Assembly: GCA_045863315.1 (NCBI GenBank)
Contig: BTUX01000003.1
Location: forward strand, 1 to 49,473
Source: Candidatus Hydrogenedentota bacterium
GTDB lineage: Bacteria > Hydrogenedentota > Hydrogenedentia > Hydrogenedentales > SLHB01
Length of the DNA stretch: 49,473 bases
Direction of reading: 5' to 3'
Part shown: in pieces, positions 1 to 49,473 of the stretch
Layout of the letters: each line of letters begins with the position of its first letter
Numbering within the stretch: the stretch's first letter is position 1
The notes under the pieces: model-generated
The model's database searches: none
What the model was told of the DNA's origin: nothing
What the model saw: the letters and a program-made list of their open reading frames with translations, nothing else
Translations under genes and position numbers: made by a program

Positions 1-1740
1 CCGTTCGCGCGCCATGCAGCAGAAATAATCCACAAGGTTCTGCAAGTCTTCGTTGTTCGGGTCTGCGGCGAGTAGCCTTTCCGCCCGCGAAAGGCTCGCG
101 GCCATTGCAAACAGGTCCGAGCCGATGTCAACAAAGCCGGCCAGGATCAGTTGCTCGACTTCGAGCTTGGGCCCAAATTTCGCCATGGTATGGAACATGG
201 TGCGGGCGAGCCGCTTCGCTGTCCGTCCAAGGTATGTGAGGTGGTCCTGATTGCGCAGCGAAAGGTGCTTCACCGCGTAACGGCGCGATGGCGGCAGCCA
301 CGTCTTGGGATACCACGACGCATAAAACGTGAGCGCGTCCCAGAGAAGCTTGCCCTTGCTCCGCTTTTCGCCGGGTGCGGGCTTCATCAGAGGCATGACG
401 CGGCTGACGTGCGTGTCCATCGCCTCGCGCGCGATGAAAAGCTGCATGATTTCGCTCGTGCCCTCGACGATTCGCGCGATGCGCGCGTTCCGCATGGACA
501 TCTCCACCGCCAGCGGCTTCTCGCCGCGTTGGCGCAAGGATTCCGCCGTCTCGAAACCGCGACCGCCACGCACCTGCAACGCGTCGTCCACCAAGCGCCA
601 CGACAGTTCCGTGCAGTAGTATTTCGCCATGGCCGCCTCGAGCCGGATGTCCGCGCCGCCTCGATCGGCCAGGTTGCACGACAGGTCGCTGATCGCCTGC
701 ATCGCAAACGTGCCCGCGGAAATGTCGGCCAATTTCTTGCCCACGGCCTGGTGCTTGCCGATGGGCACGCCCCACTGGACCCGCTCGTTGACCCAATCCC
801 GCAGGTGATGCATCGCCGCCTTGCCGCCCGCGGCGCAAGTGGCCGGTACGGTAAGCCGTCCCGTATTCAGCGTCGTAAACGCGATTTTCAGCCCCTCGCC
901 GGGTTTGCCGATGATGTTCTCGGCGGGAACTTTCACGTTGGTGAACCGCAACAACCCATTCCGAATGCCGCGCACCCCCATGAACCGGCACACGTGGACG
1001 ACTTCGAACCCCGGCGTGTCCGTCTCGACCACAAACGCCGTAATCTGCTTTCGCTCCTTTCCGTTCACCATCTTTGGCGGAGTGACCGCCATGACGATCA
1101 GAATTTCGGCGACGGGTCCGTTCGTGCACCACAACTTCTCGCCATTGAGCAAGTAGAATGTACCGTCTTCTGACGGCGTCGCCGTCAGGCTCATCCGCGC
1201 CGGATCCGAACCTACGCCCGGCTCCGTCAGTGCAAACGCCGAAATCGCCCCCTTGGCCAGCCGCGGCAGGAACCGTTCCTTCTGTTCCTTCGTCCCGAAG
1301 ATCCTGAGCGGCTGCGGCACTCCGATGCTCTGATGCGACGAAATGTAGACGGACGTCGACGCGCAGTAGCTCCCGATGTACGCGACGATGCGATTGTAAT
1401 TCATCTGCGACATGCCGAGACCGCCGTATTCCTTGGGTATCTTGATGCCGAAACAACCGATCTCGGCCAGCGCTTTGAGCGCCTCGCGCGGTACTTCCTG
1501 ATCGCGGTCGACCTTGTTCGGATCGATGTGCTTCTCGAGCACGGCCCGCACCTTCTCCATATACTCGTCGCCGATTCGCTTGTCCTCGGGGTCCTGTTCC
1601 GGGTATGGGCTTATGAGGTCCCAACGAAAATCGCCCTTGAATAACTCGGCCACAAAACTCGGGTGGCTCCACACTTTCTCGCGCGACTCTTCGGCGAGAT
1701 CCATGGCGGCCTGCTTTTCGTGATTGTCGTGAGACTTCAT
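1..1740 (-). CDS. Acyl-CoA dehydrogenase (long form); 3' end runs off the left edge
   Basis: Absent from the ORF track because the stop is outside the window. Manual translation from ATG 1740 gives MKSHDNHEKQAAMDLAEESREKVW..., with ACAD motifs AFALTEPGVGSDPA, YLLNGEKLWCTNG and ARIARIVEGTSEI. GAGGGGAG RBS upstream. Confidence 0.9.
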   Translation of the reverse strand, partial: MKSHDNHEKQAAMDLAEESREKVWSHPSFVAELFKGDFRWDLISPYPEQDPEDKRIGDEYMEKVRAVLEKHIDPNKVDRDQEVPREALKALAEIGCFGIKIPKEYGGLGMSQMNYNRIVAYIGSYCASTSVYISSHQSIGVPQPLRIFGTKEQKERFLPRLAKGAISAFALTEPGVGSDPARMSLTATPSEDGTFYLLNGEKLWCTNGPVAEILIVMAVTPPKMVNGKERKQITAFVVETDTPGFEVVHVCRFMGVRGIRNGLLRFTNVKVPAENIIGKPGEGLKIAFTTLNTGRLTVPATCAAGGKAAMHHLRDWVNERVQWGVPIGKHQAVGKKLADISAGTFAMQAISDLSCNLADRGGADIRLEAAMAKYYCTELSWRLVDDALQVRGGRGFETAESLRQRGEKPLAVEMSMRNARIARIVEGTSEIMQLFIAREAMDTHVSRVMPLMKPAPGEKRSKGKLLWDALTFYASWYPKTWLPPSRRYAVKHLSLRNQDHLTYLGRTAKRLARTMFHTMAKFGPKLEVEQLILAGFVDIGSDLFAMAASLSRAERLLAADPNNEDLQNLVDYFCCMARER

Positions 1741-1849
1741 TGGGCTCCCCTCGTGGTTGAGTCCGCCGACCGGCGGACGCCTTTACCTACTATTCAGTAG
1801 AACCTCCGGCTACACTACAACCCTCACCTTACAAAGTGCTTACGCGGTG

Positions 1850-1878
1850 ATTCTATCCCCGTCCCGCCCTGCTGTCAA
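1850..1878 (-). promoter_or_regulatory. Candidate sigma70 promoter of the acyl-CoA dehydrogenase gene
   Basis: Minus strand TTGACA (1878-1873), 17 bp spacer, TAGAAT (1855-1850). Confidence 0.6.
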
Positions 1879-1898
1879 CCACTTTTCCCAAAATGCAC

Positions 1899-1933
1899 GG
1901 CCGGGGCGGAGCTGCCTGCGCTACGCCCCGGCC
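1899..1933 (-). terminator. GC-rich hairpin downstream of arsM, possible terminator
   Basis: GGCCGGGGCG...CGCCCCGGCC stem ~35 bp after the arsM stop; U-tract weak. Confidence 0.4.
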
Positions 1934-1968
1934 AAACCAACAGGTCTCGCCCACGGGGGCGGCCTGGG

Positions 1969-2922
1969 TCAGTGCCCGCCGCAACATGCAGCGGCCGTCT
2001 CGCTGGCCGGTGTACGCGCGGGTTCCGCGGCAACCGGCTTCACCGCATAGAACTTCGCGCTCCAAATCTTTCCCGCCACGGTCCCGGCCAGAGGAACCAA
2101 CAGCTTCGCGACGGCGACCTGCAGCGGTTTCGCCAATCCGCCCATGAACGACGGCAGAATCCCGCGCACGAACCCTTCGACATGTTCGCGCTCGTATACC
2201 AAGCGTTCGCGCACTTCCACACTCTCGAGCCCCGCTGCCCGAAGCCCCGCAACATACGCCTCCTCGCTGATCGCGCCGCCGATGCACGCCGAATACAGTT
2301 TCATGCTCTTCCGCATCCACCACGGCAGATCCTGCGCCACGATGTCCGACACGCTCATCCGCCCCCCGGGCTTCAGCACGCGCGCAATCTCCGAAAAGAC
2401 CTTCGGCTTGTCCGGTGATAGATTGATCACGCAATTCGAGATCACCCAATCGACCGTGCCTGACTCCACCGGCAGGTCTTCTATGATGCCTTTGCGCACT
2501 TCGACATTGGACGCACCCGCCGCGGCGATGTTCTTTCGCGCGCGCTCGATCATCGCGTCCGTCATGTCCACGCCGATTACGCGCCCGGCGGGTCCCACCT
2601 TCTTCGCGGCGATTAACAAATCAATGCCTGCGCCCGATCCGAGATCAAGCACGACATCACCCTCGCGCACCCCGCTGAACGCCAGCGGATTGCCGCAGCC
2701 AAACGAATTCACCACCGCATCCGCCGGGAGCGCGCTCAGTTCCGCGTCGTCATATCCCGCGGTCCGGACCGTCAACGACTTGGACGACGACGCTCCGCAT
2801 CCCGCGTCCGCCGTCGCCCCGCAACAGCCTCCCGACGCCGGCTGCGACACGGCCTGCGCATACCGTTTCGAGACTTCGCTTCGGACCCGTTCATGCGGAT
2901 CGAGTGTGGTGGCATTGTTCAT
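1969..2922 (-). CDS. arsM: Arsenite S-adenosylmethionine methyltransferase
   Basis: SFGCGNP, SAM motif VLDLGSGAGID, VISNCVINL, SACIGGA, Cys pairs at both ends (GGCCG, ACCGGH). Start placed at MNNATT after a GAGGAGG RBS; downstream of arsR. Confidence 0.9.
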   Translation of the reverse strand: MNNATTLDPHERVRSEVSKRYAQAVSQPASGGCCGATADAGCGASSSKSLTVRTAGYDDAELSALPADAVVNSFGCGNPLAFSGVREGDVVLDLGSGAGIDLLIAAKKVGPAGRVIGVDMTDAMIERARKNIAAAGASNVEVRKGIIEDLPVESGTVDWVISNCVINLSPDKPKVFSEIARVLKPGGRMSVSDIVAQDLPWWMRKSMKLYSACIGGAISEEAYVAGLRAAGLESVEVRERLVYEREHVEGFVRGILPSFMGGLAKPLQVAVAKLLVPLAGTVAGKIWSAKFYAVKPVAAEPARTPASETAAACCGGH

Positions 2923-3265
2923 CGATCGCCTCCTCCTTTGGGCAGCACCGCTCGATGGCATCCGCCATCGCACGCAAGGTAGCCGCCAGTTCATGATACC
3001 TCACCGAGTAGTAGACTTCTTTCCCGCGCTTTTCCGCGCGCAGAATCCCGCAGTCCCGCAGCAGCGCCAGGTGCCGGGATACCACAGAAAGGTCGATGGG
3101 ACAGCACGAGGCGAGCTCCGACACCGTGGATGGTTGCGGAAGCTGTGTGATGCGGGCCAGCAACGCCACTCGCATTGGCTCGCAGAGTGCCTTAAACAGT
3201 TTTGGATTAAGGAGTTGCTCGAGATCACAGCAGGCGCTTGAGCTTATATTGCATATTTGCGTCAT
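2891..3265 (-). CDS. arsR: ArsR/SmtB family transcriptional repressor
   Basis: FKALCEPMRVALL, TVSELA, SVVSRHLALLRDCGIL, KRGKEVYY wHTH signature; several Cys pairs; overlaps the arsM start. Confidence 0.88.
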   Translation of the reverse strand: MTQICNISSSACCDLEQLLNPKLFKALCEPMRVALLARITQLPQPSTVSELASCCPIDLSVVSRHLALLRDCGILRAEKRGKEVYYSVRYHELAATLRAMADAIERCCPKEEAIDEQCHHTRSA

Positions 3266-3300
3266 AATGCAATTATAGCCCCAAGCCAGCCTCCTGTCAA
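3249..3300 (-). promoter_or_regulatory. Consensus sigma70 promoter and probable ArsR operator
   Basis: Minus strand TTGACA (3300-3295), 17 bp, TATAAT (3277-3272). Inverted repeat TTGCAT-N12-ATGCAA at 3249-3272 overlaps the start codon. Confidence 0.75.
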
Positions 3301-3373
3301 GGGGGTGCCTCTTGCCGTTTCACCCGCAAGTCGTCGGACCGGCCTGAAACTCAATCACAACTCAACAGGCTAC

Positions 3374-3568
3374 CCCGCATTTCTCACCAGTCGCCCCCGT
3401 TGACGGGGGCGACTGGTGAGAAATGCTCTGGAAAAAGCATGTGAGTGGTTTTGGTGAGGATTTTTCACACCCACCATCTGTTCTGCCGTGCCGCTCGGCG
3501 ACGATGCATAACGGTGCGCACTGTACCATGTTGTATCCTCCAACGCGCGTGGGTGTGAAAAATCCGGA
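3374..3568 (+). mobile_element. Double-hairpin MITE, copy 1 (subfamily A, 195 bp), target duplication CTAC
   Basis: Ends CCCGCATTTCTCAC ... GTGAAAAATCCGGA; CTAC at 3370-3373 and 3569-3572; near-identical inverted copy at 47789-47984. Confidence 0.85.
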
Positions 3569-3760
3569 CTACCCCTCGCACGTGTCCGTCACGTTCTGTC
3601 CGTCCACTTTTAAGTTGTCGCGCCCGCCCTTCGAGACCCATGAATAGGCCTACGTTGTCTGCTGCAGGGCAAACGCATTTTCCGACAGGACCGGGTTGCG
3701 GCGGACACAACCGTCGTAGTTCTTCCGTGCGCGCTTGCAAGTCGGCGGGAGATGTGTCAA

Positions 3761-3786
3761 TATACTGGACATTGAAGTCCACTTAT
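3761..3786 (+). promoter_or_regulatory. Candidate Rrf2 operator overlapping a -10 box upstream of the porin
   Basis: TATACTGGAC-ATTGAA-GTCCACTTAT; the GGAY-N6-GTCC core recurs at 6090-6103. Confidence 0.5.
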
Positions 3787-3853
3787 GGACACGGGGGCGA
3801 GTGGCCGCCATGGCCGACGGAGCGGGCGGTCACCGTACTGCGGAGGGAGACCC

Positions 3854-5407
3854 ATGAAATACCTGATGGCGATTGGTCTAATGGGGGGGGTGGCGTTGAC
3901 GGCGGCCGCCGAGTTGCAGAACGTAGACGTCGGCGGCGAGATCCGAATCCGGGCCCGGTATTGGCAAAACACGTACGTGACCGGAATCAATGGTCCCGGA
4001 GAAATCCGCATACCGGACTTCTTCGTGCCGAAGCGCGCGATCGGGCCCTTTGGCGTCACGAGCCGCTACGACTGGAACGACGCCGAGAGCGATCTGGATT
4101 TCGTCGAGCAGAGGACCCGCCTGAACGTGCGGGCGGATTTCACGAACGAGGTGGCGGCATTCCTCGAACTCGAATCGTATGACATCTGGGGCGAAGAGTT
4201 CCGCTCGAATTACGTGACGGGCGCCGACGCCAGGGCCAATACGAACAACGATGTGGAAATGTATCAGGCATACATCGAGGCGAGCGAGATCTACGGGCTG
4301 CCCCTTCGCCTTCGAATCGGGCGCCAGGAGCTGAAACTCGGCAAAGGCTGGCTGGTCGACGACATCACGACCGCCATCATCGGCCGCTCGTTCGACGCGG
4401 TCCGGTTGACGTACAGCACCGATACTTTCGACGTTGACGCCTGGTGGAGCAAGCTTGCCGAGGGCGGAGCCGATGAAGAGGACGGCGACATCGACTTTTA
4501 CGGCCTGTATGCCACGTGCAAGGCGTTGGAGGCGCTCCATGCATCTGTCTACTGGCTCTATATTCGCGACGGGCGGAGCTTGAACGACACGAACTTCATA
4601 GCCCCGATCGAATGGCTCGAAGACCTCGTCGGCTTGGACAACTACGATCCCACCGGGATGCACACCGTCGGCGTGCGTCTGTTTGGCGGCGTGGAACGGC
4701 TGGACTACGATCTCGAACTCGCGTATCAGTTCGGCGACGCGGACGCCGTGGGCGTCGGCTTCGCCCCGGCGGGATACCTCTACGGCGATGACGATGCGGA
4801 TTTCGACGCGTGGGCGGGTGATCTCGAGATCGGATACACGATCGACATGGCCTGGCAGCCCCGCGTGTTTGTGGGCGGCGCCTATTTTGAGGGGGAGGAC
4901 AACCGGGACCTCACGTTTTTCGAATGGCTCAACCCATTCCACCGCCCGGAGGCCAGCGTCTCCTTTAATCGCCTCTTCCCGGGAAAACCCTACAGCATGA
5001 TCCTCGAAATCGGGCAGGACATGTCCAACTTCTGGCAGGCGCGCGGCGGCGTGACGGTACATCCCACCGATTCGGTGAGCAGCGGGCTGACGGTGGCGTA
5101 CTTCGGAGTCGACGAGCCGTTTGACGCCCCCGTCACGGTCACGGTAGGCAATTTTAAAATCCCGGTCGCGCCCGCGCTGAGCTTTTGGACGAACGAATCC
5201 GCCGACGACATCGGCGTGTCGACGCACCTGTGGATCAATTACCAGTATTCGGAAGACCTGTATTTCAAGATCGGCTGGGAGCACCTGTTCACGGGGCAGG
5301 GACTCGAAGACGGCAGTTTCATGCACCGGTACGGTCTCGAATTCAGCGGGGGATCGGACGACGACGATGCGGATTACATCTACTTCGACACGGGTCTGAA
5401 GTTCTAG
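3854..5407 (+). CDS. Alginate-export-family outer membrane beta-barrel porin
   Basis: Signal peptide after a GGAGGGAG RBS; GGEIRIRAR, EQRTRLNV, VEMYQAYIE, LRIGRQEL, SFDAVRL strands; C-terminal Phe (YFDTGLKF). Confidence 0.8.
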   Translation: MKYLMAIGLMGGVALTAAAELQNVDVGGEIRIRARYWQNTYVTGINGPGEIRIPDFFVPKRAIGPFGVTSRYDWNDAESDLDFVEQRTRLNVRADFTNEVAAFLELESYDIWGEEFRSNYVTGADARANTNNDVEMYQAYIEASEIYGLPLRLRIGRQELKLGKGWLVDDITTAIIGRSFDAVRLTYSTDTFDVDAWWSKLAEGGADEEDGDIDFYGLYATCKALEALHASVYWLYIRDGRSLNDTNFIAPIEWLEDLVGLDNYDPTGMHTVGVRLFGGVERLDYDLELAYQFGDADAVGVGFAPAGYLYGDDDADFDAWAGDLEIGYTIDMAWQPRVFVGGAYFEGEDNRDLTFFEWLNPFHRPEASVSFNRLFPGKPYSMILEIGQDMSNFWQARGGVTVHPTDSVSSGLTVAYFGVDEPFDAPVTVTVGNFKIPVAPALSFWTNESADDIGVSTHLWINYQYSEDLYFKIGWEHLFTGQGLEDGSFMHRYGLEFSGGSDDDDADYIYFDTGLKF

Positions 5408-5489
5408 CTTAGCGCCGCGGTTTTGAAGGTTATGTTCAAAGGGGGACCTCCGTGCCCGGGCGCGTCCGCGCGCGAACGGAACGGCCAAC

Positions 5490-6047
5490 ATGTTCAAGTT
5501 GTACTCCAAGGGCTGTGAATATGCCTTGCGCGCTCTGTCCTTCGCGGCGATGACCAACGGCGAAGGCCGGTTCAAGACGCGGGAAATCTGCGAGTGGACC
5601 GGAATTCCGGAATCCTACGCGCGAAAGATGTTCCTCGCCCTCGTTCACAGGGGACTGCTGCGGGCCATACGAGGTCCGGGCGGAGGCTACGCGCTGACGC
5701 GATCACCCGGGCGCATTACGTTGCTCGACATCATCCAGGCCGTCGACGGGAAGGACACCTTCGATCACTGCGTGATGGGACTGCAGATTTGCGATTCAGC
5801 GGATCCGTGCCCGCTCCATGAAACCTGGGCGCGCGCAAAGGAGCGACTGCTGGCGCAGCTCCGCCGGCGCACGCTCGAGGACTTGCTGACAGCCTCGGCC
5901 GGGGCAATGTGCCGCCTCGTCTCGACGAGCGCGGGGAAGGACAGGCGACGGTCATGCTCAGGGGTCTGGGGTGGAGGTGCGTCGAGCGAGCGCTCATCAA
6001 ACGAAGGGGACGAGCGCAATCGTCCGGGCGGAAAGAAAAGGGGTTGA
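5490..6047 (+). CDS. Rrf2 family transcriptional regulator (three-Cys, Fe-S-binding type)
   Basis: SKGCEYALRAL, RGPGGGYAL, ITLLDIIQAVDG, and Cys cluster CVMGLQICDSADPCPLH. Confidence 0.88.
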   Translation: MFKLYSKGCEYALRALSFAAMTNGEGRFKTREICEWTGIPESYARKMFLALVHRGLLRAIRGPGGGYALTRSPGRITLLDIIQAVDGKDTFDHCVMGLQICDSADPCPLHETWARAKERLLAQLRRRTLEDLLTASAGAMCRLVSTSAGKDRRRSCSGVWGGGASSERSSNEGDERNRPGGKKRG

Positions 6048-6108
6048 CACGGGCGCCCGAATAATGGATAATGGAGTCTATAATATAGTGGATAAAAAAG
6101 TCCTATAT
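6044..6108 (+). promoter_or_regulatory. Promoter and candidate Rrf2 operator of the nar operon
   Basis: TTGACA (6044-6049), 17 bp, GATAAT (6067-6072); a second TATAAT at 6079; imperfect palindrome TATAGTGGATAAAAAAGTCCTATAT in an AT-rich island. Confidence 0.6.
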
Positions 6109-6174
6109 CAGGCGAGGCTCGAACCCGTCCAGCCCCCTGCAACCGGATCAATCGCACGAGGGAGGAACGCAGAT

Positions 6175-7086
6175 ATGAAAGTGCGCGGCCACTGCAACGG
6201 TCACGGCGCCAGGCGCAGACTTTGGATTGCGCTTCGACCCGGCGTGTGCGTCGCGCTGTGCACGGGCATGCTGGCGGCCCCGCCCGCGGGAACACAGGAA
6301 CCGGAGGGAGCGGCCGCCCCGCAGCCGGAAGCCCCCCAAGCCTTGGCGCCAGCGGTCCCTGAAGAAGTGTCGGCTTCCGCCGAGCCCGAACCGGACCATG
6401 CGGCGCAGTTGTACACCTTGAAGTGCGCAGGCTGTCACACGGTGGGAGGAGGGGCGCTTTCGGGTCCCGATCTGAAGCCGACCCAAACATGGCCTCGCGA
6501 CAATCTCGTCCCTGCAATCCAGCGGATGGAAAAAAATGTGGGCCCCTTGAAGCCGGAGGAGGTCGAGCAGTTGACCGATTTCCTGTTGGCGGCAGACGCG
6601 GCGGCGCGCCTGGTTGAGGAGCGCAAACGAATCAGCCTTCAGCAGGCGGCCAAGCTCGAACCCGCGTCGGCCGCGATAGGAGAAGCCTTGTTCTTTGGCC
6701 GGCAACCGCTGACGAACGGGGGCTTGTCGTGCGCGTCTTGCCACGCCGTCGCGGGCCGGGGCGGCAACCTCGCCAGCGACCTCACGGGCAGTTTTGCCAA
6801 GTTGGGCGAAGTGCCCCTGGGTTCGACCATTGAAAACGCGACGTTTCCCCTGATGCAGGTGGCCTACGCGAACGGTCCGGTCAGCAAGCAGGAAACGGTG
6901 CATCTCGTGAAATATCTGGAAACCGTATCCAAAGAACCGCCCGCGGCGGTCCGCGTGCCGCCCATTCACGGCATCGGCACGGTGGGCGCGGCGGCGATCA
7001 TTGCGCTAATGGGCGTTTCCTACCGCGGTCGGAACCGGGGCGTTCGAGCACGGCTCGTGCAAGCGGCAACGAGGAGAACTTCGTAA
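6175..7086 (+). CDS. narC: Membrane-anchored diheme cytochrome c (NarC-like)
   Basis: Two CxxCH motifs (CAGCH, CASCH), N-terminal export signal, C-terminal TM helix; stop overlaps the narG ATG; GGAGGA RBS. Confidence 0.75.
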
Positions 7087-10000
7087 TGGGTTGGATCAAG
7101 GACATCTTCGCGCCCAAGCAACGCTCGTGGGAGGAGTTCTACCGGAACCGCTGGTCGCACGACAAGGTGGTGCGCAGCACGCACGGCGTGAATTGCACGG
7201 GCGGCTGCAGTTGGAACATCTACGTCAAGCAGGGCATCGTGACGTGGGAAATGCAGGCGCTGGACTACCCGCGTTTCGACCTCGATATTCCGCCCTACGA
7301 ACCCCGCGGGTGCCAGCGGGGCATCTCGTACTCCTGGTACATCTATAGCCCGCTGCGCGTGAAGTATCCCTATGTCCGCGGCAAACTGCTCGACCTTTGG
7401 CATGCGGCCAAGGAACAGCACCCAAACGATCCCGTTGCCGCGTGGCGCTCCATCGTCAGCGATCCGCAACTTCGCCGCAGCTACCAACAGGCCCGCGGGA
7501 AAGGCGGGCTGCGCCGGGTGTCGTGGGACGAGGTGAACGAACTCATCGCGGCCGCAAACATCCATACCATTCTCGCCCACGGATCGGACCGCATCGTCGG
7601 ATTTTCGCCCATTCCGGCGATGTCCATGATCAGCTATGCGGCCGGCGCGCGCTTCATGCAACTCATCGGCGGCGTGTCGATGTCCTTTTACGACTGGTAC
7701 TGCGATCTGCCGCCGGCGTCGCCTGAAATCTGGGGCGAACAAACGGATGTCGCCGAGAGCGCGGACTGGTTTCACTCGAAGTTCATCGCAACCGTGGGCT
7801 CGAACGTGCTCATGACGAGGACGCCCGACGCGCACTTCCTCGTTGAAGCCCGCCACCGCGGCGCGAAGGTCGTGGTGTTTTCGCCTGACTTCAGCCAGAC
7901 CTCGAAGGTCGCGGACGAATGGATCCCGATACACCAGGGACAGGACGGCGCGTTCTGGATGGCCGTGAACCATGTCCTGTTGAAAGAGTTCTACGTCGAC
8001 CGCAAGGTCGACTACTTTGTGGACTACCTGAAACGATTCACCGATTCGCCCTTCCTCGTCCGATTGGAGGACCAAGGAAACGGCGCGTATCGGCCGGGAT
8101 CGTTCCTGCGGGCATCACACATAGCAAAGACGTCCGCCGAGGACCTCGCGGAATGGAAGATGTTCGTCCTCAATGAAGACACGCACGAACTGCAAATGCC
8201 GAAGGGCACGGTCGGACACCGTTGGCAAAAACAAAAGGGCGAGTGGAACCTCCAACTCGAGGACACGCTGACGGGCGCACCGATAAACCCCGCCCTGTCG
8301 CTCAAGGACTGCGCGGAGGACAGCCTGCCCGTCGAGTTTCGCGACTTTTCGCACTCCACGAACGACAAGGCCTGCCTGCGCAAGGTACCCGCCCGCAAAG
8401 TCGAGACCGCCAACGGTCCGGTGTGGGTGGCGACGACGTTTGACCTGCTGATGGCGCAGCACGGCGTCAACAACGGGCAGCAGGGGGACTATCCAACGGG
8501 ATACGAGGACGATGCGTCACCCTACACGCCCGCGTGGCAGGAACAGTTCACCGGGATCAAGGCCTCGGTGGTAATCAATTTCGCGCGGCAGTGGGGAAAA
8601 ACCGCCGAGCGCACGGAAGGCAAGTGCTCAATCATCATCGGCGCCGGGGCCAACCACTGGTATCACAACAATCTCATCTACCGCGCCTGCATCACCAGTC
8701 TGATGTTGTGCGGTTGCGTCGGCCGCAACGGCGGCGGATGGAACCATTATGTGGGACAGGAAAAGCTCGCGCCGCAGGCGTCGTGGGCCCCCGTCGCGTT
8801 CGGAACGGACTGGGCGGGCCCGCCGCGCATGCAGAACTCGCCTTCGTTCCACTACATTCACTCGGACCAGTGGCGCTACGACCAACCATTCAACGAAATC
8901 TGCGCGGTCGGCGACGAGTCGCATCGCATGGCCTCCGGGCACACGGCGGACAAACAGGCCCTGGCCGTCCGCTGCGGCTGGCTGCCGTTCTTCCCGCAAT
9001 TCACAAAGAGCAATTTCGAGGTCGTTCGTGAAGCCGAATCCGCGGGTGCCAAGACGGCGGACGAGATCATCCAGCACGTGGTCCAGCGGCTGAAGGATCG
9101 CACATTGAAATTTGCCGCGGAAGACCCCGATGCGCCCGAGTGCTGGCCCCGGGTGTGGTACATCTGGCGCGGGAACGCCATCCAGGCCTCGGCAAAAGGC
9201 CACGAGTATTTCCTGAAACATTACCTGGGCACGCACCACAACTCGATTGCCGACGAAGTCGCGGGCGAATTCGTCGAGGATGTCACCTGGCACGACAAGG
9301 TCGAACTCGGGAAGATGGACCTCGTGGTGGACCTCAACTTCCGCATGGACACGTCCGCCCTTTACTCCGACATCGTCCTACCCGCCGCGACCTACTATGA
9401 AAAGGACGACCTGAACTCGACCGACATGCACTCGTTCATCCATCCGCTGCAGGCGGCGGTGCCGCCGTGCTGGGAGTCGAAAAGCGACTGGTGGATATTC
9501 CGCGACATCGCTCGCAAGACGAGCGAACTCGCGCTTCGCTATCTGCCAAAACCTCTCAAGGACCTCGTCGCCACTCCGCTCCTGCACGACACGCCGGCCG
9601 AAGTCGCGCAGCCATCGATCAAGGACTGGGCGAAGGGCGAGTGCGATCCGATTCCGGGTAAGACCATGCCCAACCTGACCGTGGTCGAACGCGACTACAC
9701 CAAGGTGTATCAGAAGTTCATCAGCTTGGGACCCAACTTCCGCAACAAGGGCATCGGCCTTCATGGAACGCTGTACGACGTATCGGACCTGTACGACGAG
9801 TACATGGAAACGCACCCCGTCGAGCGATGGAACGGCGCCCAATACCCCTCGCTGCGGGACGAAAAATCGGTGTGCAACGTCATTCTCCATTTCGCCGCCG
9901 AAACAAACGGCGAGTGTGCGTGGCGGGCATACAAGTCCGAGGCCGAAAAAACCGGTCTCGACCACTCGCATCTGGCGGCGGACACCCGCGCCGTGCGCAT

Positions 10001-10718
10001 CTCATTCGACGACATCTGCGCCGAACCGCGCCGCTTTCTGACTACGCCGTACTGGACGGGCAACACGAACGGGGGCCGAACCTACTCGGCATTCTGTCAG
10101 AACGTGGAAGGAATGGTGCCGTGGCGGACCTTGACGGGCCGGCAGCACTTCTACCTTGACCACGAGGCGTACCGGGCCTTCGGCGAGCACCTGCCGACCT
10201 TCAAACCCCGCGCCGACCGGCATACGACCCGCGACCTCGAAAAGACGGCCGCGGACCATGGAACTCTGGTCTTGAATTACCTGACCCCGCACGGCAAGTG
10301 GCATATCCACTCGACCTACGGCGACACCCTGCGCATGGAAACCTTGTCGCGCGGGATCGAACCCATTTGGATGAACGACCGCGACGCGGGCCTTCTCGGC
10401 GTGGCCGACAACGATTGGGTGGAGGTGATCAACGATCACGGCGTGGTGGTGACGCGGGCCTGTGTCAGCGCGCGCATCCCCCGCGGCATCTGTTTCATTT
10501 ATCACGCTACCGAACGCACCGTGGGCACGCCCAAATCGCCGGGCCGCGGCAACCGTCGCGCCGGCGCCCATAACAGCCTGACTCGCGCCCGGCTGAAACC
10601 GCTGTTCATGATCGGCGGATACGCGCAGTTCACGTACGCCTTCAATTATTGGGGCCCCACAGGTGTGAATCGGGACACTTTCGTGGTCGTTCGCAAACTG
10701 AACAAGGTGACGTTCTGA
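7086..10718 (+). CDS. narG: Respiratory nitrate reductase (Nar/Nxr type) molybdo-bis-MGD alpha subunit, cytoplasm-facing
   Basis: [15 protein letters not shown]0 motif, [39 protein letters not shown]; 1210 aa; no Tat signal. Confidence 0.97.
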
Positions 10719-10902
10719 ATGCGGTACAAGTCGCAGACCAACGCCGGGCACCCCGAGAAACCCGGAACCCGGGTACGGAGCGGGACGGAAAGCATGCATA
10801 CGAGACACCCGAAACCCATCGCGCGTGCCGTCCCCGCAGGCCACCGCGAGCACTGACAGGCCGACACCGCAATCGGATAACGGAACGAAGGAGACCACCC
10901 CA

Positions 10903-12408
10903 ATGGATGTACGCGCCCACGTATCGATGGTGTTCCACCTCGATAAATGCATCGGGTGCCACACGTGCAGCGTGGCGTGCAAAAACGTGTGGACGGACCG
11001 GCCCGGCGCCGAATACATGTGGTGGAACAATGTCGAAACCAAACCCGGCACCGGCTATCCCACATTGTGGGAGGACCAGCTCAACTACAAGGGCGGCTGG
11101 GAAGTGACGGCAGGGCGCGAACTGCGGCTGCGTTGTCAGACCAAGGCGAGCAGTTTTCTCAAGCTGTTCTACAACCCCAACCAACCCGGTCTGGACGACT
11201 ACTACGAGCCCTGGACGTATCGCTACCAGGAGCTGTTCGACGCCGAGGCGGGAGATGATCAACCCACGGCCATTCCCGTCTCGCAGATCACCGGCGAGCC
11301 GATCGACATCGAAGCCGGTCCCAACTGGGACGACGATCTGAGCGGGTCCCCGATTTATGCGGAAAACGATCCCAATCTGAAGCGCCTCACCGACGATGAG
11401 CGGCGCATGCTGTTCGAAATCGAGAACGTCGCGATGATGTACCTGCCGCGCATTTGCAACCACTGCGCCAATCCGAGTTGCGTCGCGTCGTGCCCGTCCG
11501 GCGCGCTGTACAAGCGCGGAGAGGACGGCATTGTGCTCGTCAATCAAGACGTATGCCGCGGATGGCGCGCCTGCGTGGCGGCTTGCCCGTACAAAAAGAT
11601 GTACTACAACTGGCAGACCGGCAAGTCCGAGAAGTGCATCCTGTGCTATCCGCGGGTGGAAACAGGGCAGGCCCCGGCGTGCTTCCACTCGTGCGTCGGA
11701 CGCATCCGCTACATGGGGGTGCTGCTCTACGACGCGGGACGCATGGAAGACGCGATGAAGGCGCCCGACGAGTCGCTGGTGGAAGCGCAACGCGGCGTAT
11801 TGCTCGATCCGAACGATCCCGAAGTTGTCCGCGAGGCGATCCGGAGCGGCGTCAGCGAGAAGTTCATCGAGTCGGCGCAGCGTTCGCCAGTGTACAAGTA
11901 CGTAAAAGAATGGCAGCTCGCGCTCCCGCTCCACGCGGAATTCCGCACCATGCCCATGCTCTATTATGTTCCCCCGCTACTGCCGGTTTCCGGGCGGATG
12001 GGCGACGGAATCTACGAGCACGACGCCGAGGAATTCTTCTCGCATCTCGACAAAGCACGAATCCCGATCCGATACCTGGCCGCGCTGTTCGGCGCGGGCA
12101 ACGAGGACGTCGTCCGCGCGGTGCTGAAGAAACAGATGGCGGTCCGCTACTACAAACGCGCGCAGGAGGTCGATGACGTGGAGCCGGACCGAGTAAAGCG
12201 GGTGCTGCGCGAAGCGCACCTCACGGCGGAAGACGCCGAGGCCATCTACGCGCTGACCTCCCTGTGCGGGCCGGACGATCGGTATGTGCTGCCTCCAATC
12301 CAACGCGAGGAAGCCATCGACGGGCGCGACACGCAGGGCTGCTCGCCGGAACTGTGCAAGGGCCAGTGCGGGCTGGGTCAGGTGCAGATGCCGCGTCGGG
12401 GGGCCTGA
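10903..12408 (+). CDS. narH: Nitrate reductase beta (Fe-S) subunit
   Basis: DKCIGCHTCSVACKNVW, CNHCANPSCVASCP, CRGWRACVAACPY, KCILCYPR; GAAGGAG RBS. Confidence 0.96.
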   Translation: MDVRAHVSMVFHLDKCIGCHTCSVACKNVWTDRPGAEYMWWNNVETKPGTGYPTLWEDQLNYKGGWEVTAGRELRLRCQTKASSFLKLFYNPNQPGLDDYYEPWTYRYQELFDAEAGDDQPTAIPVSQITGEPIDIEAGPNWDDDLSGSPIYAENDPNLKRLTDDERRMLFEIENVAMMYLPRICNHCANPSCVASCPSGALYKRGEDGIVLVNQDVCRGWRACVAACPYKKMYYNWQTGKSEKCILCYPRVETGQAPACFHSCVGRIRYMGVLLYDAGRMEDAMKAPDESLVEAQRGVLLDPNDPEVVREAIRSGVSEKFIESAQRSPVYKYVKEWQLALPLHAEFRTMPMLYYVPPLLPVSGRMGDGIYEHDAEEFFSHLDKARIPIRYLAALFGAGNEDVVRAVLKKQMAVRYYKRAQEVDDVEPDRVKRVLREAHLTAEDAEAIYALTSLCGPDDRYVLPPIQREEAIDGRDTQGCSPELCKGQCGLGQVQMPRRGA

Positions 12409-12410
12409 TC

Positions 12411-12947
12411 ATGCCGGTACTCGCGACAAATCGGACGTTCCTGGCGGGACTCGGCAAACTGCTCGAATACCCCGGGCAGGATTTCCATGCACACTTTGAT
12501 CGCGTCCTCGCACAGTCCGACGAAATGGGGCCCGAAATCGGCGCCGCGCTGTATTCGTTCGCCCAGGAAGCATCGCAATTCTCGGTCGAACACGCGCAGG
12601 AAATGTACACGCGCGCATTCGACGTGAACCCCCTCTGCGTGCCGTATCTCAGCGTCCATTTGTTCGGACAGGAAAGCTTCAAGCGCGCGGAACTCATGAC
12701 GGGGCTAAAGGCGAAGTACGAAGCTCGCGGCTTCGATTACGGCGCGGAACTCCCGGATCATCTCTCGGTCGTGTTGCAGGCCGTCTCCTGTTTTTCCGAT
12801 GACGAGTGGGACGAACTGCGTACCTATTGTATCGAGAAACCGTTGGCCGCCATGGCGGCGGCCCTGGATCGCGCCGCCAGTCCCTGGCGTCACGTGGTGC
12901 GCGCCGTCCAGCGCGCGTTGTCGATTGGGGAAGAGGACCATGCTTAG
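12411..12947 (+). CDS. narJ: Nitrate reductase molybdenum cofactor assembly chaperone
   Basis: LLEYP, QEMYTRAFD, PYLSVHLFG, ELPDHLSVVL; lies between narH and narI. Confidence 0.9.
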   Translation: MPVLATNRTFLAGLGKLLEYPGQDFHAHFDRVLAQSDEMGPEIGAALYSFAQEASQFSVEHAQEMYTRAFDVNPLCVPYLSVHLFGQESFKRAELMTGLKAKYEARGFDYGAELPDHLSVVLQAVSCFSDDEWDELRTYCIEKPLAAMAAALDRAASPWRHVVRAVQRALSIGEEDHA

Positions 12948-14259
12948 CTCATTCGCATTCATCGGACTACCGTACATCGCCCTATTCGTGCTTGTCGCAG
13001 GGTCGATTTACCGCTTTCGCTCCACCCCGTTCAGCTATACCGCGCTGTCGTCCCAGTTCCTCGAGAGCAAGAAACTGCTTTGGGGGTCGGCGCCGTGGCA
13101 CATTGGGATTCTCATCGTCTTTCTCGGCCACCTCGTACCCTTCCTCGTCCCGGGCCTGTGGCAGGGCCTCACGTCGCATATCGGGTTCCTGTTCGCCGTA
13201 GAGGTCGTGGGGATGATTGCCGCGTTCCTGTGTCTGGCGGGTCTGACCGTCCTGATTCTCCGGCGCCTGACTTCGCCGCGCGTACAGGCCGTCACGACCC
13301 CGATGGACCTCGTCATCCTTGTCCTGCTCCTGGGACAGGTGTTGCTCGGCATCGCAACCGCCTCGAATTACCGCTGGGGCGCCGCCTGGTCCGCGCACAC
13401 GACGACGCCGTACTTGTGGAGCCTGTTGACGCTTCAACCCGACATGCGGTATGTCGAGATGCTTCCGCCGACCGTCAAACTTCACATCTTCGGCGCCTGG
13501 CTGATTTTCTTGTGCCTGCCGTTTACGCGGCTCGTGCATGTGTTCTCTTTGCCGTTCCAATATCTCTGGCGGAGGCCGCAGGTGGTGGTGTGGACCAACG
13601 CCCGGCGCATCGCGAGCATCGCCCCTATTGCCCGCACCGCGGAACAAAGCCGCCGGCTCTTTCTCAAAGGCATGGTCGGGGTCAGTTCCGCCGCCGGTCT
13701 GCTCACGGTCGGTGTATTGGACAAACTGGCCCGCTTTTTCAGCGGCCCGGACATGACGCCGGAAGAACAGGCCGCGCTGCTCAAGAAGCGATTGCAGCGC
13801 CTCGAAATGACCGCCGAGGAACGGGAGTTGGAACTCGAACGACTCCGCAGCGACTACATTTTCGTCGCGCAGTTGAGCGAATTATCGCCGAAAGACGGCA
13901 AATATTTTATCGACTACGAGATGCGGCCGGCGCTCGCGTTTCGTGACGAATCGGGCCTGCCGATTCTGATCTCCGCGAAGTGCACGCATCTGGGCTGCAC
14001 GGTCGCCAGCACGATTGACAGCAACGGTCGCATACTCTGCCCCTGCCACATGTCGTATTTCGATGTGAAGACCGGCCGGCCGCAGCCGGGGGCGCCCGCG
14101 ACGGTGCCCCTCCCGATGTTGGGATGGGTGCTCAAAGACCCGCAAGGCAAAGTGTTAATCAGTCAGAGCCCGAGCGGCGCGCTCGAAGGCGAGGCCACCC
14201 CCGAGCAATTGGAGACGTCCGCGGTGTTCATCGCAAAACGCTACGAGGAGATTGCGTAA
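12940..14259 (+). CDS. narI: NarI (diheme cytochrome b) fused to an internal Tat motif, TM anchor and Rieske [2Fe-2S] domain
   Basis: NarI part: SSQFLE, WHIGILIVFLGH, KLH...PFTRLVH (four heme His). Then SRRLFLKG, a hydrophobic helix, and CTHLGC / CPCH Rieske boxes, all in one 439-aa frame. Confidence 0.9.
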   Translation: MLSSFAFIGLPYIALFVLVAGSIYRFRSTPFSYTALSSQFLESKKLLWGSAPWHIGILIVFLGHLVPFLVPGLWQGLTSHIGFLFAVEVVGMIAAFLCLAGLTVLILRRLTSPRVQAVTTPMDLVILVLLLGQVLLGIATASNYRWGAAWSAHTTTPYLWSLLTLQPDMRYVEMLPPTVKLHIFGAWLIFLCLPFTRLVHVFSLPFQYLWRRPQVVVWTNARRIASIAPIARTAEQSRRLFLKGMVGVSSAAGLLTVGVLDKLARFFSGPDMTPEEQAALLKKRLQRLEMTAEERELELERLRSDYIFVAQLSELSPKDGKYFIDYEMRPALAFRDESGLPILISAKCTHLGCTVASTIDSNGRILCPCHMSYFDVKTGRPQPGAPATVPLPMLGWVLKDPQGKVLISQSPSGALEGEATPEQLETSAVFIAKRYEEIA

Positions 14260-15362
14260 TGAGTTCCGATCGGCTCAACGCCCTCGCCCACTTTTTCCGC
14301 GAGCGGTTTCCGGTCGAGCACCTGAGCTATGAATCGATGGTGCAGAAAAAAGAGGTGCCGGTCCATCGCATGAGTTGGGCCTACTACTTCGGCGGCCTTA
14401 CCCTGTTCTTCTTTCTCATTCAGCTGGCCACGGGGGTCATGCTCCTGTTTTATTACCAGCCGACCGTTAGCGATGCGCACGCCTCCGTGGAGTTCATCGC
14501 CAAGCACGTGAGCGGCGGCGCGCTCGTCCGCAACCTGCACACGTGGGCCGCGTCCGGCATGATCTTCTGCCTGCTGGTCCACCTGATCACGACGTTTGCC
14601 ATGAAGGCCTTCGCCAAACCCCGCGAGGTCACGTGGATTACCGGCGTCGTGCTGCTGCTGCTGACCTTCGGGTTCGGGTTCACCGGCTATCTCCTCCCGT
14701 GGCACCAGATCGCCGTCAACGCCACCAAGGTCGGCCTCCAATCCATCGAAGAGGCGGGCCAATATCTGCCCGGCGCCCTGTCCCAAATCCCTAGAGACGT
14801 CAAAGAACTCATTCAGGGCGAAGCTTCCGTCGGCCAAGCCACCTTGAGCCGCTTTTTCGCGCTGCACGTGGTCATTCTTCCGCTGCTGGTTTTTGCGACC
14901 CTCGGCCTTCACGTGTTTCTCGTTCAACTCCACGGCATGAGCCAAGGGGTCGATACGCCGGCAACGAAGACCGAGCGCTTCTTCCCCTTCTTCGTTCTCA
15001 AGGATTTCTATCTGTGGGGTCTCGTCTTCCTCGTGCTGTTCGCCGTGTCGTTATGCCTGCCGTTCGAGTCGATGTTCTCCTACCCCTTGTTCGAGCCCTT
15101 CGACCCCTTGGGCTCAACGCCGGACGGCATTAAACCGGAATGGTACTTCTACTTCGTGTACTACCCGCTCGAACTGCTGCCGTTTTGGTTCGTCATGCTC
15201 GCATCGATGGCCACGATCGCCGTCCTGATCGCAGCGCCCTGGATTTTCGCCCAGACCAGCCGGCGGACCCTCGGAATGATGGCGGCCGGGGCCGCGATCT
15301 ACCTCGTTGTGATGACGCTGTTCGGCGACGCGATCTATACGTTTTTTAGAGGAGCACCATGA
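14259..15362 (+). CDS. Cytochrome b of a Rieske/cytochrome b (bc-type) complex, unsplit
   Basis: YFGGLTL...ATGVMLLFYYQP, RNLHTWAAS...LVH, GFTGYLLPW, RFFALH...LGLH, Qo motif IKPEWY; coupled to the NarI-Rieske stop (TAATG). Confidence 0.92.
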   Translation: MSSDRLNALAHFFRERFPVEHLSYESMVQKKEVPVHRMSWAYYFGGLTLFFFLIQLATGVMLLFYYQPTVSDAHASVEFIAKHVSGGALVRNLHTWAASGMIFCLLVHLITTFAMKAFAKPREVTWITGVVLLLLTFGFGFTGYLLPWHQIAVNATKVGLQSIEEAGQYLPGALSQIPRDVKELIQGEASVGQATLSRFFALHVVILPLLVFATLGLHVFLVQLHGMSQGVDTPATKTERFFPFFVLKDFYLWGLVFLVLFAVSLCLPFESMFSYPLFEPFDPLGSTPDGIKPEWYFYFVYYPLELLPFWFVMLASMATIAVLIAAPWIFAQTSRRTLGMMAAGAAIYLVVMTLFGDAIYTFFRGAP

Positions 15363-16003
15363 TGAAGGCCAATCACCTCGGCGGATCTATCTCGATTTGC
15401 GTTATCGCGCTGGCGAGCGCGCAGGTCGCGTTGGCATACCCCGAGTTTCAACAGTTCATCCAGCGCAACTCGGGCCGGAACGTCAATTGCGCGATGTGCC
15501 ACGTCAATTCGGATGGCCCCGAAGGGCTGAAACCCGGGCAAATCGGCAGTCTCACGCCGGAGGAAATGGATCGGTTGAACAAGGCGCGTGCGGCCTTCGA
15601 GCCCGGGCAGCGCGTCGACAGTCCGATCCTCAACACGTTTGGCAATCACATCATGGAAACCGTGGGGAAAAACCGTTTCCTGCAACTCCGGCTTGATCCC
15701 GCCGGTCTTGCGGAGGCGCTCGGCCGCGAAAGCGATCTCGACGATGACGGCATCTGCGACGCGGACGAGTATCTCGAGGGCACGCACCCGCTGGACGCGC
15801 ACCACGGCAGCCCGTGGCGGCTTTTCAAGACGAACGCCCGCCGGTACGCCTTCCACATCGCGATGATGGTCTTGGCTACCGCCGCGGGTGTGTACGGACT
15901 GAACAACCTGCTGCGCGCCTTCGACGCCGCGGCCCATGCACGGGCGGGAGGCCAGACCGCCGGGCGGGAGTGGTCCGGCGCGCGCGAGAACCGGAGAGGA
16001 TGA
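15359..16003 (+). CDS. Membrane-anchored monoheme cytochrome c (candidate c1/f functional analogue)
   Basis: Signal peptide ending ALA, CAMCH, acidic DLDDDGICDADEY repeat, C-terminal TM helix; ATGA overlap with cytochrome b. Confidence 0.7.
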   Translation: MMKANHLGGSISICVIALASAQVALAYPEFQQFIQRNSGRNVNCAMCHVNSDGPEGLKPGQIGSLTPEEMDRLNKARAAFEPGQRVDSPILNTFGNHIMETVGKNRFLQLRLDPAGLAEALGRESDLDDDGICDADEYLEGTHPLDAHHGSPWRLFKTNARRYAFHIAMMVLATAAGVYGLNNLLRAFDAAAHARAGGQTAGREWSGARENRRG

Positions 16004-16072
16004 TCACGTTTATCGTGCGCGCAGCCGCGCGTTGACGTACTTGCCGTTTGACGTCGCTCGGGGGAAGGGAAT

Positions 16073-17578
16073 ATGAAAGACCGTGGAAAAGCGTTGACCG
16101 TGCTCGTGTTGAATACCGTCGCGTTCACCGTGTGCTTTGCATGTTGGATGCTGAACGGCGTCCTGGTCACGTTTCTCAGTGAAAACCACGTTTTCGAGTG
16201 GAGCGAATCCCAGATCGGCTGGCTCATGGGCATTCCCGTGCTTAGCGGATCCCTTATACGGCTGCCCGTCGGCATTCTGACGGACAAATACGGCGGGAAA
16301 TGGGTGTACGCCGGAGTCATGCTCTTTTCGGCGATTCCGATGTACCTGCTGAGTTACGCAAGCACCTACGCGCATTTCTTCTGGGCGAGCCTTGGCTTCG
16401 GCCTCGCCGGCACTTCATTCGCCGTCGGCATCGCGTACACCTCGGTATGGTTCCGGCGCGAACATCAGGGCACGGCGCTTGGCATCTTCGGCGCGGGAAA
16501 CGCGGGCGCCGCGCTGACCAGCATGGGCGCGCCGGTCCTGCTAGGCTGGCTCACCGACCACGGTGAAAACGTGGAGGCATGGCGCCAGATGCCCCGCATT
16601 TACGCATTAGGATTGCTGCTCATGGCCGTCCTGTTCCTCCTGTTTGCGGCGCCCAAAAAGGTGGATGACTCGCACATCACCAGCTTTATGCAGCGCCTCG
16701 CGCCGTTGCGCCATGCGCGGGTCTGGCGGTTCGGGCTGTATTACTTCCTCGTATTCGGCGGCTTCGTCGCGCTTGCCCAATGGCTGATCCCCTACTACGT
16801 CAGCGTCTACATGATGCCGCTGGCCATGGCGGGCCTATTGGCCTCGATTTTCAGCCTGCCTTCCGGCGTCATTCGCGCGTTGGGCGGATACCTCTCCGAC
16901 GTCTACGGCGCTCGGCGCGTCATGTATTGGGTCCTGGGCAGTTGCGCGGTTTGCTGCGCACTGCTGGTTGTTCCGCGTATGGACATCCACTCGCCGGGCA
17001 AGGGCATCATCGCCAAGCGTAGCGGCACCGTCACCCACGTGAGCGAAGCCGAGATAGTGGTAGACGGCATTCGCTATCCGGTGCGGGCCAAGACGCGCGA
17101 AATCGAACGGGACGCGAACATGCTCATTTTGCCGACGCTCAGCACGTGGCAGGAGCCCGTGGTCAAGGTGGGCGAGGTCGTGAAAAAGAAGCAATTGCTC
17201 GCCGCGGGAATGACTCACATTTATTTCCAGGCCAACGTGTGGGTGTTCACCGGACTGGTATTCATTGTGGGTGTCATGATGGGAATTGGAAAGGCCGCGG
17301 TCTACAAGCACATTCCCGATTACTTTCCGAAAGAAGTCGGCGTGGTTGGCGGAATCGTCGGCGTGCTTGGCGGATTGGGGGGGTTCTTCTGCCCCATCAT
17401 TTTCGGTTACATGCTCGAGTGGACGGGCCTGTGGATCACGTGCTGGTTTTTCTTTGCAGCACTGTCCATCGTCTGCCTGTGGTGGATGCACGCCGTGATC
17501 CAGCAGATGCTGAACCAGGAAGCCGCGCTTCATGCCCGAAACATCGAGCATGTGACAGTCACGGCGGAAACCGCATAG
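16073..17578 (+). CDS. narK: NarK1-type nitrate/nitrite MFS transporter with a soluble insert
   Basis: NNP signatures GTALGIFGAGNAG and GIVGVLGGLGGF, RALGGYLSD; ~85-aa hydrophilic insertion in the C-terminal half. Confidence 0.9.
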   Translation: MKDRGKALTVLVLNTVAFTVCFACWMLNGVLVTFLSENHVFEWSESQIGWLMGIPVLSGSLIRLPVGILTDKYGGKWVYAGVMLFSAIPMYLLSYASTYAHFFWASLGFGLAGTSFAVGIAYTSVWFRREHQGTALGIFGAGNAGAALTSMGAPVLLGWLTDHGENVEAWRQMPRIYALGLLLMAVLFLLFAAPKKVDDSHITSFMQRLAPLRHARVWRFGLYYFLVFGGFVALAQWLIPYYVSVYMMPLAMAGLLASIFSLPSGVIRALGGYLSDVYGARRVMYWVLGSCAVCCALLVVPRMDIHSPGKGIIAKRSGTVTHVSEAEIVVDGIRYPVRAKTREIERDANMLILPTLSTWQEPVVKVGEVVKKKQLLAAGMTHIYFQANVWVFTGLVFIVGVMMGIGKAAVYKHIPDYFPKEVGVVGGIVGVLGGLGGFFCPIIFGYMLEWTGLWITCWFFFAALSIVCLWWMHAVIQQMLNQEAALHARNIEHVTVTAETA

Positions 17579-17594
17579 AAGGGGGGATTGCGCA

Positions 17595-19211
17595 ATGGCT
17601 GTGCTCGCAAAGTGGGAGCCGGAAGACGTCGCGTTCTGGGAAAGCGAGGGGAAACGCACGGCGTTCCGAAACCTTTGGATTTCCATTCCAAACCTGCTGA
17701 TGGCATTTGGTATCTGGATTTACTGGAGTGTGATCATCAGCGTCATGCAGGGCCTTCACGACGGCAACCCGGCCCTGTACAACTTCACCGCGGCCGACGG
17801 CCGGCCGTTGACGGGAAACGCGTATAAAGCGCTGCTCTACACGCTGCCGGCGGTCGCGGGACTGTCGGGCGCAACGTTGCGCATCCCGAATTCCTTCATG
17901 ATCGCAATCTGCGGTGGCCGCAATGTCAAGTTTATGACCACGCTCCTGCTGATTCTTCCCGCTCTGGGTACCGGGTTTGCCTTGAAGGACCCCGGCACCT
18001 CGTTCTTCACCTACGTGGTGTTGGCCGCGCTCTGCGGCATCGGCGGCGGCGCCTTCGCGTCGTCCATGTCCAACATCAATTTCTTTTTTCCCAAGCGCGT
18101 CCAGGGGTTGTCGCTGGGGTTGAACGCAGGACTTGGAAACCTCGGGGTCTCCGTGTTCCAGTTGGCGATTCCGTGGGTCATCACGTTTGGAATCTTCGGC
18201 GGCGAACCGTTTGACCTGAAGGGCGCGCCCGTCTGGCCGCACAACGCGGGGTTTGTGTGGGTGCCGATCCTGGCGGTGCTGGCCGTCTTGGCCTTTACCT
18301 CCATGAACAACCTGCCCCAGCACTTCAACGGTTCCACGCTTGTTGCGTGCGGCCGCTATCTGTGGCTCGAACTGCTGGGCTATGGCGGCGTGGCCGTCGC
18401 CATTCTGCTCCTCTTACAGTCCAAGTCGTGGAGCTTCGCGCCTGAACTCCTCGAGACGCTCGTCATTGTCTGCGTCGCGATTACCGTCACCATGGCGCTG
18501 ATGCGGTTCGCCACTCCAAGACAGACGAGGGACAGCCTGCAAAAACAGTTCGCCATCTTCTCGAACAAACATAATTGGGTGATGACGTATCTCTATGTGA
18601 TGACCTTCGGCAGCTTCATCGGATATTCCAGCGCCTTTCCCAAATTGCTCAAAGACGTGTTCGGCTACGTGCGCGTCGATGAGTCCGGCGCCCCGCTGGC
18701 CGAGGCTATCGTGAATCCCCATGCGCCCGACTTCCTGAAGTTCGCCTTTCTCGGCGCCGCGATGGGCGCTGCCATTCGCCCCTTGGGCGGGTGGCTCTCC
18801 GACAAGTTCGGCGGTGCGCGGGTCACCCATTGGGACACCGTCATCATGACGGGAACCGCCGTGCTGTGCGGGTGGGTCGTAAAACTGGCGATGGCGTCGG
18901 CGCACCCCGAGCGGTACTTCCTCCCCTTCTTATTGCTGTTCATACTGTTGTTCGCGACCACGGGGATCGGAAACGGTTCGACCTTCCGCATGATCGCCAT
19001 CATCTTTCCAAAGGAGCAGGCCGGGCCCGTCCTCGGATGGACTTCGGCGGTCGCCGCCTACGGCGCCTTCCTCATTCCCACCATCTTTGCGATGCAAATC
19101 GAGGCCGGCCGCCCCGAGTACGCCATGTACGGGTTTGCCGTGTACTACGTGACGTGCCTCGCGCTCAACTGGTGGTACTACGCCCGCACGAATGCCGAAG
19201 TAAAGTGCTGA
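17595..19211 (+). CDS. narK: NarK2-type nitrate/nitrite antiporter
   Basis: WEPED..FWE..GK..AFRNLWISIP, GLNAGLGNLG, TFGSFIG, GIGNGSTFRMI, GWTSAVAAYG. Confidence 0.92.
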   Translation: MAVLAKWEPEDVAFWESEGKRTAFRNLWISIPNLLMAFGIWIYWSVIISVMQGLHDGNPALYNFTAADGRPLTGNAYKALLYTLPAVAGLSGATLRIPNSFMIAICGGRNVKFMTTLLLILPALGTGFALKDPGTSFFTYVVLAALCGIGGGAFASSMSNINFFFPKRVQGLSLGLNAGLGNLGVSVFQLAIPWVITFGIFGGEPFDLKGAPVWPHNAGFVWVPILAVLAVLAFTSMNNLPQHFNGSTLVACGRYLWLELLGYGGVAVAILLLLQSKSWSFAPELLETLVIVCVAITVTMALMRFATPRQTRDSLQKQFAIFSNKHNWVMTYLYVMTFGSFIGYSSAFPKLLKDVFGYVRVDESGAPLAEAIVNPHAPDFLKFAFLGAAMGAAIRPLGGWLSDKFGGARVTHWDTVIMTGTAVLCGWVVKLAMASAHPERYFLPFLLLFILLFATTGIGNGSTFRMIAIIFPKEQAGPVLGWTSAVAAYGAFLIPTIFAMQIEAGRPEYAMYGFAVYYVTCLALNWWYYARTNAEVKC

Positions 19212-19278
19212 CGCGACACCGTATGCGGACCGCCCCGAGAGCGGCGCAACGGCCGGAGCGGCGGATAAAGTGGCCCCC

Positions 19279-19490
19279 ATGGAACGCATGAATCGACGGC
19301 GGTTCTTACGCACAAGCCTTGGCGCAGCGGGGACGGCCGCGCTCGTCCCTCTCGCGAAATCCTCCGAAAACCCGGCGACGCGCCCCGATAGCGCGGTCAT
19401 CATGGCTGACGACATGGGGTTCTGCGACTTGGGTTGATACGGATCGGAATTCCATACACCGCACCTCGATTCAATGGCGGCCCCTGGGAA
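19279..19490 (+). pseudogene. N-terminal remnant of a Tat-exported arylsulfatase-family gene
   Basis: Manual translation MERMNRRRFLRTSLGAAG...RPDSAVIMADDMGFCDLG*YGSEFHTPHLDSMA resembles the sulfatase N-terminus. In-frame TGA at 19435; similarity then ends. Confidence 0.75.
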
Positions 19491-19557
19491 CGCTACGATC
19501 TCGCAGTCGACCGGACCGAACGATCTCGCCGGATCGCGCCCCGAGAAAGCCAGAGAG

Positions 19558-21993
19558 CTACGCGATTTGTGGTCGCGGTGGGCCGTCCGATGCGGCGTGC
19601 AGGTCTGACTCGACCTCGTCGTACACGCGCACTTCGTAGACTCGGGCGGATGCAAGGCCGTTTGTCGCCAGCACGCGAATCCGAAGTCGGTCCGTCGTGG
19701 CGCGTTGGAAGCGGTGCACGCGCCGCCGCTCGTAATTGCCTTCGACCGACGCCAGCTCCCGCCAAGCCGCGCCGCTCGCCGCTTCGATGACGTAGTCCCT
19801 CACGCACTCGGGGTACCGATAGAGCGGCAACGTAGCGCGCCTCACGGCATTGGTGTCGAATGTAAGTTGCACCTCGTTGAATGAAACAGGGCGCGACCAC
19901 CGCAATTCCAGCCACGCGGGCAGAACTTGGCCGGGGTCGGATATCCAGATGTTCGTCCAGGTGTCCGGGCGGTTTGTGCCGCGCACTACGTTGGAAGCGG
20001 CGTAAGGTCTGCTTTCCGGCGCGACCCGCAGGTTGAACGAGCGCCCCTCGTTGAACGGCCGCCAGCGCGTCGCGCCCGGCATGCTTGCCGGCGTCGTGCC
20101 GACCGGACACCGGCGGTCGAGGTCGGCGTCCTCCTCCCGGTGCATGACCCACGAAATTCCCGGCAGAACGGAAGTGTGGACATAGTACAGGCGCCCCGGC
20201 CCGACCCGCGCGTCAATCGGAAACCGCACCCATCCTCGCGAGTTCCCGGGCACGACGATTTCCGCCGAGGCGATATCGTGGGTCCCGCGGAAGTCCCACA
20301 CCGCCGCGGCTTCGCGCAACCCCACACGCAAGGGCGCATCCTCGGCCCGCTTCGATTCCAGAAGCAACTCGAGGTAATCGATTCGATCGGAGGACACCGG
20401 AAACAACTGCGCCATCGGCATCTTCAATTCGAGCGAGCCTTGTCCGTCCGGAAACGCCAACACCGCCTCGCTGCTGGCGGCGACTTCCGCCTGTCTCGCC
20501 AGATCGTTCGGATCCTCGTTGTCCACCCCGGGAATGTGGCCGCCCTGGCGCAGGATCAGTTGCCGGCACTCCCGCGCGCGCGTGTTCGCGATGTCCCGCG
20601 GCGTCTCGTGATATTTTTTGCACAACGAAGCCGCGACACCCACCGCCTGCCCCACGATGCTCCCTGTCGAAAGCACGCGCGAGGACGCAAACGCGACGTA
20701 CGACCCGCTGATGGGCCGGCCCGCCATCATGAGGTTCTCTACGTTGCGCGAGTACAAACTCCGTAACGGAATGCCATAAACCAGCGCGCCGTAGGTTTCC
20801 CAGTTCTCATCAAGTCCGGGGGGAGGATACGGCCGTTCCGATCGCGCCAGAATCCCCCCCTGCACGTGAATATCGATGCCCCAGCACCCGTAAGCCACCG
20901 CGTCATCCAACGGTTTCGGGTCTTGCACATGTTGCTGCGTCAGGACGTAGTCGCCCAGAATCCGGCGGCATTCCCGCTTGTACGGCCAAAACCCGACGAA
21001 CTCCAACCCATAATTCGCCGCGCCATGATCGCCTTTGTTCTTGATGTGGTCCCATACGCCGAGAAGCTGACGCAGCGCCTCGTGCCGAATGGTGTTGTTG
21101 TCTTGAATCGGGTGCCACGGCGCGCCGACCTCGATCCACCAATAGCCCCCTTCAATGTATTGGTGAGAACGGTGCGTAAGGTCCGCTTCGGTCGGAAACT
21201 CGACCGCCCACTCCGGCCTTCTGAACGGGACCGGTCTGCCCGTATCCACCGCGCGAAAGAACAGGGTGTTGCCCATGACCTTGTCATCCGCGGTCTCGGG
21301 CGCCAGCGCCTCTCCGTACTCGCTCCGCGCTTCCCGGCCCCAGCGGTATTCGGCCCCGGCGCGGTGAGCGAGCACGCCGTCCCCCGTGGCGTCGACAAAC
21401 AGGGGCGCGCTGAGTTCGAAGGTCTTCTCCGTTCCCAGTTGAATGCAATAGACCGCGCGGATCCGCGCTTCGCTTTCCATGATGACCCGGTGCATGTGCG
21501 TGTTCAACATGAGCGTGATGTTCGGTTCGCGAATCACCCACTCGTACAGCACAAGGTCCCAGTGACAGTTCATCGTGCCTTCCCGGTACTCGAAATGGTT
21601 GCGGACCCGCTCCTCGGTGTGGAATTCGTCGTGGATTCCACCTTCCTTGATCCAGGGCTGATGACCGCTGTTGTTCTCGGGGAAAAGCTTCACTTCGCTT
21701 GACGAGTTCCCGCCCAGCATTGATCGTTCGTGGACGAGCGCCACTTTCATCCCGTTGCGCGCCGCGCTGATGGCCGCCGAGGTGCCCGCGATGCCCCCAC
21801 CGACCACGACAAGGTCATAGTTTTCCCGTACGGCCTCCGGGTCGCGGAATGCGGGTCCGCCGGGTTCGGGCGCCGCCGCGTTGTCCGCTTCCGCATGGTC
21901 GGCCGATGCCTGCGCATAGGCCGCTCCCGGAACGGAAAACCAGGATAAGAACGCACTGATATGCCTGAAGAAGTCGCGCCGCTTCCAATCCAT
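19558..21993 (-). CDS. Tat-exported FAD-dependent oxidoreductase with C-terminal discoidin/F5-8-like domains
   Basis: KRRDFF signal; DLVVVGGGIAG, LGGNSSSE, FVDATGDG, RECRRILGDY, IPLRSLYSRNVENL; C-terminal ARVYEVRVY. Confidence 0.85.
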   Translation of the reverse strand: MDWKRRDFFRHISAFLSWFSVPGAAYAQASADHAEADNAAAPEPGGPAFRDPEAVRENYDLVVVGGGIAGTSAAISAARNGMKVALVHERSMLGGNSSSEVKLFPENNSGHQPWIKEGGIHDEFHTEERVRNHFEYREGTMNCHWDLVLYEWVIREPNITLMLNTHMHRVIMESEARIRAVYCIQLGTEKTFELSAPLFVDATGDGVLAHRAGAEYRWGREARSEYGEALAPETADDKVMGNTLFFRAVDTGRPVPFRRPEWAVEFPTEADLTHRSHQYIEGGYWWIEVGAPWHPIQDNNTIRHEALRQLLGVWDHIKNKGDHGAANYGLEFVGFWPYKRECRRILGDYVLTQQHVQDPKPLDDAVAYGCWGIDIHVQGGILARSERPYPPPGLDENWETYGALVYGIPLRSLYSRNVENLMMAGRPISGSYVAFASSRVLSTGSIVGQAVGVAASLCKKYHETPRDIANTRARECRQLILRQGGHIPGVDNEDPNDLARQAEVAASSEAVLAFPDGQGSLELKMPMAQLFPVSSDRIDYLELLLESKRAEDAPLRVGLREAAAVWDFRGTHDIASAEIVVPGNSRGWVRFPIDARVGPGRLYYVHTSVLPGISWVMHREEDADLDRRCPVGTTPASMPGATRWRPFNEGRSFNLRVAPESRPYAASNVVRGTNRPDTWTNIWISDPGQVLPAWLELRWSRPVSFNEVQLTFDTNAVRRATLPLYRYPECVRDYVIEAASGAAWRELASVEGNYERRRVHRFQRATTDRLRIRVLATNGLASARVYEVRVYDEVESDLHAASDGPPRPQIA

Positions 21994-22156
21994 GAACGTT
22001 CTCCTTCATTTGGAACGGGGTGATTTCATGCCGCATCATAGCAGAGGCCGCACACGTGGGCGTCGCTATCGGTCCGGCTTGAAGTGCGTCTGCCTCCCGG
22101 GGGACGATGAAAGGCCGGTCGCGAAGGGGAACCTTGAACCCGACGGGAGTTTTCGC

Positions 22157-22663
22157 ATGTCGCAGTCCGACAAAGAAACGATCGAGAGGCTCATCACCGA
22201 ACTGGGGGAACTGCACGCCAAGGTCAAGGAACTCGAATCGCTAGCCGAGCACTACAAGGTTCGCGAACGCATCCTTCGCCAAAAAGAGGAAGTCCTGCAC
22301 GCCACGTTGAACTCCGCCTCCGACGGAATCCTTGCGGTGGACGAAAAAGGCCATGTCATCTTTTCCAACAAACAGTTCGAGCGGATGTGGCGGATACCAC
22401 CGGATCTTATCGAGGCCGGCGACGACAACGAACTGCTTGCGTTCGTGTGCGAACAGTTATGCAACCCCGAGGAGTTTCTCGGCAAGGTGCGCGAACTCTA
22501 TCGCTCGTACCGCTCATCGCACGATCTGCTTCACTTTCGAGACGGCCGCGTCTTCGAGCGTTCGTCGCTTCCGCTCGTACTCGAAGACAAGCTATCCGGG
22601 CGGGTCTGGACATTTCGGGAAGTAACGGCCCCTGAGCGTGCCGGCGCGACCGGCGCGTCGTAA
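22157..22663 (+). CDS. Stand-alone coiled-coil plus PAS domain protein
   Basis: LHATLNSASDGILAVD...FSNKQFERMW...RDGRVFERSSLP...GRVWTFREVT; no output domain. Confidence 0.75.
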   Translation: MSQSDKETIERLITELGELHAKVKELESLAEHYKVRERILRQKEEVLHATLNSASDGILAVDEKGHVIFSNKQFERMWRIPPDLIEAGDDNELLAFVCEQLCNPEEFLGKVRELYRSYRSSHDLLHFRDGRVFERSSLPLVLEDKLSGRVWTFREVTAPERAGATGAS

Positions 22664-22664
22664 C

Positions 22665-23132
22665 GCACACGGCAATGGCGAACGATGTAGGCCCCCGCCT
22701 GCGCATACCGGTGGTCTCGGGCCGGTCCACTTGCTGCGATGTTCTCGAGGGTATTCCCGGGTACAAGCGGGAGCGTCGTTACCGACGCGATGCCCAGCAG
22801 TCGGTCAAACTCCTCGACCGACCGGCCCCCATCGTCCTCGAAGTCCATCCGCAGATCGATGTGGCCGGTTAACCCGGATTTTTCACACACGCCGGCAATG
22901 AAGGATTCAACTTCCTGCGGCACATACTTGTATGCAGCGACAGGGAAAACGGGCTGTTGGTGTGAAAAATCCTCACCCGGTTGACTTCTATGCCATCTCC
23001 TGAGCATTTCTCGCCAGTCGCTCCCGTCATCGGGAGCGACTGGCGAGAAATGCGGGTTAAGCCGGTAACGAGCGGAATGAGTTCCGGCCCCGCCAAGTCC
23101 CGGGACGTTTCCGGCTCCTCTGTGTTCGTCAT
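22665..23132 (-). pseudogene. Degraded SLOG-like gene remnant interrupted by a MITE
   Basis: Removing the MITE and one TTAA restores MTNTEE...LIPLVTGLTGHIDLR, continuing ...EFDRLL...PARDHRYAQAGAYIVRHC. Confidence 0.6.
22873..23056 (-). mobile_element. Double-hairpin MITE, copy 2 (subfamily B, 184 bp), target duplication TTAA
   Basis: TTAA-CCCGGATTTTTCAC ... GAGAAATGCGGG-TTAA; homologous inverted copy at 49237-49420. Confidence 0.88.
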
Positions 23133-23379
23133 CGCGCCCGAATTCGTGTTGATTTCGTCCGCAATCAGTGGGGCCGCCCGATCCCTTCCGTTCGGTCTGC
23201 CATGGTCCATCCGCCCGACATGGAAATCGAACGCGGACTTTCGGCAACTGCGCGTCCCCCTCTCAATCGGTATCGGTTGACGAGCCTTTCCTTCCCCGCC
23301 GCAGACCCGCCTGCGCCGGCGAAAGTCCAGCACCAACCCCCGCGCCGATCGGCCCCTTCGGGCCGCAGACCAGGGCACG

Positions 23380-24813
23380 CTACGCCAGCAACTCCGTGAC
23401 GATCCTACCGGAGACGTCGGTCAGGCGAAAATCTCTCCCCTTGAATCGATACGTCAACCTGGTGTGGTCCATGCCGAGCAGGTGCAGAATGGTCGCCTGC
23501 AGATCATGCACGTGGACCGGTTTCTCGACGACATGGAAGCCGAGGTCGTCGGTGGCGCCGATGGTCTGTCCGGTCCGGACGCCCCCACCGGCGATCCACA
23601 TGGTGAAGGCCTGGGGGTGGTGGTCGCGGCCCATGCTGCGCCCCAGCGCCGCGCTGGATTCGACCATGGGGGTGCGGCCGAATTCGCCGCCCCAGATGAT
23701 GAGCGTGTCCTCGAGCATGCCGCGCTGCTTCAAGTCCTTAATCAATGCGGCCGTCGCCCGATCGGTTGCGCCGCACTGGGCCTTGAGACCGCCGGCGACG
23801 TCGCCGTGGTGGTCCCAGCCGCCGTGGTACACGTTGACGAAGCGGACGCCGCGTTCGAGGAGGCGGCGCGCGAGCAGACAGTTATTCGCGAACGAGGCCT
23901 TGCCGGGTTCCGCGCCGTACATCGCGAGGGTTTCGGGCGATTCCTTCGCGATGTCCATGAGTTCCGGCGCGCTGCTCTGCATGCGGTAGGCCAGTTCGTA
24001 GTTGCTGATGCGCGTTTCGATTTCGGGATCGCCGACCGCTTCGAAGCTGTGGCGGTTGAGTTGGTTGATGAGATCGATGGAGTCGCGTTGCATCAGCGCA
24101 TCGATGCCCTGAGGGTTTGAAACGCTGAGAATGGGATCGCCCGCGCTCCGGAACGGCACGCCTTGATAAACCGTAGGCATGAACCCGCAACCCCAGCAAT
24201 GCGCTCCGCCGCTCACGCCTTCGCCCGTGCTGAGCACGACAAACCCGGGGAGGTCGTCCGCTTCGCTGCCGAGTCCGTAGGCGACCCACGAGCCCATGCT
24301 GGGCCGGCCCATCTGCGGGGAACCGGTGTTCATGAAGATTTGCGCGGGCGCGTGATTGAATTGGTTCGTGTGCATCGACTTCACGATGGCGATATCGTCG
24401 GCGACGGTGGCGAGGTGGGGAAGCATCTCGGAGAGTTCCGCGCCGGACTGGCCATACTTGGCGAACTGGAATCGCGACGCCATCAGGCCGGCATTGGGCT
24501 GAATGAAGGCGTACCGCTGGTCCTTGACAATCTCCGGCGGGACGGATCGGCCGTCGTATTTGGTGAGCGTCGGTTTATAGTCGAAGAGATCGAGTTGGCT
24601 CGGCGCGCCCGCCATGAACAGGTAGATGACTCGCTTCGCCTTGGCCGGGTAGGGGGGCCGGCGCGGCGCGAGCGGGTTGGGCGCGGCGGCCGCAGCGCCA
24701 CGGCAAAGCATCGAGGCCAGCGCAATCTTGCCTACCCCCACCCCGCACTCGCGGAAGAAGTGCCGGCGGGTGAGGGTTTGGAGCCGGATAGAATCGCTTC
24801 TACGTTGAACCAT
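23380..24813 (-). CDS. DUF1501 domain protein
   Basis: [59 protein letters not shown]; follows a DUF1553 gene. Confidence 0.92.
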
Positions 24814-24829
24814 CGGGCTTCCTGGAATC

Positions 24830-24854
24830 GTCGGACCTGTCAGACGGGTCCGAC
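24830..24854. repeat. Short intergenic REP-like hairpin
   Basis: GTCGGACCTGT-CAG-ACGGGTCCGAC between the DUF1553 and DUF1501 genes. Confidence 0.45.
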
Positions 24855-24955
24855 CGGTGCGACTTGTTCATTTCACCGGACTTGCCAACCTTGCCAGGCG
24901 ACTGCCATTCGCCATAATACTATAGAATTTCGGTTTTTCACACCCCGCGTCACCA

Positions 24956-27900
24956 TCACCCCCTCGTGATGGTCTCGTCGAGGTTGAGGAGCGCGCGGCA
25001 GACGAGGGTCCAGGCGGCGTGCTCGGCCCGCTTGATTTCGCCGGCGGCGAGGGAGTCGGGAATGGTTGGCGTTTCGGCAAGGCGCTGGAGTTGCCTTTCG
25101 TAGAAGGCCGCGATCCATTCCTGTTCCCGCGGATCGGGGTTGCGGCCGGTGCAGAGCTGGAAGGCGCGGGCGATCCGGCTTTGTGTGTCAGATGCTTCGT
25201 GCATGACGCGGCCCGCCAATGCGCGGGCGGCTTCCATGAACACGGGATCGTTCAATAGCGTGAGCGCCTGCAACGGCGTGTTCGAGCGGACCCGGCGCGT
25301 GCAGGCCACATCGCGCGCGGGGGCGTCGAAGGTGCCGGCGGCGGGGAAGGGCAGCGTGCGCTTCCAGTAGACGTAGAGTCCGCGGCGGTAGCGGTCATCG
25401 CCGTCGGCGACCTGCCAGCCTTCGCCGGGGTAGACGATCGACAAGGCGCCGTCGGGCAGCGGCGGTTTCACGCTGGGTCCGCCGATTTTTTCCGAGAGCA
25501 GTCCGCTTGCGCTCAGCGCGATGTCGCGAATGGTTTCGGCGTCGACGCGGTAGCGCGGGGCGCGCGCGAGCAGGATGTTTTCGGGATCGCGTTCGGCGAG
25601 TTCGGGCGTGACGCGGGAGCTTTGGCGGTACGTCGAGGAGAGCACGATCATCCGGGTCATTTCCTTCATGCTCCAACCTCGACGCATGAATTCGACGGCG
25701 AGCCAATCGAGCAGTTCGGGGTGCGTGGGGAGATCGCCGCGCGTGCCAAAGTCCTCGACGGAAGCGACGATGCCGCGTCCGAAGAGCGATTGCCACAGGC
25801 GGTTCATCGTGACGCGCGCGGTCAGCGGGTTTTCTTCGGAGACGAGCCATCGCGCGAGCGTGAGACGGTTGAGCGGCGCGCCGGCGGGCAATGGGGGGAG
25901 AATCGCGGGCACGCCGGGGGTGACCACGTCGCGCGGGCTCAAGAATTCGCCGCGGTGGTGGATGCGCGTTTCGCGCGGATGTTCGCGCTCTTCGAGGACG
26001 AGCGTGGTCGGGAACTTCGGCATCAAGCCGCGCAGATCGGCGATGCGCTGGTGTTCCCGCGCTAGTTCCGGCGCGACTGTGAGGTAGTACTTCTGCAAGG
26101 TGTCCACCTGCTCCGCCGAACGCGCGTTCTGAGGTGTCGCGAGGATGGTTTCGATGTCGTGCGGCACGCCGGTCGCACGCACCGGCAGCGGATCGGAAGT
26201 GACCGACACGCGGAAGCGCCCGATGATGTGGTTGTGGACGTAGTATTGTTCAAGGACGAGTTTCAAAAGCGTTCCGCCGTCGTGGGCGACAGGCTCCGCA
26301 AATTCGTACACGATCGCGTGGGGCCGGCTTTGCTGCCCGTTGATCGACCAGCCCGTGTCAATCTTGCCGTCGAGCGTCTGCTCGGGCGTGCGGCCCGGCG
26401 CGGCGAAGTCCGCGGTGGGATTTTGCAGCGCGATATCCGCGATGGAATCGGGCGCCATCCACGGCGCGACGGCCGCTTTCACTTCGCTCAACAGAAAGTC
26501 GCCCGGCGCCGACATGATGACGCCGCGGCCGGGCCCGTGGTTGGGCAGCGAAGGATGCGGCAGGACTTCGATGCGGACCGCGGTAAGGTCCCTGACATCG
26601 GTCCGGAATTCGGTGTAATAGGTGTCAACATTGGGATTGTCGCCTTTGACCAGTACCGAATTGTCTTCGAGGAACTCAAAGGTGACATGGTTCTTCGACG
26701 AACACGTCACCGGAGTCGCTACGGTCCAGTTGCGCGCGCGGGAAGTGAGGTCCGCGTCCCACCCCGCAAACTTGCGATCGAAGTGTCGAGCCCGCCGGAC
26801 CTCATCGGGTTCGTCGGAAGGGGGGATCGTTTCCGCAATCGTCGAGACACGGAAACGGGCGATGGTGTGATTGCGGCCGTATTGCTGATCGAGTCGCAGG
26901 GTCAACCGCGCGGGCGAGGCAAGTTCCAGCGGTTCCGCGAACCACAGCGAGAGCGCGTGGGGCGCAAGTTTGTCGACGCCGTGCCCATCGATGGCCCAGC
27001 CGGTTTTCGGGTCGCCGTCGATGGCCTTCTCCGCTTCGAACCCGGTGTTGACGGCGTCGGCGTCGGCGCGCGCGAATTTCACATCTCTCGGCTTTTCCTC
27101 GCCTTGGACGGGCAGCGTCGCGATCGCTTCCGACAGTACGAAGTTGCCTTTGTCCGAACGTCCGGGGCCAAGGCCTCCGCTTTCGGCTGAGACTTCGATC
27201 GTGAGGCCGGTGACGCGGCCGGGGGCCAGGTCGATTTCCACCGTGTAGGTATCGACTGCGGGAGATTCGCCGGTGACCGCAACAAGGCCGTCTTCGGAAA
27301 CGGACAACGTTGCGTTGCCGGCAGACGTTGCTACGACAGGGCGAGCGGTAAGAATTTCGGTGAGGGGATCGGCAACCGGAAATTTTTGGGGAAGTTCGGA
27401 GACGAGTGTTGCGATTTCGTTTTCGATTGCGCGCCGCTTCGCCGCGATTTCGGCGTCGGGCACTTCGATTTCGACGTCGTCGGTGTTGTTCAGAAACGCA
27501 TAGAACCGGAAGTACTCTTCGTGCGTGATGGGATCGTACTTGTGCGAATGACACTGCGCACAGGCCATCGTCAGCCCCAGGAACATCGCCGCGGTCGTGT
27601 TCACGCGATCCACCATGGCCTCGTAACGGAATTCCTCGGTGTCGATGCCGCCTTCCTCGTTCAGCATCGAGTTGCGATGGAATCCCGTGGCGATGCGCTG
27701 ATCGAGTGTGGCGTTCGGCAGCAAATCGCCCGCGAGCTGCTCGATCGTAAACCGGTCGAAGGGCAAGTCCCGGTTGAACGCGTTGATGACCCAATCGCGG
27801 TACGGCCAGATGGATCGCGGCCGGTCCTTCTCGTAGCCGTTGGTGTCGGCGTAGCGTGCTCCGTCAAGCCAGCGCAGGGCCTGCGCCTCGCCGTAGTGCG

Positions 27901-28630
27901 GTGACGCCAGCAGGCGGTCGATCAGCCGCTCATACGCGTCCGGCGAGGTATCGTTCACGAAGGCTTCGACCTCCTCCGGCGACGGTGGCAGGCCGGTAAG
28001 GTCGAGGCTGGCGCGGCGGATGAGTGCGCGGCGATCGGCTTCGGGCGACGGTTTCATGCCATGCGATTCGAGCTTGGCGAGGACGAAGGCGTCAATGGGG
28101 GTCCTCACCCAGGATGAGTCGTTGACTTCAGGGAGAGGCGACTGGACCGGCCTTTCCAGGGCCCACAGATGTGCGGAATGGTCCGCGTCAACGTGTTCAT
28201 GATCATCAGCCCAGCGCGCGCCTTCATCAATCCATTGTTTCAGGAGCGCGATTTGATCCGGAGTGAGCGGATCGCCTTTCGGCGGCATGCGGAAACCGGG
28301 ATCGTCGGACGTGACGCGAAGGATCATCGCGCTCTCCGCGCTGTCGCCGGGCCGGTACGCCGCAACCCCGGAATCGCCGCCCTGTCTGGCCCCCGCGGGG
28401 GATTCGAGACTGAGCCCGCCCTTCTGGTTCCCGTCGCCGTGGCAGTCATAACAGCGGGAGGCGAAGATCGGCCGGATCTGGGATTCAAAGTCGACGGAGA
28501 CCGAAACCTCGGCGAATCCGGCACACGACATAGACAGAAAACCGGCGACCGCGCCAACGGTTCGCGCCCTCGCCCAGCCGCTTCGCGCAAACACCTTGCG
28601 CTGTGCGCGGTACGTACACGGTCCGTGCAT
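24956..28630 (-). CDS. Planctomycete cytochrome c + DUF1549 + DUF1553 protein with two inserted beta-sandwich domains
   Basis: CYDCH and CAQCH; LIRRASLDLTGLPP, WLDGARYADT, RVTMNRLWQ, PTHPELLDWLA, NTPLQALTLLND; start codon uncertain. Confidence 0.9.
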   Translation of the reverse strand: MHGPCTYRAQRKVFARSGWARARTVGAVAGFLSMSCAGFAEVSVSVDFESQIRPIFASRCYDCHGDGNQKGGLSLESPAGARQGGDSGVAAYRPGDSAESAMILRVTSDDPGFRMPPKGDPLTPDQIALLKQWIDEGARWADDHEHVDADHSAHLWALERPVQSPLPEVNDSSWVRTPIDAFVLAKLESHGMKPSPEADRRALIRRASLDLTGLPPSPEEVEAFVNDTSPDAYERLIDRLLASPHYGEAQALRWLDGARYADTNGYEKDRPRSIWPYRDWVINAFNRDLPFDRFTIEQLAGDLLPNATLDQRIATGFHRNSMLNEEGGIDTEEFRYEAMVDRVNTTAAMFLGLTMACAQCHSHKYDPITHEEYFRFYAFLNNTDDVEIEVPDAEIAAKRRAIENEIATLVSELPQKFPVADPLTEILTARPVVATSAGNATLSVSEDGLVAVTGESPAVDTYTVEIDLAPGRVTGLTIEVSAESGGLGPGRSDKGNFVLSEAIATLPVQGEEKPRDVKFARADADAVNTGFEAEKAIDGDPKTGWAIDGHGVDKLAPHALSLWFAEPLELASPARLTLRLDQQYGRNHTIARFRVSTIAETIPPSDEPDEVRRARHFDRKFAGWDADLTSRARNWTVATPVTCSSKNHVTFEFLEDNSVLVKGDNPNVDTYYTEFRTDVRDLTAVRIEVLPHPSLPNHGPGRGVIMSAPGDFLLSEVKAAVAPWMAPDSIADIALQNPTADFAAPGRTPEQTLDGKIDTGWSINGQQSRPHAIVYEFAEPVAHDGGTLLKLVLEQYYVHNHIIGRFRVSVTSDPLPVRATGVPHDIETILATPQNARSAEQVDTLQKYYLTVAPELAREHQRIADLRGLMPKFPTTLVLEEREHPRETRIHHRGEFLSPRDVVTPGVPAILPPLPAGAPLNRLTLARWLVSEENPLTARVTMNRLWQSLFGRGIVASVEDFGTRGDLPTHPELLDWLAVEFMRRGWSMKEMTRMIVLSSTYRQSSRVTPELAERDPENILLARAPRYRVDAETIRDIALSASGLLSEKIGGPSVKPPLPDGALSIVYPGEGWQVADGDDRYRRGLYVYWKRTLPFPAAGTFDAPARDVACTRRVRSNTPLQALTLLNDPVFMEAARALAGRVMHEASDTQSRIARAFQLCTGRNPDPREQEWIAAFYERQLQRLAETPTIPDSLAAGEIKRAEHAAWTLVCRALLNLDETITRG

Positions 28631-28950
28631 TGCATGGCCTCGATAGCAGCTTTGACCCAATACCTTCTCAGAATACCAGATTCCCAACGGTTTGCGAACC
28701 CCGCCGACCTGCCAACCAAACGGCTGGATGAATTCCGGGTTCAGCTTTGCGAGAATCAGCCGGGGCAGGCGAACACTCAAGATGGAACGGAAAGCGCCGC
28801 ACTCCAGTTTTCATAAACCCAATCGGCGGGGCCGGTGCCTTTTTCGGCATAATGGATGCAAACTTGCGCGCTGCGTCCCGGTCAGTTCGAGTGTCGTCGC
28901 CGAGCTACGTTGGTTCTTTCTCTGGGTCCGCCTTGGAGAACGGAGGTTGA

Positions 28951-30168
28951 ATGTTCCGAAGACCTACCCATGCATGTGTCGCACTCGGTCTGCTCGCGGC
29001 TCTTGGCGCCGGCGCCGATCCGTCCGAGGCGGACCAGGAGTACATCGCGAAATTCCTCGAACGATTTCCGAAGGCGGACTCGCCCCCGACGCTCGCCGAG
29101 TACGCGTCGCCGGCCCAGTTTGACGAACGGTTTCTCGGCGAGCCACTGGACAAGGCCCTGGAAAAGGTCGACAACAATCAGGGCAATATCGCGTGGGGCC
29201 TCGCGTATTGGATGATCGCGTATAACGAAATGCACCAGGCGACGGGCGATCCGAAGTATCTGGCCGCCAACCTGCGCTGCATCAAGGCGGTACTGGCCGC
29301 GCGCGACGACAAATGCGGAATTGAACTGTGGACCGGCGAGATTGCGCCCGCTTGGAGTTCGGACAAATACGCGAAGCGCGGCCGCGCGGTATTCGGCGTG
29401 CACACCGGCATGATCTGCTACCCCATTCTGGATTGGCTCATGCTGGCATCGGCGCAACCGAGTTCCGTTTCCCTCACGCCGGAGGAACGCGACACCATCC
29501 TGAAGGAGACGCTCGAAGCCTTGGCGTGGCACGACAAACAATGGCGGGACGGTCCGGGCGACGGCGAGGGCCATTACATCATGATGGATCAGGAGGACGG
29601 ACTGGACGGGCGCATCAAACCCGGCAACCGCCTGAGCGCACTCGGCCGCGCGCTGTGGACCGCATGGAAGGTGACCGGGGATGAAAAGTACAAGGAGCGC
29701 GCGCTGCGCATGGGGCGGTATATCAAGCGCCGGCTGACGACCGGCACGGACGGCGCCTACTACTGGGAGTATTGGCTGCCCGAATCGCCGGTCACGACGC
29801 CGGCCGAACGCGCAACCATAAAAGGCGAAGACACCTCGCACGCGCAGTTGACCATGTCCTTCCCTCTGATGCTCGCCGCGGACGGCCAGGTGTTCGACGA
29901 GGAAGATGTGCACAAGTTTGGGCTCACATTCACGAATGGGATTGCCCGACTGGGAAATGGCATTTTGATGGGTTCGGTGACCGGCGACCCGAAGTACCAA
30001 CCCTCGCTGGCGCAGAGCCCGGACGGATGGCTCGTGCCGGCGTGGCGCATACCCGAGGCGCGCGATCAGTTGGTCACGTTTTACCTGAATCACGTCCCGA
30101 CACCGGCCCCGCTCGATCTGGCGACGCTGATCCGAATTACCGCCGAGACCAAACGCGCGCAGCGTTGA
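28951..30168 (+). CDS. Secreted hypothetical protein, probable alpha/alpha-toroid (glycosidase/epimerase-like) fold
   Basis: GGAGG RBS, signal peptide, repeated hairpin motifs ATGDPKYL and VTGDEKYKERA. Confidence 0.6.
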   Translation: MFRRPTHACVALGLLAALGAGADPSEADQEYIAKFLERFPKADSPPTLAEYASPAQFDERFLGEPLDKALEKVDNNQGNIAWGLAYWMIAYNEMHQATGDPKYLAANLRCIKAVLAARDDKCGIELWTGEIAPAWSSDKYAKRGRAVFGVHTGMICYPILDWLMLASAQPSSVSLTPEERDTILKETLEALAWHDKQWRDGPGDGEGHYIMMDQEDGLDGRIKPGNRLSALGRALWTAWKVTGDEKYKERALRMGRYIKRRLTTGTDGAYYWEYWLPESPVTTPAERATIKGEDTSHAQLTMSFPLMLAADGQVFDEEDVHKFGLTFTNGIARLGNGILMGSVTGDPKYQPSLAQSPDGWLVPAWRIPEARDQLVTFYLNHVPTPAPLDLATLIRITAETKRAQR

Positions 30169-30239
30169 AAGGTTTGAGCGGTCCGATCACGGCGCCACGA
30201 CGAGGCCCGGCGGAAAAGGACCCTTGGGAGGAGCGGCAG

Positions 30240-31037
30240 ATGACGGCATCACGGGTTGCTTTGGTTCTGTGCGCGGCGATTTTCGCGGTGATCGGTTTCA
30301 TGTTCCTTTTCTTTCCGGTGTACTTTGCGTCGGCCGTGCATATCGAGTTGCGCCATGCAATAGCCGTCACCGATCTCCGCGCCGTGTACGGCGGCATGGA
30401 CTTAGGCCTCGCCGTGTTCTTCTTCGTTTGCGCCTTGCGAAACTGGATTCAGCCGGGACTGCTCGCCTCCGCGCTCGTGTTCGGCGGGTTGGCGTACGGG
30501 CGGGCCTTTGGCTTTCTTGTCAGCGGCGGATTCGAGGGAATCAATCGGGTCTTGTTCGCGTGCGAAGCGGCCGGGCTGGTCATATCCATCGTACTTCTCC
30601 AACTGGAAGAGGGACGCCGCGGTCGCGCCGTCTTCAAGTCCTTGATGAAGGGGTTACTCGGTTGCTTTTTCATGCTCGCCGGAGCGAACCATTTCATCAG
30701 TCCCGCGTTTTACGTTCACATCATGCCCTACTACTTCCCCGCGCGATATGACCTCGTGTTACTGAGCGGGGTATGCGAAATCGTCGCTGGACTGTTGCTG
30801 TTCGTGCCGGGCTTCTCGCGGGCCGCCGCATGGGGCATGGTCTCGATGCTCGTCCTGTTCCTGACCGTCCACGTCCACATGATCATACATGCCGCCGACT
30901 ACGCCCGGGTGCCTCCGTTGTTTTTGTACCTCCGGCTGGTCCTTCAGGTACCCTTGATCGCGTGGGCGTGGTGGTTCACGCGTACTGATGAGGTGCGGTC
31001 TTCCGAACAATCACGGTCCCAGCCGACCGTCGCGTAA
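30240..31037 (+). CDS. Membrane protein, DUF4345-like fused to DoxX-like domain
   Basis: N-half DLRAVYGGMDLG; C-half AGANHFISPAFYVHIMP...SGVCEIVAG...LRLVLQVPLIAWAW. Confidence 0.65.
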   Translation: MTASRVALVLCAAIFAVIGFMFLFFPVYFASAVHIELRHAIAVTDLRAVYGGMDLGLAVFFFVCALRNWIQPGLLASALVFGGLAYGRAFGFLVSGGFEGINRVLFACEAAGLVISIVLLQLEEGRRGRAVFKSLMKGLLGCFFMLAGANHFISPAFYVHIMPYYFPARYDLVLLSGVCEIVAGLLLFVPGFSRAAAWGMVSMLVLFLTVHVHMIIHAADYARVPPLFLYLRLVLQVPLIAWAWWFTRTDEVRSSEQSRSQPTVA

Positions 31038-31053
31038 GATGAGGGTATGAGCC

Positions 31054-31875
31054 GTGGGCGAATTTGCGTTCAAGTCCGGAGGGGTGCATCTGAATGCGCG
31101 CCGCTGGAAGGTCGAAAACGCCAAAGCGACCGTCGTCATCACGCACGGCTACGGACACCACGGAAGCAGTTTCGCGGAGGCGGCAGAACGGTTGAACGCG
31201 GCCGGGCTTTCTGTGTTCGCGTGGGACCAGCGCGGGCACGGCAAATCGGAAGGCGAACGCGGTTATATCGAGTCGTTCGACCACACCATCGGCGATCTCG
31301 GCGCGTTTCTTCTGCGCATCCGCGACCGCGTCGTGGGCAAACCGCTGTTCTTGATGGGACACAGCCTGGGTTGTCTGGCGGTCGCCCTGTATTGCATCGA
31401 TGACGAACCGGACGTCCGCGGGATCATCATGAGCAGCGGCCTTCTCAAGATTCCCGACCACGTCCCGAAGGTGCTCCAAAAAGTGGCGGGCGTACTGGGC
31501 GAGTTTACGCCCAAGCTGCCGGTGCAGCGCGTCAACGTCGAAGCCACCTCGCGCGACCCCGCCGCCGTGCAAACCTTACGGGACGATCCCCTGCGATACG
31601 GAGGCTGGATGCACGCTAGGTCCGGCGCGGAAATCGCCAAGGCAGTGGCCCGATTGCAGGACTCGATGGACCGGCTTTCTCACCCTATGCTCATCATGCA
31701 CGGCAGCGATGACCGGCTGACAGACAGCGAAGGGAGCCGGGAACTGTATGCGCGGGCGCGCGCCACGGACAAGACATTGCGGATCTTCGAGGGCGGCTAT
31801 CACGAACTCTACAACGATCTGGACAAGGAGCGTTTTTATCGCGAACTGATCGAGTGGGTCAATACCCGCGTTTGA
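31054..31875 (+). CDS. Alpha/beta hydrolase (lysophospholipase/monoglyceride lipase family)
   Basis: HGYGHH, DQRGHGKS, GHSLG nucleophile motif, HGSDD, YHEL. Confidence 0.88.
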   Translation: MGEFAFKSGGVHLNARRWKVENAKATVVITHGYGHHGSSFAEAAERLNAAGLSVFAWDQRGHGKSEGERGYIESFDHTIGDLGAFLLRIRDRVVGKPLFLMGHSLGCLAVALYCIDDEPDVRGIIMSSGLLKIPDHVPKVLQKVAGVLGEFTPKLPVQRVNVEATSRDPAAVQTLRDDPLRYGGWMHARSGAEIAKAVARLQDSMDRLSHPMLIMHGSDDRLTDSEGSRELYARARATDKTLRIFEGGYHELYNDLDKERFYRELIEWVNTRV

Positions 31876-32013
31876 CCCCTGCGTAGACGGACGTCGGCCT
31901 GTGCGCAAACCTGCGCGCGAACCTGTTGCTTGCAGGCGCGACCTGCGGATAAAATGCCCGATCCGCGCCGCTTTCCGTGAGTTCGGTGCGATTCAACGAG
32001 GGGAGCATTGACC

Positions 32014-33048
32014 TTGGCTTCAACATTTCGCGTTGGAATCATCGGCTGCGGCGCCATTGCGGAGCGCCTGCACGTGCCCGATTATGCAGTCTGTCCCGAG
32101 GCCGAAATCGTGGCAATGTGCGATGTGAACGTCGCGCGGGCCCGGTATCTCGCCGACCGCTTCGCGCGCGGGGCCCGCGTGTACGGCGACTACCGCGTCA
32201 TGCTGAAAAAGGAAAAACTCGACGGAGTCACCGTCGTGTTGCCGAACTACCTCCATGCGCCGGTCACCATCGACGCGCTCGACGCGGGGTGTCACGTCAT
32301 GGTGGACAAGCCGATGGCGACGACCGCGGTCGAATGCCGGCGCATGATCGCCGCCGCAAAAAAGAACAAACGATTGCTGATGGTCAATCAGTCGCAGCGG
32401 CGGTTCGCCCCGCACCGCAAGGCGAAGGAAGTGGTCGACAGCGGAATCCTCGGAAACATCCTGCACGTCACCGCGATGTTCGGGCACGAAGGTCCCGAGC
32501 ACTGGAGCCCGACCGGCAAGTGGTTCTTTCGGAAAGACCGCGCCCGCTTCGGGGCCATGGCGGACCTCGGCGTGCACAAGGCGGACCTCCTGCGCTGGCT
32601 GACCGGCAAGGAAGTCGCCGAGATTTCCGCGTACGCGGCGCGGTTGGAAAAGCGCGGCGCCGACGTCGAAGACAATTTCGTTTCGTGCCTGAAATTCACG
32701 GACGGCACCGTGGGCACGCTGTGTGCCTCGTGGACGATCAAGGGTATGAACGCGAACTACATCATCCTGCATTGCGAGAACGGCACTTTGCAGGTCGGCC
32801 TGCAAGACCACAAGCCCGTGCTGGCGCGCCTCGCCAACCCTGAATGCGAAATCGTCTTTGACGTGCCGCCGCCGCTGAATGACTACCCCGACACCTGGGG
32901 TCTCGACGTCAGCGGCAATTTCGTGCGGGCCGCGATAGGCCTCGAGGAACCGTTCTGCACGGGGGAGGAAGGCATGAAGTCACTCGAGATCATCTTCGCG
33001 GCGGAGAAATCGTTTCTCACCGGCCGCTCGGTCAAGTTGCGCCATTGA
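32014..33048 (+). CDS. Gfo/Idh/MocA family oxidoreductase
   Basis: VGIIGCGAIA, PNYLHA, HVMVDKPMA, GAMADLGVHKAD; TTG start at 32014 (or 32008). Confidence 0.9.
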   Translation: MASTFRVGIIGCGAIAERLHVPDYAVCPEAEIVAMCDVNVARARYLADRFARGARVYGDYRVMLKKEKLDGVTVVLPNYLHAPVTIDALDAGCHVMVDKPMATTAVECRRMIAAAKKNKRLLMVNQSQRRFAPHRKAKEVVDSGILGNILHVTAMFGHEGPEHWSPTGKWFFRKDRARFGAMADLGVHKADLLRWLTGKEVAEISAYAARLEKRGADVEDNFVSCLKFTDGTVGTLCASWTIKGMNANYIILHCENGTLQVGLQDHKPVLARLANPECEIVFDVPPPLNDYPDTWGLDVSGNFVRAAIGLEEPFCTGEEGMKSLEIIFAAEKSFLTGRSVKLRH

Positions 33049-33049
33049 C

Positions 33050-34156
33050 GTGAGCGGCGCAGCCCAAGACATGCATACCGTTACGGTGGCCCTCGGCGAG
33101 CGGTCCTATCCCATTCACATCGGAGTCGGCGCCGTCGAAGTGCTGGGCGACGAGCTGGCGCGCCTTCATGCGAGAGGGTCGGTGGCGATCGCGACCGACA
33201 GCAACGTCGCGCCGTTGTACGCAACACGCATCGAGGAGGTCGTTCGGCGCGCGGGCCTGTCGGCGCATACCTGTGTGATGGAGGCGGGCGAATCCCGCAA
33301 GCGGCTCGATCAGGTGGAGAAGTTTTGCGGCGAGTTCCTGACCGCGGGATTGGACCGGTCCGGCGTCGTCATCGCGCTCGGCGGCGGGGTGGTCGGCGAT
33401 GTCGCCGGTTTTGCGGCGGCCTCGTTCATGCGAGGAGTCCGCTACATTCAGGTCCCTACGACAATTGTGGCGCAGGTGGACTCGAGTGTGGGAGGGAAAA
33501 CAGGCGTGAACCACGCGCTCGCGAAGAACATCATTGGCGCGTTTCACCAGCCCTCGGCGGTGATTGCCGACCTTTCGTTTCTGCGCACGTTGCCGCCCCG
33601 GGAACTGCGCGCCGGCCTTGCCGAGGTCGTCAAGCATGGTATGATCGCGGACGCGGACCTGTTCGAGTACATGGAGAAATATCCGGCTGCGATTTTGGCG
33701 AACGACTTGAGCGCACTCGAGTATCCGATCCGGCGTTCCTGCGAGATCAAGGCAGCGATAGTCTCCGCCGACGAGCACGAGCACGGCGTGCGGGCCAACC
33801 TGAACTACGGCCACACGTTCGGCCACGGCATCGAGGCCGCATCAGGATACGAATTGTTTTTGCACGGCGAGGCGATCGCCTTGGGCATGCACGCGGCGGC
33901 GTCGCTCGCGCGAAACCTCGGCATGGTCGATCAGCATTTCGTGGACCGCCAGCGGCGATGCATCGAAGCCTATGGATTGCCGGTCTCATGGCGGGACATC
34001 CCGATCGACGAGACTCTGGAAGCGATGAAGCGGGACAAGAAGGTGCGCGCCGGCACGATGAAGTTCGTCCTCGTGGACGAAATCGGTCATGTCGTGCACC
34101 GCACCGACATCACGCTCGAGCAGGCGCGCGCGGCGCTCGAGTCGCTCCGGCATTGA
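33050..34156 (+). CDS. aroB: 3-dehydroquinate synthase
   Basis: ALGGGVVGDVAGF, QVPTT..AQVDSSVGGKTGVN, KNIIGAFHQP, LNYGHTFGHGIE, HGEAIA. Confidence 0.96.
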   Translation: MSGAAQDMHTVTVALGERSYPIHIGVGAVEVLGDELARLHARGSVAIATDSNVAPLYATRIEEVVRRAGLSAHTCVMEAGESRKRLDQVEKFCGEFLTAGLDRSGVVIALGGGVVGDVAGFAAASFMRGVRYIQVPTTIVAQVDSSVGGKTGVNHALAKNIIGAFHQPSAVIADLSFLRTLPPRELRAGLAEVVKHGMIADADLFEYMEKYPAAILANDLSALEYPIRRSCEIKAAIVSADEHEHGVRANLNYGHTFGHGIEAASGYELFLHGEAIALGMHAAASLARNLGMVDQHFVDRQRRCIEAYGLPVSWRDIPIDETLEAMKRDKKVRAGTMKFVLVDEIGHVVHRTDITLEQARAALESLRH

Positions 34157-34182
34157 CGCAAAAAACAGGAGATTCCTGACGC

Positions 34183-35016
34183 ATGGCATTCGGCGGTGAA
34201 ACGGCGGACAGCTACTACGACGACGGCCTCACCGCCAGCATGAAGGGCGACATGGCCCGCGCGATCCAGTGTTTTGAGCGGGCCATCCGGCTCGACAATT
34301 CCTACGCGGTGGCTTATCACCAGTTAGGCAAGTGTTATCTGCGAATGGGCCACGCGGCCAGGGCGGTCGAACTGCTCAAGCAGGTCGTTGCGAAGAAACC
34401 CCAATTGCAGCCGGCGCGGCTCGACCTCGGCTACGCGCTGCTTGCCATAGGAGACACGCGGGAAGCCCGCAAGCAATTCGAATACATCTATTCCGCCGAC
34501 CCGTCCAATGCGCGGGCCCAGTTGGGGCTTGCGCAGGTCTCCTTCAATGAAGGCGATTGGCAGGGGGCGGTCATGCAGGCGCGCGCGGCGCTGGCTTCGG
34601 GCGGCCAGAATTTTGCGGCCTTGTACCTGCTAGGGCGCGCCGCGAAACTCGCGGGCGATCCCATATTGTCCAAGGAATCGCTCGACGCCGCCGAAAAAGT
34701 CATTCAAAAATCCGTCGAACTCAATCCCGACCAGCCGGAGGGACACTACCTTCGGGGCGAAACCTGTTTCGCAAGGGACCAACTGGCCAGCGCGCTCGAA
34801 CACTACCGCGCCGCGGACGATCGTATTGACTCACAGAACGCCGACCGCCTGTACAGCGCGTTCGGGGAGAATTTCACGCAGATCGATATCTGGGCCAAAC
34901 TGGGCCTCTGTTACCAACGCTTGGGGAAGATCGATCGAGCGAAGGAAATGGGCGCGCGCATTCTCGCGCGCAATCCGGCGCACAAACTCGGTCAATCGCT
35001 TCACGAATTGGAATAG
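34183..35016 (+). CDS. Tetratricopeptide repeat protein
   Basis: Repeated TPR helices (AYHQLGKCY, ARLDLGYAL, AQLGLAQV, GHYLRGE). Confidence 0.85.
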   Translation: MAFGGETADSYYDDGLTASMKGDMARAIQCFERAIRLDNSYAVAYHQLGKCYLRMGHAARAVELLKQVVAKKPQLQPARLDLGYALLAIGDTREARKQFEYIYSADPSNARAQLGLAQVSFNEGDWQGAVMQARAALASGGQNFAALYLLGRAAKLAGDPILSKESLDAAEKVIQKSVELNPDQPEGHYLRGETCFARDQLASALEHYRAADDRIDSQNADRLYSAFGENFTQIDIWAKLGLCYQRLGKIDRAKEMGARILARNPAHKLGQSLHELE

Positions 35017-35061
35017 CCGGCGCATGCTGCTCGGGCTCGCCGCGATCGGCACGAGGGTTTC

Positions 35062-35712
35062 ATGGGCGACGTGAACGTCCAAATCGTTCGAGAGTTCTTC
35101 GAACTCAACCTGTTTCAGGTACTCACGAATTGGCAACAAAGCGCGCGCCGCTTGCGACTCGGCGAGCTCGGCGGCCAACTCTTCGTGCAGAACATCAGTC
35201 CGGCGCCGCCGCGCGAACTTCCTTTTCTCCTGCTGCCCGCCGACATCGCGGGAATCGAACGCGCGGTCGTCGAGGTCCGCGCATGGCACGGCGACCGGTT
35301 CTACCCTTCCGTCATCGAGGCAAATCCCGTCCTGTGCCAGTTCGTTTCCGACGAAGCCATGGCGCTCGCCAGCGACGTGTTCCACCAGCAGCCGTTCGCC
35401 ACAATCCTTGTGGTGTCGGAACTGCCCGCCGGCCCGGACCTGCGAAGACGTTCACTGTCGCTTCTCGAGGATTCCGGCATTGGGCATGTGATGGAGTTCC
35501 CGCTCATTCTGAAGGACTTGCTGGACAAGGTGGACACAAGCGGAAACTATCCGTCTTCACAGACGTTGCAGCTCCTGCGGTTGCTGAAACGGTACAAGCT
35601 CGTTCGCAACCAGCAAATGGAATTCGTGTTCGCCGCCGAGCCGCCACCGGCCGACCGCGCCGCCAGTATCGAGGCATCGGGCTTGCCGGACGAACCGGAC
35701 GAACAGGAATAG
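35062..35712 (+). CDS. Conserved-looking hypothetical protein
   Basis: Coding-like 216-aa ORF in operon orientation (IVREFFELN, VEVRAWH, TLQLLRLLKRY); function not recognised. Confidence 0.65.
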   Translation: MGDVNVQIVREFFELNLFQVLTNWQQSARRLRLGELGGQLFVQNISPAPPRELPFLLLPADIAGIERAVVEVRAWHGDRFYPSVIEANPVLCQFVSDEAMALASDVFHQQPFATILVVSELPAGPDLRRRSLSLLEDSGIGHVMEFPLILKDLLDKVDTSGNYPSSQTLQLLRLLKRYKLVRNQQMEFVFAAEPPPADRAASIEASGLPDEPDEQE

Positions 35713-35860
35713 CCCGCCATCGCGCGCAACGCGATTTGTTTGCGGCAGACAGCAGCCGCGGGCGCCCGTTCCATCGCGGAAAGGAGAACGTACGCAGCAT
35801 CCGCGGCGACGGTCGGTTCGATGTGGGTATGGATCACACTTTGGATGCATATCCATGTTC

Positions 35861-36340
35861 CTACATCGCCGTCGATGTCGATTTCAGGAGGTTGTTCACG
35901 AAGTCGCACACCTCCGAAAACTTCGAGGGCTCGGCCTCGCCATAGGCGATATGGACGATCTGCCCGCTCCGATCCACAACAAAGACACTGGCCTCTTTGG
36001 GCCGGCAGGGATACGACGCGGATACGGATCCGTCCCAGTCCATGAGAATCAGGTGTTCGATCCTCTGCTTGTAGAAGAAACGGACCGTCGGGCGCAATAT
36101 ATCCGGAACGCTGTTCACCAGCACAATTCCGCACACGTCTACGGCGTTCTTGTACCGCTGGAACAGCAGGTTTACCCATCCCTCGATCTGGTTCAAACTT
36201 TCTCGATCGGCGAAGAGGAGCACACAGGCCCGATGGCGCGGGAACGATACGGTATGGTTCTCGCGGAACTGATCTTCGAGGGTGAACTGCGGGGCCTGTA
36301 GGAATACGGGATGGCCCCTCGTCGTGATTGTCTTCTCCAT
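35861..36340 (-). CDS. Thioredoxin/peroxiredoxin-fold (AhpC/TSA-like) protein lacking CxxC
   Basis: APQFTLEDQF, LILMDWDGSV, SVFVVDRSGQI; AGGAGG RBS before MEKT. Confidence 0.7.
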   Translation of the reverse strand: MEKTITTRGHPVFLQAPQFTLEDQFRENHTVSFPRHRACVLLFADRESLNQIEGWVNLLFQRYKNAVDVCGIVLVNSVPDILRPTVRFFYKQRIEHLILMDWDGSVSASYPCRPKEASVFVVDRSGQIVHIAYGEAEPSKFSEVCDFVNNLLKSTSTAM

Positions 36341-36648
36341 TTGTTCAGCCTCCTGTGCAACGGTTTTGCGGACGTGCTGCCCGAGGCGGACTGACCGTCC
36401 CGCCCGCACTGTCCGCCGCCGCAACACCGAGCGCCGGCGCCAGGACTATTCCATTGATCTTGACGAAAAATGGGGACGTATTATTCCAATTTTCGAACCC
36501 GCGCAACGCCCTGAGTGCAAGGCAATTCCGCGCGTCGGCCCGGTGCAGGCAGGAATTCAGAATCGCTTGGGGAATAGCGAATCAGGCGGATAGAGTCATT
36601 TCAAGCGCACTTGCGCCGGCGCATACGAGGACGCGGGCCGCGAAGGGA

Positions 36649-37896
36649 TCAGGCGCGGTACTTGTCTGCGGTCTGGCGTACGATATTGGCCGCGAGTTCG
36701 CAATGCTCCGGTGTGTATTTCTCGCAGAACGTGCTCCATCGGATGAATGTGCTCAGGAACTGTGCGGCGTTTGGCGAAGTTGCCGCCCCGTACGTCGGCA
36801 CGCGCGACGCGGGAGGCGACGTGAACGGATACCTGCGATTCTCCGATTGGTCGCGTAGAAACGTAAGCGCCTCCGTGAGGAGGTAGTATTGCGCCGTGCC
36901 CGCCCCCGGGATACCCGCGTCGGCGAGCGTGGCGCCGAATTCCTCGGCGGAGCAGGTGAATGCGGCGGGGTCGATGTTGAATCCGGCCATCCAACACGAA
37001 TACACGTCCACGTAATCGGGCACGTGGAGCGGCGTGATGCCGGGAATCTCGGCAAGGTGTTTATACAACAGTCGCGCCATCTCATCGCGCCGCGCGATCT
37101 GGTCCCGCACAATCCCAAGCTGCGCCAGACAGATCGCCGCGGTGCATTGCGGCATTCGATAGGGAAACCCGACGGCGGTGTGTGTGCGCCCGAAGTGCGG
37201 GCGCATCACGCCGGCGCGGTTCTGCCCCATGAACCGCGCGCGTTCGTGCAACTCGGGATCGTTCGTCACCATGCAGCCGCCCGTATCGGATCCCATCGAT
37301 TTCTCCGGATCGAACGAAAAGCACGCCGCGTGCCCCAAGGTGCCCGCGAGCCGGCCCTTGTATCGGCCAAACACGGCTTGGCAACAGTCCTCGAAGACAA
37401 ACAGGTTATGTTTCTTGGCGAGTTCATTGATCGGATCCATGTCGCAAATGATCCCCGTCTTGTGGACGCACAAGATCGCACGGGTGCGGTCGTTTATGTG
37501 CGGCGCGATGGTCTCCGCCGAAAAGTTGATCGAGCCGGGTGCGGTATCCGGAAAGATCGGGATCACGTGTTGCGCCAGCATGCCCTGCACGGTGCCGAAA
37601 TCCGTTACGGGACTCACGATGACTTCGTCGCCGGGCTTGAAGTCGCAGGCCAGCGCGAGCACGTGGAGCGCGGCGGTGCAACCCGGCGTGCTGACGCAGT
37701 ACTTGACGCCCAGCGCTTCGGCGAACGCCCGCTCGAACCGGCCCACCATGTCTACGGTAAGGCCGGAATCGACGACCTCGGCAAGATACTTCTTCGCGTT
37801 GGGACCGATGGTCCTCGGAAAGGCCGACGGCAGGGCCCCGCCCTCCGCCATGAGGGCCCGGGAGATTTGTGCTGCGAGTGTCGAAGTGGGAAGCAT
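36649..37896 (-). CDS. DegT/DnrJ/EryC1/StrS family PLP aminotransferase
   Basis: TAALHVL, PGDEVIV, FEDCCQA, CFSFDPEK (PLP Lys), TGGCMVTND. Confidence 0.92.
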   Translation of the reverse strand: MLPTSTLAAQISRALMAEGGALPSAFPRTIGPNAKKYLAEVVDSGLTVDMVGRFERAFAEALGVKYCVSTPGCTAALHVLALACDFKPGDEVIVSPVTDFGTVQGMLAQHVIPIFPDTAPGSINFSAETIAPHINDRTRAILCVHKTGIICDMDPINELAKKHNLFVFEDCCQAVFGRYKGRLAGTLGHAACFSFDPEKSMGSDTGGCMVTNDPELHERARFMGQNRAGVMRPHFGRTHTAVGFPYRMPQCTAAICLAQLGIVRDQIARRDEMARLLYKHLAEIPGITPLHVPDYVDVYSCWMAGFNIDPAAFTCSAEEFGATLADAGIPGAGTAQYYLLTEALTFLRDQSENRRYPFTSPPASRVPTYGAATSPNAAQFLSTFIRWSTFCEKYTPEHCELAANIVRQTADKYRA

Positions 37897-38061
37897 GGTG
37901 AGACTCCTCTCGCGTCGATTGCGCCCAGCGCTCAGTCTACACGATCACAACCCCGGGACGACTGCGCCCGTATCGATTCAAGTGGAGGACGGGGGGACAA
38001 TGACGGCGCGACCGATGAGCGCGCGGGTCCCGGAATGAACGGCCCCTTTTTCGTTGCAGAA

Positions 38062-39747
38062 TCAGTTCCCCTGTGTCTTGATCAGCGCAAGGAACTCGGT
38101 GAACCCCGAGCAATTGGCCGCCTTTTCGTGCAGGTCGGGGTCGCGAAACCGTTCCGCGATGTCCGCGAGCACCTGGAGTTGCGCGCCCGTGTCGTGGCGA
38201 GGCGAAACCATCAGGAACACGACGTGGACGGGCGCCCCGTCCGGCGCATTGAAATCGATACCCTTCGGGGCGATCGCGGCGCCGACCACGAACGATGCCG
38301 CATCGTCCATCCGCGCGTGCGGCACGGCAACGCCCCTGCCCAGCGCGGTCGAGGCCAGCTCCTCACGGTCCCACACGGCGTCGGCGAGTCGGCGCGGATC
38401 GACCCCCGCCGCGTTCGCGACGACTCTCGAGACTTCCTCGATCGCGGACCGCATCGAGGAGGAGGACAACTCGGGCACGAACGCCTTGGGGCTGAGATAG
38501 TCGGCGAGTTTGCGGGCGCGTTCGTGCCGGAGTATGCGCGGAATGAAGAGACCGCTCATGACGGAGGTCGCCAACGCCATGATGACCAGCGCCACGAATA
38601 TGGAGGGGCCGATGATGCCGTGTTCGAGCGCGAGCGCGCCGAGAATGATTTCCATCGCGCCGCGCGCGTTGAGGGCGAACCCGAGCGCGAGCGACTGGCG
38701 GCGGTCGACTCCGGCGAGCCGGCCCGCCGCGCCGCAGGCGAGAATTTTGGAAACGCAGGCGAGCACGAGGACGGCCGCGGTGATCGCCCAATCGAAGTGG
38801 ACGGCGAAATTCACTTTGAGGCCAATGGACGCGAAAAAGAGCGGCGCGAAAATGAACGAGACAAACTGGCTGATGATCGTGCGCGTATGGTTGCGCAGGT
38901 GCGACGAGTCCCCGATGGCGACCCCGGCCAGGAATGCGCCGAAGATGGCGTGAACGCCGGCCCACTCGGTAAAAGCGGCGCCGAGCAACGCGATGGACAG
39001 CGCCATGCCCAGCACGCCCCCCGGCCAGCTCGTGTGCGCCTGCAACCAGGGGAGCGCGCGATGGATCGCGACGCGACCGGCGGTCAGCATGGCGAACGCA
39101 TAGGCCAGGGTCAGGAGGATCGTCGTGCCGACCCCGTTAATCGGCCCGGACGCCGCGCCCGTCAACCCGAGAATGATCGCGAACAGGACCCAGCCGGCGA
39201 TGTCGCTGAGCACCGCGGCCGCGATCACGATCATCCCGAAATCGCCGTAATACAGCCCGAGATCCATAAGCGTGCGCGCGATCACCGGAAGCGCGGAGAT
39301 GGACAGGGCCGTGGCGATGAACAGCGCGAAGATGTAAAGGGGCACCTCGCCGTCGTAGCCGAGAACGTCCGGCAACCCCCAAGCCGCCAGGAACCCGACC
39401 ACAAACGGCAGGAAAATGCCCGCGGTCCCCACCCACACCGCCGTCTTGCCCTGTCGCCACGCGCTCGAAAGGTCGACTTCCATGCCGGCCACCAACATGA
39501 AAAGCACAATGGCGAAATTGAAAAATCCTGACAATACCACCGCCCGATCGCCCGCGACCGGAAACAGGGCAGCGTGCCAGTCCGGGAAGAAATAGCCAAG
39601 GACGGTGGGACCAAGGACAATGCCGGCCAGGATTTCGCCCAGCACCGTGGGCTGGCCCGCCCGTTCGGCCAACTCGCCGAACAGGCGCGCCGTCGCGAGC
39701 AGCACGGCCAGCGACAAAAGAAGCAACATGAACTCGTGCGAATTCAT
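38062..39747 (-). CDS. CPA2/KefB-like cation:proton antiporter fused to a PTS EIIA domain
   Basis: VLGEILAGIVLGPT, SISALPV, HAIFGAFLAG, LNARGAME; C-terminal REELASTALGRGVAVPHAR. Confidence 0.88.
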   Translation of the reverse strand: MNSHEFMLLLLSLAVLLATARLFGELAERAGQPTVLGEILAGIVLGPTVLGYFFPDWHAALFPVAGDRAVVLSGFFNFAIVLFMLVAGMEVDLSSAWRQGKTAVWVGTAGIFLPFVVGFLAAWGLPDVLGYDGEVPLYIFALFIATALSISALPVIARTLMDLGLYYGDFGMIVIAAAVLSDIAGWVLFAIILGLTGAASGPINGVGTTILLTLAYAFAMLTAGRVAIHRALPWLQAHTSWPGGVLGMALSIALLGAAFTEWAGVHAIFGAFLAGVAIGDSSHLRNHTRTIISQFVSFIFAPLFFASIGLKVNFAVHFDWAITAAVLVLACVSKILACGAAGRLAGVDRRQSLALGFALNARGAMEIILGALALEHGIIGPSIFVALVIMALATSVMSGLFIPRILRHERARKLADYLSPKAFVPELSSSSMRSAIEEVSRVVANAAGVDPRRLADAVWDREELASTALGRGVAVPHARMDDAASFVVGAAIAPKGIDFNAPDGAPVHVVFLMVSPRHDTGAQLQVLADIAERFRDPDLHEKAANCSGFTEFLALIKTQGN

Positions 39748-39772
39748 CGTGGTCAGGCCGCGCCCCAGGACC

Positions 39773-40708
39773 TCAGAAGTCTTGCGCCCGGAATCCGCCC
39801 GATTGTTCCTGTTCCGGCGGAATCAGGCCGCGTCCGCGCAACCAGTCGAGGCACAGCGAGGGCCACTCACTGAATGAATTGTTCGGCGCGCGCTTCCCGC
39901 CCATGCCGAGCCCGTGCCGTCCTTTTTCAAATAGGTGCATTTCCGCGGGTACGCCCGATTGGACGCAAGCCTCGTAAAACAACAGGCTGTTCTTCACCGG
40001 CACGGCTTCGTCCGCCGTGGTATGCACGAGGAACGCGGGCGGTGTTGACGCATTGACGTGGAGTTGCGCGGAACACTCCGCGACGAGCGCCGGATCGGGA
40101 TTCTCTCCCAGCAGGTTGCGCAGCGAACCCCCATGGACCTCCGGCGCTTCCATCGAAATCACCGGGTACAATAACACGAGAAAATCCGGGCGCGACGACA
40201 CCTGCGCGATGGGATCGGCAGCAGCGGCATCGCCGGGCAGATGGTGCACCCCCGCCATCGCGGAAAGATGCCCGCCCGCCGAAAACCCGAGAATGCCGAT
40301 ACGGTTGGGATCGATTTTCCACTGTGCCGCGCGGGACCGCACAAGCTGAATCGCGCGCTGCGCGTCCTGCAGCGGCACAGGGTGTTTGTACGCCGGCGCG
40401 TGCCGGTACACGAGAACAAACGCCGAAATGCCCGTCTTGTTCAGCCACTGCGCGACCTCGTGGCCCTCGTATCCGATTGCCAGACCTGCGTAGCCCCCGC
40501 CCGGACAGATGATGACCGCCGCCCCGTTGGCCCGATACGCGGGCGCGGGGTGCGCGTAGAGAAGTGGAACATCGCTCTCCGCGGTCCCCACCGCCCCGGG
40601 GGCGTCACCCGGCCACAGCCGGATTGCTTCAGCGCGACCCGGAGCCTCCTCGCCGGCGGCCGCCCATTGCGCGGCCGCGGCGAATGCGATTCCCAACATG
40701 GCGAGCAT
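39773..40708 (-). CDS. Secreted alpha/beta hydrolase (acetyl/feruloyl esterase-like)
   Basis: ICPGGGY, PLQDAQRAI, GFSAGGH, RPDFLVLLYPV, GRHGLG. Confidence 0.88.
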   Translation of the reverse strand: MLAMLGIAFAAAAQWAAAGEEAPGRAEAIRLWPGDAPGAVGTAESDVPLLYAHPAPAYRANGAAVIICPGGGYAGLAIGYEGHEVAQWLNKTGISAFVLVYRHAPAYKHPVPLQDAQRAIQLVRSRAAQWKIDPNRIGILGFSAGGHLSAMAGVHHLPGDAAAADPIAQVSSRPDFLVLLYPVISMEAPEVHGGSLRNLLGENPDPALVAECSAQLHVNASTPPAFLVHTTADEAVPVKNSLLFYEACVQSGVPAEMHLFEKGRHGLGMGGKRAPNNSFSEWPSLCLDWLRGRGLIPPEQEQSGGFRAQDF

Positions 40709-41327
40709 AAACGGTTACCTCCCGACCCGATTCGCAACTACCCGCGTCAGTCTAACGCGGAGGGGTCTCCCACGCGAAGTCCGGCGTGCGCAACGGATGA
40801 CATCATAGCGTATCGAACCGTCAACGCGAACCGTCTCGCACGCAGAGCGCATGGCGACCAGGGCAGTCCCGGCAAAGTCAAACCGATTCTATTGCGCGCA
40901 AGTGCCTGCTCCTACCGTTACTGACAACGGCGAGCACGAAGACACGACGCAAAGAAGCCAAAGCTCGGACTGGTAGGGAACGCGGCTTCAAGAGCGGGAC
41001 GGCGGCACACGGGCCTTCGGCCCACCCGCAGAGAACGCAATTGTCCGATCATTGTGTTTCGAGGGCGTACGTCGTTATTTCGGAGCAAACCCCACATGGT
41101 CCAAGTGGCCGGGAACAACAGTGGAAAATGATTTGATTACGACCTCGGTCGGAGCCTGTTGAATGAGGACGACGGCGCGGACAACCTGACGATGACCTGC
41201 GCGCATGATACCATGATACCCATCGGCACCGTGCGTGCCGACCCGCCGTGGCGGGCGCGGTTGGGGACCGTGCGGGCCGTTTCGCTCGGGAATTGATCGT
41301 TGGGGATGCGATGCGGAATGCGGTTTG

Positions 41328-41451
41328 GACAGGATTGACAGGATGAACAGGATTCGGAAGGAGGCTTGTGGCGCGGGACCGGCGAGGAACGCGCGCAATC
41401 GCCCCGGTATCATGAGGTTTTCATCCGGTCTATCCTGCACAGCCTGTCAAA
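41328..41451. repeat. Inverted pair of tandem 9-mer arrays
   Basis: GACAGGATT-GACAGGATG-AACAGGATT (41328-41354) and a degenerate reverse-complement array at 41422-41451. Confidence 0.55.
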
Positions 41452-41491
41452 GCAAAAGCCGCCTTCAACACGAATCAGTACGCGAGCATCG

Positions 41492-41695
41492 GTGGACGAC
41501 GCGGATGCGGTGTACCGGATACGGAAAACGACTAACACAGGCCGCCCCTGTGGCGCTCCGGCCTTCTTTACCCGCCTCGAATCGTTTCTGGGACGGCCGC
41601 TCCAACCCGCCAAACGCGGCCGCAAACCCAAAACACCCGGAGCCGCGCCCCGCATCCGCCCCAAACCCGGCGCAGGGGTGGGAAAGAATCAGTAA
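41492..41695 (+). pseudogene. C-terminal remnant of a Y1 (IS200/RAYT-like) transposase
   Basis: IRKTTNTGRPCGAPAFFTRLESFLGRPLQPAKRGRKPK resembles the TGRPLG...RGRP tail of these proteins; no HUH domain upstream. Confidence 0.55.
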
Positions 41696-41740
41696 TCAGT
41701 AAATCGTGGTCCCTTAATTCTTTTTCCCAAAGACCCCGCT

Positions 41741-42139
41741 TCACCAGATTGCACGGACGTGTGAGTAACGGCGCATCAGTTTGTTCTTGGTGAGAATGGT
41801 TGCGTTCTCTTCGCGCGCGGTTGCCACGATGATTTGATCGGCGGGATCCGATGACGGCGGCGCCGGCAATACGGTGGAGCGATACGCGATTGAGGGCGTC
41901 AATGGCACGAGTCGAAGCTTTGGCATCGCGAGCGCCCGCGCCAGCCATTCTTCGGGATCGCACGAAATCCCAAAGCGTCCCTTCTCCAAGAGCTTGCAGA
42001 ATTCCCACAGTGAAATCGCCGACAGCAGCAGCTCCTCATACCGGTCCGAGCGTCTTATGAGATCACGCACCTTGCGGGAAAGCTTCTCGGTGTGCATGTG
42101 CCACCATATCCAAGCGTGCGTATCGAGAAGGTACTTCAC
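41741..42139 (-). CDS. vapC: PIN domain toxin (VapC family)
   Basis: YLLDTHAWIWW, SAISLWE, DPADQIIVATA; GTG start overlaps the antitoxin TGA. Confidence 0.9.
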   Translation of the reverse strand: MKYLLDTHAWIWWHMHTEKLSRKVRDLIRRSDRYEELLLSAISLWEFCKLLEKGRFGISCDPEEWLARALAMPKLRLVPLTPSIAYRSTVLPAPPSSDPADQIIVATAREENATILTKNKLMRRYSHVRAIW

Positions 42140-42369
42140 TTGCACGCATTCCAAACCGATTCGCCGATGGGAGATTCGATGTCTTTTTCGAACACCAGCG
42201 TCTCGGACAATTTGCCGGGGACGGGCGCCTTGTCGGAACCGCGAAAAGGGACCACTTCGGCGACGGGCTTGCCCCGCTTTGTGACGACCACCGGTTGCTT
42301 GGTCTTTTCCACCTCACCCAAGACGCGTAATGCGTGCGCCTTGAATTCGCTGATAGGCATGGTTTTCAT
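42136..42369 (-). CDS. Phd/YefM family antitoxin
   Basis: MKTMPISEFKAHAL...VVVTKRGKPVAEVVP; GGAGG RBS. Confidence 0.9.
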   Translation of the reverse strand: MKTMPISEFKAHALRVLGEVEKTKQPVVVTKRGKPVAEVVPFRGSDKAPVPGKLSETLVFEKDIESPIGESVWNACK

Positions 42370-42391
42370 CCGGGGTTTCCTCCGTGGAAGT

Positions 42392-42420
42392 ACTATAGTC
42401 ATTTAGAATGACTATGTCAA
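42392..42420 (-). promoter_or_regulatory. Toxin-antitoxin promoter with autoregulatory operator
   Basis: TTGACA, 17 bp, TATAGT on the minus strand; perfect inverted repeat ATAGTCATT-TAG-AATGACTAT (42395-42415) spans the spacer. Confidence 0.8.
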
Positions 42421-42804
42421 CCATCGAGGGCAATGGGCTGAACAGGAACATCCCCATTGACTCGTTCCCAAATTCCGTTTCACGAATACGCGCTTGAATT
42501 AACGGACATCGATGATAGGTACAAGTCAAGATGCGGAGAGGGCGGTCGGCCTGGTTGACCGCGAGCGGGTGGTCTCTAATCTGTAAGTTGTCTACTGCAC
42601 GTGATGAGGGCGGGCGTGGGACCCGGCGCGCCGAGTATGGGTAGCAAGGCGGGTGAATTGAATGGGTGAATTGAACGGACAGACCGCTATTTAAGCAGAT
42701 GAGTGCCGGAAATTTGTGGGAGTAGGAAAGAGGGACACCTATTTTCAACTGCCGCGGTTTCCCTGCTACCACCAGCGGCGTTACGGCGCGGTGTCGGCCG
42801 CGGT

Positions 42805-43305
42805 CTAGCACGAGTCGATGCCGATGTGCGCCAGCCGTTCGGCGGCGGCTGAGATGGTGCGCGCCGCGCGAAGCGCCTCCAGCCCGATCGAATGCGCGGT
42901 TTCACGGTCCCCGTAGTGCCAATGCAACGTTCCCAATCCGATCCTCGCCGTGCATTCCCGCGTGAAAAACCGCTGCTCGCGGCATAACCGCGCCGTGCGC
43001 TCGTAAGTATGCAGGGCGTCGTTGGTCTGCCCGCGCTGCCGGCAGACGCACGCGAGTCCAAGTTGCGCCGCCGCGTCCAGCGCCTTGAACATCCCGGCCG
43101 GGGCCGCCTGCGCGACCTCCTCGAGCAGCGCGGCCGCCTCATCGGTGCGCCCGCGAGCACCGCGATCGATTCCGCTTCCGTCGGCGGTTGGACCTCGTAC
43201 TCCGTGCGGGTCAACGACGAAACCAGGTCCGAATCCCCTGTTGCGACGAGAAGCAGACCGTTCGGGCCCATCACGTCAAACGCCTCGGCGTCAACGCCCC
43301 GCCAT
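42805..43305 (-). pseudogene. Fragmented NB-ARC/TPR (STAND) gene remnant
   Basis: One frame reads WRGVDAEAFDVMGPNGLLLVATGDSDLVSSL...EAESIAVLA (post-Walker-B NB-ARC-like). A shifted frame reads as TPR-like helices (QLGLACVCRQRGQTNDALHTY, RIGLGTLHWHYGD). Confidence 0.45.
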
Positions 43306-43355
43306 CCCTGCTGCTCACATGATGTCTGTGCGCCGCGGCCTGGGTGTTCGCGGTT

Positions 43356-44453
43356 TCACTGCCGCGGCAGAGGAGGGGGTTCGGCGTTCTGGTGGAGCGC
43401 GCCGCGCAGAACGATGAACTCGGAGAGATTGCTGAACGTGAGGAGGCCGACAAGTTTTCCGTGCTCGAGCACGGGGAAGGTGGGACACGAACTCGCCTGA
43501 AGGCGCGGCATGATTTTTTCCAGCGGATCCTCGGGGGAGCAGGTCTCGAACTCGGTGTTCATCGCCGAGCGAACGGGCGTCTGCGGTCCGTCGTCCGACA
43601 GCGCCTTGACGAGGCGGTTATAGCTCAAAATCCCGAGGATGGTGCCGTTTTCGACCACGGGAAAATCCTGCTGAAATCCTGCCAGGATATCGTCGATCAC
43701 GGAGGAGAGCGGTTCAAGCGGTTCGAGGCAGCGGAACCGTGTGATCATGGCGTGGCGGACGGTGAAGCCGGAAAGCGTCGAACGGACCTGCGCCATCGAG
43801 GCCTCGGCCTCCGCGCCGAGCCAGACGAACACGCCGATAAAAATCAGGAATGGATTATAGAAGAAACCCGCAAACACGAAACCGAGCGCCATGAACTGGC
43901 CGATGCTTGCGGCGACGCGCGTGGCGCGCGCGTAGTCCATCTGTTGCGCGAGAAGCGAACGCAGCACGCGGCCCCCGTCCATGGGGAACGCGGGGAGCAT
44001 GTTGAACAGGACGAGGTAGGTGTTGACCTTGAGCATCCAGTCCCAGAACCCGCCGCCAATCTGGGGGAAGTCCAGCATGTGCACGCTGCCCTGCAACTGC
44101 ACGATGACGTACGCGGCGATGGCAAGCACGACGTTCACGGCGGGGCCGGCGATGGCGACCCAGAACTCCTGCCGGGGGTCGTCGGGCATGCGTTCGAGTC
44201 GGGCAAGGCCTCCGATGGGGAGCAGGATGATGTCCTTGGTTTGAATGCCGAAACGGCGCGCGGTGAGGCAGTGGCCGAGTTCGTGCAGCAGCACAATCCC
44301 GAACAGGACGAGGACCAAGCCGATCCCCAGCACCATGGCGGTGGCGCCGTGCTGCGCGTGCGCCAAACCGATCCACGCGAGCAGAATCAGGAACGTCCAG
44401 TGCACGAATACGCCGATGCCGAACACCGTCCCTATTCGCCATGACCACTTCAC
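43356..44453 (-). CDS. Site-2 protease (M50) with CBS domains
   Basis: HELGH, AIAGPAVN, FNMLPAFPMDGGRV, two C-terminal CBS domains; GTG start after GAAGGAGG. Confidence 0.93.
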   Translation of the reverse strand: MKWSWRIGTVFGIGVFVHWTFLILLAWIGLAHAQHGATAMVLGIGLVLVLFGIVLLHELGHCLTARRFGIQTKDIILLPIGGLARLERMPDDPRQEFWVAIAGPAVNVVLAIAAYVIVQLQGSVHMLDFPQIGGGFWDWMLKVNTYLVLFNMLPAFPMDGGRVLRSLLAQQMDYARATRVAASIGQFMALGFVFAGFFYNPFLIFIGVFVWLGAEAEASMAQVRSTLSGFTVRHAMITRFRCLEPLEPLSSVIDDILAGFQQDFPVVENGTILGILSYNRLVKALSDDGPQTPVRSAMNTEFETCSPEDPLEKIMPRLQASSCPTFPVLEHGKLVGLLTFSNLSEFIVLRGALHQNAEPPPLPRQ

Positions 44454-44490
44454 TGCAAGTCCTCCTTCCTCGAATCCCAAACACGAGGCA

Positions 44491-45168
44491 TTACGCCAAC
44501 GCCTCGTTCAGCAATTTGTGCACGTCGGAAAAGCGGTGGAGGTAGTCTTCGCGGCCGCGAACGATCACCTCGCGCGCTTCCGTTCGATCGTAGACATGCG
44601 TGATCTCGCACACCTGATCGCTCGAGTCCGGCGCCTGTTTATACGTGAGAAAATAATGGCGCAGCCGGTCGATGAGCCGCTTCGGACACTCTGAAATGTC
44701 GCGCATCTCGCCGAACGTTTCGTCATCCACCATCACCGCGATGATCTTGTCGTCGGCTTCGTTCCCGTCGATCATGCGCAGCCCGCCGATCGGGATCGCA
44801 TGCACGAGCACGTTGCTCTTTCGAATCGGCTTTTCCGACAACACGCAGATGTCCAGCGGGTCGCCGTCGCCAATGATATTGGGTCGGCCTGTCTTCTCCG
44901 CGCAGAACGCGCCCGACCGCTCCGCGCAGTACGTCTGCGGGACAAAGCCGTACAAGGTCGGGCAGGTGCTCGAAAACTTCTGCGGCCGATCGACCTTCAA
45001 CAGGCCCGTGTCCTTGTCCAGTTCATACTTCACCGTGTCCGTGGGCGTCATCTCAATATACGCGGTAACGACGTCCGGCGCGCGGTCGCCGATGGCCACC
45101 CCGTGCCAGGGGTGCGCCCGAAACAACAGACCCATCAGGACTGACAGAGGTTCGTTCGTACTGCTCAT
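44491..45168 (-). CDS. ppa: Inorganic pyrophosphatase (family I)
   Basis: HPWHG, KYELDK, YGFVPQT, GDGDPLD, DDKIIAV, HYFLTYK. Confidence 0.94.
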   Translation of the reverse strand: MSSTNEPLSVLMGLLFRAHPWHGVAIGDRAPDVVTAYIEMTPTDTVKYELDKDTGLLKVDRPQKFSSTCPTLYGFVPQTYCAERSGAFCAEKTGRPNIIGDGDPLDICVLSEKPIRKSNVLVHAIPIGGLRMIDGNEADDKIIAVMVDDETFGEMRDISECPKRLIDRLRHYFLTYKQAPDSSDQVCEITHVYDRTEAREVIVRGREDYLHRFSDVHKLLNEALA

Positions 45169-45616
45169 TCGCGGTCCTTTACGTGCTCGTCTCGTGGCGG
45201 ACTACCCGCCCCATCCTCGCAGACAAATCCACGGGCTAGGCGGGACGGCCCGTTTCCCGCCCCAATTCTACTCTATCGCCGGAATGCGTTGCAGAAATCC
45301 GTTCTCGTCGCGCAATGTCGTCCCGCCTTGTGCACCGTCACATCGCGGGCAGCCGGTTGCAGCATGGCTGCGTGACTTTTGCGCATTCCCATCTTTCAAT
45401 CGATGTTCAGCAGTGACAATTTAGTTTGAAACGGCGCAAAACCTTTTCCCGTCGTTCTTTCGGCGCTCACACTTAACTCGTTACCAAATAAAACGTTAGG
45501 GATGCCGCACCCGTTGGCGTAGGGCTTGCTTTACCACATTCGGTTCTAGGGCTGCGCTAAGGGATTGCGAAACCGCCGACAGTACGCTTCCGGCGGAGGA
45601 GGGACTGAGCACTCCG

Positions 45617-45826
45617 ATGAGTTACTTAGGGAACGGCGATCTCCGTCAGCAGACCATGCTGATCCTGCAGGAAATGAGCACCGCCTTGCGGTTTCTTGCC
45701 ACCGAAATCGACGGCGCGCTGCAGCGTAGCGGAGAGGTCGACAAGGAATTGCTCGCCAGAATCGCCCGGACCCTGTCCGCCACCCATCAAGGTCTTCTTG
45801 ATATCAGCCTCGACTCCGACACCTGA
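45617..45826 (+). CDS. Small helical hypothetical protein
   Basis: 69-aa ORF with a GGAGGAGG RBS and amphipathic-helix pattern. Confidence 0.5.
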   Translation: MSYLGNGDLRQQTMLILQEMSTALRFLATEIDGALQRSGEVDKELLARIARTLSATHQGLLDISLDSDT

Positions 45827-45893
45827 CGACCGCGCCCCTATCGAGTCTTCACATCAAGTTGGCGCGCCGCTCGCAACGCGTAAAACTCCGGAC

Positions 45894-45921
45894 TCAAGTT
45901 CTCAGCCCTTTCTGCCGATAA
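45894..45921 (+). promoter_or_regulatory. Sigma28 (FliA)-type promoter
   Basis: TCAAG-N15-GCCGATAA, 49 bp before the FlgM-like ATG. Confidence 0.7.
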
Positions 45922-45970
45922 ACCGAACAAGCAGGGTTCCCACTGCGGACCCACGCTGAGGAGAACGGGT

Positions 45971-46261
45971 ATGGCTGGAATACAGGGCATCGCCGGGCTC
46001 GCTGCCCCCGCCAGCACCGCCCCGGCCCCAGACCGGGGCAGCCGCGCCGATGGCCGTCGGGACCCCGAGCCGGGTGACAGCGCGTTGTTCAGTTCGCAGG
46101 CGGTGGAAGCCTCGCTTCGCGGAAAGCTGGTCGCCGCATCTTCCGACGATTTCCGTGACAAACGCGTCGAAGAGGCGCGCCGCAGACTCGAGGAGGGCGC
46201 GCACCGGGTGCAAACCGTCCTTTTGAAAATCGCCGCTCGGATCAGCCCCTACCTTGAATAA
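45971..46261 (+). CDS. FlgM-like anti-sigma28 factor
   Basis: Disordered N-terminus, DSALFSSQA, and FRDKRVEEARRRLEEGAHRV resembling the FlgM C-terminus; GAGGAG RBS; sigma28 promoter. Confidence 0.6.
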   Translation: MAGIQGIAGLAAPASTAPAPDRGSRADGRRDPEPGDSALFSSQAVEASLRGKLVAASSDDFRDKRVEEARRRLEEGAHRVQTVLLKIAARISPYLE

Positions 46262-46350
46262 TGCGGCCCGACACGGCCGAACACGCGCCCCCGCCCGTTC
46301 CGTCCCGTGGGCCCGGTCCGCCCATTCACCCCACCCGAATAACCGCCGGG

Positions 46351-46884
46351 CTACCGCCGCTCCTTCATGCGCTCCACGTGCTGCCGGAATCCCAACGTCA
46401 TCAGATGGTTCTCGACCTCCGCGGACGCGTCAAACACCTCCTCGATCGCGGTCGTTCGCAGCGAGGCGTCTTCCGGCCGGGTCGCCATCGCGTTCACGGC
46501 GTCCGCGGCGCGTAACAGCGAATGGAGCGCCGAGTTCTTGCTCCGGTGCGACGACATCAATCGGCGCACCCCCGCCACACGGGGCACAAACTCCTGCCTG
46601 CACCAAATCGTAAACGCATCGCTCAGCGGCGGCCTCTCTTTTCGTATGCGATCCTGGTACTCGCCCGTAAGCTCCATAAGCCGGTTTGACCATTCCTGGA
46701 GTTTCAGGGCGTCGTCGATCTCGGCCTGGCTCACGTGGGGAGGGACGATCCGGTTGCGGGCATACCAATACCCCGCATAGTAGAACACCGTCATGACCAC
46801 AACGCACGCGCCCAACACTACGCCGAGAAAACGCAGGGTCACCCACAGGCGCGCCGCCATGTTCCGTTTGCGAGGTGTGTCCAC
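46351..46884 (-). CDS. Hypothetical protein with an N-terminal TM anchor
   Basis: One TM helix then a helical domain; alternative ATG at 46860; follows the SprT-like gene. Confidence 0.65.
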   Translation of the reverse strand: MDTPRKRNMAARLWVTLRFLGVVLGACVVVMTVFYYAGYWYARNRIVPPHVSQAEIDDALKLQEWSNRLMELTGEYQDRIRKERPPLSDAFTIWCRQEFVPRVAGVRRLMSSHRSKNSALHSLLRAADAVNAMATRPEDASLRTTAIEEVFDASAEVENHLMTLGFRQHVERMKERR

Positions 46885-46902
46885 GCAATCACGATTCCGA
46901 CA

Positions 46903-47604
46903 TCAGCGCAATAGTTTCCGCAGGTTGGCGGGCCGGTTCTCCCAGGCCAGCGCGCGCCGATAGTCCGGGTACTGCTTCTCCATGGCGATGAACTCGGGGG
47001 TGTGCACGCGCCGTCGCCCCGACTCCCGCTCCTCGATTCCGAGGTGCGCGTGCAGCATCTCGTGAAACACGATGTACCGGACGAAGAACTCGGGCACGAA
47101 CTCCTGGTCGAGATACGGGTGTATCCGGATCAGATTGTCCTCGACGTAATAGCTGCCGAACCGAATCGAGCGCCGCTTGCCGGGGCGCGGCCGCTTTCCC
47201 CACGTGATCGCCGCCGTGATTTTCCCGTCGAAGTGTTCCCTGTTCACTTCGTTGAACAGCTTCGCCAGATCGAAATACCGACCCAACGTGTGCAGGGTCA
47301 CGTGCCGCTTTTCTTCGTGCCGCATCAAGTGCCGATGCTCTCGAATGAACCGGTTGATCACAGCGCCCGACTTCCGACACCGGGGCCGCTTCACCCACGA
47401 CGCAATCGCGTGCATCACCGTCGGATCCGCATTCAGAAACATCTTGTGCAGCCGCACTCTCAAGGCCCCGTTGTACGCCGCAGGCCGCAACGACATCACG
47501 GTCCGCGTGTTATCGGTCAGCGTAAGGTGCAGGCTGAGGCCCGTCATCGATTCCAGTTCGCGCCGTAGTGCCGTTTCATCACGAAAACCAAATTCCAACT
47601 GCAT
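46903..47604 (-). CDS. SprT/YgjP-like zinc metalloprotease
   Basis: LRVRLHKMF, FNEVNREHF, FGSY, IRIHPYLD, YIVFHEMLH, RVHTPEF. Confidence 0.82.
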   Translation of the reverse strand: MQLEFGFRDETALRRELESMTGLSLHLTLTDNTRTVMSLRPAAYNGALRVRLHKMFLNADPTVMHAIASWVKRPRCRKSGAVINRFIREHRHLMRHEEKRHVTLHTLGRYFDLAKLFNEVNREHFDGKITAAITWGKRPRPGKRRSIRFGSYYVEDNLIRIHPYLDQEFVPEFFVRYIVFHEMLHAHLGIEERESGRRRVHTPEFIAMEKQYPDYRRALAWENRPANLRKLLR

Positions 47605-47788
47605 GATGTCCACCTGAAATTGATACCAACCAAGACGCGGTAGTCCAAAGATCGTAGGTGTTACCGGAACTGAATGCAACGCCTTTTCCACCGATCCCCG
47701 GGGGAAAATGCAGGACCGGCGGCGCCGCATCTTTGCCCTGCGACGTCGCCGACAAGTTGACTCTTGACGGACCAGCGATCCGCGCTAA

Positions 47789-47984
47789 TCTGGATTTTTC
47801 ACACCCACGCGCGTTGGAGGATACAACATGGTACAGTGCGCGCCGTTATGCATCGTCGCCGCGCGGCACGGCAGAACAGATGGTGGGTGTGAAAAATCCT
47901 TACCCAAATCACTCCCATGCTTTCTCCTGAGCATTTCTCACCAGTCGCGCCCCGTCGACGGGGGCGACTGGTGAGAAATGCGGG
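47789..47984 (-). mobile_element. Double-hairpin MITE, copy 3 (subfamily A, 196 bp), target duplication CTAA
   Basis: Near-identical reverse complement of 3374-3568; CTAA at 47785-47788 and 47985-47988. Confidence 0.85.
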
Positions 47985-48884
47985 CTAAAACCCGTCAAAC
48001 GGACGGTTGTACCTCCCGAAGGTCCTCGCGCTGTCTATCGTCATCGGGAACCGTGTCGCCGGATACTTCAAAAACTCCACGTGTCCATCCAGATACAACA
48101 CGTTGCCCCCACCCGGTATGTGCGCGAAATCGTTCGTTGCGGTGGTGATGTGGTCCCACACCACCGGCACATTGCTCGACGCCTCGCTGCTCCTCGTCGG
48201 GTCGTTGATGTCCGTTATCATGAAACGCTCGATCCCCAGCTTCAGCCGGTGCATGATGTTTCCGCCGTTGACCTGCGTGCCGGCGTACGTTGGCGAGACC
48301 TCAAAACTCTTGTCGCTCGCCGCTCCGTTCGTGGCCACGTTGTACAGGGCAAGCTCGCCCCATGGCGTGTTCAAGAACTCCGCCTCCTCGAACCGGCCGT
48401 TGGGCCCCGTTCCCATCGTTCCCTTCAACGGCCCAAGGATGTTCACGTCATCCATGATCAGCCAGCCCGTGTAGTCAAACGGTTCCTTTGTGAGTTCGCA
48501 AGGGTCAACCCGTCCGTTGTTGTTGCCCATGCTTCCCTTGTCGTAGCGCGCGATGGGATCGCTCTGCGCAGACCACGATGGGCACCACACGATGTTCACA
48601 TCGGTCAGATACTCCGGCATCAGCGCGGGTCCGCTGAAGATCATCTCCCGACCCAGCGCGCCGTTGCACCGATAGGTCTGTCGCTGCGGCAGCCTGTCCT
48701 TGTGCTCGCCGCCATACATGTGAAAGATGATTCCCAATTGTTTCAGGTTGTTCTGACAGCTCGCGCGCCTTGCGGCTTCGCGCGCCCGCGCCAGGGCGGG
48801 CAGCAGGACGCCGGCAAGAATGCCGATGATGGCGATAACCACGAGCAGCTCAATGAGGGTAAATCCGGGGCGACGAGTGAGCAT
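47985..48884 (-). CDS. DUF1559 protein with prepilin-type N-terminal cleavage motif and H-X9-DG C-terminus
   Basis: [49 protein letters not shown]; AGGAGG RBS. Confidence 0.93.
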
Positions 48885-48963
48885 GATACAAGGGCCTCCT
48901 AATTGTTGTGTTGAGATGAAAGTTCGGGTTGCGATCCATTACGTCGACGTATGTTCAGCATAT

Positions 48964-49016
48964 AGAACAAATGAAAAGATAGCATAGTTATAAGCAATAT
49001 GCAAGTCTTTTGTTCT
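48964..49016 (-). promoter_or_regulatory. AT-rich promoter of the DUF1559 gene
   Basis: Minus strand TTGCAT, 17 bp, TATCTT with a TG extension; bracketed by AGAACAAA/TTTGTTCT inverted repeat. Confidence 0.45.
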
Positions 49017-49236
49017 CGTAATTTTTCACCAATCCCATACGCTGATCGAACCCATTCCTGCCCCGGCAGTCCATTCATAACTCGCCTAAATATAATGTCT
49101 TAAATACAATACAAACCTACCAGAGCTTCACCCTCGCCCGCGCCCCCTGCCCCGAGACTTTCCCTGTCCGTCCTTCGCTCGCTTCCAGTCGTGCTTCCGG
49201 ATCCGGTTTCACAACCAGCGCTCCTCGCCCTCCTCG

Positions 49237-49420
49237 CCCGCATTTCTCACCGGTCGCTCCCGATGACGGGAGCGACCGGTGAGAAATGCTCAGGAGATAG
49301 CATAAAAGTCTATCGGGTGAGGATTTTTCACACCAACAGCCCGTTTTACCTGTCGCTGCATAAAGGTATGTGCCGCACGAAGTTGTATCCTTCATGGCCC
49401 GCGGGTGTGAAAAATCCGGG
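49237..49420 (+). mobile_element. Double-hairpin MITE, copy 4 (subfamily B, 184 bp), imperfect duplication CTCG/CTAG
   Basis: CCCGCATTTCTCAC ... GTGAAAAATCCGGG; same length as and homologous to 22873-23056. Confidence 0.85.
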
Positions 49421-49473
49421 CTAGATTCCGCTGATGGATTGTGTTAGGCTCGTGTTATCTAGTGAGGCGAGCC

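Follow-up and report, generated by a model that had tools for sequence, protein, structure and literature searches.

Gene content and organization of the cassette

Within the window (the whole stretch of DNA that was analyzed, 49,473 nt), positions 6175 to 19211 hold nine genes, all on the forward strand (Table 1), in the order diheme cytochrome c (cyc2), narG, narH, narJ, narI::Rieske, cytochrome b with a PEWY motif, monoheme cytochrome c (cyc1), narK and narK, exactly where a first-pass annotation of the bare sequence had placed them. Its description of the start and stop codons as mostly overlapping also holds, with overlaps of 1 nt between cyc2 and narG and between the fusion and cytochrome b genes (TAATG), 8 nt between narJ and narI, and 4 nt between the cytochrome b gene and cyc1 (ATGA); narH and narJ lie 2 nt apart, and the exceptions include the 184-nt gap between narG and narH. 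NarJ, assigned through Pfam, scores slightly below the cut-off of the corresponding NCBIfam model (TIGR00684, 58.6 versus 59.35 bits). The Rrf2-family gene located 127 nt upstream probably encodes a regulator of the cassette; its likeness to NsrR/IscR is weak (41 bits against the NsrR model, cut-off 182). Of the best 80 related loci (see below), 54 extend far enough upstream, and at least 22 of these have an rrf2-like match there in the same orientation. Contigs of RNA library X15, in which DNA carry-over is possible and a single transcript is not demonstrable, covered all 30 bins and bridged every gene junction, hinting that the cassette is expressed.

Table 1. Coordinates of the cassette, its upstream neighbor and the segments of the fusion protein
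Feature	Position	Strand	Basis
Rrf2-family regulator gene	5490..6047	+	PF02082 E 1.7e-31; TIGR00738 103.9 bits (cut-off 73.3)
cyc2, predicted membrane-anchored periplasmic diheme cytochrome c	6175..7086	+	Two CxxCH, signal-like N-terminus, C-terminal helix
narG, catalytic Mo-bisMGD subunit, cytoplasmic type	7086..10718	+	TIGR01580 1538.3 bits (cut-off 1084)
narH, iron-sulfur subunit	10903..12408	+	TIGR01660 633 bits (cut-off 524); PF13247, PF14711
narJ, assembly chaperone	12411..12947	+	PF02613 48.3 bits (cut-off 22.2)
narI::Rieske, one frame, 439 aa	12940..14259	+	PF02665 and PF00355
Fused NarI domain with five helices and two b hemes	12940..13620	+	PF02665, residues 5-219, E 1e-63
Internal twin-arginine motif SRRLFLK, then weakly hydrophobic sixth helix	13648..13719	+	Alignment A1, hydropathy
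Charged helix (…EERELELER…) linking helix 6 and the Rieske head	13759..13851	+	Alignment A1, AlphaFold2
Rieske [2Fe-2S] domain, bc-type, both extra cysteines	13855..14259	+	PF00355, residues 308-392, E 1e-8
Cytochrome b, b6-like N-terminal half and subunit-IV-like half	14259..15362	+	PF00033 E 1e-41, PF00032
cyc1, predicted membrane-anchored monoheme c-type protein	15359..16003	+	CAMCH, DLDDDGICDADEY, C-terminal helix
narK-type MFS transporter 1	16073..17578	+	PF07690 E 1.8e-44; TIGR00886 176 bits, below cut-off 311.7
narK-type MFS transporter 2 (NarK/NarU-like)	17595..19211	+	TIGR00886 266 bits, below cut-off 311.7; NF011608 277 bits

The NarI–Rieske fusion and its topology

The NarI part of the fusion exceeds the cut-off of the family model (TIGR00351, 141 versus 105.6 bits) and is followed by a segment in which the arginine pair of the SRRLFLK motif is invariant (27/27 rows of alignment A1) and the sixth helix falls below the Kyte-Doolittle threshold of 1.6 that flags the other five. 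This combination matches the Sec-to-Tat handover rule described in the accessible text of PMC5449189, and a Tat motif ahead of the sixth helix would leave the Rieske domain on the outer side of the membrane, a prediction that the sequence supports. The dual Sec/Tat proteins treated there (actinobacterial Rieske proteins, Sco3746 and a NapH-NapG fusion) likewise consist of Sec-type helices followed by a twin-arginine motif, with a weakly hydrophobic last helix, positive charges after it and the cofactor domain outside; that accessible text names no NarI–Rieske fusion, whose Tat dependence is a prediction. The N-terminus of NarG has no twin-arginine motif, and genes for NarI and NarK-type proteins are present, which supports the orientation proposed at first pass, namely a cytoplasmic Nar active site with Rieske and c hemes facing outward.

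Every row of A1 keeps both Rieske boxes, CTHLGCT and CPCHxSxF, and the best solved relatives of the domain are the Rieske proteins of bc1 and b6f complexes. Ahead of the Rieske head, the AlphaFold2 model of the fusion has a helix at residues 275-304, in which A1 shows no variation at E299, E301 and R302. This long conserved helix is unlike the short hinge found in known bc complexes and may restrict movement of the head.

The partner cytochrome b is closest among PDB entries to cytochrome b6 (E 1e-48). Its PEWY motif (residue 293) and four heme histidines are kept in all 72 aligned sequences, and the position of b6 Cys35 is Tyr in all 72. The product of cyc1 has a single CAMCH at residue 44, a calcium-site-like motif (DLDDDGICDADEY), a signal-like N-terminus and a C-terminal anchor. 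It matched no Pfam or NCBIfam model, and its AlphaFold2 model (pLDDT 85.5) retrieved no PDB fold at E<=0.001. It is a member of no described family and is unlike known cytochrome c1 or f, so that its place in the electron chain is a guess.

Conservation of the arrangement across phyla

At E<=0.001, 653 proteins match the fusion, the 120 best of which are all 429-479 aa long and contain both PF02665 and PF00355; species-representative genomes contain 446 stretches that code for a relative. Gene order was surveyed, a check suggested at first pass, in the best 80 of these 446 loci, each gene being scored where its expected place fell within the locus. The expected place and strand were found for cyc2 in 54/54, narG in 57/57, narH in 65/65, narJ in 73/73, the Rieske part in 75/75, cytochrome b in 71/71 and cyc1 in 67/67 cases. 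The 80 loci come from at least 10 labeled phyla and have identical gene order wherever the contig reaches, an arrangement beyond chance. Our literature search found no description of a NarI::Rieske fusion.

The diheme cytochrome and its predicted contact with NarI

The cyc2 product has heme motifs at residues 84 (CAGCH) and 186 (CASCH), a signal-like N-terminal segment and a hydrophobic C-terminal helix at 264-282; both CxxCH and two Met are invariant in alignment A2 (40 rows). In a tblastn search against plasmids, all 14 matches came from Thermus, and in pTHTHE1601 the match is the gene directly upstream of narG. By these sequence criteria, cyc2 is a homologue of Thermus NarC; its match to the actinobacterial QcrC model is weak (E 3.9e-8).

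Multimer structure prediction, another of the checks suggested earlier, gave scores of 0.63, 0.64 and 0.63 for the NarI domain with cyc2, compared with 0.00 for the best of three controls. The pLDDT of the partner was at least 84, and contacts agreed between runs to at least 80%. In the calibration of the tool, which applies roughly to models made, as here, with our own alignments and hemes included, 58 of 80 solved complexes scored at or above the docking mark, as did 2 of 110 mismatched pairs. The diheme cytochrome is thus predicted to dock on NarI, its heme-2 domain and anchor helix lying against the outer face of NarI by the heme-ligand His and against helix 3. An interaction of NarC with NarI has been detected in Thermus by two-hybrid assay, according to the accessible part of PMC7694296.

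Loss of a basic residue at the quinol-site column of NarI

The four histidines aligned to H56, H66, H187 and H205 of Escherichia coli NarI are invariant in 121/121 fusions. Lys86 of E. coli NarI is a quinol-site residue, a role known for E. coli only. At the corresponding column, none of the 121 fusions has Lys or Arg (the protein of the window has Phe), whereas 88 of 117 short stand-alone relatives, and likewise Thermus NarI, have a basic residue there; Ala occupies the Lys86 position in PDB 1y5i. This loss and the predicted docking of cyc2 support a NarI that is fed from outside. Arg occurs two columns earlier in 34 of the 121 fusions and three columns earlier in 15, where it might substitute for the basic residue; the protein of the window has neither.

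In the tree, the fusions and the non-basic stand-alone NarI proteins form one clade (SH-aLRT 94), with a 19-row clade of the latter nested among the fusions. One of these, from genome G132, is a real stand-alone NarI within a narC-narGHJI cluster, with no Rieske, cytochrome b or cyc1 gene within 6 kb downstream and with cytochrome b genes elsewhere in the genome, which indicates that the basic residue can be lost without a bc module in cis.

Respiratory context in the host and in other carriers

The host genome (95.6% complete) has a single PF00033 match and a single PF02665 match, both in the cassette. On another contig, it has an operon for both ACIII (ActB-F) and caa3; the other heme-copper enzyme belongs to the qNOR type, and NrfA is adjoined by NrfH. 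NirS was not found, and NirK and NosZ had no match over the cut-off. Judged from the genes, quinol is oxidized by separate routes for the oxidase (ACIII-caa3), the NO reductase (qNOR) and the nitrite reductase (NrfHA), so that the lone cytochrome b has no other obvious job in this host, and service of the bc module to another terminal enzyme, a possibility raised at first pass, finds no obvious candidate among Nor, Nrf and the oxidase. In 34 of 50 surveyed carrier genomes, further cytochrome b genes are present (2-6 cytochrome b matches), and the argument from an only bc complex therefore holds for 16 of the 50 and for the host. Together with the conserved fusion and synteny, these data support a bc module that is dedicated to Nar. 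The presence of MenD suggests that the quinone of the host is probably menaquinone.

Proposed supercomplex and competing explanations

The conserved NarI–Rieske operon suggests a built-in supercomplex, which could yield about twice the usual energy per nitrate. We assign a probability of roughly 0.6 to a single membrane supercomplex in which menaquinol is oxidized at the Qo site and the c hemes hand electrons on to those of NarI. In this complex, cytoplasm-facing NarGH would sit on NarI, whose C-terminus continues into the Rieske protein of a dedicated Rieske/cytochrome b complex. Menaquinol would be oxidized at the cytochrome b Qo site, one of its electrons going to the outward-facing Rieske cluster. 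The membrane-anchored cytochromes cyc1 and cyc2, the latter NarC-like, would relay this electron to the outer of the two b hemes in NarI, and the NarI hemes would carry it across the membrane to NarH and NarG, where nitrate would be reduced in the cytoplasm, with NarK importing nitrate and exporting nitrite. NarI would then act as a transmembrane wire rather than a quinol oxidase, and a Q-cycle added to inward electron transfer would raise the number of charges moved per 2 electrons from 2 to ~4. Of this picture, largely drawn in the first-pass annotation, the architecture, the dedicated bc–Nar link and the feeding of NarI from outside have support from sequence evidence, whereas we infer the physical supercomplex, the sequence in which the c hemes act, the replacement of quinol oxidation at NarI, the Q-cycle and the gain in energy. 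Hemes of c type with His/Met ligation usually have higher potentials than the NarI hemes of E. coli, and one electron step may run uphill and against the membrane potential. The span from menaquinol to nitrate is given as ~505 mV, and Q-cycle coupling of a cytoplasmic Nar is judged feasible, in the accessible part of PMC7931247.

An unlikely competitor holds that NarI itself oxidizes menaquinol and that the bc module and c cytochromes form a side branch, through which electrons would leave for acceptors in the periplasm or for the caa3 oxidase under nitrate shortage; the fusion would do no more than co-localize two quinol oxidases. Both NarI hemes are kept and the NarI model scores above its cut-off, chains are branched in the 34 carriers with further respiratory cytochrome b genes, some fusions have the nearby Arg, the G132 relative manages without a bc module in cis, and Thermus NarC has been proposed to bridge electron flow to Nir and Nor (accessible part of PMC7694296). 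However, the candidate outside acceptors of the host have their own donors, the quinol-site Lys or Arg usual in the nearest non-fused relatives is missing from every fusion, and wherever the best 80 loci reach, cyc2 immediately precedes narG and cyc1 immediately follows cytochrome b.

A structural role, in which NarGH depends on Rieske and cytochrome b to assemble, attach to the membrane or remain stable and no electrons need flow between module and reductase, appears improbable: loss of NarC in Thermus does leave NarG soluble and immature (PMC7694296, accessible part), and the Streptomyces Nar1 authors leave open, in the part of PMC7931247 available, whether bcc-aa3 is electron donor or stabilizer, yet no redox ligand of Rieske, cytochrome b, cyc1 or cyc2 varies between phyla, which is unexpected for a mere scaffold.

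Reverse operation as a nitrite oxidoreductase, with nitrite oxidized in the cytoplasm and electrons leaving via NarI and the c hemes to an oxidase, or uphill via the bc module to the quinone pool, is very hard to credit, since NarG is a narG equivalog by TIGR01580 (1538 bits), the host NrfHA serves nitrite ammonification, and the carriers, by record titles, span many lineages that are not known to oxidize nitrite. It is suggested by the co-occurrence of Nar, c hemes and a bc complex, the parts required for reverse flow, and by the very similar Nitrobacter cluster of a cytochrome c and narGHJI-like genes, which works as a nitrite oxidoreductase (accessible part of PMC7694296).

Comparison with known systems

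The nearest precedent for a bc-fed cytoplasmic Nar is the Streptomyces Nar1/bcc hypothesis; the cyc2-NarC homology, the Tat-motif topology of Rieske, the loss of the basic residue at the Lys86 column, the docking model and the finding of a lone cytochrome b beside separate quinol routes in the host are new here. According to the accessible text of PMC7931247, Streptomyces coelicolor Nar1 is likewise a cytoplasmic NarGHI proposed to receive electrons from Rieske/cytochrome b through a diheme c at NarI heme bD, with a Q-cycle, but the complexes are encoded apart, the bcc complex is shared with an oxidase, and the link was made by genetics and co-purification. In the cassette, the link is a gene fusion within one operon that has a dedicated bc module.

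The NarCGHJI(KT) operon of Thermus thermophilus also has a diheme c gene directly upstream of narG, that of the cyc2 homologue NarC, and encodes cytoplasmic NarGH, NarJ, NarI and NarK-type transporters; the NarG proteins are 63% identical, and the outer-loop motif RWGxxW…PYLWS is common to both NarI proteins. Thermus NarI, however, is a separate protein of 229 aa with Arg at the Lys86 column, and its operon is without Rieske, cytochrome b and monoheme c genes. E. coli NarGHI (PDB 1q16) has homologous NarG, NarH, NarJ and NarI with the same four heme histidines, but is without c hemes and a bc module, has Lys86 at the quinol site and differs in the outer loop.

In haloarchaea, Rieske and cytochrome b genes cluster with narGH and have been proposed to feed Nar (PMC3509893), but that Nar faces outward and is without NarI, whereas the cassette has a NarG without Tat motif, a fused NarI and NarK. 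In Campylobacter and Wolinella, a Rieske/cytochrome bc complex (Qcr) also feeds nitrogen-oxide reductases other than an oxidase (accessible part of PMC6195509, cited in PMC7931247), although these (Nap, NosZ) are periplasmic and unfused to the bc complex.

Architecture and conservation of the nar cassette

All nine genes of the cassette lie on the + strand of window positions 6175-19211 and start with ATG, and the account of the cassette in the first-pass annotation proved correct on every point checked. Its account of mostly overlapping start and stop codons holds as well, with overlaps at four junctions (TAATG twice, ATGA once, and 8 nt once) and gaps of 2 nt between narH and narJ and of 184 nt between narG and narH; the latter spacer measures ~20-35 nt in most related loci, and in two runs the RNA-library contigs contain an inserted CCC within it, after position 10831. 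The claimed heme motifs of the two c-type cytochromes and the PEWY motif of cytochrome b are present. The orientation proposed for the reductase, facing the cytoplasm, was also upheld: the twin-arginine (RR/Tat) motif is absent from the window's NarG, and NarI, NarJ (PF02613), and two NarK-like MFS genes are present.

Features of the nar cassette and its surroundings, with window coordinates and supporting evidence
Feature	Coordinates	Strand	Evidence
Alginate_exp-family outer-membrane barrel	3785-5407		
Rrf2-family regulator	5490-6047		
cyc2 (diheme c)	6175-7086	+	two CxxCH motifs
narG	7086-10718	+	TIGR01580, 1538.3 bits (cut-off 1084)
narG-narH spacer	10719-10902		
narH	10903-12408	+	TIGR01660, 633 bits (cut-off 524)
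narJ	12411-12947	+	PF02613 passed; NCBIfam model 58.6, just below 59.35
narI::Rieske, single 439-aa frame	12940-14259	+	PF02665 (residues 5-219), PF00355 (308-392), TIGR00351 141 (cut-off 105.55)
cytochrome b, 367 aa	14259-15362	+	PF00033 and PF00032; PEWY
cyc1 (monoheme c)	15359-16003	+	one CxxCH motif
NarK-like MFS transporter 1	16073-17578	+	Pfam/NCBIfam search
NarK-like MFS transporter 2	17595-19211	+	Pfam/NCBIfam search
PSCyt1/PSCyt2/PSD1 protein (1274 aa) and DUF1501 protein (477 aa)	23380-28780	-	

The NarI::Rieske fusion has 653 database relatives at E ≤ 0.001. Those among the matches listed (120) are all 429-479 aa long, contain both domains, and are named only "nitrate reductase gamma subunit," so that the link to a bc module is invisible to automatic metabolic reconstruction. 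At least 446 stretches in one-genome-per-species contigs encode a relative of the fusion, and the best 80 of these loci were compared by tblastn with the window's proteins, as the synteny survey suggested in the first-pass annotation. Wherever the expected place fell inside the locus, order and strand were kept for cyc2 (54/54), narG (57/57), narH (65/65), narJ (73/73), the Rieske part (75/75), cytochrome b (71/71), and cyc1 (67/67), the core gene order being the same in all 80 best loci where covered; the NarK-like genes were on the same strand in 51 of the 80. The record titles of these best 80 loci name Hydrogenedentota, Verrucomicrobiota, Sumerlaeota, Obscuribacterales/Melainabacteria, Acidobacteriota, Planctomycetota, Omnitrophota, Bacteroidota, Gemmatimonadetes, Myxococcales, and others, at least ten bacterial phyla in all, with the closest loci (71-75% identity) labeled Hydrogenedentota. 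Judged from gene order and sequence, the cassette is a conserved unit and no local accident.

The NarI::Rieske fusion retains both sets of ligands and carries an internal Tat-type motif

The four His residues that align with the heme ligands H56, H66, H187, and H205 of E. coli NarI (1q16_C) are kept in 121 of 121 fusions. They are invariant in the fusion alignment (27 rows), as are the Rieske boxes CTHLGCT and CPCHxSxF with the two disulfide cysteines known from bc-type Rieske proteins, the RR pair within SRRxFLK, and two E and one R residue of an ELELER stretch. The Rieske anchor with its Tat-type motif is internal, following the five NarI helices: SRRLFLK is succeeded by a sixth helix, GMVGVSSAAGLLTVGVL (motif and helix, 13648-13719), and then by DKLAR. 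This helix is not hydrophobic enough to reach the cut-off by which the five NarI helices are recognized, and Lys and Arg come after it. In an AlphaFold2 model of the fusion (pLDDT 79.4), the NarI bundle is followed by a poorly defined cytoplasmic linker, a long helix comprising the Tat motif and helix 6, a charged, conserved helix (residues 275-304), and the beta-rich Rieske domain.

The C-terminus of E. coli NarI is cytoplasmic, and the same topology in the fusion would therefore place the twin-arginine motif inside the cell. According to the excerpts of Tooke et al. (PMC5449189), a twin-arginine motif before a weakly hydrophobic last helix, with positive charges after it, is the signature of a handover from Sec to Tat. 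The fusion displays the dual-targeting signature as described there and is absent among the dual Sec/Tat families named in the same excerpts. From its sequence, it is a candidate for a new family of Sec/Tat dual-inserted membrane proteins.

The cytochromes of the cassette

The first half of the cytochrome b is closest to cytochrome b6 (E 1e-48), yet the whole is a single 367-aa protein. All 72 family members keep the four heme His and the PEWY motif, and in all 72 the Cys of b6 that binds heme ci is replaced by Tyr.

The 40-row alignment of cyc2 has two invariant Met residues besides its two invariant CxxCH motifs, which suggests two His/Met hemes. When cyc2 was compared with plasmids, all 14 matches were from Thermus; the match on pTHTHE1601 is a gene for a c-type cytochrome that immediately precedes narG in an operon of the order c-narG-narH-chaperone-narI-MFS, and identity to the Thermus gene reaches 42% over the second heme domain. 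By these sequence criteria, cyc2 is a homolog of Thermus NarC.

The product of cyc1 is a small, membrane-anchored monoheme protein in which one CxxCH motif and a C-terminal anchor occur as in c1. Its mean column identity is 48% (40 rows), and a DxDxDG-type (thrombospondin-type-3-like) motif accompanies the CxxCH motif and the C-terminal helix. It belongs to no Pfam or NCBIfam family and has no notable sequence match in the PDB, and there were 0 PDB fold matches at E ≤ 0.001 despite a model pLDDT of 85.5. In the protein atlas it falls into its own cluster only (280 members, commonest in Verrucomicrobiota), with a lead to Temptin_C/TSP3-like clusters at scores of ≤0.90.

Loss of the basic residue at the NarI quinol site

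Lys86 is a residue of the quinol site of E. coli NarI. PDB 1y5i has Ala at this position. We aligned E. coli and Thermus NarI with 121 fusions and with 117 stand-alone relatives (215-240 aa long). None of the 121 fusions has Lys or Arg in the Lys86 column (F78, V11, I10, A9, L9, M2, T1, S1), the residue in the window's protein being Phe, whereas 88 of the 117 stand-alone proteins are basic (R87, K1) and Thermus has Arg. The surrounding columns read N-x-x-P-x-R-L-Y in the stand-alone proteins versus T/V-x-x-x-x-F-L-I/L in the fusions; an Arg stands two columns before the Lys86 column in 34 of the 121 fusions and three before it in 15.

In a maximum-likelihood tree of 102 rows (a random 35 of 120 fusions, a random 35 of 88 basic stand-alone NarI, and all 29 non-basic stand-alone NarI), the fusions and the non-basic stand-alone forms constitute one clade (SH-aLRT 94), apart from the Arg-type forms including Thermus. 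Nested among the fusions is a clade of 19 rows whose members are true stand-alone NarI proteins with Ala in the Lys86 column. That all such short, non-basic proteins are truncated fusions was rejected, the gene of an Acidobacteriota genome (G132) being complete, ending in a stop codon, and having an unrelated gene on the opposite strand after it. This NarI of the Ala clade is encoded in a narK-cyc2-narGHJI cluster; bc genes were not found downstream of it, and cytochrome b genes are located elsewhere in the genome. Given these stand-alone forms, lacking the basic residue is a clade trait and does not prove that a bc module is needed in cis. Contig C40 of the same genome carries two narC-narGHJI clusters ~14 kb apart (loci L101, 7151-13972, and L102, 1355-8508), the first with a stand-alone NarI that lacks the quinol-site Arg and neither with an adjoining bc module.

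Predicted docking of the diheme cytochrome on NarI

An outer-loop motif, RWGxxW…PYLWS…P, occurs in the fusions, in both the non-basic and the Arg-type forms, and in Thermus and is absent in E. coli. The NarI domain (residues 2-232, with the fusion alignment) was modeled with four hemes and cyc2 (with its own alignment). The three models scored 0.63, 0.64, and 0.63, whereas the best of three controls scored 0.00; partner pLDDT was at least 84, and contacts agreed by at least 80% between runs. In calibration, 58 of 80 solved complexes attained the scoring mark, as did 2 of 110 mismatched pairs; these counts apply only roughly here because our own alignments were used and hemes were included. Of the multimer whose structure prediction the first-pass annotation had recommended, the model covers the pair of NarI domain and cyc2, which dock in it.

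The predicted interface has two parts: the anchor helix of cyc2 packs against NarI helix 3, and its second heme domain sits on the NarI outer face, at residues 48-56, 80-101, 139-155, and 171-177. This modeled face adjoins the outer heme ligands and lies above the counterpart of the E. coli quinol-site region. We know of no solved NarC-NarI complex. A two-hybrid interaction between Thermus NarC and NarI, reported in the available part of PMC7694296, agrees with the model, which supports the predicted binding of cyc2 to NarI.

The host offers the bc module no other evident outlet

Cytochrome b and NarI have a single match each in the host genome (4.74 Mb, 95.6% complete), and both matches are in the cassette. 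Its genes for alternative complex III (ActB, C, D, E, F) are directly upstream of SCO1, COX2 with a c-heme domain, and COX1. The second heme-copper enzyme contains the cytochrome-c-like NorB domain known from quinol-type NO reductases, with NnrS and ScdA as neighbors, and NrfA is adjoined by an NrfH of the NapC/NirT type. The ACIII-caa3 operon, the quinol-type NO reductase, and NrfHA are found on contigs C204, C372/C23, and C54 of the host assembly (G000). NirS was not found in the host genome; for NirK and NosZ none was above the cut-off, TIGR04246 and TIGR02376 giving sub-threshold matches only, that of TIGR04246 lying in the COX2 gene.

Judging by gene content, each of the host's other terminal enzymes has its own quinol-oxidizing route, and with caa3, quinol-type NO reductase, and NrfA so supplied, NarGHI is the only evident electron sink beyond the Rieske cluster. 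The alternative that the bc module feeds another terminal enzyme (Nir, Nor, Nos, or an oxidase) is less likely in this host, in which those found have their own donors. Together, ACIII-caa3, the quinol-type NO reductase beside NnrS and ScdA, and NrfHA point to nitrate ammonification and NO detoxification, not denitrification. Among carriers of the cassette, we counted cytochrome b matches alone in 50 genomes, hand-chosen among those of the best 80 of at least 446 loci: 16 have a single match and 34 have 2-6, the module linked to nar being, in the latter group, an additional bc complex in its own right.

MenD was found in the host, so menaquinone is probably the quinone; the futalosine pathway was not found with PF02621 in the 95.6% complete genome. 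One RNA library (X15) has contigs covering every one of the 30 bins of the operon stretch, and single contigs bridge cyc2/narG, narH/narJ, narJ/narI, Rieske/cytochrome b, cytochrome b/cyc1, and cyc1/narK1. We read them as a weak hint of expression, since contigs cannot demonstrate one transcript and the library may contain DNA; parts of the operon for which runs X16-X18 list no RNA contigs were given no weight.

A proposed Q-cycle-coupled nitrate reductase

In the mechanism that we consider most likely, menaquinol would be oxidized at the Qo site of cytochrome b, and electrons would pass from the Rieske cluster to the c hemes. The cyc1 gene goes with the bc module and the cyc2 gene with Nar; that cyc1 precedes cyc2 in the path is deduced solely from gene position and ancestry. 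The outer NarI heme would be reduced by cyc2, and the electron would then cross the membrane to NarH and NarG. The redox loop of E. coli NarGHI moves 2 charges per 2 electrons; with a Q-cycle, the number would be ~4. The menaquinol-nitrate span of ~505 mV is judged sufficient for Q-cycle coupling in the part of PMC7931247 at hand.

We put at about one in two the probability of the full reading, namely, that the cassette encodes an undescribed, widespread machine, an obligate (NarGH-NarI::Rieske-cyt b-cyc1-NarC)2 complex in which NarI no longer oxidizes quinol and serves only as the inward electron wire, a Q-cycle brings the yield to ~4 charges per 2 electrons, double the textbook value for NarGHI, and the fusion represents a new family inserted by Sec (five helices) and Tat (helix 6 and Rieske). 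Going by record titles, such a machine would be spread over at least ten phyla and be common in wastewater, sludge, and soil. Its history likely began with a Thermus-type NarCGHJI, after which the quinol-site Arg would have been lost and the Rieske/cytochrome b/cyc1 module gained and fused to NarI; one lineage likely lost the bc module again later.

The known systems nearest to the cassette are Thermus NarCGHJI and Streptomyces Nar1 with bcc-aa3, and the haloarchaeal Rieske/cytochrome b-NarGH is close as well. The cassette shares with Thermus NarCGHJI a NarC-like diheme cytochrome encoded directly upstream of narG, with binding to NarI predicted here, but Thermus has no bc module and its NarI is stand-alone with the Arg, whereas the window's NarI is fused to Rieske. 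Compared with E. coli-type NarGHI, the basic residue of the Lys86 column is missing and the four heme His are kept. Relative to bc1 and b6f complexes, the Rieske boxes, the Tat-type anchor, and the His and PEWY of cytochrome b are retained, and cyc1 has no sequence or fold likeness to solved proteins. Haloarchaeal Rieske/cytochrome b-NarGH differs in that its Nar faces outward, with a Tat-exported NarG and no NarI, whereas here NarG lacks the Tat motif, and NarI and NarK are present. The same idea has been put forward for Streptomyces, in which Nar1 depends on and copurifies with the bcc-aa3 supercomplex, with a proposed path from QcrC to NarI heme bD (PMC7931247, as far as the excerpts go); there, however, the genes are separate and the bc complex is shared.

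A literature search, with most subscription journals and supplementary tables outside its scope, returned no account of the NarI-Rieske fusion or of the cassette. All parts are of known kinds; their combination is undescribed in the literature searched. The accessible part of PMC3509893 states that the cytoplasmic Nar of Bacteria receives its electrons by a route that bypasses the Rieske/cytochrome b complex; the cassette would contradict this rule as worded there and suggests that many bacteria do the opposite, with the arrangement fixed by gene fusion. If Q-cycle coupling is real, nitrate respiration and nitrate ammonification would yield up to twice the energy currently assigned to them in Hydrogenedentota, Verrucomicrobiota, Sumerlaeota, Obscuribacterales, Acidobacteriota, Planctomycetota, and others. 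Being widespread and sharply defined, the cassette makes the long-debated Q-cycle-coupled cytoplasmic nitrate reduction directly testable; being genetically defined, it provides a test system for the Streptomyces Nar1/bcc hypothesis and the role of NarC, and its fusion adds a new candidate to the membrane proteins inserted jointly by Sec and Tat.

Surroundings and occurrence

The cassette has a gene for an Rrf2-family regulator just upstream, as in at least 22 of 54 related loci; this gene is preceded in the window by the gene for an Alginate_exp-family outer-membrane barrel, which could serve as a nitrate/nitrite porin. In a sequencing-run index, the stretch was found in wastewater, bioreactor, sludge, and soil runs from 12 studies (habitat labels leave out runs with small shares), four rows of which are perhaps the source sample. 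Downstream, the genes for the PSCyt1/PSCyt2/PSD1 and DUF1501 proteins form a pair unrelated to the cassette, of a type frequent in Planctomycetes-like genomes.

Follow-up and report, generated by a model that had tools for sequence, protein, structure and literature searches.

A conserved fusion of the nitrate reductase anchor NarI to a Rieske protein suggests joint construction of Nar and a bc-type complex in uncultured bacteria

Introduction

The membrane-bound nitrate reductase NarGHI is the textbook case of an enzyme fed directly by quinol, for which a simple redox loop suffices and the bc complex is not involved; its anchor subunit, NarI, has five transmembrane (TM) helices and a cytoplasmic C-terminus. 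The actinobacterial Rieske protein QcrA is assembled by Sec insertion followed by Tat export at an internal twin-arginine (RR) motif. A contig of a Candidatus Hydrogenedentota bacterium (BTUX01000003.1, assembly GCA_045863315.1; "the window" denotes the whole stretch analysed, 49,473 nucleotides) carries a reading frame in which NarI and Rieske sequences follow one another. This raises the questions of whether the anchor of a nitrate reductase can be covalently tied to a subunit of a bc-type complex, how such a chain would be assembled and what the link would be for. An original prediction, made from the sequence letters, had read the frame as a dual Sec/Tat substrate tying the nitrate reductase anchor to a periplasm-facing Rieske head. 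The analysis presented here suggests that, in many uncultured bacteria, two respiratory machines kept separate in textbooks are put together as a single unit.

Results

The fusion gene

The open reading frame at 12940–14259 (+) translates without a stop into the single 439-residue chain that had been claimed, with the following parts:

12940–13593, +, NarI domain, five helices and four haem-ligand His, residues 1–218 (Pfam, NCBIfam, alignment, hydropathy, fold match)
13594–13647, +, variable cytoplasmic linker from NarI to the RR motif, residues 219–236 (low pLDDT, 50–59; variable in the alignment)
13648–13668, +, internal twin-arginine motif S-R-R-L-F-L-K, residues 237–243 (R238 and R239 invariant in 69/69 sequences)
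13663–13719, +, TM6, a weakly hydrophobic signal-anchor helix, residues 242–260 (hydropathy)
13747–13854, +, conserved charged helix from TM6 to the Rieske fold, residues 270–305 (helix predicted at 274–303)
13855–14235, +, Rieske [2Fe-2S] domain, residues 306–432 (Pfam Rieske; Cys/His boxes)

Using PF02665 and TIGR00351 as models of the NarI family, we find Nitrate_red_gam at residues 4–218 (E 9.6e-64; 215.4 bits against a cut-off of 22.9) and a score of 141 bits for the narI equivalog (TIGR00351; cut-off 105.55). His54, His64, His182 and His200 align with His56, His66, His187 and His205 of E. coli NarI, i.e. the four expected ligands for two b haems on helices 2 and 5, which together with the family matches bears out the claim of a complete NarI. 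The first three are invariant in 69/69 family members and His200 is retained in at least 90%; the position of E. coli Lys86 is variable in the fused family, and likewise among 60 free NarI proteins. An AlphaFold2 model of the fusion has a mean pLDDT of 83.4, and structure prediction, which had been proposed as a check, gives a NarI half resembling E. coli NarI (1q16_C; Foldseek target-normalised TM-score 0.79, 32% identity).

The RR motif begins at residue 237, nucleotide 13648, where it had been placed, and is followed by the expected hydrophobic helix, though a weakly hydrophobic one. The charged helix beyond it is exactly 36 residues long in 69/69 sequences, 45% of them charged, and alignment finds it in free Rieske homologues also. 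Pfam recognises the Rieske domain at residues 307–391 (E 1.2e-8), with boxes C348-T-H-L-G-C353 (nucleotides 13981–13998) and C367-P-C-H370 (14038–14049). All six Cys and His are invariant in 69 sequences, CTHLGC and CPCH occur in 39/39 loci, and the two extra Cys are presumably the disulfide pair of respiratory Rieske proteins, in keeping with the respiratory type originally assigned. The nearest solved sequences are likewise respiratory (Thermus 1nyk; bc1 2num and 2qjk), and this part of the chain is predicted to bind a [2Fe-2S] cluster and to pass electrons from the Qo site to a c haem. A hydropathy scan finds six helices, for which the Lys plus Arg counts (seven in the TM5-TM6 loop) fit an external N-terminus, an internal TM5-TM6 loop and an external Rieske domain, the side of the membrane on which topology prediction had been expected to place it.

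Conservation and origin of the fusion

The search that had been suggested for proteins combining Nitrate_red_gam and Rieske domains returned fused homologues in abundance. Both Pfam domains are held by at least 120 protein clusters (120 of the 120 listed; 55–97% identity, 429–479 residues), and 37 of the 41 genome loci fetched carry the fusion in an uninterrupted frame. The fused loci bear at least eight phylum labels (Hydrogenedentota, Verrucomicrobiota, Melainabacteria/Obscuribacterales, Bacteroidota, Planctomycetota, Calditrichota, Myxococcota and Pseudomonadota), all fusion hosts found being metagenome-assembled genomes (MAGs). We found no description of a NarI-Rieske fusion in the literature.

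A frameshift or mis-assembly joining two genes in the contig would dismiss the fusion, and the contigs of two sequencing runs do end between 13583 and 13651, near the junction. Against this, the same open frame recurs in 37 independent loci and at least 120 clusters, in-frame stops number 0 in 39/39 related loci, no indel or joint occurs at the junction in the contigs of four runs, and an independent DNA contig from another study spans 12700–13704 with 0 differences. An artefact, which is refuted by the fused clusters, the uninterrupted loci and the bridging contig, therefore has a practically negligible probability, and the junction withstands the check for a stop or frameshift that had been proposed for it. 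Contigs from RNA libraries also cover the gene, although such contigs are no proof of transcription. The fusion is confirmed as real and under selection.

Forcing all 18 fused rows of the tree into one clade was rejected (p-AU 0.015), indicating that NarI-Rieske fusions have more than one origin; a second fusion type likewise lies downstream of narG-narH-narJ. The Rieske tree shows three or more switches between the fused and the free state, and two loci (L037 and L038) carry the trio of Rieske protein, cytochrome b and cytochrome c free, with the RR helix at the N-terminus of the Rieske protein, which together mark the trio as a module independent of NarI.

The nar operon and its bc genes

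The conserved gene order is dihaem cytochrome c, narG, narH, narJ, narI::Rieske, cytochrome b, monohaem cytochrome c, narK. In the window the fusion gene is surrounded by:

5490–6047, +, Rrf2-family transcription regulator at the head of the cluster (Pfam Rrf2, E 1.7e-31)
6175–7086, +, dihaem c-type cytochrome, NarC/QcrC-like, signal peptide and C-terminal membrane helix (two CxxCH; Pfam Cytochrom_C, Cytochrome_CBB3)
7086–10718, +, narG, catalytic Mo-bisPGD subunit, cytoplasm-facing (NCBIfam narG equivalog, 1538 bits against a cut-off of 1084)
10825–12408, +, narH, iron-sulfur subunit (Pfam Fer4_11, Nitr_red_bet_C; 29/29 loci that reach)
12264–12947, +, narJ, assembly chaperone (Pfam Nitrate_red_del, E 2.8e-12; 31/31 loci that reach)
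14259–15362, +, cytochrome b, b6-like N-terminal half and subunit-IV-like half (Pfam Cytochrome_B, Cytochrom_B_C)
15359–16003, +, monohaem c-type cytochrome, signal peptide and C-terminal membrane helix, c1-like operon position (one CxxCH)
16073–17578, +, NarK-family nitrate/nitrite transporter (Pfam MFS_1; TIGR00886, E 1e-51, 176 bits, under the 311.7-bit cut-off)
17595–19211, +, second NarK/NarU-family transporter (NCBIfam NarU, E 2.4e-82, and NarK, E 4.9e-79, both under cut-off)

Operon counts refer only to those related loci whose sequence extends far enough. The cytochrome b, the monohaem cytochrome c and the dihaem cytochrome c before narG had been left out of the earlier description of the locus.

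The regulator scores above the NCBIfam cut-off for the rrf2 superfamily, with the NsrR and IscR models below theirs, and has homologues upstream in several related loci. The frame of the dihaem cytochrome is open from 5971, with a probable start Met at 6175 or 6064, and its C-terminal hydrophobic helix is followed by an Arg-rich tail; its match to the actinobacterial QcrC model is weak (E 7.9e-8, below cut-off). It precedes narG in 24/24 fused loci reaching that far, and relatives (33–39% identity) also stand beside nar operons with free NarI in the window's phylum, so this NarC-like protein is not specific to the fusion. narG is present in 27/27 loci that reach; the N-terminus of NarG contains H-x3-C-x3-C, and neither a twin-arginine signal nor a hydrophobic stretch was found there.

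The genes on either side abut the fusion closely, the end of narJ overlapping its ATG by 8 nt and the ATG of cytochrome b overlapping its stop codon (TAATG). Cytochrome b follows directly in 37/37 loci, and about 110 nt downstream in 21/21 fused genomes of the window's phylum; its best solved match is cytochrome b6 (E 1.1e-48), and four His and the Qo motif P-E-W-Y are invariant in 33 sequences. The monohaem cytochrome (C44, C47 and H48 invariant) is present in 34/34 loci that reach and matched no Pfam or NCBIfam family, whilst a NarK homologue lies downstream in 24/30. With cytochrome b and a monohaem cytochrome c as the next two genes, the Rieske head is no free-standing domain but can be assigned to a full Rieske/cytochrome b complex as its iron-sulfur subunit.

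The host genome and its phylum

The host genome (95.6% complete) holds one cytochrome b, the nar-linked one, and one NarI, the fused one; its three other Rieske domains are of soluble, non-bc types. The constancy of cytochrome b across the loci, and its being the only one of the genome, indicate that the Rieske head is part of a dedicated b6-type complex tied to Nar. MenA is encoded, as is TatC (E 3.6e-59). Elsewhere in the genome ACIII adjoins a haem-copper oxidase gene, and nrfA is accompanied by an nrfH of its own; neither NirS nor NirK occurs in this genome or in any of the 21 fused genomes of its phylum. A further cytochrome b match occurs elsewhere in 16 of these 21 genomes, suggesting that the nar-linked cytochrome b is specialised.

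Proposed assembly by Sec and then Tat

The twin arginine is kept in 36 of the 37 fused loci, the remaining one having KR. TM6 has a mean Kyte-Doolittle hydrophobicity of 1.54 (vs 1.89–2.54 for TM1-5), a scale that differs from the insertion free energy used in PMC5449189, and has the lowest value among the six helices in 59/69 sequences; the 12 residues past it contain on average 2.4 Lys plus Arg, with a minimum of 1 (69 sequences). Low hydrophobicity of the last helix and positive charges behind it are the features reported to make Sec pass a chain on to Tat (Tooke et al. 2017, PMC5449189). In free Rieske homologues (P0133-P0135, L037, L038) the same RR helix stands at the N-terminus, as a signal anchor, and the D-K-L-x-R-F-F motif after TM6 is, like the 36-residue helix, conserved in fused and free forms.

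With the retained RR, the weak TM6, the charges behind it and a TatC in the host, the dual Sec/Tat reading of the original prediction gains support from sequence, and Sec-then-Tat assembly of the fusion can be regarded as well supported at that level. In such a scheme TM1-5 would be inserted co-translationally by Sec, which would release TM6 on account of its weak hydrophobicity and the positive charges behind it; the Rieske domain would fold and acquire its cluster in the cytoplasm, and Tat would recognise the internal SRRxFLK motif and export the Rieske head, leaving TM6 as an uncleaved anchor.

Discussion

Architecture and a putative electron route

The fusion is probably a six-helix bifunctional subunit, i.e. 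a NarI anchor and the Rieske protein of a b6-type complex assembled by Sec and then Tat. Residues 1–218 would form the dihaem anchor of a cytoplasm-facing NarGH nitrate reductase, and residues 237–439 a complete Rieske subunit comprising twin-arginine signal anchor, charged helix and [2Fe-2S] head, whose partners would be the cytochrome b and monohaem c of a dedicated b6-type complex encoded directly downstream. The covalent tie between the nitrate reductase anchor and a periplasm-facing Rieske head is supported in that one open frame encodes both and the predicted topology places the Rieske domain outside; with both subunits on one chain, Nar and the bc-type complex would be made as one obligate, covalently tied supercomplex.

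The most likely purpose of this arrangement, although our confidence in it stops just short of even, would be Q-cycle-coupled nitrate reduction, as proposed for Streptomyces Nar1; the location of the bc genes inside the nar operon speaks for such coupling. Menaquinol would be oxidised at the Qo site of cytochrome b, one electron leaving the Rieske cluster for NarI haem bD by way of the monohaem c, the NarC/QcrC-like dihaem c or both, and travelling onwards via haem bP, NarH and NarG to nitrate, whilst the other would be recycled via the b haems. Nitrate respiration coupled in this way would move about four charges per two electrons, against two. The stronger form of this proposal, that Nar is no longer a quinol oxidase but the terminal acceptor of a hard-wired Q-cycle complex with doubled charge yield, is advanced more tentatively. 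Transfer from a c-type haem to haem bD would be uphill if the potentials resemble those of E. coli, and cNor, NosZ, cbb3 oxidase and cytochrome c peroxidase may provide other electron sinks.

Alternative explanations

It is also conceivable, though rather unlikely in our judgement, that the peptide bond is a tether and nothing else: NarGHI would be a classic menaquinol oxidase working through the NarI quinol site, the bc complex an independent menaquinol:cytochrome c reductase with haem-copper oxidases at low oxygen, cytochrome c peroxidase, NosZ and cNor as acceptors, and the fusion would merely secure 1:1 co-production and co-localisation. The interconversion of fused and free states on the tree and the occurrence of the free trio away from nar (L037, L038) are consistent with this, as are the haem-copper oxidase genes of the genome, which could take the electrons of cytochrome c. 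NarI, moreover, keeps all its haem ligands and passes the narI equivalog cut-off with a normal score, and may oxidise menaquinol itself, in which case a bc route would be unnecessary. However, the bc genes are lodged between narI and narK in 37/37 loci, ACIII is already paired with an oxidase gene, NrfA is served by its own NrfH, and NirS and NirK are missing throughout the fused genomes of the phylum. Independent origins of NarI-Rieske fusions, and the retention of a covalent link across phyla, are also hard to attribute to co-expression alone, because the operon already supplies it.

Two further possibilities concern the fate of the chain and the direction of the reaction. A precursor made as one chain and cut near TM6 after export would yield an ordinary NarI and an ordinary Rieske protein, and both the small-residue stretch S-A-A-G (residues 250–253) in TM6 and the functioning of free forms of both halves elsewhere fit such processing; that stretch nevertheless sits inside the helix, Rieske signal anchors normally stay uncleaved, and the D-K-L-x-R-F-F motif and 36-residue helix common to fused and free forms are as expected of a retained anchor, which makes cleavage highly improbable. 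Less probable still is reverse operation, in which a NarGH-like enzyme would oxidise nitrite and the Rieske/cytochrome b part would carry electrons in reverse from nitrite to the quinone pool, the role of bc1 in nitrite oxidisers of the Nitrobacter type. Cytoplasm-facing nitrite oxidoreductases are close relatives of NarGHI, and a hard-wired link between NarI and the bc complex would suit reverse flow. Yet NarG scores far over the narG equivalog cut-off (a comparison with the narG model), the operon has an Rrf2 regulator on one side and two NarK-type transporters on the other, nrfHA provides for nitrite ammonification in the same genome, and the hosts are labelled as heterotrophic lineages.

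Significance

Returning to the preferred reading of a covalently joined Nar and bc-type complex, a NarI-Rieske peptide bond that is conserved under at least eight phylum labels and arose repeatedly is strong genetic evidence that the two can form one obligate machine. Databases label the fusion proteins plainly as "nitrate reductase gamma subunit", so that neither the fusion nor the nar-linked complex III is captured when metabolism is reconstructed from wastewater, groundwater and soil MAGs. With the fusion, the few membrane proteins expected to need Sec and then Tat would gain a new class, one with six helices, an external N-terminus and a Sec-dependent part that is itself a haem-binding enzyme subunit. 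If the bc-Nar coupling is indeed hard-wired, the NarI-Rieske bond would be its genetic fossil, its repeated independent origin would imply that bc-dependent Nar is widespread and overlooked, and the charge yield of nitrate respiration would be doubled to about four per two electrons. The fusion offers a natural, stoichiometric test system for a Nar fed through the Q cycle at twice the energy yield, a hypothesis raised from Streptomyces spores (PMC7931247).

Comparison with known systems

NarI of E. coli NarGHI (1q16 chain C) is, like the first half of the fusion, a five-helix dihaem b anchor with the four aligned His, encoded after narG, narH and narJ. It ends in the cytoplasm after about 225 residues, whereas the fusion runs on via a Tat motif and a sixth helix into a periplasmic Rieske domain; its quinol-site Lys86 has no conserved counterpart in the fusion, nor in many free NarI proteins. 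The narCGHJIK operon of Thermus thermophilus includes a cytochrome c subunit, NarC, and is similar in having a membrane-anchored dihaem cytochrome c gene directly upstream of narG, but it is not known to contain Rieske or cytochrome b genes and its NarI is unfused. Haloarchaeal NarG faces outward. The nar operons of haloarchaea include narB (Rieske) and narC (cytochrome b), the Rieske protein being free and no narI gene being named in the account of PMC2483277 drawn on here. In the operon of the window, unlike these, NarG lacks a Tat signal and NarI is present and fused to the Rieske protein.

As regards assembly, the class with which the fusion was compared is that of dual Sec/Tat-targeted polytopic membrane proteins (Keller 2012; Tooke 2017), and it fits this class in its internal RR before the last helix, its cofactor domain after that helix and the TatC of its host. 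The three-helix actinobacterial QcrA (Sco2149) and the families described by Tooke et al. 2017 (PMC5449189) share with it the RR directly before the last helix, the low hydrophobicity of that helix, the positive charges behind it and the external cofactor domain, and in Sco3746 the Sec-dependent part is, as here, a dihaem b membrane domain. Those families, as described there, have two or four Sec helices and an N-in topology; the fusion, by contrast, has five and an external N-terminus, and the part left to Sec belongs to another enzyme, being the anchor of Nar. The genome screen outlined in PMC5449189 started by looking for proteins that share the N-in arrangement of the actinobacterial Rieske protein, and the main text of that paper mentions 'NarI' 0 times.

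A functional parallel comes from Streptomyces coelicolor, where Nar1 depends on the bcc-aa3 supercomplex and is purified together with it (Falke et al. 2021, PMC7931247); the authors propose transfer from QcrC, a dihaem c, to NarI haem bD, with 4 rather than 2 H+ per two electrons. That system resembles the one proposed here in that a cytoplasm-facing NarGHI relies on a Rieske/cytochrome b complex with a dedicated cytochrome b paralogue, although, as presented in PMC7931247, the partners associate without a covalent bond, their genes are not linked and an aa3 oxidase belongs to the assembly. In the fusion described here, a peptide bond takes the place of that association, the bc genes lie within the nar operon, and the cluster contains no oxidase gene.

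A genuine fusion of NarI and a Rieske domain

Translation of 12940-14259 on the forward strand gives one uninterrupted frame of 439 aa without a stop, as the original prediction had proposed, whose ATG overlaps the 3' end of narJ by 8 nt. Pfam assigns residues 4-218 to Nitrate_red_gam (E 9.6e-64) and residues 307-391 to Rieske (E 1.2e-8), and the protein passes the NCBIfam narI equivalog with 141 bits against a cut-off of 105.55. The NarI part is complete, as had been claimed, with His54, His64, His182 and His200 aligning to the four His that bind haem in E. coli NarI; the first three are invariant in a 69-member family alignment, as are R238, R239 and the six Rieske Cys/His residues, and His200 is retained in at least 90% of its members. 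At the quinol site, the position of E. coli Lys86 varies in both groups in an alignment of 18 fused and 60 free NarI sequences. The predicted twin-arginine motif, S-R-R-L-F-L-K, begins at nt 13648 as claimed, and both predicted Rieske boxes are present, C-T-H-L-G-C at nt 13981-13998 and C-P-C-H at nt 14038-14049. An AlphaFold2 model built with 69 homologues as input has a mean pLDDT of 83.4; the NarI half of the model aligns structurally with E. coli NarI (1q16_C) at a target-normalised TM-score of 0.79 and 32% identity. For the other half the closest sequence matches are Rieske proteins of respiratory type, namely Thermus 1nyk (E 3.3e-8) and Rhodobacter bc1 chains.

The fusion is genuine. A search of 5.8 billion clustered proteins, with 8000 candidates scored and 1061 reaching E <=0.001, returned fused homologues, both Pfam domains being present in 120/120 of the matches listed (429-479 aa, 55-97% identity). 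A scan of species-representative genomes yielded 41 loci, comprising 36 full-length fusions, a fused frame clipped by the contig start (L026), two loci with a free Rieske homologue (L037 and L038) and two with short NarI fragments only. Among the 39 informative frames (the 37 fused loci, L026 included, plus L037 and L038) none has a stop and all have both Rieske boxes. Contigs of four public runs aligned to 12700-14600, all of them assembled contigs rather than reads with depth or strand, contain no indel or joint, and a DNA contig from a separate study (X7) spans 12700-13704 with 0 differences and bridges the junction. Uninterrupted frames, fused homologues and the bridging contig together rule out an origin by mis-assembly or frameshift.

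Contigs from two independent runs, X12 (RNA library) and X14 (DNA), break at 13583-13651, just before the RR motif, where X7 is continuous; because X7 bridges the spot, the break is probably strain-level variation in a variable linker. RNA-library contigs X12 and X16 match parts of the gene, which is not proof of transcription.

Predicted topology and assembly

A hydropathy scan found six helices in total, the sixth (TM6) being the hydrophobic helix that had been predicted behind the twin arginine, and K+R counts in the successive loops are 4, 0, 3, 2 and 7. Hydropathy and K+R distribution give an external N-terminus, an internal TM5-TM6 loop of 40 residues and an external C-terminal stretch of 179 residues, thereby placing the Rieske side outside, in keeping with the periplasm-facing head originally proposed.

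The motif in the window is an exact instance of the Tat consensus, S/T-R-R-x-F-L-K, and the twin arginine is kept in 36 of the 37 fused loci, the exception having KR. Of the six helices, TM6 has the lowest hydropathy in 59 of 69 sequences (mean 1.54 versus 1.89-2.54), and the 12 residues behind it contain on average 2.4 K+R, with a minimum of 1. According to Tooke et al. 2017 (PMC5449189), low hydrophobicity of the last helix, with positive charges behind it, leads to Sec release and hand-over to Tat in the actinobacterial Rieske protein and two other families; the screen described there began with N-terminus-inside proteins, and its main text makes no mention of NarI, whilst the external candidate list of that study may contain such proteins. 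The consensus motif, together with the hydrophobicity and charge features of TM6, thus points to Sec-then-Tat as the best-supported assembly route of the fusion, by which TM1-5 would be inserted by Sec and the folded, cluster-loaded Rieske head would then be exported by Tat.

Between TM6 and the Rieske fold lies a charged helix (residues 270-305; 13747-13854, +) that is exactly 36 residues long in 69/69 sequences, is 45% charged and also occurs in free Rieske homologues. In ordinary Rieske proteins this place is taken by a short flexible hinge. The helix could pair with its counterpart as a coiled coil in a dimer with two Rieske subunits, or act as a spacer that determines how far the head can reach.

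Genes around the fusion

The fusion lies in a cluster whose genes are all co-directional, from the Rrf2 regulator through to the NarK transporters.

Features of the nar cluster, with strand and basis of assignment
5490-6047, +, Rrf2 regulator (profile search)
about 6175-7086, +, dihaem c-type cytochrome with a C-terminal membrane helix (motif and profile search)
7086-10718, +, narG (NCBIfam)
between narG and the fusion, +, narH and narJ (Pfam)
12940-14259, +, narI::Rieske fusion (Pfam, NCBIfam)
14259-15362, +, cytochrome b, its ATG overlapping the fusion stop codon (Pfam)
15359-16003, +, monohaem c-type cytochrome with a C-terminal helix (CxxCH motif)
3' end of the cluster, +, two NarK-family transporters (Pfam, NCBIfam)

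The original prediction had not mentioned the dihaem c, cytochrome b and monohaem c genes of this context. Counted over those of the 37 fused loci whose contigs extend far enough, cytochrome b is present in 37/37, monohaem c in 34/34, narJ in 31/31, narH in 29/29, narG in 27/27, dihaem c in 24/24 and a NarK homologue in 24/30. NarG lacks a Tat signal and should therefore face the cytoplasm. The cytochrome b is unsplit, with a b6-like first half (E 1.1e-48 to spinach b6), and its four His and P-E-W-Y are invariant in 33 sequences; in our reading of the alignment it has Tyr at the position of the b6 Cys that binds haem ci. Since cytochrome b and c genes are conserved beside the fusion, its Rieske domain is predicted to supply the iron-sulfur subunit to a full Rieske/cytochrome b/cytochrome c complex that is encoded within the nar operon.

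The monohaem c-type cytochrome belongs to no Pfam or NCBIfam family; its AlphaFold2 model, though of high confidence (mean pLDDT 86.7), found no match in a PDB fold search (best E 5.5). C44, C47, H48, D126, D128, D130, D134 and E137 are invariant and G131 is kept in at least 90% of sequences, and the resulting D-x-D-x-D-G-x-x-D-x-x-E loop looks like a calcium site; as sixth haem ligand, neither an invariant Met nor a second His was seen in the alignment. Directly upstream of the Rrf2 regulator and nar cluster is a 540-aa protein of the outer-membrane Alginate_exp family (3785-5407, +; E 7.8e-36), which might be an outer-membrane nitrate/nitrite channel. Elsewhere in the window a DUF1501 protein (23380-24813, -; E 7e-162) adjoins a 1274-aa ORF (24956-28780, -).

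Respiratory inventory of the genome

In the window's genome, which is 95.6% complete, the single cytochrome b and the single NarI both lie within this operon, and the other three of its four Rieske domains are soluble (oxygenase-like, small NirD-like and small ferredoxin-like). TatC and MenA were found, and the futalosine pathway marker PF02621 had no match in the genome. The ACIII marker ActD shares a contig with a haem-copper oxidase fragment (C204:3417-8785), and nrfH (4 CxxCH) is accompanied by nrfA (C54:6672-8573, -). A search of the same genome returned no NirS, and no NirK above cut-off. This gene content suggests an organism that ammonifies nitrate/nitrite and has an aerobic chain built on ACIII. 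Its nrfA has five CxxCH motifs, the usual pattern being four CxxCH and one CxxCK.

Distribution and history of the fusion

Fused loci come from MAGs labelled Hydrogenedentota, Verrucomicrobiota, Melainabacteria/Obscuribacterales, Bacteroidota, Planctomycetota, Calditrichota, Myxococcota and Pseudomonadota, bin labels that can err; all hosts returned are MAGs, with no cultured host among them. The window clusters with Hydrogenedentales MAGs at 72-79% identity, and at 50% identity the family reduces to about five full-length representatives. Within the phylum 28 of 135 genomes match, 21 with the fused form, six with free NarI only (44-47% identity) and one with a fragment; fused and free forms occur together in two (G103 and G059). 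All 21 fused genomes have a cytochrome b match about 110 nt downstream, and 16 have a further match elsewhere, the remaining five, including the window's genome, having the nar-linked one only.

Free Rieske forms of the family (P0133-P0135, 224-229 aa) have their N-terminus a little ahead of this RR helix, and the same Rieske clade also contains a cytochrome c::Rieske fusion (P0131). In the tree of the Rieske part free forms are nested among fused ones, and well-supported branches force at least 3 state changes; nar genes are not nearby at the two loci where Rieske, cytochrome b and monohaem c occur without NarI (L037 and L038). Three further NarI-Rieske proteins (P0150, P0161 and P0193) carry different Rieske types, each with RR before the sixth helix, and the P0150 linker matches the Pfam bc1 Rieske "TAT signal" family. 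A NarI tree constrained to keep all 18 fused rows in one clade is worse by 79 log-likelihood units, and the constraint is rejected (p-AU 0.015); a relative of P0193 (L057:2449-3678) also follows narG-narH-narJ, so NarI and Rieske have been joined more than once. A metagenome scan for the P0193 type gave 2 short contigs, both ending inside the gene, such that the upstream side alone is visible. P0193 itself has Leu in place of the first haem-ligand His of NarI (PWLYG instead of PWHxG), and its proximal haem site may be altered.

Function of the covalent link

As encoded, one Rieske subunit is certain to be carried on each NarI, so that the two complexes, Nar and the bc-type one, necessarily lie together. 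Our favoured reading, held tentatively and a little short of even, is that the link serves Q-cycle coupling of nitrate reduction. We favour it because the bc genes stand inside the nar operon, because ACIII already adjoins an oxidase and NrfA has NrfH, because the membrane-anchored, weakly QcrC-like dihaem c is always present, because most fused genomes have another cytochrome b in a different place, as though the nar-linked one had a special role, and because fusion has occurred repeatedly. NirS is found in no fused genome of the phylum: the NirS model has matches in 62 of 135 genomes, with whole-model cover (E 2.1e-129) in G060 alone, a genome without the fusion, the other 61 (E 2.8e-11 or weaker) being read as short propeller-repeat matches and not as NirS. 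NirK is found in 0/135, the Haloferax control being positive. With neither enzyme in the fused genomes, Nar would therefore be the obvious sink for a high-potential chain under anoxia. NosZ profiles (PF18764 in the genome, TIGR04246 in the 135 genomes) had no matches, with control genomes equally silent, and so have no bearing on NosZ. A precedent lies in S. coelicolor, where Falke et al. 2021 (PMC7931247) found that Nar1 depends on the bcc-aa3 supercomplex being active and is co-purified with it. They proposed that QcrC passes electrons to NarI at haem bD and, taking -75 mV for menaquinol and +430 mV for nitrate, calculated that 4 H+ rather than 2 would be moved for every 2 electrons.

Several observations nevertheless count against Q-cycle coupling. 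NarI looks entirely ordinary and may be a menaquinol oxidase in its own right; the Rieske, cytochrome b and monohaem c trio occurs elsewhere without Nar; a dihaem c of 33-39% identity is also found with operons of this phylum in which NarI is free; and cNor, NosZ, cbb3 oxidase or a peroxidase may be alternative electron sinks. The main rival, that the link is for co-assembly of two complexes that work separately, with no electron exchange, we consider less likely. A complex prediction in which the NarI domain (1-227) was the partner scored against cytochrome b and the Rieske part (228-439) returned no verdict (score 0.00 in a run without controls) and counts neither way.

Comparison with known systems

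NarI, respiratory Rieske proteins with Tat signal anchors and dual Sec/Tat polytopic proteins are all known already. In source annotations the protein appears only as "respiratory nitrate reductase subunit gamma", and fragments of it as "Rieske Fe-S protein". The original prediction knew of no characterised NarI-Rieske fusion, and our search of the open-access literature (PMC, bioRxiv) likewise found none described, nor any description of a narGHJ / narI::Rieske / cytochrome b / cytochrome c operon. A covalent NarI-Rieske protein contradicts the textbook separation between Nar and the bc complex, offers a natural stoichiometric system for testing Q-cycle-coupled nitrate respiration and is predicted to represent a new six-helix class of Sec/Tat substrate. 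Haloarchaeal nar operons likewise hold Rieske and cytochrome b genes (PMC2483277), and the Nar-bcc association in Streptomyces (PMC7931247) is non-covalent, whereas the NarI-Rieske link found here is covalent.
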